A DNA stretch of 35,151 nucleotides, from assembly GCA_043786935.1 (NCBI GenBank), contig JAYVVP010000121.1:1-35151 (forward strand), written 5' to 3'. Shown in pieces: positions 1 to 35,151 of the stretch. The translations under genes and the position numbers were made by a program. Below the pieces are notes generated by a model. The model was not told the DNA's origin. It did not search any database and saw nothing but the letters and a program-made list of their open reading frames with translations. Each line of letters opens with the position of its first letter. Position 1 is the stretch's first letter. This stretch comes from Pseudanabaena sp. (lineage in GTDB: Bacteria; Cyanobacteriota; Cyanobacteriia; Pseudanabaenales; Pseudanabaenaceae).

Positions 1-184
1 TAAAATCATTCTTAAGTAAAATATCGAGTTTAAATCTGGCTGTTATAAATTATTAATAACCATGATAATTTGATGTTTATATAAGTAAGCAAACTATAAA
101 AACTTTTAGACTATAATTTAATATATTGTTTTTTACATTTTAAGTTGATTATCGAAAATCTAAAAAACGTTCAGGCTAAAAGAG

Positions 185-1402
185 ATGCTAAAAGAAGAAC
201 CAAAGAAACAAATCGCCAATCGCTCTCTGATTGCAAATATATTGATTGTTGTTTTCAGTATTGGGTTAATTACGTGGGCAATTCGTTTGGTTCAATCTAA
301 ATACACATCTGTTGCCAGCTTAGATGCAGTCGTGAACGGGGTTGTCATTGATATTAAGACACCGCAAGAAGGAATTATTAAATCCTTGAAGGCAGATACA
401 GGAAGTATCATCAAGAAAGACGTTATTTTATTGTCTGTTGAGAATGATCAAGTAAGTGATCTACAGGCAAAGCAAATTAGTAGTCGCCTTAGTAGCCAAC
501 AATCCCAGCTTGTTAGTGCTGAAGGACAGCTTGATCAGTTGCTGAGTTTGACTGATTTGCTACAGTCAGACAACCAAAATCAGAAACGTCTTGAAGTTAG
601 CGATTATAGCGATCGCAACGAACAATTTGAGTCAGACCTTAGAGGTGCGATCGCTCGCGCTAAGCTTGCTGGACTTAACTACGATCGCGCTGTTTTTCTC
701 CAAAAAGAAGGAGCATATTCTCAATCTGTTCTTGATTTAGCAAAAGTAGAATTTCAGGCTCGACAATCTGAAGTCGAAAGTCTTGAAGCTCGCCGACAAA
801 GCATACTTACTAATCGCGAAGCTGCTTCTATAGGTCTAACCCTTGAGCGTACCCGCAGTAACTCTGATCCTCGTATTCGATTAGAAGAAGTTCAGTTGCA
901 AATCTCTAATCAACAACGCACGATTATAGCTCTGCGTCAAAGTATTGACGATGCTAAAAGTGAACTTATTGAAGCTAATGCCGATGTTAATCGTCGCCGC
1001 AATGCGATCGTGAAATCGCCTGTATCTGGAGTGATTTGGAAGCTTGGTGCTCGTGAAGGACAACTTGTCCGTCAAGAGCAATCTATTGGACAGATGATTG
1101 ATTGTTCTAAACGTTGGGTAGATGTATATGTCGAAGAACAGTCAGTTGAAGCTATTCAAATTGGGATGCCTGCAAAGATAGAATTATATGCTGCTAGTAC
1201 GCTAGTTTTAAATGGCAAAGTTAGCCTAATTCGTTCAGGCTTAGGACGTTTTAATGCTGGAGAAGATGTTGCAATTACGATCCCGCAAAATTTACCGCGC
1301 ACCGCTCAAGTAAGAGTTGATCTTGATAAAAATTCTGATTTAGGGGCTCCTAATGTCTTTTGTTATATTGGTTATACGGGCAAAGTTACGCTTAATAAGT
1401 AA
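185..1402 (+). CDS. HlyD-family periplasmic adaptor (membrane fusion protein), XcsB-like
   Basis: One N-terminal TM helix. Lipoyl half-motifs (IKTPQEGII, VKSPVSGVIWKLGAREGQLV) flank a long coiled coil, followed by a beta-barrel region (WVDVYVEE...GMPAKIEL...GKVSLI). Lies upstream of the GT2 synthase. Confidence 0.88.
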   Translation: MLKEEPKKQIANRSLIANILIVVFSIGLITWAIRLVQSKYTSVASLDAVVNGVVIDIKTPQEGIIKSLKADTGSIIKKDVILLSVENDQVSDLQAKQISSRLSSQQSQLVSAEGQLDQLLSLTDLLQSDNQNQKRLEVSDYSDRNEQFESDLRGAIARAKLAGLNYDRAVFLQKEGAYSQSVLDLAKVEFQARQSEVESLEARRQSILTNREAASIGLTLERTRSNSDPRIRLEEVQLQISNQQRTIIALRQSIDDAKSELIEANADVNRRRNAIVKSPVSGVIWKLGAREGQLVRQEQSIGQMIDCSKRWVDVYVEEQSVEAIQIGMPAKIELYAASTLVLNGKVSLIRSGLGRFNAGEDVAITIPQNLPRTAQVRVDLDKNSDLGAPNVFCYIGYTGKVTLNK

Positions 1403-1481
1403 TTAGTATTTATATAGTTACAAGTAAAGGTCTTAAGACAATTGTTGTGATAAGCAAATCATAGGTTTAACTTATTAACTG

Positions 1482-1532
1482 AAAGATTAAAGGAAAAGGA
1501 GATGCAAAGCATCTTCTTTTCCTTTAATCTTT
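1482..1532. terminator. 24-bp stem hairpin with AAA loop; likely terminator or REP-like palindrome after the HlyD gene
   Basis: AAAGATTAAAGGAAAAGGAGATGC-AAA-GCATCTTCTTTTCCTTTAATCTTT, with one G:U pair and followed by T residues. Confidence 0.7.
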
Positions 1533-1549
1533 TTGAAATTATAGCGATT

Positions 1550-1614
1550 TTTATATAACTTTTAAATAACTTTATTAATATTTTATAAAATTTATATAAC
1601 TTTTAAATAACTTT
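1550..1614. repeat. Exact 24-bp direct repeat, 2 copies
   Basis: TTTATATAACTTTTAAATAACTTT at 1550-1573 and 1591-1614. Confidence 0.8.
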
Positions 1615-1941
1615 TAGTGGTTGCCAAGCAAATTAATATCAAAGATAATACGAAAAATTAATAAAGAATATAAATTTTATAAATCATTATTTCTTTCATT
1701 AAACTTCAATATTAAGCAGTTGATATTTTGTAAGAGGTAAATCTTATGAATGTGCCTTTAGCAATTTTCAATAAGTTATAAATAAATCCTGATTAATAAG
1801 ATTACAAGTTCCAATCTTAATCAATTGATATTTTTAAAAATTTCTAATTCAAATTAAATAAGTTTATATAGCATTTGTTAATAGGGTATTTAATGCCTTA
1901 CAGTTTTTGTTTTGACCAAACCAAGAGATCATTCTAAAACT

Positions 1942-4209
1942 ATGAAAATTACAGTGCAACCACCTAGATCTAAAGCGAAAAAAACTGGGTTTCCTCTGCC
2001 AATATTGCAGTTAGTCCTAAATCCCAAATCACTTACTCAGCAACATATTTCTCCTTGGGTTTGGGGCTTTTTTATCATTAGTCTTATAGTTTGTATGGCT
2101 TGTATATTTGTGACGCTTAATCGTCCGACCTTACTGCCTTTTCAAAATGTTAATCCTCTAGAATTGCGTGTTTTACCTAGTTTTTTAAGTTTACCAACTA
2201 ATTTAGATGACATATTTATACCTGCGTCAGCGATCACAGCTTTCTGCATTACATTAATATTTCTGCCCGCAAATAATTTTACTCGTCTAATTGTTCACAC
2301 AGTTATTAGTATCTTGGCAGTTCGATATTTAGTATGGCGAACTACAGCCACTCTGAATACATCGCATTGGTTGAGCCTAATCGTCAGCATCGCTTTGCTA
2401 GTTAATGAGTTGGTATGGATTAGTACATATTTGCTATATCTTTTTCAGACAACTTGGACAACCGAAACTAAACGCAAAAAAGAGGCTGATTACTATGAAC
2501 AATCAGTAATAGCAGGTGAATACTTGCCTTCAGTAGATGTGTTCATCCCTACATACAAAGAGCCAGATTTTATTGTTCGTCGCACTGCTATTGGCTGTCA
2601 AGCAATGGATTATCCTAATAAGACTGTCTATATTCTTGATGATACTCGCCGTCCACATATTCAACAAATGGCTGAGGAACTGGGTTGCAAATATATTACT
2701 CGTCCTGATAATAACCATGCTAAGGCAGGCAACCTAAACAACGCATTGCCGCAAACTGATGGCGAACTGATTACAATAATGGACGCTGATTTTGTACCAT
2801 TTACTAAATTTTTGATGCGAACGGTTGGCTTTTTTCAGAATCCTAAATACGATCTGGTTCAGACTCCTCAATTTTTCTATAATCCCGATTATCATGCTCG
2901 TAATTTGGGGTTATCAAACAAGATGCCTAATGATATGGAGCATTTTTTTGGACATGTTCAGCCTAGCCGAGATAATGGTAATTGTGTGATCTGTTGCGGT
3001 ACATCTTATGTAGTTCGTCGCAGCAGTCTGGAAGCGATCGGTGGTTATTACACTGGTTGTTGTGTTGAGGACTATCAAACTTCGATCAAGCTCCTTACTA
3101 ATGGTGGCTGTATTGCTTATGTAAACGAACTCTTAAGCATGGGCGAATCAACACGTATGTTTGCTGATTTTCTTGACCAACGATTGCGTTGGTTGCAGGG
3201 GAACATGCAGGTTTATTATCGTAAGGATTTGCATATATGGACAAAGTTAAACTGGATCCAAAAGAGCTTTCATATTTCGCTGATTTTCTTTTGCTTTAAT
3301 CCTGTTGTTAGAGCTATATCTTTAGTAATGCCTTTATTAAGTATGTTTTTTGGAACGGCTCCTTTGATTACATCTGTTCCTGAATATCTTTTTTATGCAG
3401 CGCCATTTGCGATCGCCTTTACGTTTGTATTTGGCTGGTCTACAGGTGATCGTTTGTCAGCCGTGTGGAATGAAGTCTATGAGACAGCCTTCTGCTTCCC
3501 TGCACTCAATCGTTTATCTTTAGTTTTACGTAATCCATTTGCCAAAGCTTCGACTGCCACCCGTAAGGGAGTTAAAGCTGATCGCAAAAATTACAATTTC
3601 AATCAAACATATCCTTTACTGATCATTATGTCTCTCACAGTGATTGGCATAGTATTTCATTATGGGGGATATATGCTTGGTTTTTGGGCGATAAATCAGC
3701 ATGAGTATGCAGGCAAAGAAATACTTATGGTTTGGTTGATTTACAACTTTATTGTTATGGCGGTGGCAGTACTTTCATCAATTGATCAGCCTGTACGTCG
3801 CGATGTTGATCGATTTCCATTGTGTACATTTTGTAAGCTGACAATTGATGATCGGGTTTACTGGGGTTATACCAACGATTTATCAGAAGGAGGTACAAGT
3901 CTGACTCTAAATAAAAACAATGAGCTTTCAAACTTAAAACATGATCAGGAAGGCTTGCTAGAGTTTGTGGAGCAGGGACTTGCCATTAAATGTACTGTGT
4001 TGCGAGCTGCTAGTAGCGATAGATTTGGTAATGCCTCCATAAAGTTTCGCGATGTTACTCTTGAACAGAATCGCAAATTAATCGTTTTATTATATTGCTC
4101 ATTAGAATGGTGGAAAGAGCGGAAGAAGCCTAATGGTTTAGATTCATTTTTGGAAATTGTTGCGGCAATTTTTAAGTGCAAGCCGCTATTGAATGTTCAT
4201 AAAAATTAA
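1942..4209 (+). CDS. Processive GT2 polysaccharide synthase (cellulose synthase BcsA/XcsA-like) with C-terminal PilZ domain
   Basis: Motifs ILDD, HAKAGNLN, MDADF, QTPQ, VED and QRLRW, plus several TM helices. PilZ motifs RRDVDR (RxxxR) and DLSEGG (DxSxxG). ATG at 1942 preferred over TTG at 1912. Confidence 0.9.
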   Translation: MKITVQPPRSKAKKTGFPLPILQLVLNPKSLTQQHISPWVWGFFIISLIVCMACIFVTLNRPTLLPFQNVNPLELRVLPSFLSLPTNLDDIFIPASAITAFCITLIFLPANNFTRLIVHTVISILAVRYLVWRTTATLNTSHWLSLIVSIALLVNELVWISTYLLYLFQTTWTTETKRKKEADYYEQSVIAGEYLPSVDVFIPTYKEPDFIVRRTAIGCQAMDYPNKTVYILDDTRRPHIQQMAEELGCKYITRPDNNHAKAGNLNNALPQTDGELITIMDADFVPFTKFLMRTVGFFQNPKYDLVQTPQFFYNPDYHARNLGLSNKMPNDMEHFFGHVQPSRDNGNCVICCGTSYVVRRSSLEAIGGYYTGCCVEDYQTSIKLLTNGGCIAYVNELLSMGESTRMFADFLDQRLRWLQGNMQVYYRKDLHIWTKLNWIQKSFHISLIFFCFNPVVRAISLVMPLLSMFFGTAPLITSVPEYLFYAAPFAIAFTFVFGWSTGDRLSAVWNEVYETAFCFPALNRLSLVLRNPFAKASTATRKGVKADRKNYNFNQTYPLLIIMSLTVIGIVFHYGGYMLGFWAINQHEYAGKEILMVWLIYNFIVMAVAVLSSIDQPVRRDVDRFPLCTFCKLTIDDRVYWGYTNDLSEGGTSLTLNKNNELSNLKHDQEGLLEFVEQGLAIKCTVLRAASSDRFGNASIKFRDVTLEQNRKLIVLLYCSLEWWKERKKPNGLDSFLEIVAAIFKCKPLLNVHKN

Positions 4210-4224
4210 ACTAACTGCTAGGTC

Positions 4225-5538
4225 ATGGGAATTCTGAATAACACTCGTTTGCTGTTGTGGATATCGGCGATCGCGCTCTTAATTGGATTGTTTCAGCCTC
4301 TTACTTTTTCAATGGTTGCTGACTCTCAAGCTAAGTTGATTGAACCAACAATTAATCAACTTGACGAAAGGATTCGTAAAATTCGCATGGGCGATTTGCA
4401 GATAAAAGTGATTGATGCTAAACGAAGTCCAATCGCTAATGCTGAAGTTACGATCAAGCAAATGTCGAATGCTTTTCAGTTTGGTACATCTTTGCGGACA
4501 GAAATGTTTAGCGACAATGTAGAAAAGTCCGACCAAAAAAAGTATTTAGAAATAGCTAAAGAACTGGCAAATAGCAGTGTTCATGAAGATGCGCTCAAAT
4601 GGTATTCCACAGAGTCAGAGCGTGGACAGATTAATTATGCTGATGCTGATCGTATTCTGGCATGGAGCGATCGCAATTATCCGTTACCGATGCGCGGACA
4701 TAACCTGTTTTGGGAAGTTGAACGTTGGAGTCAAACATGGTTAAAGCAATTAAGTAACGATGATTTGCGCCAAGCAGTCTACAATCGCGCAACTGATATT
4801 TGTACTCGCTATCGAGGACGCATCGTTGAATATGATGTCCTCAATGAAATGTTGCATGGCAATTTTTTTCGCGGTAGATTAGGCGATCGCATCGTTGATG
4901 ATATGTTCGCAAGGTGTGCGAAAGCCGATCCTCAGGCTCGTCTTTACCTTAATGAATATGACATCCTGAACGGCAAACTGGTTGAGGCTTACAGCAAACA
5001 AATTCGGATGCTTTTAGATCGGGGCGTTGCAGTCGGCGGAATCGGCATCCAAGCTCATATTCGCGAAAATATTTCTGTCGGGACAATGCAATCAAGTATT
5101 GATACTTTAGCTAAGTTAGGTTTACCAATCAAAATCACAGAGGTTAGCGTTGTTGCTGATACGGAAGCTCGCCAAGCTCAAGTTCTTACAGATTTATATC
5201 GTGTTGCTTTTGCACACCCTGCTGTCAAAGGAATTACTCTCTGGGGATTTTGGGAAGGTGCTGCATGGGAGCCGAAAACTGCTCTCTATGATCGCCAGTT
5301 TAAACCTCTGCCTGCGGCAATTGCCTATCGCAAGCTTGTGCTAGAGCAGTGGCGAACTAATACGACAGGTAAAACGGGTAATGTAGGCGATCATCGCACT
5401 GGTCTATATTCAACACGCGCTTTCTTTGGCACTTATCAAGTAACTGTAAAGAAGGGCGATCGTAGCACTCAGAAAATGATTATTTTTAATGATCAAAATA
5501 GTAATCAAAAATTACCCTATACAATTCAGATTTCATAA
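4225..5538 (+). CDS. Exported glycoside hydrolase family 10 (endo-1,4-beta-xylanase-like)
   Basis: Signal or TM N-terminus. GH10 motifs LKW, RGHNLFW, YDVLNE (acid/base), LYLNEY, GIGIQAH, IKITE (nucleophile) and GITLWGF. Starts 15 bp after the synthase stop. Confidence 0.88.
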   Translation: MGILNNTRLLLWISAIALLIGLFQPLTFSMVADSQAKLIEPTINQLDERIRKIRMGDLQIKVIDAKRSPIANAEVTIKQMSNAFQFGTSLRTEMFSDNVEKSDQKKYLEIAKELANSSVHEDALKWYSTESERGQINYADADRILAWSDRNYPLPMRGHNLFWEVERWSQTWLKQLSNDDLRQAVYNRATDICTRYRGRIVEYDVLNEMLHGNFFRGRLGDRIVDDMFARCAKADPQARLYLNEYDILNGKLVEAYSKQIRMLLDRGVAVGGIGIQAHIRENISVGTMQSSIDTLAKLGLPIKITEVSVVADTEARQAQVLTDLYRVAFAHPAVKGITLWGFWEGAAWEPKTALYDRQFKPLPAAIAYRKLVLEQWRTNTTGKTGNVGDHRTGLYSTRAFFGTYQVTVKKGDRSTQKMIIFNDQNSNQKLPYTIQIS

Positions 5539-5585
5539 ACGAAAAAATAGAGATGGTGCAAATTACTACCGCTATTTTTTTGTTT
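5537..5585. terminator. Inverted repeat or probable terminator after the GH10 gene
   Basis: AAACGAAAAAATAG ... CTATTTTTTTGTTT arms, one G:U pair. Confidence 0.5.
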
Positions 5586-5736
5586 AAAGTTGATGAAAGC
5601 TATGAAAGCTATAATTAAAAAATAGTTAAAGCGACTTGATTGCAGTTTTCGATAATCTGGGAACAAGAGGTTTAAGCCAGTTGTCTGCATTGCTATTAGT
5701 TGCAAATAAAAAAAGACTGCTCTTAAGGATGTTTTT

Positions 5737-7146
5737 GTGAAAAAAGGAATAAAAAAAGGATTTGTTAACTTTATTGCCTCTAGCCTTGTATTTTGCGGTG
5801 GTGTAAGCGCGATCGCAACTATTCCTTTGATATCGGCTGATCCTGTCCAAGCTCAGTCCAATGAAGCTACAAATATTCGTGTTTACAAATTAGCTAGTCC
5901 TGCTGTTGTATCGATCCAATCCCAGCGCGGTAGTGGCAGTGGTTCGATCATTGATGCAAAGGGATTGATTTTGACTAATGCCCATGTTGTTCGCGGTGAA
6001 ACAACAGTAAATGTAATCCTTAGTGACAAGCGCCAATTTCGCGGTGTAGTAATCGCTAGTACTCGCAATCCTGATTTGGCGGTAATTAAATTAGAAGGCG
6101 TAACTGAAAGTCTGCCGACAATTCAGATTGCAAGTTCGAGCGATATTCAAGTAGGGCAAAGAGCTTTTGCGATCGGCAATCCGTTTGGACGCTTTGCGGG
6201 GACGCTTACCACAGGGATCATCAGTCGGATCGATCTTGAACGCAAGTTATTACAAACTGATGCAGCGCTTAATCCTGGAAATTCAGGGGGACCTTTGCTC
6301 AATGGTCGCGGTGAATTAGTGGGTGTAAATACAGCAATTTTTACAACAAACTCCGTCAATAGCGGCATCGGTTTAGCGATCGAGGCAGATACAGTTAAGA
6401 AATTTATTGCTGCCGTAAGACAAGGAACGATCACTACTAATCCTACGCCTCTAGTTAGTCCCAGCCTTCTTACTCTTGATGGCAATGCGATCGCAGCCTC
6501 ACTTACGGCTTCTGACAATACATTACCCGACGGTAGTTACTACAAAGCTTATCAATTTCAGGGTCAAGCAGGTCAGTCTGTGGTGATTGAGATGCGCGGT
6601 AATAACATTGATCCCTATTTGGTGCTATTTGACGCGAGTGGACGTAAAGTTGCGGAAGATGATGATGGGGCTGGCGGCAAAAATGCGCGCCTTAAGGTCA
6701 CTTTACCGAGTACAGGTAAATATACGCTCTATGCTAATTCTTACGAAATTGGCAAAACTGGTTCATTTACGATCGCAGGAAGTCTGAGCAATAACTTTAC
6801 TGCCGAATCAACAGGCGATCGCAGAATCCTTTTACAGAAGAATGGAGTTTTAGGAACCCAAAGTCGAGTCTTGGCGAGAGATGGCAGCTTTTTTGATGCC
6901 TTTAGTTTTAATGGACAAGCAGGACAAGTGGTGCAGATTGAACTTATAAGTTCTGATTTTCATCCCTATTTAGTGTTGTTCTCTCCAAATAGCAGGGTAT
7001 TGCAAGAAAATAATGGCTTACCTAGTCGTAAACAAGCGACGATGACACTTGAACTACCTTTTACGGGAACCTATCGAACTATCGTGAATGCTTTTGATCG
7101 CACAGGAAAAGGATCGTATAAACTCACTGTCCAAAGAGTGAAATAA
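5737..7146 (+). CDS. Secreted trypsin-like (S1C, HtrA-related) serine protease with two C-terminal PPC domains and no PDZ
   Basis: Signal peptide. Catalytic triad in TNAHVV, DLAVIK and GNSGGPL. Two repeats of F.GQAGQ.V.IE....PYLVLF......LP.TG.Y, typical of the PPC domain. GTG start. Confidence 0.88.
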   Translation: MKKGIKKGFVNFIASSLVFCGGVSAIATIPLISADPVQAQSNEATNIRVYKLASPAVVSIQSQRGSGSGSIIDAKGLILTNAHVVRGETTVNVILSDKRQFRGVVIASTRNPDLAVIKLEGVTESLPTIQIASSSDIQVGQRAFAIGNPFGRFAGTLTTGIISRIDLERKLLQTDAALNPGNSGGPLLNGRGELVGVNTAIFTTNSVNSGIGLAIEADTVKKFIAAVRQGTITTNPTPLVSPSLLTLDGNAIAASLTASDNTLPDGSYYKAYQFQGQAGQSVVIEMRGNNIDPYLVLFDASGRKVAEDDDGAGGKNARLKVTLPSTGKYTLYANSYEIGKTGSFTIAGSLSNNFTAESTGDRRILLQKNGVLGTQSRVLARDGSFFDAFSFNGQAGQVVQIELISSDFHPYLVLFSPNSRVLQENNGLPSRKQATMTLELPFTGTYRTIVNAFDRTGKGSYKLTVQRVK

Positions 7147-7176
7147 ATTTTGATTTAGAGAAAGGGAGGATTTGCT

Positions 7177-7764
7177 ATGCGTCAAAAATATGTAGCTATG
7201 GGAATTAGCATCGGATTACTATTTGCCTTAACACCTATTGCCTTAACACCTAGTGCTTTTGCAGTAGTACCTGTATCTGTTAAACAAGATTCTGATGTAC
7301 CTTGGTCGAGTATTATCGATAATGCTTTTGATGGCAAACTTGTTTACGATAAGCACTTTACAGATGATTTTGCTTTTGTGACCAGTTGGTCTAGGCAGGG
7401 AATTAAGGCAACATATACAGAGTATTGGACAGAAACTGTCGGTTATCGCAACATCCATAAAACTCGCCGTATTTGGTATCACGATCGCTATATCGATGAG
7501 CGTTATACAGATAGAGATCCAATTCGCGAACAAAGATCGCGATCGCGCTCACCTAAAGCTTTATTGTTTGCGCTTAATGGGGAGATTTACACTTATACAA
7601 GTGGAGAAGTTGATCGTCAACTAGCCGAGGCTCTGGCAAATGCACCTGCGGGAAATATGACAATTAGAGCAGTCTGGAGAGATGATTCTACTTCTGATTT
7701 ACCGATTGGCGCTGGCACTGTAGAAGCTTGGAAAAGTATTTTTAAAGCTGCACCCAAACTTTAG
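7177..7764 (+). CDS. Hypothetical secreted protein
   Basis: Strong RBS (GGAGGA) and a signal peptide ending AFA. Starts 30 bp after the protease gene. Confidence 0.75.
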   Translation: MRQKYVAMGISIGLLFALTPIALTPSAFAVVPVSVKQDSDVPWSSIIDNAFDGKLVYDKHFTDDFAFVTSWSRQGIKATYTEYWTETVGYRNIHKTRRIWYHDRYIDERYTDRDPIREQRSRSRSPKALLFALNGEIYTYTSGEVDRQLAEALANAPAGNMTIRAVWRDDSTSDLPIGAGTVEAWKSIFKAAPKL

Positions 7765-7769
7765 TAATG

Positions 7770-7804
7770 AAAGGAAAATGGACTTAAAGCATCCACTTTC
7801 CTTT
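7770..7804. terminator. Probable bidirectional terminator hairpin between convergent genes
   Basis: AAAGGAAAATGGA-CTTAAAGCA-TCCACTTTCCTTT, one mismatch, with A- and T-rich flanks. Confidence 0.6.
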
Positions 7805-7819
7805 TTGAATTTTACTTTT

Positions 7820-10795
7820 CTAATCTTGGTAAGCTTCTATCGGTAAGCAAGAACATACAAAGTTGCGATCGCCAAAAGCATTATCGATACGTCCTACACT
7901 TGTCCAGAACTTATGCTCTTTTAGCCAAGGGGCTGGATAGGCGGCTTGATGGCGCGTGTAGGCATGATTCCAGTCATCAGCGAGTAAAGTTTCGGCGGTG
8001 TGTGGTGCATTTTTAAGAGGATTGTCGAGTTTGTCCATCGCACCAGACGCGATCGCATTGATTTCTTGCTTAATCGAGATCATCGCATCACAGTAGCGAT
8101 CAAGTTCTGCTTTTGATTCGCTTTCAGTTGGCTCGATCATCATCGTGCCTGATACTGGCCAAGAGACCGTCGGCGCATGGAATCCATAATCCATTAAACG
8201 CTTGGCAACATCATCAACTTCAATACCAGCAATAGTTTTACAATCATGTAAATCGATAATACATTCATGGGCGACTAAGCCATTTTTGCCTGTGTAGAGA
8301 ATTGGATAATGCGGGGCAAGGCGTTGTGCCATGTAGTTCGCGTTCAAAATCGCGACTTCCGTAGCAAGTTTTAAGCCCTTTGCTCCCATTAAGGCAATAT
8401 ACACCCACGAAATTGTGAGAATGCTAGCACTGCCCCAAGGAGCAGCGGAAATTGTAGTTGCTTCAAGATCGCCGCTAACAAGATCGCCATTAAATGGATG
8501 TTTTGGCAAAAATGGAACTAGCTGTGGTGCAACACAAATTGGTCCCATCCCAGGACCACCACCACCATGAGGAATGCAGAAAGTTTTGTGCAAGTTTAAG
8601 TGACAGACATCAGCGCCGATATCGCCTGGGCGGCAGAGACCGACTTGAGCATTCATGTTTGCTCCATCCATGTAAACTTGTCCCCCATAGTAATGAATAG
8701 TATCGCAAATATCGCGAATTGACTCTTCAAATACACCGTGAGTAGAGGGATAAGTCACCATTAGAGCCGCAAGTTGATGTTGATGTTTCTCGGCTTTCGC
8801 TTTGAGGTCATCTATATCAATATTGCCTTCATCGTCACAACTCACGGTGATAACTTTCATGCCAGCCATCACGGCGCTAGCGGGGTTTGTGCCATGGGCA
8901 GAAGTGGGGATTAGACAAATATGGCGATTAGTTTGTCCACGATGTTGATGGTATTCGCGAATCGTTAGTAACCCTGCGTATTCTCCCTGTGAGCCTGCAT
9001 TGGGCTGTAGAGATACGCCTGCAAAACCAGTGATTTCCGCTAACCAAGTTTCCAATTGTTGAAATAGAATTTGATAGCCTGTGGTTTGTTCTAGTGGTGC
9101 AAAGGGATGGATGTTACCAAATTCTGCCCATGTGACAGGAAGCATCTCTGAAGTAGCATTTAACTTCATCGTGCAAGAACCAAGAGGAATCATTGACGTG
9201 GTGAGCGATAAATCTTTTGATTGCAAACGATGGATATAACGCAGTAGTTCAGATTCTGAATGGTAGGAATTGAAAACTGGATGAGTGAGATAGGGCGTAT
9301 TCCGAGTAAGAGAATTAGGAATAGATTTTTTGTTAGAGATAGCGATCACGGTTTCTTCATCAGAGAATATTTCGATTAAGTCGGCTAAATCTTGCCTAGA
9401 GACAGTTTCATCTAGACTGATCGCGATCTCTTGATCTACTAAATAACGCAAATTAATCTGCTTAGTGGCTGCTTTAGCTCTAATCTGATCGCTAGAAATT
9501 CCCTTTAGTTCCACACGAATCGTATCGAAGAAAGCTTGATGAGTGACTGTATGTCCTAATTTTTCTAGATTTTGTGCAAGCGTTGTTGTTAGCAAATTTA
9601 CTCGTTGAGCAATCCTCTTTAATCCTTCCGCGCCGTGATACACCGCATACATACTAGCCATGATCGCTAACAGAACTTGAGCGGTACAAATGTTACTGGT
9701 AGCTTTGTCTCGGCGAATGTGCTGCTCGCGAGTTTGCAAGGCTAATCGCAGCGCAGGACGACCATGTACATCTTTAGAAACTCCGACCATGCGACCAGGC
9801 ATTTGACGTTTGTAAGCTTCTTTGGTTGCCATGTAGGCAGCGTGTGGCCCGCCATAACCAAACGGAACACCAAGTCTCTGTGCGCTACCGATCGCAATAT
9901 CTGCACCAAATTCCGCAGGCGCTTTAATCAAGGTAAGCGCTAATAAATCAGCCGCGACAATAGCTAGACCCCCATAAGCATGAATTTGAGCAATTACATC
10001 GGTGTAGTCATAAATTGCACCATCGCTAGCAGGATGTTGCAACAGAGCGCCGAAACAATGTTCGTCAAATATAAATTCGTCATGTTTGGCGATCGCTATT
10101 TCAATTCCTAAAGGGACGGCGCGAGTTTTCACGACTGCGATCGTTTGCGGATGGCAATCACTGGATACAAAGAATTTATTCCCTTTATTCTTGGCTAGTC
10201 CAGCCGCCATAGTCATTGCTTCAGCCGCCGCAGTTCCTTCATCTAATAGAGAAGCATTAGCAATTTCTAATCCTGTCAAATCGATAATCATGGTTTGGAA
10301 GTTGAGCAATGCTTCCAATCGACCTTGTGCGATTTCGGCTTGGTAAGGCGTGTACTGTGTATACCAACCTGGATTCTCAAGAATGTTTCGCTGAATAATC
10401 GGCGGCGTAATGCAGTTGTAGTAGCCTGTGCCAATATAAGAGCGCCAAACTTGATTTTTTGAAGCGATCGCCTTTAGTTCTTGCAGCAGTTCATATTCTC
10501 CTCTTGCTTCCCCTAACTGCAATGGCTGCTTAATCCGAATCGAAGCAGGTACAGTTTTTTCAATCATCTCATCAAGGGAATTACAGCCGATCGCAGTTAG
10601 CATTTGCTGAATCTCTGTAGAACTAGCGCCAATGTGACGGCTGACAAAACTATCGGTCGGCGCAAAAGCATCATCGCTTAAAGCATCGGTTAGATAATCA
10701 TCGGTTGCTGTATCGGGTGAAGAAGCTGGAACCCTCAATTTTTCTGTTTCTAGGATTGGAGAATCTTGGATTGTCATAGTAGAAGGTTCCAACAT
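7820..10795 (-). CDS. gcvP: Glycine dehydrogenase (decarboxylating), glycine cleavage P protein
   Basis: 991 aa with [35 protein letters not shown] and the PLP-lysine motif [18 protein letters not shown]. Confidence 0.98.
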
Positions 10796-10976
10796 AGATT
10801 TAGAGTGCAGAGCTTAATTTAAGTAATTGATTTCCATGCTATTACAAATTTATTACAAAGTGTTAAGCATAGATGCGTTTTTTGGCGATCGCTACGAGTA
10901 AAAGCAATTGTTCTCAGCTTTAGCGGCTTTTTCGTTAAAATCATAGTTGTAACTTGAGCTAAATCATCCCAAAACT

Positions 10977-11567
10977 ATGACCAGTCCCGTAACCATCGAA
11001 GATATTTATGAACTTTTTCGTATCTCTCAGCAAGAAGCCGATCGCCGTGCTAACGAAGCCGATCAGCGAGCTAACCAACTTGCAGCTGAAGCCGATCGCC
11101 GTATGCAAAAACTAGAACGTACTGTAGAAAACACAAATCGCGCTGTTAATGCTTTGACAACTCGCTGGGGAAGGTTTGTTGAAGAATTAGTGCGTCCTGC
11201 GGTTGTTCGTTTATTTCGGGAAAAAGGGATTAATGTTACGCGGACATTTCTGAGAATGAGGTCTGAGCGAGGAAATGTTCCGATGGAAATCGATGTATTT
11301 GGAGTAAATGGAATGAATGCGATCGCAGTTGAGTGTAAATCACGCTTATCTAGTGATGATGTGGATGAAATGTGTCAACGATTAAGTAATCTCAAGCAAG
11401 CTTTTCCTGAATATGGTAGCTATCGCATTTTTGGCGCGGTTGCAGGTATAGAAGTTGATGATAATGTGGGTCGTTATGCTTATCAAAAAGGATTATATGT
11501 GATTAAGCCATCAGGTGAAACAGTTGAGATAGTTAACGATGAGAAATTTCAAGCACTCTCTTGGTAA
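10977..11567 (+). CDS. Coiled-coil plus PD-(D/E)XK nuclease-fold protein (DUF3782-like cyanobacterial family)
   Basis: N-terminal EADRR repeats, WGRFVEE, MEID...VECKSRL nuclease-type motif, and GAVAG...YAYQKGLYVI tail. Confidence 0.75.
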   Translation: MTSPVTIEDIYELFRISQQEADRRANEADQRANQLAAEADRRMQKLERTVENTNRAVNALTTRWGRFVEELVRPAVVRLFREKGINVTRTFLRMRSERGNVPMEIDVFGVNGMNAIAVECKSRLSSDDVDEMCQRLSNLKQAFPEYGSYRIFGAVAGIEVDDNVGRYAYQKGLYVIKPSGETVEIVNDEKFQALSW

Positions 11568-11625
11568 TGCTGGTTAACATTTAAAATTTTAGTTTTTGAA
11601 ATATTCAATAAAGTCCAACTTAACG

Positions 11626-12525
11626 ATGAAACGACAAAATTTGGCTAAAAAATTTTCTAAGGAATTTTCTTGGACTCCCTACTTATTTTTACTGCCAGCG
11701 ATCGCCTTTCTTTGCTTGACATCATTTCTACCAGTATTGCAAGCAATTTATCTGAGTTTTACGAACTATGATTTTGTGGGTAGTCCAACTTTTAATGGAT
11801 GGCAAAACTATATAAATCTATGGCGCGATCGCACCTTTTGGAAAGTCTTAGGAAATACCTTGATTTATCTAGCTTTTGTCGTGCCTAGTCTAGTAATTTT
11901 ACCTCTTGCTCTAGCGATATTAGTTAATCAAAAATTACGCAACATCAAATTTTTTCGAGCAGTTTATTATTTTCCAGTAATTGTCTCGGTTGTAGTCGCA
12001 GGAATTGCTTGGAAATGGGTTTATGCTGAAAATGGCATCTTAAATTATTTCCTGTCTATCATCTCTTTTCAACCTGTTAAGGTTCCTTGGTTAACTGATC
12101 CTAAAACTGCTATTTTTGCAATTATTGCTGTCGTGATTTGGCGCGGTGTTGGTTATTATATGGTGATTTATTTAGCAGGTTTGCAAGCAATTCCTGCGGA
12201 TTTATATGAAGCAGCCGCAATCGATGGCTCTGATGGTTGGCAAAAACATTTTGATATTACAATTCCATTAATGCAGCCCTACATCATTCTCGTAAGTATA
12301 ATTTCTTCGATCTCTGCCATGAAAATCTTTGAAGAAGTTTATATCATGTCTCAAGGGGGACCAGCTAACAGCACTAAAACGGTTGTCTACTATTTATATG
12401 ACAAAGGATTTACGAGTTTAGAAATGGGATATGCTTCGGCGATTGGGGTATTTTTGTTTCTAATAATTTTTATGATTTCAATTTTTACTTTCAAATTTAT
12501 TAACCCTGCTAAAACTATTAGTTAA
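11626..12525 (+). CDS. Carbohydrate ABC transporter permease (LacF/UgpA type)
   Basis: About 6 TM helices and EAA loop LYEAAAIDG. ATG at 11626 preferred over TTG at 11596. Confidence 0.92.
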   Translation: MKRQNLAKKFSKEFSWTPYLFLLPAIAFLCLTSFLPVLQAIYLSFTNYDFVGSPTFNGWQNYINLWRDRTFWKVLGNTLIYLAFVVPSLVILPLALAILVNQKLRNIKFFRAVYYFPVIVSVVVAGIAWKWVYAENGILNYFLSIISFQPVKVPWLTDPKTAIFAIIAVVIWRGVGYYMVIYLAGLQAIPADLYEAAAIDGSDGWQKHFDITIPLMQPYIILVSIISSISAMKIFEEVYIMSQGGPANSTKTVVYYLYDKGFTSLEMGYASAIGVFLFLIIFMISIFTFKFINPAKTIS

Positions 12526-12583
12526 TCAAATTCTTCAATAAATACTTAGTTCTTTTATTTCAAAAAATTAATCTTGTTTCGTT

Positions 12584-13435
12584 ATGAAGAAAAAAAATCC
12601 GAAAGCTTTATCATCCAATATCTTAAATAATATTCCACAATTTATTCTTTTAATTGCGATCGCGACTTTAACTGTCTTCCCTTTACTTTGGTTAGTAAGC
12701 ACTGCTTTTAAATCGCCGAGTGAAAATATTTTTCAATCTGTACCGCAACTATTACCCACCCAGCCAACCTTCGATAATTTCATCAAAGTCTGGAAAAATG
12801 CTCGCTTTGATCTTTATCTATGGAATAGTTTTTTTGTCTCCAGCATCACCGTTATTTTAAATCTTCTTTTCTGCTCGCTCGCTGCTTTTCCCCTTGCCAG
12901 ACTAGATTTTAAAGGACGCGATCAGATTTTTTTGGCGATCGTTGGCACGACGATGATCCCGTTTCAAATTACGATGATTCCTCTTTATATTCTTGCTGTG
13001 CAGTTAAATCTCAAAAATACCTATGCTGGCTTGATTTTCCCCTACGTGATTTCAGCCTTCGGCATATTTCTATTGCGTCAGGCTTTTCAAAGCGTTCCTA
13101 AAGAAATGGAAGAAGCAGCGCGGATGGATGGTTGCTCTAGTCTGGGGATTTGGTGGCACGTTATGATGCCTGCGGCGCGTCCTGCCTTGACAACTCTCGC
13201 CGTATTTACCTTTGTGGCAATGTGGGGAGATTTTCTTTGGCCGTTGGCGATTGTTGATAAAGCTGAGCTTTATACTTTGCCACGCGGTATTGCTAGTCTT
13301 GCTAGTGCTTTTTCAGAAGATTGGCGTTTAATTGCCGCAGGATCGACGATCTCAATATTGCCAGTATTTATTGTTTTTGTGTTCTTACAACGCTACATCA
13401 TTCCTACTGATGCAAGTATTGGTGTGAAGGGATAA
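12584..13435 (+). CDS. Carbohydrate ABC transporter permease (LacG/UgpE type)
   Basis: EAA loop MEEAARMDG, WGDFLWP and TM helices. Confidence 0.92.
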   Translation: MKKKNPKALSSNILNNIPQFILLIAIATLTVFPLLWLVSTAFKSPSENIFQSVPQLLPTQPTFDNFIKVWKNARFDLYLWNSFFVSSITVILNLLFCSLAAFPLARLDFKGRDQIFLAIVGTTMIPFQITMIPLYILAVQLNLKNTYAGLIFPYVISAFGIFLLRQAFQSVPKEMEEAARMDGCSSLGIWWHVMMPAARPALTTLAVFTFVAMWGDFLWPLAIVDKAELYTLPRGIASLASAFSEDWRLIAAGSTISILPVFIVFVFLQRYIIPTDASIGVKG

Positions 13436-13486
13436 TTCTCAAGCATCTTAACCACTGCTCATCAGCAAATTATTAGGCGTAAATCT

Positions 13487-14083
13487 TTGTCAAAGATCTT
13501 TTCAAAGATATTTAAGGGAAAAGTCACAGCGACCCAAAAAGCACATTGGAGTTTTTTGCCTCTGTGGATTATGGCAACTGCGATCGGAACTTCATGTGGC
13601 GGCATAACTAGTGCCTTTGTCACCGACTATGTGAGAGGTGATTTCGGTGTTTTCCTTAGTTTCGCTGTGATGAGCATGGCGATCGCGTTGATGCAATGGC
13701 TAGTAATTAGAAGACAAATTCTTGGTATGGGATGGCTATTAACAACATTTCTGGGCGGTTCATTGGGCGGGGCTTTAAGTTCTTGGGTCAGTTTTCAGCT
13801 TGCATTCACTTATGGCGATGCCGCTGATTTTTTGACGATATATGCTTGTCTGCGTGGATTTTCAGTAGGATTAGCGCAATGGATACTTCTTAAGCAATAT
13901 TTTAGGGGAGCAGGCTGGTGGATTGCTGCCACTACAGCAAGTGCGTATATTAGCCTGACGATTGGTAGTTTACTGATATTCCAACTGGGATATTTTTTGA
14001 CGCTTTTGGTAGGTAGTATTTATGGAGTATTGACAGGAATCGTTTTACTTGTGTTTTTCTGGTCTAGGGGGCAATCAGACTAA
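13487..14083 (+). CDS. Hypothetical multi-pass membrane protein
   Basis: About 6 hydrophobic helices with a duplicated QW-L/V-x-x-R/K-Q...W motif. The start (TTG) is uncertain. Confidence 0.7.
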   Translation: MSKIFSKIFKGKVTATQKAHWSFLPLWIMATAIGTSCGGITSAFVTDYVRGDFGVFLSFAVMSMAIALMQWLVIRRQILGMGWLLTTFLGGSLGGALSSWVSFQLAFTYGDAADFLTIYACLRGFSVGLAQWILLKQYFRGAGWWIAATTASAYISLTIGSLLIFQLGYFLTLLVGSIYGVLTGIVLLVFFWSRGQSD

Positions 14084-14171
14084 TGTTGTTTCAATTTGTT
14101 TGCGTTGTATGAATCGCTTTGTAAGATGACGGTTATCAAACTCAGGCTAAACTAGGATGTTAAGTTCATAG

Positions 14172-16106
14172 ATGACACAAGGCATGGCACTTTTTACACT
14201 GCGATCGCTCAAAAAAGATTTTGGCATTAAAGAAATCCTCAAAGATGCGAGTTTTAGCCTTGATGAAGGCGATAAAGTTGGACTTATTGGCACAAATGGT
14301 TCAGGCAAATCTACATTACTGAAAATGATTGCCAAACTAGAGACATTTGATAGTGGCGACTTATGGATAAACTCTAGTGCCAAAATTATCTATTTGCCTC
14401 AGCAGCCTGACCTGAATGAAGAACTTACAGTTTTGGAGCAAGTGTTTGCTGACAGTGGCGAACAAATGTCGCTGGTCAAGGAATATGAAGAAATATCTGA
14501 TCAGTTATCGCATGGACATGGTGATCAAGATCGTCTATTAGCAAGGCTATCGAGCGTATCTGAGCGCATGGATGTGATGGGCGCTTGGGATTTGGAAACT
14601 GATGCCAAAATCATCTTGACGAAATTAGGCGTTGATGATTTGGAAGCGAAAATTGGCAGCTTATCAGGTGGATATCGTAAACGGATTGCGATCGCCTCCG
14701 CATTACTTTCCTCGCCCGATGTTTTGCTGATGGATGAGCCGACTAACCACCTTGATGCGCTCTCAGTGGAATGGCTCCAGAGCTACCTCAACCGCTATCG
14801 TGGTGCATTGCTATTAATTACTCACGATCGCTACTTTCTTGATAAGGTCACTAATCGAATTATCGAAATCGATCGCGGCGATTTATTTAACTATTCGGGA
14901 AATTATTCTTATTATTTAGAGAAAAAAGCCGAAGCTGAAGACTCCGCCGCCAGTACTCAACGCAAACATTCAGGACTATTACGCCGCGAATTAGAATGGC
15001 TGAAAAAAGGTCCTAAAGCTCGAAGTACTAAGCAAAAAGCCAGAATTGACCGCGCCCACGCTTTGCAAGCAACCGAATTTAAGCAAGCCAATGCCAAAGT
15101 CGATATCACCACATCAGGACGGCGCATCGGCAAAAAAGTTGTAGAACTTGATCGCATCGGTAAATCATATGGCGATCGCACTCTGATTAAAGACTTCTCA
15201 TACAACTTTACGCCCGAAGATCGTATCGGCATCATTGGTGCTAATGGCGCAGGTAAATCTACGCTGATGAACATGATCCTCGGCAATTTGCAGCCTGACG
15301 AAGGCACTGTAGAAATCGGAACAACTATCCATTTTGGTTATTTCGATCAACATTCTGACGACCTTGCCGAAAATGGCAATCTGCGTGTAATTGACTATCT
15401 CAAGAATGTTTCGGAACTCGTCAAAACCTCTGATGGCAGCGTAATCACCGCGTCGCAAATGCTAGAGCGATTTCTCTTCCCTGGCAATCAACAGTATGCA
15501 CCGATCAACAAACTTTCTGGTGGTGAGAAACGGCGCTTATTCCTTTTAAAAGTATTGATGGCGGCTCCAAATGTCTTGATCTTAGATGAACCGACTAACG
15601 ATCTTGATGTGCAAACTCTAGCAGTTTTAGAAGAATATCTTGAAGACTTTAATGGCTGTGTAATTGTAGTTTCTCACGATCGCTACTTCCTTGATCGGAC
15701 TGTGGATATGGTGTTCTCATTCGAGGCAGAAGGTGAGGTGCGTTTATATCCTGGTAATTATTCGATTTATTTGGAACATAAAAAAGACGAAGAAGAACAA
15801 GAAGGCAGTAAAACTAAAGAACAGAAAGTTAGTAATTCACAACCATTTGTTCCCGAAATCAAAAAGCCTAAAACCGAGAGTAAAAAGCCGTCTAAAGCTT
15901 CCTTTAAAGAGAAGCGCGAATACGAAGATCTTGAGCTAAAAATCCCTCAATTAGAAGCAGAGAAAATCCAAGTCGAGAAACAGCTTTATCATAATCCACC
16001 CACTGGTCATACAGAGGTTAAAAAATTAAGCGATCGCTTGGCTGAACTAACTAAATTAATCGAAAAATCAACCGAGCGTTGGCTAAACCTATCCGAACGG
16101 ATTTAA
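14172..16106 (+). CDS. ABC-F family ATP-binding protein (Uup-like)
   Basis: Two ABC domains (GTNGSGKS/LSGG/DEPTNHLD and GANGAGKS/LSGGEKRR/DEPTNDLD), linker GPKARSTKQKARI, C-terminal coiled coil, no TM. Confidence 0.93.
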   Translation: MTQGMALFTLRSLKKDFGIKEILKDASFSLDEGDKVGLIGTNGSGKSTLLKMIAKLETFDSGDLWINSSAKIIYLPQQPDLNEELTVLEQVFADSGEQMSLVKEYEEISDQLSHGHGDQDRLLARLSSVSERMDVMGAWDLETDAKIILTKLGVDDLEAKIGSLSGGYRKRIAIASALLSSPDVLLMDEPTNHLDALSVEWLQSYLNRYRGALLLITHDRYFLDKVTNRIIEIDRGDLFNYSGNYSYYLEKKAEAEDSAASTQRKHSGLLRRELEWLKKGPKARSTKQKARIDRAHALQATEFKQANAKVDITTSGRRIGKKVVELDRIGKSYGDRTLIKDFSYNFTPEDRIGIIGANGAGKSTLMNMILGNLQPDEGTVEIGTTIHFGYFDQHSDDLAENGNLRVIDYLKNVSELVKTSDGSVITASQMLERFLFPGNQQYAPINKLSGGEKRRLFLLKVLMAAPNVLILDEPTNDLDVQTLAVLEEYLEDFNGCVIVVSHDRYFLDRTVDMVFSFEAEGEVRLYPGNYSIYLEHKKDEEEQEGSKTKEQKVSNSQPFVPEIKKPKTESKKPSKASFKEKREYEDLELKIPQLEAEKIQVEKQLYHNPPTGHTEVKKLSDRLAELTKLIEKSTERWLNLSERI

Positions 16107-16120
16107 CATTAATTAAAATG

Positions 16121-16169
16121 AATATTGCGGTTTTCAAGTTATCGTAAATAAATTGTGAACCGCAATATT
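16121..16169. repeat. 12-bp perfect inverted repeat with 25-nt spacer
   Basis: AATATTGCGGTT at 16121-16132 and AACCGCAATATT at 16158-16169. Confidence 0.65.
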
Positions 16170-16209
16170 TTGGTATTTGTATTAGCTTGCAGGTTGGGGA
16201 AAAGCTTCA

Positions 16210-18657
16210 ATGACTAATCAAGCCTTAAACTGGAATCTAGCTCGTTTTGGGATAGAGCTTAAAAATCCTCGTTGGTGGATTGAAATTATTGTCATAGCTG
16301 CTGCCTATACGTCAGTCTCTTTGATAATAGTGAATACTCTACCTAAAAATCCTAATATCCCTTCGCCCATCTGGCCAGGTGCAGGGGTTGTGGTGGGATT
16401 ACTATTAAGTTGGGGGCGATCGCGATGGTTTGGAGTTTTTTTAGGAACACTTTGTTTTAATTATCATAAGAGAGGCTTAGCAGTCATATTCCCTCCTATA
16501 GGCGCAAGTATTGGTTCGACCCTCGGAGCCATGATCACAGTCTCACTAATTTTACATTTTACGCGCACTAGCTATCCCTTACGCCATGTTCGCCATGTAG
16601 TAATTCTTTCACTGTGTTCGATGTTTACGGGAACTATAGTTCAGCCAATTATTGGCATCCTTTCCTATAGTTCGTTTATGGCTAAGCTCTGGACTGACTT
16701 TCCAAAAGTCTTTTTTCATTGGTGGATTGGTGATTCAATTAGTGTTTTGCTTTTTGCGCCTCTCATTTTTGTGTGGTTGCGATCACTAAGAGATTCTAAG
16801 ATCAAATCTTGGCTAAATTGGGAAGTGATCGCAGTCCTGTCTAGTTTAACTATCATTTCCTATTTCTCGTTTTACAAGAGTGAACCGCTCGAATACCTAC
16901 TTTTGCCACCATTACTATGGTCAGCCTTTCGCTTGGGAGCTAAGTTTACTACCCTAATTGTAGTAATTGTCTCCCTGACCGCTACATATGCTACAGCTAG
17001 TAAGTTTGGGATTTTTTATAAGCCCGAAGTTGATGGTAATTCAGTTTTATTTCTGCAATTATTTATGGGTGTGATTGCAATCACCACATTGTCTGTCCTT
17101 GCGATCGTTTCTGAAAACGATCAAGCCAATCTGCGCTTAAAAAGAGCCAATATTGATTTAGAACAGAGAGTTATTGAACGTACTCACGAACTTCAAAAAA
17201 GTGAAGCTAATGCAAGAGAGCTAGCAACCAAAGCAGAATCCGCTAATCATGCCAAAAGTGCTTTTATTGCAAACATGAGCCACGAACTTCGATCGCCTCT
17301 AAATGCTGTAATTGGATTTTCGCAGTTAATGATGCGAACCCCAAAATTACCCACAGAACAGTATGAAAATGCAAGTATTATTAATCGCAGTGGTGATTAT
17401 TTATTAACACTTATAAACAATATTCTTGATCTATCAAAACTAGAAGCGGGCAAGTCATATCTCAATGTTCACAATTTTGATTTATATCATCTGCTAGACG
17501 ATATAGAAGATATGTTACAGATGCAAGCCACCAATGCGGGAATAAGTTTAAGCTTTGCGCGAGCGCATGATGTACCCCGTTATATTTGTACAGACGAAAC
17601 GAAGCTCCGTCAAGTCTTGATTAATTTGCTTAATAATGCGCTCAAATTTACTGAAGTGGGTACGGTTTTTTTGAGCCTAACAAATAGCAGTACAGATGTA
17701 AGTAGAGCCGACAATAACTGTATTTTGCATTTCAGTGTTCGAGATACGGGCGTAGGCATTGCCCCTGAAGAAATACCTAATTTATTTGTTTCTTTTTCTC
17801 AGGCTCAGGCTGGGAGAGAGAAGCAAGAAGGGACAGGTTTAGGTTTAGCGATTAGCCTCAAGTTTGTGCATTTAATGGGGGGAAATATAAGTGTCACTAG
17901 CGAATCTGGTAAAGGTACAACTTTCCAAGTTCAGATTCAAGCCCAACTAGGAAAAGAATTAATAGATGAGCGAACAGAACAAAGACGAACCCTAGCAATA
18001 GCTGCCGATCAGCCCATTTACAAAATTTTAGTTGTTGATGACAATCCCGACAATCGCCAATTATTGATCAAGATTCTGCGTCCTATGGGTTTTGAAGTTA
18101 AAGAAGCCAGTAATGGAAAAGAGGCGATCGCTATTTGGGATCGATGGGAACCACACTTAATTTGGATGGATATGCGAATGCCTGTAATGGATGGCTATGA
18201 AGCAACTCGTTATATTAAATCCACTACCAAAGGCAATGCAACCGCAGTGATTGCTTTAACAGCCAGTTCTATAGAAGAAGAAAGAACAATAGTGCTTTCG
18301 ACAGGATGTGATGACTTTCTACGCAAACCATTTAAAGAACAAGTTATTTTTGACACACTTGCCAAGCATCTTGGCGTTAAGTATATATACGAGCAAATTC
18401 CTGCTCATGAACATGAACTTGACATTTTTCAAGAAACAGCAATTTCATCAGAAAATTTAAAAATTATGTCAGACCAATGGATTATACGATTATATAAATC
18501 GGCTCTCGAAGCTGATAAAAGTCTCGTTATGCAAGTAATTGAAGAAATTCCTGACCAACAAACTTTTTTAGTGCGATCGCTAACCAGACTTGCACGTAAT
18601 TTCCAATTTGAAAAATTAATCGACTTAGCCGAACCTTTATTACCGAAAACTTATTAA
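16210..18657 (+). CDS. MASE1-domain hybrid sensor histidine kinase (MASE1-HisKA-HATPase-REC)
   Basis: MASE1 motifs PIWPGAG, WWIGD and PLLWSAFR. H-box MSHELRSPL, N-box NLLNNALKFT, G boxes DTGVG and GTGLGL. Receiver VVDD...WMDMRMP...KPF. Confidence 0.93.
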   Translation: MTNQALNWNLARFGIELKNPRWWIEIIVIAAAYTSVSLIIVNTLPKNPNIPSPIWPGAGVVVGLLLSWGRSRWFGVFLGTLCFNYHKRGLAVIFPPIGASIGSTLGAMITVSLILHFTRTSYPLRHVRHVVILSLCSMFTGTIVQPIIGILSYSSFMAKLWTDFPKVFFHWWIGDSISVLLFAPLIFVWLRSLRDSKIKSWLNWEVIAVLSSLTIISYFSFYKSEPLEYLLLPPLLWSAFRLGAKFTTLIVVIVSLTATYATASKFGIFYKPEVDGNSVLFLQLFMGVIAITTLSVLAIVSENDQANLRLKRANIDLEQRVIERTHELQKSEANARELATKAESANHAKSAFIANMSHELRSPLNAVIGFSQLMMRTPKLPTEQYENASIINRSGDYLLTLINNILDLSKLEAGKSYLNVHNFDLYHLLDDIEDMLQMQATNAGISLSFARAHDVPRYICTDETKLRQVLINLLNNALKFTEVGTVFLSLTNSSTDVSRADNNCILHFSVRDTGVGIAPEEIPNLFVSFSQAQAGREKQEGTGLGLAISLKFVHLMGGNISVTSESGKGTTFQVQIQAQLGKELIDERTEQRRTLAIAADQPIYKILVVDDNPDNRQLLIKILRPMGFEVKEASNGKEAIAIWDRWEPHLIWMDMRMPVMDGYEATRYIKSTTKGNATAVIALTASSIEEERTIVLSTGCDDFLRKPFKEQVIFDTLAKHLGVKYIYEQIPAHEHELDIFQETAISSENLKIMSDQWIIRLYKSALEADKSLVMQVIEEIPDQQTFLVRSLTRLARNFQFEKLIDLAEPLLPKTY

Positions 18658-18660
18658 TCT

Positions 18661-19494
18661 ATGAGTTACGATCCTTTGCTCGAACTAACAGGTAATATTC
18701 TTTTGGTAGATGATCTACCAGAAAACTTACAACTTCTTAGCGAGTTAGTACTTAAACTTGGCTACACCGTTCGCAGCGTTACGAGTGGACGGATGGCGAT
18801 TAAAACAGCAAAGGTGAAACGACCAGATCTTATTCTCTTAGATATTAAGATGCCAGACATGGATGGCTATCAGGTTTGTCAGGCTTTTAAAGCTGATCAA
18901 GATTTGAAAGATATACCTGTGATTTTTATCAGCGCCTTAGATGATGTTTTGGACAAAGTAAAGGCTTTTTGGGCGGGTGGAGTCGATTATATTGTGAAAC
19001 CTTTCCAACGCGAAGAGGTTGCAGTGCGAATAGAAAACCAACTAACTATTCAACGACAGAAACGCTGTTTACAAGATGAGATTTCTAGACGTAAAGAAAC
19101 TGAAGAAATGTTATATCAGTCTAGAGCTTTAGTTACTAGTGTTTTAAATAGTGTCCAAGATGGAATTGCTGCTGTGCAAGCAGTACGCGATCCAACAACA
19201 GGCGAGATTATAGATTTTCGTTGCCTTGTGCTGAATCCTATTGTCTCCAAAATCTTTGATCGCGGTCGTGAGGATTTAATTGGCAAATTAGTGCTAAGAA
19301 GATTTCTGGAGAAATTTAACCCAATACTGCTTAAGCAATTAATTAATGTAGTTGAAACAGGGATTCCGCTAGATCAAGAAGTATATTATCCGTCAGAACC
19401 TATTGGCTGGTATCAAGTGATTGCAGTCAAGTTAGGAGATGGTTTTACAGTGACCATACGCTACATTAAAATCAAAAAACAAGTCGATTCCTGA
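18661..19494 (+). CDS. Response regulator, REC plus PAS-like domain, no output domain
   Basis: LVDD, LLDIKMP and KPF receiver motifs, then a coiled linker and a PAS-like region ending KLGDGFTVTIR. Starts 3 bp after the kinase stop. Confidence 0.88.
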   Translation: MSYDPLLELTGNILLVDDLPENLQLLSELVLKLGYTVRSVTSGRMAIKTAKVKRPDLILLDIKMPDMDGYQVCQAFKADQDLKDIPVIFISALDDVLDKVKAFWAGGVDYIVKPFQREEVAVRIENQLTIQRQKRCLQDEISRRKETEEMLYQSRALVTSVLNSVQDGIAAVQAVRDPTTGEIIDFRCLVLNPIVSKIFDRGREDLIGKLVLRRFLEKFNPILLKQLINVVETGIPLDQEVYYPSEPIGWYQVIAVKLGDGFTVTIRYIKIKKQVDS

Positions 19495-19556
19495 TTAGTG
19501 GTTTGTAAGTTAAGATAGCATCATCAGCTTATTTTCGTTTTTGCTAATCACAAGCT

Positions 19557-20786
19557 ATGAAAACTCTACGCCCTCTGCTCAAATTGACTCTCAAATTGAC
19601 TATTGGCGCGATCGCTTTAACAATCGGAAGTTGTTCCTCGCCCGAAACTAACCTCGCTACTACTCCTATTGTGGCGCAACCTTCGCCATTGCCAATAGCT
19701 AAATCGCCAACAGCTAAAAATAATAACCTCCCGACTAGCTTCAAGAAAGTTACCGTAGTTCAAGGGTTAGAAAGACCTTGGGGAATGGCGTGTCTGCCTG
19801 ATGGAGCCATCTTAATTACAGAGCGATTTGGCAGAGTTCAAATTCTGCGAAATGGAGTGCTTGAACAAGTAGCGATCGCTAAAATTCCTAATTTGTTTGT
19901 ATCTGGACAAGCAGGTTTGATGGATATTTCACTACATCCACGATTTGCAGAAAATCGTTTAGTTTATTTTACCTATTCCGCTGGGGATTCCCAATCGAAT
20001 CACACCAGTATTTTGAGAGCGAAATTTGATGGAAAGGCTCTTATTGATTCGCAAGTGATTTTTGAAGTAACTCCCTCAAAATCTAGCAATCAACATTTTG
20101 GTTCGCGGCTCACTTGGCTACCAGATCAAACGCTGTTAGTAGCGATCGGTGATGGTGGTAACGCACCATTAGAACTAAATGGCGAATTGATTCGTACGCA
20201 AGCTCAGAAGCTAGATAGTCAACTTGGTAAAGTCTTGCGTCTTAAGGATGATGGGTCAATCCCTAATGATAATCCTTTTCTAAAATCAGCTAATGTCAAT
20301 CCCGCAATCTGGAGCTACGGACATCGCAATATTCAAGGATTATTTGCTGATCCAACATCGGGACAAGTATGGGCAACCGAGCATGGCGCTCGCGGTGGTG
20401 ATGAAGTCAACTTAGTCGAAGCTGGTAAAAACTATGGCTGGCCAATCGTAACTTATAGCCAAGAATATTTTGGTGGAGACATCTCTAATGAGAAATCCCG
20501 CCCAGATATGATCAATCCAACGATTGTCTGGACTCCTTCGATCGCGCCTTCAGGTTTAGTTTTATATCGTGGCGATCGCTTTCCTAATTGGCAAGGCAAT
20601 CTTTTTGCAGGTGCTTTAGTATCCAAAGAAGTTGTTCGCATCAAAATAGACAATAACAAAACCATAATTCAAGAATCTATTCCCATTGGGCAAAGGGTGC
20701 GTGATGTACGTCAAGGGAAAGATGGATTAATTTACATTCTTACTGATGAAAAAAATGGTCAATTAATTCGACTCGAACCACAATAA
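19557..20786 (+). CDS. PQQ-dependent soluble sugar dehydrogenase (glucose/sorbosone, YliI/GdhB family), probable lipoprotein
   Basis: Lipobox-like IGSC, GLERPWGM, HFGSR, YGHRNIQG, EHGARGGDEVN, NYGWP and RVRDV. Confidence 0.92.
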   Translation: MKTLRPLLKLTLKLTIGAIALTIGSCSSPETNLATTPIVAQPSPLPIAKSPTAKNNNLPTSFKKVTVVQGLERPWGMACLPDGAILITERFGRVQILRNGVLEQVAIAKIPNLFVSGQAGLMDISLHPRFAENRLVYFTYSAGDSQSNHTSILRAKFDGKALIDSQVIFEVTPSKSSNQHFGSRLTWLPDQTLLVAIGDGGNAPLELNGELIRTQAQKLDSQLGKVLRLKDDGSIPNDNPFLKSANVNPAIWSYGHRNIQGLFADPTSGQVWATEHGARGGDEVNLVEAGKNYGWPIVTYSQEYFGGDISNEKSRPDMINPTIVWTPSIAPSGLVLYRGDRFPNWQGNLFAGALVSKEVVRIKIDNNKTIIQESIPIGQRVRDVRQGKDGLIYILTDEKNGQLIRLEPQ

Positions 20787-20829
20787 TCTAAACTCGAATA
20801 ATTAATTGGGGAGTGAAATACCGTCTTTT

Positions 20830-22836
20830 TTATTCGGGTTTTTTACCTACAGAATAGTTAATTGCGTAGCTCCAACTTAACAAGCGTAGCCACAGACGTG
20901 GGTTACTAGGTTCTAACCAAGTTTGACAGTTACGAATAAGCAGGGGCAACCATGCGCCTAAAAGAGCATTGGATAAAGAATTACGAGTGAATGAACCGTA
21001 ACTACACAGCCATTTCAACAGATCCTTTGTACCTGCCATTTCGACAATCCAGAAAATGAGACGGGGATTTTTAAATGCGGCGACCAGAGCGAGGCGATTA
21101 AACATAAGCCAACTGAGACGATCTTTGATGAAGCGATCGCTAACTGTTTGCGGTTCATCAGCAAGTAAGCCAAAAAAAGTATTTAGCATCGAGTTAACAC
21201 GTTCGGGCGGTAAATATTTTCCTGTGGGAACCATCATTCCTTTAGAAAATAGCCATGTGACGGCAATGTTGCTTTGATAGGCATTAATTTGATTGAGATC
21301 ATCCACTTTGAGCAAATCATGCTTGAGTGCTGTGTCAAGTAAAGTTGCTAGACGGGGCAAGTTACGAACTAGTGAGCCAAAGCCCGTAAACACAAGTGGG
21401 GATTGTAATGAAGCCGCATCACCGATCGCTAAAATCCGATCAAACGCACATTTTTTAGAATTCTCATTGAGGCTGTAATGTCCCGTAATGTAACCAAAAG
21501 TTGCCTTCTTCCAGACCAGTTTATCCAGATCACAACGGCGATATTCAGGCAGAATCGTAAAGAAATCTTCATACAATTCTAGTAATGACCCTGCGTTCTC
21601 TGGATGAACTTGATGATAGTGGAATAGATAAATAGTTAGTTCTTTCTCTTCAGCAGGAAAGAGTTCCCAAATTAATTGTCGTCCACGGGAGATATCACCA
21701 TGACTAAATAAAACGTCGCCATACTGTGAGTCCCATACAGTTTGATCAAGTCCTTCTAACACGGCTCCAACCGTCGGACAGACACTATCAAAGGCTTGTC
21801 CATCGTTAATCTGTTGAGCGATCGCTGAAGCCGAACCCATCGCATCAATTACTAATCTTGTCTGAATAGTAACGGGTTCACCTGTTTCTAAGTTTTTGGC
21901 ATATACTACTGCGCTCTGTTCGCTAATAATCACTTTCTCAAACTCAGTGCGATCGCAAATCACTGCACCATATTTATGTAATTTTTTGCTGCAAATCTCT
22001 AACAAGCAATTAGTATTGATGGCGATATTTAGCACTGTAGGAGTATGCAAGACATTTGATTTTAGGTCTGGTGGATTGTTACCATCAAAAAACTTATTAA
22101 ATCCATCCACATATTCAGCCGTAATCATGCTCTCAAATTCTTCTTTGGTGAATAGTCCAAAGTCAATCAAATTTTGAAATTCAGCCCGAGATATATTCCA
22201 TTCACGATTCATGCGTCCAAAAGGAATCCGCTCCACTAGACAAACGCGATAGCCCAATTTTGCCATCATCGCCGCATGGATAGCACCTAACGCACCACCC
22301 AGATAAACAATGTCATATTCCAAATCCTGCTTTACAAGACTTGATTGGGAGTCGCGAAATATTACTTGTTTAGGAGTTTCAGTTGATTTTACACTTTCAC
22401 GCCAACGCTTTTCCCACCAATAGACTCGATTGAGGTCATATTCGCCATTGGGAATGCGCTGAAAAAACTTGACAGTGAGGGGATATTCCTGAGCTAATGC
22501 CTCAAAAATTGATTGATCAGGCGCGATCGCAGGAGGCTGTTTAAATTCATAAGGAAAAGCTTGACGAACCGACTTAGTCAAGTGATCGAGAAACTCTTTC
22601 TCGCCATCCATTACTTCATCCGACCAGCGGAATACTTTGAGGTAAGTCGTGCGCTGTAATGTCCAGAGAAATATCGATAACTGCGCGATCGTACCAGAGC
22701 GATTTTGGCGATCAAGAATAAAACCATGCTTTGCAGCGGATTTTCCCCCAAAGGGAGATTGGTACTCAGACTGGAGCCATGTCTTCACGGCTGCAACTTG
22801 AGGTGTAGGGATCTCGATGTAAAGTAACTGCTGCAT
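20830..22836 (-). CDS. cruA: CruA-type lycopene cyclase (flavin-dependent)
   Basis: 668 aa with FAD-binding DIVYLGGALG, REWNISR, SVCPTVG, QLIWELFP and GDAASLQSPLVFTGFGS. The N-terminal extension and length fit CruA better than the shorter CruP. Confidence 0.8.
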   Translation of the reverse strand: MQQLLYIEIPTPQVAAVKTWLQSEYQSPFGGKSAAKHGFILDRQNRSGTIAQLSIFLWTLQRTTYLKVFRWSDEVMDGEKEFLDHLTKSVRQAFPYEFKQPPAIAPDQSIFEALAQEYPLTVKFFQRIPNGEYDLNRVYWWEKRWRESVKSTETPKQVIFRDSQSSLVKQDLEYDIVYLGGALGAIHAAMMAKLGYRVCLVERIPFGRMNREWNISRAEFQNLIDFGLFTKEEFESMITAEYVDGFNKFFDGNNPPDLKSNVLHTPTVLNIAINTNCLLEICSKKLHKYGAVICDRTEFEKVIISEQSAVVYAKNLETGEPVTIQTRLVIDAMGSASAIAQQINDGQAFDSVCPTVGAVLEGLDQTVWDSQYGDVLFSHGDISRGRQLIWELFPAEEKELTIYLFHYHQVHPENAGSLLELYEDFFTILPEYRRCDLDKLVWKKATFGYITGHYSLNENSKKCAFDRILAIGDAASLQSPLVFTGFGSLVRNLPRLATLLDTALKHDLLKVDDLNQINAYQSNIAVTWLFSKGMMVPTGKYLPPERVNSMLNTFFGLLADEPQTVSDRFIKDRLSWLMFNRLALVAAFKNPRLIFWIVEMAGTKDLLKWLCSYGSFTRNSLSNALLGAWLPLLIRNCQTWLEPSNPRLWLRLLSWSYAINYSVGKKPE

Positions 22837-22888
22837 GGCTAAATCAATATCTTCAGTGTTCTAATTTTGGCATATATCGTGATTTGAA

Positions 22889-23557
22889 TCAGATTCGCAA
22901 GTTTTCTAACTGCGTAATCCACTGATTAAAATGCGGACATTTTTCTCTAATACTTGCCAAACCAATTTTCTGTACTATCAAAGACCCAGCAGATACTTTT
23001 TCGTAAGTAGGAACAAATTGAAAAATTCTTTTAGAAGGAGCGGTATTTGCACCTTGGTTAATTAGTTCAGGAGAAGAAAAACTATGACAAACATTTGATA
23101 ATTCTTGAATTTCTTGCTCATACTCAGGAAATCTTTCTGATAATTTTTCTGGTTGGACAAGAATTAAGGTTTCAAATTCATGCAATTGAATATAGGGTAT
23201 AAACCTTCGATCATCAATATCGTCGAAAAAAGCCTTTTCAAGGCATTCAATTTTTTGATAATACTCTAATTTCTTAGCTTCATCAAATTTTGGAAAATCA
23301 TTCGGTAATGCGTATAAATCTAACATGGTTGTAAATCTTGCATCCTCAGATTTATCTTGCTTTAACCAGAGAATGATATCCCTTTTTACTTTTTCATAAC
23401 TAGTTAATCCTCCTCGATACACTTTGTTTTTAGTACGTTTAGTTGTAATGCTATGTACAGATATAGAAATATTAAAATATCCTAAGTGTTCAGCTAAAGT
23501 TGTATTTACAAATTCTTCTTCTGTCTGACCTTCTGCAATAACATGTAAACGAATCAT
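22889..23557 (-). CDS. DUF4276-type protein with TOPRIM-like fold (putative nuclease)
   Basis: N-terminal VIAEGQTEEEF, TTMLDLYALP, YIQLHEFE, PELIN..APSKRI and CPHFNQW. The ATG overlaps the TGA of the upstream ATPase. Confidence 0.8.
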   Translation of the reverse strand: MIRLHVIAEGQTEEEFVNTTLAEHLGYFNISISVHSITTKRTKNKVYRGGLTSYEKVKRDIILWLKQDKSEDARFTTMLDLYALPNDFPKFDEAKKLEYYQKIECLEKAFFDDIDDRRFIPYIQLHEFETLILVQPEKLSERFPEYEQEIQELSNVCHSFSSPELINQGANTAPSKRIFQFVPTYEKVSAGSLIVQKIGLASIREKCPHFNQWITQLENLRI

Positions 23558-24654
23558 CAGCTAGGTCTCCCACCGATAACATTTTTATTCCATAGTTCAG
23601 ATAATGAGTATTCTTCTAGCCAATCTTCCAGATCTGCCTCAACTAATCTGTTAAAAGAAGATTCTCGGTCATTTCTTTCAACAACAATAATATCTTCTGG
23701 CTCAAAACAATCCACTAATAACGGTGATTGAGTCGCTAAAACTACTTGGCAACGATTAGAAACACTATTAATTAAGCTACCAATAATATTAATCGCATAG
23801 GGATGTAATCCTAGTTCTGGCTCATCTAAAATCAAAACATCAGGCAGACTATCAGGAGGTTGGAGCAAAAGAGTTACTAAAGCCATTACTCTTAATGTCC
23901 CATCTGATGCTTGGTCAGGGCTAAAAAGTAACCCACTACCTTTTTCTGCCCATTGTAGAAGCAAGGGACTATCTCCACCTGAAAATAAGAAATCTCCGAA
24001 AAATGGAGCAATTTGTCTAATTGTTTCTACAATTCTTTGATAATAACGAGGCTCTTTTTCTCTAATTCTTAGAAGAAAAGGTGCTAAGTTCCCAGCATCT
24101 TCTTTAAGATAGTAATTGTCATTGATACTTGATCTGTTTTTGATACTTGCAGTTTCTGTTGTATCGTGAAATTGATACACATTAAGAGATTGCATCAGAC
24201 TATAGATATCTTTAGCCTCTTGATTATATAGTTTGATATCAAGTAGTTTTGATTCTTTATGTCCTGCATCTAGAGAATTCCAATCTACCCAACGCTTGAC
24301 TGTGTTCTGAGAAAAGCGGTATTTCTCTTCAGCAAATATAAATGTGTCTGACGCTGCATGAAAAAGCCTAAGAGAATAATCGTTTTTGCCAGAGTTAGAC
24401 TCAAAGTTAAGTTCGGCTTCAATTTGTGGAGTAACTGCGGCTCCATCAAACAAGAAAGAGTCTGCTCCACCTGATCTAGCTACAAAAAATTGTAATTGCC
24501 CCGAGGGTTTCATCATCCAATTTAGCAACTTAAAAAAAGAAATAAAATTAGATTTACCTGAACCATTCGCGCCAATTAGAACGTTGATGGGAGATAAATC
24601 TAAATCTAATTCTTTAATTGATTTATAGCCTTTAATGCTGATATGTTTAAGCAT
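23557..24654 (-). CDS. AAA_21/ABC-type ATPase (soluble, SMC/OLD-like)
   Basis: IKGYKSI, Walker A GANGSGKSN, signature SDGTLR, Walker B LILDEPELGLHP, and ATQSP. Confidence 0.9.
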   Translation of the reverse strand: MLKHISIKGYKSIKELDLDLSPINVLIGANGSGKSNFISFFKLLNWMMKPSGQLQFFVARSGGADSFLFDGAAVTPQIEAELNFESNSGKNDYSLRLFHAASDTFIFAEEKYRFSQNTVKRWVDWNSLDAGHKESKLLDIKLYNQEAKDIYSLMQSLNVYQFHDTTETASIKNRSSINDNYYLKEDAGNLAPFLLRIREKEPRYYQRIVETIRQIAPFFGDFLFSGGDSPLLLQWAEKGSGLLFSPDQASDGTLRVMALVTLLLQPPDSLPDVLILDEPELGLHPYAINIIGSLINSVSNRCQVVLATQSPLLVDCFEPEDIIVVERNDRESSFNRLVEADLEDWLEEYSLSELWNKNVIGGRPS

Positions 24655-24675
24655 GACTATCGCTCAATTTTACAC

Positions 24676-25998
24676 TTAGGGTTTAACAATCAAAATGCCA
24701 TAAGCATCGGGATTGAGGTACTTACGAACTGCGGCTTGGATATCTTCTTTAGTGATTGCCTTAATCAAATCAGGATAATTTAAAGCAGGTTCTAGCGAAC
24801 CGACAATGCGATCATAGTAGCCGTAAATACCTGCACGTTCTTTCGGCGATTCGTTGCCAAATATAAAGCGATTACTGACCTGAGTCCGAATCTTGGCTAG
24901 CTCTTCATCAGTAACGGGAGTTTCATGCAATTTAAGAATATGTTCACGAATTACTTGCTCAACGATCGCTATATCTTCCACATTCAACTTCGCAAATACT
25001 TGGAAAGTTCCTTGCCAACGCATTGCCGAATTACTGACCGAAATGCGATCAACAATACGCCGATTTTCGCGTAAGTCTTGTACCATTCGTGAAGTGCGCC
25101 CACTACCAAGAATATTCGCAAGAATACTTAATGGATAAGTTTCCGCCAGTTCTACTAATCCAGGCACGCGCCAAGACATACTAAGTCTTGCTTGCTTCAG
25201 GCTAGTATCAATTACTTCGCGACGCACAATTGAATCAAAAGGGAGTTCGGAAGTAAAAGTACAAGAGGTCGGTTTAGAGGCGATCGCATCTCCCTTAAAA
25301 TAGTCAGCAATCACGCCAATCATTTCCGATACGGACAAATTACCGACAACCGCAATTGTCATGTTTTGCGGCGCATACCATTTGCGATGGAAAGATAACA
25401 TTTGTTCCGAAGTTACTGTGGAAACAACATCTACAGGACCTAGCACAGGACGGCGATAGGGTAACTGCTCATAAATCATTTCAGAAATATGACGATAGAT
25501 ACGGCGATCAGGATTGTCTTCACTACGTCTTATTTCTTCCAGCACCACATGACGTTCGCGCTGAAATTCTTCATCGGGAATACTTGCTTTGAGAACAACG
25601 TCTAGTTGCAAAGGAGCGAGCTTAGCAAAATCTTGGGGAGCAACATTAATATAAAAATGTGTATAGTCTTGACTGGTCGCAGCATTAGTATTGCCACCAT
25701 GAGACTCGATCGCTTGTTCAAATTCTCCTAAGCCAAGGCGATCACTACCCTTAAACACCATATGTTCTAAGAAATGCGCCATACCGTTGATGTCGTCGCT
25801 CTCTACAGCAGAGCCAACATTAACCCAAATGCTAAGGTTAACTGCATCCACTGGAATCTGTTCGGCAATGATTCTCACCCCATTTGGGAGAGTATGTTGA
25901 GTAGGCGCAGTTGAACTTGTAGGAATAGTAGCTTGATCAAGTTCGGCTTGATCAAAAGCAGCTACATCTAACCGACACGGAATGACGATCGCTGGCAT
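24676..25998 (-). CDS. M16 (pitrilysin/insulinase family) zinc peptidase
   Basis: Inverted zinc motif HFLEH, NAATSQDYT, ERHVVLEE and GRTSR. Confidence 0.92.
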   Translation of the reverse strand: MPAIVIPCRLDVAAFDQAELDQATIPTSSTAPTQHTLPNGVRIIAEQIPVDAVNLSIWVNVGSAVESDDINGMAHFLEHMVFKGSDRLGLGEFEQAIESHGGNTNAATSQDYTHFYINVAPQDFAKLAPLQLDVVLKASIPDEEFQRERHVVLEEIRRSEDNPDRRIYRHISEMIYEQLPYRRPVLGPVDVVSTVTSEQMLSFHRKWYAPQNMTIAVVGNLSVSEMIGVIADYFKGDAIASKPTSCTFTSELPFDSIVRREVIDTSLKQARLSMSWRVPGLVELAETYPLSILANILGSGRTSRMVQDLRENRRIVDRISVSNSAMRWQGTFQVFAKLNVEDIAIVEQVIREHILKLHETPVTDEELAKIRTQVSNRFIFGNESPKERAGIYGYYDRIVGSLEPALNYPDLIKAITKEDIQAAVRKYLNPDAYGILIVKP

Positions 25999-26121
25999 GG
26001 CAAATTTAAGGGTTTTACTAAAGTTTTACTAAATTTTTTGTTTGTTATAGTTGCTGCCATTCATTGTGAGAAGAGTCAAAGAAATTAAACACCTTGTTTC
26101 TCAGACTTGGGCTTAAAAAAT

Positions 26122-27147
26122 TTATAATTTTTCGAGAGCCTGCAATTTGTAATAAGCTTCTCGCAATGGCAAGCTAGAAGTATCTTCTAGCATAGCAGCA
26201 AAATCATAAGACACTTGGTAAGCAAAGCGTGCTTTTGGCAGATTTCCAAAAGATAAGTACAAATCACCTAAATATCGCTGCACGATTGACGCTGTTTCAC
26301 GATCGCCCATGATCAAAGCCAAGCTAGAACGATTTTGCAACAAATCCTCGATCCGATGGAAATTAGGAACTTCGAGATATGCTGCAATCAGGCGATCGCT
26401 AGCGACTGCCATCAGCGCATAGTTACGATATTGACGAGCGATCGTTAGAGCCATCCCATAGTCAGTAATCGCTGATTTGTAATTATCTAGAGCCATCAAA
26501 CTATCGCCACTATTGACGTAGACATAGCCCTCCCCGATCGATTCGTAGATTGGATACTCTTTAATTGATGCGTAATAAAGCTTGATCGCAGCAAGATGGT
26601 TGCCATAGCGACTTGCAATTAACCCTTTATTATTTAAAGCGATCGCTGTATTCAACCCTTGATCATTTTGAATGGCAAGATCAAGTGTTTGCTTATTCAA
26701 TTTCGCAGCCGATTCTAATTTATTTTGAGCAATCTCAAAACTTACCAGATTATTTGAGCTTTGTAACTTAGCCCCGTTATCCTTCAATGTATTGGCATAG
26801 CCTAGTCGCTGACGAAGTGTATCTTGAGCCGCATTGCTGCCTCCCATCAGTTCATAGGCATCACTTACTCGTGCCAAAGTATAGGAAATAGCGGCTTGGT
26901 CATTAACGCGACGGTAATGACCGATCGCATAGAGCCAAGTTTTAATCGCCTCGCGTGGCTTTCCATCTTTGAGTTGACCATCACCTAGATCAAACAAGCG
27001 ATCAGCTTCATCTCGTACTGATCGATTTTCTAAACTAACAGTTGTTTGTGCTTGAGTCGGCATTGGGACAATGATTGCCCCCACAAGAGCCGCTAAGATC
27101 ATCGCTCCAAGATTAGCAACTGATATTCTCTGACGTTTTCTAGACAT
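26122..27147 (-). CDS. Exported tetratricopeptide-repeat protein
   Basis: Signal peptide ending TQA and TPR-like helical repeats (ALNNKGLIA, YVNSGDSL, YLGDLYLSFGN). ATG at 27147 preferred over 27180. Confidence 0.78.
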   Translation of the reverse strand: MSRKRQRISVANLGAMILAALVGAIIVPMPTQAQTTVSLENRSVRDEADRLFDLGDGQLKDGKPREAIKTWLYAIGHYRRVNDQAAISYTLARVSDAYELMGGSNAAQDTLRQRLGYANTLKDNGAKLQSSNNLVSFEIAQNKLESAAKLNKQTLDLAIQNDQGLNTAIALNNKGLIASRYGNHLAAIKLYYASIKEYPIYESIGEGYVYVNSGDSLMALDNYKSAITDYGMALTIARQYRNYALMAVASDRLIAAYLEVPNFHRIEDLLQNRSSLALIMGDRETASIVQRYLGDLYLSFGNLPKARFAYQVSYDFAAMLEDTSSLPLREAYYKLQALEKL

Positions 27148-27268
27148 AGCCCTACAATCCTCACCAAAAGGTGCACACATTGTAGCGACATAAAAGCAAT
27201 TTTTTATAGAATATTTCTGACAATTTCTGACATTACAGGGCTTTAGGCTAAAATATACTCAAAATTTT

Positions 27269-28480
27269 TTAAGTAACGCTCAAAACTAAGCCTTTAAGAT
27301 ATGCACCTTCAGCATGAAAAATGCTAGTGGGATGATCAGCAGGATGGGTCAAATGATGTAAAACTTGAATCGTCCTGCCAGACTCGATCGCTGCGGCAGT
27401 AACTGCACCTGTAAAATTCTCTACATTTACCACCTGCGAACAAGAGAACGTAAATAACATCCCCCCACTTTTTAATTTAGATAAAGCCTGTAAGTTCAAT
27501 TTTTTATAGGCTTGCATTGCTGAATGTCGCGCTGACAAGTTCTTCGCAAAAGCAGGCGGATCAAGCACGATCGCTTCATAATCTTGATCACATTCTTTAA
27601 GAAAATTAAATACATCTCCCGTAAAAGAAGTATGCCTCGCCTGACCTTCAAGATCACAATTTGCAGAAATATTCCGATCTGTCCATTCCATCGCTTTCAC
27701 AGAACTATCAATCGAATGTACTTCTTTTGCACCCCCTGCTAGTGCATAAACTGAAAATCCACCCGAATAGCAGAAAGTATTTAAAACCTTTTTACCTTGA
27801 GCATATTGCCCAAACAAACGCCGATTTTCACGTTGATCTAAGAAAAAACCTGTCTTTTGTCCTCTTTCCCAATCCACAATAAAGCGATGCCCATATTCTA
27901 ATATTTCGGCATTTATCTCTGCATTATCACTAGAGCGATCGCCAATTAAAAAAGCATCCTGCGACTGAGTTTGTGATCCCCGCGATAGGGTTGCTGCACT
28001 TTTGTCATAAACCGACTCTAAGCGATCACCATAAATCTCCTTAAGTATCTCTGCAATCTCCTGACGATAACGATATGTTCCTAGAGAATGGCATTGCAAA
28101 ACCGCATTACTACCATAAATATCAATAATTAATCCTGCTAAACCATCACCTTCCGAATTAATCAAACGGTAGCAATTTGTGTCTGGATTATCAATCAATC
28201 CTAATTTTTTTCTCAGAATAAAAGCTTGCTTAAGGCGATCGCTCAATAATTGTTGAATCGTCTCAACAGGCTGAAACGATAATACTTTGATCGCGATGCT
28301 GCCCATACCCCAGAGACCAATCGCTAAAAACTTGCCATCTTCGCTATAGGCTTCAATCAAATCGCCATCACTAATTTCTCCTTGAACTTTGGCGATCGCG
28401 CCCGAAAAGATCCAAGGATGGAACCGCTGAACCGCATCGACTTTTTTACGATGAATAATCGCACGGGGCAACGATAACAT
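27269..28480 (-). CDS. rlmI: 23S rRNA m5C1962 methyltransferase, RlmI family
   Basis: PUA-like HPWIFSGAI, SEGDGLAG, GQKTGFFLDQREN, LNTFCYSGGF, LDPPAF, FSCS and YLKG. ATG at 28480 preferred over 28522. Confidence 0.88.
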   Translation of the reverse strand: MLSLPRAIIHRKKVDAVQRFHPWIFSGAIAKVQGEISDGDLIEAYSEDGKFLAIGLWGMGSIAIKVLSFQPVETIQQLLSDRLKQAFILRKKLGLIDNPDTNCYRLINSEGDGLAGLIIDIYGSNAVLQCHSLGTYRYRQEIAEILKEIYGDRLESVYDKSAATLSRGSQTQSQDAFLIGDRSSDNAEINAEILEYGHRFIVDWERGQKTGFFLDQRENRRLFGQYAQGKKVLNTFCYSGGFSVYALAGGAKEVHSIDSSVKAMEWTDRNISANCDLEGQARHTSFTGDVFNFLKECDQDYEAIVLDPPAFAKNLSARHSAMQAYKKLNLQALSKLKSGGMLFTFSCSQVVNVENFTGAVTAAAIESGRTIQVLHHLTHPADHPTSIFHAEGAYLKGLVLSVT

Positions 28481-28690
28481 GGCAGATAACTTCTCAGTAA
28501 GAGGGGTTGCTAACCATAGCACAAAAAGGCAAAGTGAAAGAATTGCACTCTACATTTTGCGAACCAACTTGTGAACTAAATCAAGCAGATTAAGCACTTT
28601 GCCGAAAGCGTATGGGATCGCGATCGCTACAGGCTAAAGCAAATATTTTTTTTGTGTTATTCTCAAGAAGCTATCGTTATTGATAATGCT

Positions 28691-29152
28691 ATGACTTCTG
28701 CGGAGACCACCTATTCACCTGAATCACTCAAGGCTGAACTCAACTTAAAAGGTTGTCGCATGACGCCGCAGCGCGAGGTGATTTTAAATACGTTTCAAAC
28801 ATTGCCTGAAGGCGAGCATCTTAGTGCCGAAGATTTATACGAACGTCTGAAAGCCCAAGGTGGAAATATTAGCCTTTCGACAATTTATCGTACCGTCAAG
28901 ATGATGGCCCGAATGGGGATTTTACGAGAATTAGAACTTACAGAAGATCATAAACATTATGAAATCAATCAGCCAAAACCTCATCACCACCATCATCTAG
29001 TCTGCGTCAAAACGAATCGTGTCATTGAGTTTAAAAATGACCAAATTCTGACTATTAGCAAAAAAGTTGCCGACAAATTTGGTTTCTCAGTTCTCGACTG
29101 TCAACTCACAATTATTGGCGTTAGCCCCGAAGGACAGCGCTCAATTTTTTAA
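28691..29152 (+). CDS. fur: Ferric uptake regulator, FurA-like
   Basis: RMTPQREVIL, HLSAEDLY, SLSTIYRT, ILRELEL, HYE and HHHHHLVC. ATG at 28691 preferred over TTG at 28652. Confidence 0.92.
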   Translation: MTSAETTYSPESLKAELNLKGCRMTPQREVILNTFQTLPEGEHLSAEDLYERLKAQGGNISLSTIYRTVKMMARMGILRELELTEDHKHYEINQPKPHHHHHLVCVKTNRVIEFKNDQILTISKKVADKFGFSVLDCQLTIIGVSPEGQRSIF

Positions 29153-29181
29153 TATAGATATTCTGGATTAGACCTTCTGGG

Positions 29182-29625
29182 CTAGATCTTAGAAAAACCT
29201 TCTTGGGCATAAACACGAAATCTTTCTAGATCTGCTTGCAAGGTAGACTTCACAATCTTCCCTAAAAACAAATTATCCATAATCTGTCCGATCGCAGGGA
29301 TTGCATAGGCAATACTTAACTTAACTATGGTTGTATTGTCGGGACGACCATAAAAACGCACTGCTCCACGGTTTGGTAAGCCGCCAATAGATTCCCATTG
29401 AATAATTTGATTAGGAATTTGTTTGAGAATCCGAGATTTCCAAGTAAAAGTTAAACCACTTGTGCCAAGCTTCCATGCTGACACTTCAGGATCTGAGGTG
29501 ATTTCCACAGAGTCAATCCACTTCATCCAACGGGGCATTGCTTTCAAATCTGACCACAACGACCATGCATATTCTACGGGAATAGTTACTTCAGTTTGGA
29601 CGGTATGTTCGAGCCAGTCACTCAT
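29182..29625 (-). CDS. SRPBCC/polyketide-cyclase family protein
   Basis: WLEHTVQ, MPRWMKWI, IQWES..GLPNRG and DLERF match a conserved cyanobacterial START-fold protein. Confidence 0.85.
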   Translation of the reverse strand: MSDWLEHTVQTEVTIPVEYAWSLWSDLKAMPRWMKWIDSVEITSDPEVSAWKLGTSGLTFTWKSRILKQIPNQIIQWESIGGLPNRGAVRFYGRPDNTTIVKLSIAYAIPAIGQIMDNLFLGKIVKSTLQADLERFRVYAQEGFSKI

Positions 29626-29904
29626 TGAATAATAGTTAATTGTTACTAGTTGTTACTTACACCAATCATATAACAAACCCCAATATTAAGGTTTTTAATC
29701 AATCCTTATAAAGAGCCAAAATATGATCGCACATCTAAGTAAAAATCAAAAAGCGGCAAAGTTGCAAACTGTCGTCTCCTCTTTTTTAGCTTAAGTTTAA
29801 ATGTTATGACTCGGAAAATAGTTTAAGAAGACTAGACTAAATGACAACAATTGTAATAAAATGCTTAAAATATATAGCTAGTTTAACCACTGGAAGAGTT
29901 AACT

Positions 29905-30930
29905 GTGGGTCTATTACGCCATTTTACAAAAGACATCGGTATTGACTTAGGTACTGCCAACACACTCATATATGTGTCTGGCGAAGGTATTGTTCTGCAA
30001 GAACCATCAGTTGTTGCGATCGATCAACGCGATAAGACTGCATACGCGGTCGGTGATGAAGCAAATAAAATGATCGGGCGCACCCCTGGCGATATCATTG
30101 CCGTTCGTCCGCTTAAAGATGGAGTGATTGCTGACTTTGACTCGGCTGAGTTGATGCTGCGCTGCTTTATTAACAAAGTCAAAAAAGGTGTTTTTAATCC
30201 TCGCATCGCGATCGGTATTCCTAGTGGGGTAACAGGCGTGGAATGGCGAGCCGTAATGGATGCTGCTCGTCGGGCTGGGGCTAGCGAAGTCTACCCAATT
30301 GATGAACCAATCGCCGCTGCGATCGGTGCTGGGTTGCCCGTCACTGAAGCAACTGGCAACATGATCATTGACATTGGCGGGGGAACAACCGAAGTCGCAG
30401 TCATGAGTTTGCAAGGGATTGTATTAAGTGAGTCGGTCAGAGTTGCAGGCGATGAACTCACCGAAGCAATCATGAAATACATGAAAACTGTGCATAATCT
30501 TGTGGTTGGTGAGCGTACTTCTGAAGAGATCAAAATTAAAATTGGATCTGCTTATCCGATCAAAGAAGAAACTTCGATGGAGGTGAGAGGCTTGCATTTA
30601 TTGTCAGGCTTGCCGCGTACCGTCACTGTCAAGTCTTCAGAAATTCGTGAAAGTATGAGTGAACCACTTTCAGTAATTATTGAGGCGGTAAAGCGGACTC
30701 TAGAGCGCACTCCGCCTGAGCTTGCGGCTGATATTATTGATCGCGGCATCATGTTGGCTGGTGGTGGGGCATTGCTCAATGGCATTGACACTTTAATTAG
30801 TCACGAAACAGGGATTATTACTCATATTGCTCCTGCTCCACTTAATTGTGTAGTCATTGGTGCGGGTCGCGTTTTAGAAGATTATAAAAATCTTGGGCGT
30901 GTCCTCACTAGTCGCATGAAAAATTTATAG
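29905..30930 (+). CDS. mreB: Rod shape-determining actin homologue MreB
   Basis: IGIDLGTANT, EPSVVA, DIGGGTTEVAV and LAGGGALL. GTG start. Confidence 0.98.
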   Translation: MGLLRHFTKDIGIDLGTANTLIYVSGEGIVLQEPSVVAIDQRDKTAYAVGDEANKMIGRTPGDIIAVRPLKDGVIADFDSAELMLRCFINKVKKGVFNPRIAIGIPSGVTGVEWRAVMDAARRAGASEVYPIDEPIAAAIGAGLPVTEATGNMIIDIGGGTTEVAVMSLQGIVLSESVRVAGDELTEAIMKYMKTVHNLVVGERTSEEIKIKIGSAYPIKEETSMEVRGLHLLSGLPRTVTVKSSEIRESMSEPLSVIIEAVKRTLERTPPELAADIIDRGIMLAGGGALLNGIDTLISHETGIITHIAPAPLNCVVIGAGRVLEDYKNLGRVLTSRMKNL

Positions 30931-30949
30931 GCTTACAGGTAGATTTTTC

Positions 30950-31696
30950 ATGGATTCTATTCGTAGTTGGTGGGAGCGCTACAGCTTTCAAACCTCTGTG
31001 GTTGCCGTTGGAATTGGGTTAGCTTGGGTAATACGTCAAACACAAGGCGTAGCGATTATGGAAACCTATCAGTTTCTAAGTCGTCCTTTCCAATCGGGTG
31101 TAACTAAGCAAGAGTTATTGCAAGATGCTCAAGTGCGAGAATTGCGCTATCGCTTAACTGAACTAGAATCTCAGAACCAGCGGATGAAAGAACTTTTAAA
31201 GATAAAAGTTAATCCCATAAAAAATGAGGTTTGGACTACGGTGATTGGTCGTGGTGCTGACTCTTGGTGGAATCAGATCCTAATTGGCAAAGGTAGCAAT
31301 GATGGGATCAAGGCAGGGGCTGTCGTTGTTGCTCCAGGTGGTTTGGTTGGTCGAGTTACCAATGTCTCGCCTAACAGTAGTCAAGTTTTACTGATTAGTG
31401 ATCCTAATAGTCAAGTTGGAGTTGTAGTTAGCCGCAGTCGTTTTAGCGGGATGCTCAAAGGACAAAGCCAAAACACAGCTGTATTGGAATTTTTCGAGCG
31501 CGATCCCGATGCTAAGGTAGGTGATATTGTCCACACTTCACAATTTAGTACACTATTTCCTGAAAATGTTCCTGTAGGTCGTATTAAGTCAATCAATCTC
31601 GATAAGCAACCATCTCCTGAAGCAATTATTGAATTTTCAACTCCACTTGGTTTACTAGAATATGTGGAAGTATATCCGTTCCAAAAAAAGCTGTAA
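30950..31696 (+). CDS. mreC: Rod shape-determining protein MreC
   Basis: TM helix plus coiled coil, GLVGRV, VLLISD and FPENVPVG. Follows mreB. Confidence 0.95.
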   Translation: MDSIRSWWERYSFQTSVVAVGIGLAWVIRQTQGVAIMETYQFLSRPFQSGVTKQELLQDAQVRELRYRLTELESQNQRMKELLKIKVNPIKNEVWTTVIGRGADSWWNQILIGKGSNDGIKAGAVVVAPGGLVGRVTNVSPNSSQVLLISDPNSQVGVVVSRSRFSGMLKGQSQNTAVLEFFERDPDAKVGDIVHTSQFSTLFPENVPVGRIKSINLDKQPSPEAIIEFSTPLGLLEYVEVYPFQKKL

Positions 31697-31763
31697 AAGC
31701 GATATTGAGGTTTTACATTAACCTATCTTCAAGCTTTAAAATCAATTAACTAAGTCTCCGTAA

Positions 31764-32315
31764 ATGATTGAGCGCAAAGTTTCTTTATCAAAAAAGCTTT
31801 TAAATTGGACAGTAACTATTGGCTCTGTACTAATATGCATTTTGGCAATGTATACCAGATTGCCAGGGATGACGTTAATGGGGATAGCGCCCAATTGGTT
31901 GCTGATTTGGCTAGTGGCGTGGAGCGTCAATCGTCCAGTATTTTTGTCAGTGATGGCGGGTATTGCTTTAGGTATGTTGCAAGACAGTATGACATTTGCT
32001 GATGTGAGAGCGGCTCCAACTCATGCGTTAGGATTAGCGATCGCGGGTGGAATTACATCGCTTTTACAAAAGCAGCGCTATATGCAAGAAGATTTTGTGT
32101 CGATCGCTTTAATTGTGTTTGGCATGGCAGTGATTGTCGAAACAATGCACGCAGTCCAGCTAACTTTTATGGGCGCAGGTATGGACAATGTATGGACTTT
32201 ACAACAACGAATTGCTCTGAGTTCAGCAATTGTCAGTAGTTTATGGTCACCTGTGATTTATTTTCCGCTCAGTCGTTGGTGGCGATCGCTAGAAAGAAAA
32301 GACGATCAACTTTAA
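31764..32315 (+). CDS. mreD: Rod shape-determining protein MreD
   Basis: Hydrophobic protein with PNWLLIW and GMLQDS. Follows mreC. Confidence 0.92.
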   Translation: MIERKVSLSKKLLNWTVTIGSVLICILAMYTRLPGMTLMGIAPNWLLIWLVAWSVNRPVFLSVMAGIALGMLQDSMTFADVRAAPTHALGLAIAGGITSLLQKQRYMQEDFVSIALIVFGMAVIVETMHAVQLTFMGAGMDNVWTLQQRIALSSAIVSSLWSPVIYFPLSRWWRSLERKDDQL

Positions 32316-32349
32316 AACCAGTTATTTTCAGACTTTAAAATATTTCTAG

Positions 32350-32387
32350 ATTTATAGCGATACTTAAAGATGGCGATCGCTATAAAT
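32350..32387. repeat. 12-bp perfect inverted repeat after mreD (possible terminator or REP-like element)
   Basis: ATTTATAGCGAT at 32350-32361 and ATCGCTATAAAT at 32376-32387. Confidence 0.6.
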
Positions 32388-32514
32388 TATGAACCTTACG
32401 TTCAAAACTGCTAAATTTAACTAATAATTAAGTAAGACTGTAATTAAAATTACTCTTAAATTACCTTTCTAGACTGTTTTTAGATCCTTGTTAAGCTAAG
32501 CCCCCGTAAATCAT

Positions 32515-33204
32515 ATGCCTAAAAAGTCCACAGTTATTTCTCCCTCGATCCTGTCTGCTGACTTTAGCCGTTTGGGTGACGACATTCGTGCAGTTGATGC
32601 GGCGGGTGCAGATTGGATTCATGTTGATGTGATGGATGGTCACTTTGTCCCAAATATCACAATTGGACCATTGATTGTTTCCGCAATCCGTCCTGTTACT
32701 ACCAAGATTTTAGATGTGCATTTGATGATTACTGAGCCAGAAAGATATGTGGCTGACTTTGCAAAAGCAGGTGCAGATATTATCACGGTTCATGCTGAGC
32801 ATACTGCTTGCCCTCACTTGCATCGCAATCTTTGCCAAATCAAAGAACTCGGTAAACTAGCTGGTGTTTCACTCAATCCTTCGACTCCTCTAAGCTTTAT
32901 TGAGTATGTTCTCGATCTTTGCGACTTAGTATTGATTATGAGCGTCAACCCTGGGTTTGGCGGTCAGAGTTTTATTCCTAATGTCATTCCTAAGATCGCC
33001 AAGTTGCGTCAAATGTGTGACGATCGCGGACTTGATCCTTGGATTCAGGTTGATGGTGGTCTGAAAGCAAATAACACTTGGCAAGTTCTTGATGCTGGTG
33101 CTAATGCAATCGTAGCTGGTTCGGCAGTATTTAATGCTCCTGACTATGCTAAGGCGATCGCCGATATTCGCAATAGTAAGCGTCCTGAGTTAGTTACTGC
33201 TTGA
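32515..33204 (+). CDS. rpe: Ribulose-phosphate 3-epimerase
   Basis: [38 protein letters not shown] and VDGG. Confidence 0.98.
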
Positions 33205-33218
33205 TATATACCTAACTA

Positions 33219-33255
33219 AAAAGAGAGGGTGGCACATTTGATTACCCTCTCTTTT
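33219..33255 (+). terminator. Hairpin after rpe, probable intrinsic terminator
   Basis: AAAAGAGAGGGT at 33219-33230 and ACCCTCTCTTTT at 33244-33255. Confidence 0.7.
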
Positions 33256-33288
33256 AGAGATTTTTGGGAAGTGGTTTACATAATCACA

Positions 33289-33726
33289 ATGAAGTTTATG
33301 AGCCGTTATCTAAAGCGCGATCGCCAAATCGAAAATCCTGAAAACCTATCTCGCGATTCCCCACAAGAGCGCGTTGAGATGTTTTTTTGTTTAATACCTG
33401 TGTTTGGCTTGATTCCCTCTGCGATCGCTTTAGTTCGACAGAGGAGCAGTCGTAAGGTGAGAGATGTTAGCCAAGTGGCGATCGCTTTAATGCTTACTTG
33501 GGCGATCGCCTATGGGGCGATGGGCGGTGTGCCAACCGAGGGGGAGACATTACAAGTTACATCTGAATTATTCAAAGCATCATTGAGTTCGGGCTATTTT
33601 GTAATCTGTATGTATTTGATGTATCGTTTATATCGACAGCAGACGATTGCAATTCCTTGGGTGAAAGCTAATTCAGAACAGAAAGAATCGCGATCAGCAA
33701 AACGCGATCAAAAGCCTGATAATTAG
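33289..33726 (+). CDS. Hypothetical membrane protein (about 3 TM)
   Basis: LIPVFGLIPS motif and hydrophobic helices. The listed GTG start at 33229 lies inside the rpe terminator, so ATG at 33289 (or 33298) is preferred. Confidence 0.72.
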   Translation: MKFMSRYLKRDRQIENPENLSRDSPQERVEMFFCLIPVFGLIPSAIALVRQRSSRKVRDVSQVAIALMLTWAIAYGAMGGVPTEGETLQVTSELFKASLSSGYFVICMYLMYRLYRQQTIAIPWVKANSEQKESRSAKRDQKPDN

Positions 33727-33805
33727 AACCTATTTATTTAGAATCGCGATTGATAGTACAAAGCATTACCAATTCCAATCAGTCTTAATTTAAGGAGAAT
33801 TATTT

Positions 33806-34231
33806 ATGGATTTGCAAAACAGCAGACGTGCTGCGGGCGGATTTATTAGAGACTTTCAACTGTTTATTAAAAAAGGGAATGTAATCGACTTAGCCGTTGC
33901 GGTAATTATTGGCGGCGCTTTTGGTAAAATTGTCACCTCTTTAATTGAGGATATTATTACCCCCTTACTACTTAATCCCGCACTCAAGGCTGCCAATGTT
34001 GAAGACTTGGCAAAGCTACAAGTCAATGGTATTAAATATGGGGTATTTATTGCCGCAGTAATTAATTTTATAGTTGTTTCTTTTGTAATCTTCTTGCTCA
34101 TTCGCTCTTTTGCGGCTATGAAGCGTAAAGAACAACGGGAAGAAGCTGTAGTTGAAGCCAAAAAACCTGATCCTCAAGAACGTTTAACTTTAGCTATGGA
34201 ACGCTTAGCTGAAGTGATGGAATCCAAATAG
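33806..34231 (+). CDS. mscL: Large-conductance mechanosensitive channel
   Basis: KGNVIDLAVAVIIGGAFGKIVTSL, YG.FI.AVINF, and RBS AAGGAG. Confidence 0.96.
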   Translation: MDLQNSRRAAGGFIRDFQLFIKKGNVIDLAVAVIIGGAFGKIVTSLIEDIITPLLLNPALKAANVEDLAKLQVNGIKYGVFIAAVINFIVVSFVIFLLIRSFAAMKRKEQREEAVVEAKKPDPQERLTLAMERLAEVMESK

Positions 34232-34304
34232 AATAAAAGTGTGCAGTAAGCTCACAATTTGATCTTATTGATTGAGAACAATAATTCGAGATTGCTTGCA
34301 TATC

Positions 34305-35151
34305 ATGTCATTTAGACAATTTAGAAAAAGAATCTGCTGCTTTTTATCTATATCTTGGGCAATTTTAGGAGTTGCTATTGGGTTAAATGCTTGCATTAGT
34401 CCTAATAATGACAAAAAAACTGAAGAGGTTACTAAGTCCCCTGTTCCTATTTTCTTATTTATCCAAGCTTCTCCCGATGGTAAAACAATCGAGGGAATTG
34501 TGCCATCCGATCTAGTAGAGCAGTTTGGTAGTTTAGATCGGGTGATTCAATCGATTCCTGTAGGAAGCAAGTTTTTGTTAATGCAGTTTGGCAAACCACT
34601 GGGGATGTTTCAAGTTAGTGCGGTGCGCGGCTCGGATGCTTTTGGTGCGATCGCTAGTTTTAAAGTGCAAACAATAAACGAAAGCGAAAAGAATCAATCT
34701 GTTAAAGGAATCGATCCGACGATATTGCGTCAGCCAAATTTAACAATTGTGGCAAGCGATCGCCTTGATTCAACTCAAAACAGCGATCGCTCTTACTTTT
34801 TTAATTGTCCGAGTAAAATCCAGCCCCTTGTTCTCGAAAAATCTCGTAATTTATTTGTCAAACTTGGTGCAAATCAAGACGCAGTTTCGCAAGTTGCGAT
34901 CGCTTCGCTAGTATGTGCTGACATTGACGGTGATAACCAGCCTGAGATATTTGCAGGTTTACGCCTCGATAATCCCATTCGTCCTGTAGGATTTGAGCCG
35001 CAGGTGTGGAAAGATTTTTTGTCACGTTCTGCCTTAGAGCGTCAAGAGTACAGCATATTAGCGATGTTGCGAAAATCTGCAAGTGGCGATTGGATAGCTG
35101 AACCAATTCTGACCCATACGCGAGCGCTTTCTTATATTAATGACAGCGTGA
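34305..35151 (+). CDS. Hypothetical lipoprotein with an FG-GAP/VCBS-like Ca-binding motif; partial, runs off the window end
   Basis: Manual translation from ATG 34305 gives MSFRQFRKRICCFLSISWAILGVAIGLNAC (lipobox LNAC) ... CADIDGDNQPEIFAG ... with no stop before 35151. Absent from the supplied ORF track. Confidence 0.8.
   Translation, partial: MSFRQFRKRICCFLSISWAILGVAIGLNACISPNNDKKTEEVTKSPVPIFLFIQASPDGKTIEGIVPSDLVEQFGSLDRVIQSIPVGSKFLLMQFGKPLGMFQVSAVRGSDAFGAIASFKVQTINESEKNQSVKGIDPTILRQPNLTIVASDRLDSTQNSDRSYFFNCPSKIQPLVLEKSRNLFVKLGANQDAVSQVAIASLVCADIDGDNQPEIFAGLRLDNPIRPVGFEPQVWKDFLSRSALERQEYSILAMLRKSASGDWIAEPILTHTRALSYINDSV

Follow-up and report, generated by a model that had tools for sequence, protein, structure and literature searches.

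A Pseudanabaena xcsB-xcsA-xcsC cluster orthologous to the cyanobacterial Xcs system, probably encoding a c-di-GMP-gated, TolC-dependent beta-1,4-glucan exporter

A 35,151-nucleotide stretch of a Pseudanabaena sp. assembly (GCA_043786935.1, contig JAYVVP010000121.1; hereafter, the window) carries adjacent genes for a HlyD-like adaptor, a PilZ-containing GT2 polysaccharide synthase, and a GH10 glycanase, raising the question of which polymer such a locus makes and exports. A first-pass annotation of the sequence proposed a c-di-GMP-gated export system with precedent in cyanobacterial Xcs, and suggested that its product may be a beta-1,4-xylan or xylose-containing glucan on account of the GH10 gene. 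On sequence grounds, the three genes are xcsB, xcsA, and xcsC, and the cluster is orthologous to the Xcs system already described in cyanobacteria.

The three genes are co-oriented with all frames intact, in agreement with the first-pass annotation, and Pfam assigns all three parts of the HlyD, PilZ-GT2, and GH10 architecture (Table 1). Because close homologs of XcsA are 755 aa long, translation more likely begins at the ATG at 1942. Hydropathy indicates a single N-terminal transmembrane segment in XcsB (residues 15-33) and one N-terminal hydrophobic stretch in XcsC (residues 9-27); the description of the hydrolase as exported stands as a prediction from this one putative leader. The gap between the GT2 and GH10 genes is 15 bases, while xcsB and xcsA are split by a 509-base AT-rich spacer containing a hairpin, for which reason the three genes may be carried on more than one transcript. 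The hairpin (-33.8 kcal/mol, z -9.1; equaled by 0/200 shuffles) is not conserved in sequence across four aligned relatives. The TAACTTT-N4-TAACTTT pair, a possible regulator-binding site, has nine matches genome-wide, two of which lie in this spacer. The sigma70-like match is partially conserved among aligned relatives, and the 23 such matches in the region are at chance level (shuffles 19.2 +/- 4.3).

Table 1. Features of the xcs locus (positions within the window)
Feature	Position	Strand	Description
xcsB	185..1402	+	HlyD-like membrane fusion protein, 405 aa; Pfam HlyD_D23/HlyD_3
Hairpin	1481..1533	+	25-pair, T run after, terminator-like; between xcsB and xcsA; also in terminator scan
TAACTTT-N4-TAACTTT, two copies	1556-1573, 1597-1614	+	Upstream of xcsA; conserved in 4 aligned relatives
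Sigma70-like promoter match	1621..1649	+	TTGCCA-17-GATAAT; just 3' of repeats; 10/12 score
xcsA	1912..4209	+	Processive GT2 polysaccharide synthase, C-terminal PilZ; 765 aa from TTG
PilZ of xcsA	3796-4095	+	Pfam, residues 629-727, E 1.5e-8
xcsC	4225..5538	+	GH10 glycanase, 437 aa; Pfam Glyco_hydro_10, E 3.4e-50

The synthase retains the expected GT2 motifs (D243-D244, D291-x-D293, E386-D387, and Q423-R-L-R-W427) and both PilZ motifs (R630-xxx-R634 and D656-x-S-xx-G661), as first claimed; both RxxxR arginines are invariant in 74/74 aligned homologs, and xcsA is the only PilZ family match in the genome. It is 47% identical over 725 aa to the Thermosynechococcus "cellulose synthase XcsA" (P0255), its reciprocal best hit in the host genome, and 53% identical to a Nostoc punctiforme protein (P0288), versus 29-33% for BcsA, BgsA, and a CrdS-type protein. 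The synthase phylogeny proposed at first pass, run here as a quick tree, places the window GT2 and XcsA in one 14-row clade (SH-aLRT 100) apart from BcsA, BgsA, and CrdS. This clade falls outside both proven cellulose-synthase clades; Oehme et al. labeled the cyanobacterial clade as of "unknown function," and the window protein, at 419 bits, does not reach the 699-bit cut-off for CelA. The XcsA clade shows active-site changes (TED to VED, E371 to R, and loss of FxVTxK); most of the 74 homologs carry another residue in place of the TED threonine, of E371, and of the phenylalanine in FxVTxK. Among 33 subfamily-diagnostic positions, 32 could be compared in the window protein: six carry cellulose-synthase-only residues, 10 CrdS/BgsA-only, seven both, and nine neither. 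At 24 of these 32 specificity-linked positions the window synthase has the XcsA residue, and the unusual VED, WLQGN, R371, and SxxTxK motifs are common to both, so there is no sign of a change in specificity relative to XcsA; these comparisons identify it as an ortholog of XcsA/Tll0007. An AlphaFold model (pLDDT 90) best matches BcsA (TM 0.76); a complex prediction for XcsA (residues 40-630) with XcsB scored 0.19, with the mark at 0.32, and counts neither for nor against their pairing.

The lack of bcsB, bcsC, and GH8 bcsZ noted for the window extends to the genome: searches in which the E. coli control was detected returned no family match to BcsB, the BcsC C-terminal region, or GH8 in the host genome (98.9% complete). 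That genome holds one OEP-family (TolC) gene, on a contig (C33) away from the cluster, and 14 GGDEF matches. XcsB is 39% identical to the Thermosynechococcus HlyD proteins P0376/P0377, the former of which matches only xcsB in the host genome, and XcsC is 46% identical to the Thermosynechococcus vestitus GH10 (P0092); together with the synthase, these similarities uphold the Xcs precedent. The genome thus combines an XcsA-type PilZ synthase, HlyD adaptor, GH10 glycanase, and TolC-family gene with no BcsB or BcsC match. The first-pass annotation had made its reading depend on the three genes recurring together elsewhere; their order is in fact conserved across several cyanobacterial families. 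The block occurs in 5/37 other genomes of the genus, and the closest named homologs of the cluster are from Pseudanabaena.

Both GH10 catalytic glutamates are present in XcsC, as claimed (E208 and E306, aligned with the residues changed to Ala in PDB 7D89), within a canonical xylanase residue set (E121, K125, H159, W163, N207, E208, Q276, H278, E306, W340, and W348); D122 replaces the conserved Asn after E121, likewise in some orthologs. The only GH10 family match in the host genome is xcsC. The closest solved structure is 7D88 (E 1e-73; next 3e-31), which length and catalytic numbering suggest to be Bacillus KW1 XynA. Although XynA also cuts CMC, Avicel, and cello-oligosaccharides, xylans are its main substrates (50-551 U/mg, vs. 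5 U/mg on CMC), and a relative at 88% identity has no CMC activity. Two distant GH10 lineages occur in xcs operons: an XynA-like type (the window, P0092, and N. punctiforme P0269, the last 53% identical to XcsC) and a canonical WHxQLP type at two other loci (L166 and L167), whose GH10s are 24-30% identical to that of the window. A 100-support branch parts the lineages, and a single clade for both is rejected (AU p=1.9e-13).

The GH10 gene nevertheless fails to set the locus apart from Xcs, because Synpcc7942_1400, a published XcsC homolog, is itself annotated as a beta-1,4-xylanase (COG3693, endo-1,4-beta-xylanase); by homology, GH10 is the normal third member of the cluster and no departure from it. 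The homolog group of Synpcc7942_1400 includes GI 22299445 (T. elongatus) and GI 186686511 (N. punctiforme). Mapping by accession order would place Tlr1902 and Npun_F6501 in this group: GI 22299445 would correspond to tlr1902 if 22298446 is tlr0903, given that 22299445 minus 1902 equals 22298446 minus 903, and the N. punctiforme GT2 and GH10 accessions are consecutive (ACC84763/ACC84764).

As reviewed in PMC12430437 and PMC7582838, the Xcs system of Thermosynechococcus vulcanus (Maeda et al. 2018) comprises XcsA (Tll0007), XcsB (Tlr0903), XcsC (Tlr1902), and TolC (Tlr1605); xcsA, xcsB, xcsC, and tolC are reported as essential for cellulose-mediated aggregation, xcsC being needed although unlinked, and aggregates are dispersed by cellulase, the polymer being called cellulose. 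The Tll0007 PilZ domain binds c-di-GMP (Kd 64 uM), for which R605 of RxxxR is required. The review table gives no cellulose type for T. vulcanus, and a 2025 review notes that the XcsAB-TolC model still awaits experimental validation. With a xylanase-annotated XcsC homolog and a cellulase-sensitive polymer reported for the orthologous XcsA, the step taken at first pass from GH10 to xylan does not distinguish the locus from Xcs. The xylan idea therefore concerns the whole known family; the sugar question is one for Xcs at large, not for the window locus alone. No stated link of cyanobacterial Xcs to xylan or xylanase was found in Creative Commons PMC and bioRxiv literature.

On the best reading of these data, which we consider probable, the cluster exports a cellulase-sensitive beta-1,4-glucan through TolC under the control of c-di-GMP. 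Gating of the window XcsA is predicted from its intact PilZ motifs and the binding shown for Tll0007, while the glucan is the likely product by analogy with the T. vulcanus ortholog. Under this model, XcsA would polymerize UDP-glucose to beta-1,4-glucan once c-di-GMP occupies PilZ and pass the growing polymer through the inner membrane; XcsB would span the periplasm to TolC, replacing BcsB and BcsC; and XcsC may trim or free stalled chains in a BcsZ-like manner, through the side glucanase activity of its GH10 subfamily. The likely role would be in an aggregation or biofilm matrix.

An alternative, which we regard as unlikely, is that the XcsA clade comprises glucoxylan synthases using both UDP-Glc and UDP-Xyl, their polymer being cellulase-sensitive enough to be labeled "cellulose" and GH10 being kept for cuts at xylosyl residues. 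The presence of two distant GH10 lineages in xcs operons is consistent with this, as is the distribution of GH10 in a 401-genome sample, with matches in 8/9 genomes with an XcsA-clade synthase versus 34/392 others (kin not independent; counts are from a family search, and a single-protein search misses the divergent GH10 of one genome, G053). Around 13 other cyanobacterial GT2 genes (12 loci), no GH10 was present. However, GH10s with cellulase activity exist, and of the nine genomes with an XcsA-clade synthase, G342 lacks any GH10 match and G002 any adjacent one. Acceptor-site changes (T341V, H276Q, Y302F, F317C, and M387N) also speak for this reading, though H276Q, Y302F, and F317C are common to the pure-glucan synthases BgsA and CrdS. 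A UDP-xylose synthase (UXS) homolog is present in the host genome (E 3e-123 to human UXS1) and in 5/5 XcsA-clade genomes tested, but is non-discriminating because it was counted only in such genomes. When ORFs of 31 loci were clustered, neither a xylose-pathway gene nor any other fourth gene, whether for a sugar-nucleotide enzyme, an acetylase, TolC, or a cyclase, proved to be conserved beside the cluster, and the product of the ortholog is reported as cellulose. The strong form of the first-pass idea, a pure beta-1,4-xylan polymerized solely from UDP-Xyl, is very unlikely: the canonical xylanase residues of XcsC and its mainly xylanolytic nearest characterized relative fit such a product, but the cellulase-dispersed aggregates of the XcsA ortholog, described as cellulose, and the diagnostic positions and odd motifs shared with XcsA argue against it. 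The original product proposal is therefore retained only in part, in that a xylose-containing glucan gains some indirect support from the two GH10 lineages and the acceptor-site changes, while pure xylan does not.

A mixed-linkage (1,3;1,4)-beta-glucan (MLG), as made by rhizobial BgsB-BgsA-TolC, is a distinctly unlikely product. BgsBA-TolC is likewise a tripartite HlyD, GT2, and TolC system activated by c-di-GMP, with the HlyD-then-GT2 order seen in the window, and cellulases also cleave MLG. Of four reference clades, the window synthase best matches BgsA at the diagnostic positions (15/32 vs. 11, 10, and 8), yet a true BgsA scores 30/32, and neither DxQR, the IF1 motif of BgsA, nor its V/G pair (479-480) occurs in the window protein. 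Its 31.5% identity to BgsA resembles the values for BcsA (29-33%). Rooted on BcsA, the tree joins the cyanobacterial clade to the BgsA/CrdS types as their sister; this placement is root-dependent, as distant GT2 outgroups (on very long branches) root the synthase tree elsewhere. No lichenase-type neighbor was identified among 21 selected neighbors scanned with Pfam. Finally, the cluster could be only partly functional as a unit, with xcsB transcribed apart or the GH10 serving scavenging or matrix remodeling, making linkage uninformative on the polymer. The long spacer with its strong hairpin, the GH10s not linked to the synthase in several genomes, and the patchy presence of the block in the genus are compatible with this very improbable reading; the intact frames, the order conserved across families, and the reported need for the unlinked T. 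vulcanus xcsC weigh against it.

Under the preferred glucan-export reading, the locus is a further copy of a published cluster, patchy within its genus, and a compact operon-type example useful for testing the XcsAB-TolC model. Were the polymer to contain xylose, the synthase would be a c-di-GMP-gated, xylose-polymerizing bacterial GT2 enzyme, of which no report was found in Creative Commons PMC and bioRxiv. Hemicellulose-like polymers could then be made by one enzyme, and donor choice in cellulose-synthase-like enzymes could be studied on this model; a glucoxylan would explain the two GH10 lineages and the divergent acceptor site and gating loop, and the published Thermosynechococcus "cellulose" would have to be re-identified.

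Compared with canonical Bcs (BcsA-BcsB-BcsZ-BcsC), the window system shares the BcsA fold with PilZ and the D,D,D,QxxRW motifs, but differs in its altered TED, E371, and FxVTxK positions; a bcs operon was rejected on the missing BcsB, BcsC, and GH8 matches and a synthase outside BcsA clades 1 and 2. Rhizobial BgsB-BgsA-TolC shares the HlyD adaptor, GT2, and TolC and the absence of BcsB/BcsC, but BgsA has no PilZ and forms a separate clade, and no GH10 is linked to it at the loci examined; on PilZ, clade, and diagnostic residues, this assignment was likewise rejected. A CrdS curdlan synthase was set aside at 8/32 CrdS residues, against 31/32 for L095, a reference that is CrdS-type by residue signature and not a characterized CrdS. 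Protein type I secretion was dismissed, with no ABC exporter beside hlyD and a TIGR01843 score of 24 against a cut-off of 209.

Within Xcs, review passages name Synpcc7942_1398/1399/1400 and Npun_F6500/F6499/F6501 as xcsA/B/C homologs. Synechococcus elongatus PCC 7942 has the same three gene kinds, but in the order C-B-A (Synpcc7942_1400-1399-1398), and the C-B-A loci L166 and L167 carry the GH10 lineage other than the window's. From the review's assignments, N. punctiforme has the B-A-C order of the window, with the same GH10 lineage; no system-level difference from Npun_F6499-F6501 was found, and the review does not assign its product to this synthase gene. The T. vulcanus system has the same three components, but its genes are scattered where those of the window are clustered, with TolC elsewhere in the window's genome. 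The lipobox-like LVVAC leader of the Thermosynechococcus GH10 is absent from the window XcsC, while the hairpin and direct repeats between xcsB and xcsA are a feature of the window.

The cluster in the window is a member of the cyanobacterial Xcs export system published for T. vulcanus. ORF calling, domain search, and a motif check recovered the three genes of the first-pass annotation with their domains and motifs, each as a single copy in the genome. BcsB, BcsC, and GH8, previously noted as absent from the window, were searched for across the genome (98.9% complete) without a match; the genome holds one TolC-family gene, 14 GGDEF matches, and a single PilZ match, located in the window synthase. 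Downstream of the cluster, domain search placed a trypsin-like protease and an unassigned ORF; both also lie beside the cluster in the closest relative, with no further conservation among the loci compared.

A hairpin, repeats conserved in four relatives, and a promoter-like match succeed one another upstream of xcsA. The repeats appear similar to boxes of the OmpR family, for example the Pho box of cyanobacteria; on this sequence evidence, xcsA and xcsC may be under their own regulated promoter. Elsewhere in the window, the AAA_21 and DUF4276 genes are presumably an ATPase-plus-partner pair of the kind found in toxin–antitoxin or defence modules.

Coordinates of features in the window, in its genome (contig C150), and in comparison loci (L-numbers)
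Location	Coordinates	Strand	Feature
Window	185–1402	+	xcsB, HlyD adaptor
Window			25-pair hairpin, 3′ of xcsB
Window	within 1556–1649		two TAACTTT-N4-TAACTTT repeats, 11-base period, then promoter-like match
Window	1912–4209	+	xcsA, PilZ-GT2 synthase
Window	4225–5538	+	xcsC, GH10
Window	5737–7146		trypsin-like serine protease; signal-like N-terminus, C-terminal PPC domains in place of PDZ
Window	16210–19494		MASE1 hybrid histidine kinase, then response regulator (domain search)
Window	22889–24654	-	AAA_21 ATPase (365 aa) and, directly after it, DUF4276 (222 aa) (domain search)
Window	28652–29152		fur
Window	29905–32315		mreBCD
C150	~15005–16864	+	second processive GT2, 660 aa
L027	4765–5630		xcsB, apparently split or frameshifted
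L048	4347–5560		xcsB, apparently split or frameshifted
L095	1351–4911		HlyD + GT2 pair
L100	1622–4932		HlyD + GT2 pair
L103	1453–4623		HlyD + GT2 pair
L163	6833–9205		XcsA sub-branch
L164	7026–9353		XcsA sub-branch

The synthase shares 47% identity over 725 aa with P0255 (source name "cellulose synthase XcsA [Thermosynechococcus vestitus]") and 53% with the Nostoc punctiforme GT2 P0288, as compared with 29–33% for BcsA, BgsA, and CrdS-type references; window xcsA is the best match of both P0255 and P0288 in its genome. In the GT2 phylogeny suggested by the first-pass annotation (quick IQ-TREE, 37 proteins), it groups with XcsA and P0288 in a clade of 14 rows (SH-aLRT 100), separate from other cyanobacterial GT2s, from BgsA/CrdS types, and from BcsA. 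Reference synthases were drawn from plasmid records, with L094 assigned to BgsA by its pSymB position behind an adaptor gene and a 30/32 signature match, and L095 to the CrdS type by signature alone. The predicted structure (pLDDT 90.2) has a BcsA-like fold plus PilZ barrel, with the BcsA proteins of E. coli and R. sphaeroides as its top Foldseek hits (TM about 0.76). A second processive GT2 of the genome aligns to the window synthase in two segments and lies near BcsA in a GT2 tree; it may be a cyanobacterial cellulose synthase of the PilZ-less, PCR-insert type. Agrobacterium and Bradyrhizobium plasmids also carry HlyD and GT2 pairs other than BgsA; L095 has the CrdS signature at 31/32 positions yet sits behind a HlyD gene, and L100 and L103 form an additional clade.

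Oehme et al. put cyanobacterial sequences into a clade whose function they give as unknown (PMC6821405). The window synthase was scored at 32 of that study's 33 diagnostic positions (position 395 omitted): 6 fit the cellulose type alone, 10 the CrdS/BgsA type alone, 7 both types, and 9 neither; the counts for XcsA are 5, 11, 7, and 9, respectively. TED, the E371–R580 latch, and FxVTxK are reported to be conserved elements of BcsA (PMC8892547). The TED threonine is V, A, or S in 74/74 homologues; E371 is R in 73/74 homologues of the XcsA clade, and the residue three positions before it is an invariant Glu (window xcsA residues 411–415). M387 is N in all 74, and F503 is S in 61/74 and F in 9/74; the FxVTxK Phe of the gating loop (window xcsA residues 541–553) is absent in most homologues. 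E371 is the autoinhibitory glutamate of BcsA; the c-di-GMP latch of the XcsA clade may work differently from that of BcsA. In the L163/L164 sub-branch, the finger helix carries SED and the gating loop is restored to FAVTPK. This sub-branch keeps an upstream HlyD with no adjoining GH10 and is a natural comparison case for product chemistry.

The GH10, previously taken as a distinctive clue to the product, is instead the ordinary third gene of the Xcs cluster. A 2025 review gives Synpcc7942_1398/1399/1400 and Npun_F6500/F6499/F6501 as xcsA/B/C homologues and terms XcsC an endoglucanase (PMC12430437). Synpcc7942_1400 is annotated as COG3693 beta-1,4-xylanase in the supplement of PMC3025956, where its group also holds T. 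elongatus GI 22299445 and N. punctiforme GI 186686511, next in series after the B and A homologues (186686509 and 186686510). Numbering suggests that GI 22299445 is tlr1902 (22299445 − 1902 = 22298446 − 903, the offset fitting tlr0903). Independently of the GI argument, the accession of the N. punctiforme GH10 directly follows that of the GT2, and the window GH10 shares 46% identity with the GH10 of T. vestitus and 53% with that of N. punctiforme; together, these data identify it as the usual xcsC. The nearest solved GH10 is 7D88 (E 1e-73; next distinct protein 3e-31), which its length and E182 plus a 20-residue tag suggest is Bacillus KW1 XynA. XynA acts on CMC, Avicel, and cello-oligosaccharides, with xylans preferred 10–100 times in activity, whereas a relative with 88% identity has no activity on CMC (PMC6408826). 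Polymer identity therefore does not follow from the hydrolase family.

The three genes do co-occur in other genomes. Among the best 80 of 249 confirmed GH10 loci, 24 are close matches, cyanobacterial or from a close relative; a GT2 lies immediately upstream in 14 of these and the B-A-C order occurs in nine (two with a split hlyD), counts biased towards linkage because the loci were found via GH10. The ten close loci without a nearby GT2 comprise five from Thermosynechococcus, three others, and two truncated by a contig end. The other 56 of the best 80 loci are more distant, and none of them had a GT2 or HlyD match. At L027 and L048, where xcsB appears disrupted, xcsA and xcsC are whole. In a sample of 401 genomes, even across the phylum and with two candidates per genome scored for GT2, a GT2 match at E ≤ 1e-100 occurred in 77. 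The top nine (E ≤ 1e-166, identity at least 39%) were assigned to the XcsA clade, six by tree and three by score; 8/9 of these have a GH10 family match versus 34/392 others, though kin are not independent; in six of the nine it is the sole GH10. The xcs block was found in 5/37 other genomes of the window's genus.

In T. vulcanus, the PilZ domain of the XcsA orthologue binds c-di-GMP via RxxxR (PMC5871770), cellulose-mediated aggregation reportedly requires xcsA, xcsB, xcsC, and a tolC (PMC7582838), and cellulase breaks up the aggregates (PMC11434263; PMC10124867). By analogy, c-di-GMP would open the window synthase, the chain would pass from XcsA through XcsB to TolC, and XcsC would trim it; the XcsAB-TolC conduit is described as a model still to be validated (PMC12430437). 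That the genes are uncoupled is very improbable, and the product is probably a glucose-only beta-1,4-glucan. Of the xylan-type or xylose-containing product first proposed, pure xylan is the least probable reading of all, the orthologue's product being reported as cellulose, while the xylose question stays live, and family-wide.

A glucoxylan, with xylose in the polymer, is unlikely; the reported cellulose product counts against it too. Two GH10 lineages occur in xcs operons: the GH10 of the C-B-A loci L166 and L167 is of a canonical type (24–30% identity to the window GH10), and the AU test on a quick tree, built without a mixture model, rejected a single clade for all 11 Xcs-type GH10s (p 1.9e-13; group defined only after an earlier GH10 tree was seen). 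Such double recruitment suggests that GH10 specificity matters, and fits xylose in the polymer. The "unknown function" assignment with mixed diagnostic residues (PMC6821405) and the altered TED, E371, and FxVTxK also keep the xylose question alive for the family, but several of the substitutions are common to pure-glucan synthases, no xylose-pathway gene accompanies the cluster in the loci compared, and UDP-xylose synthase is present in every genome tested. Less probable still is a mixed-linkage glucan, as made in rhizobia by a system with the same HlyD-GT2-TolC layout as Xcs (PMC13438883, PMC7997180). In gene order, the window cluster is identical to the B-A-C Xcs cluster of Nostoc punctiforme.
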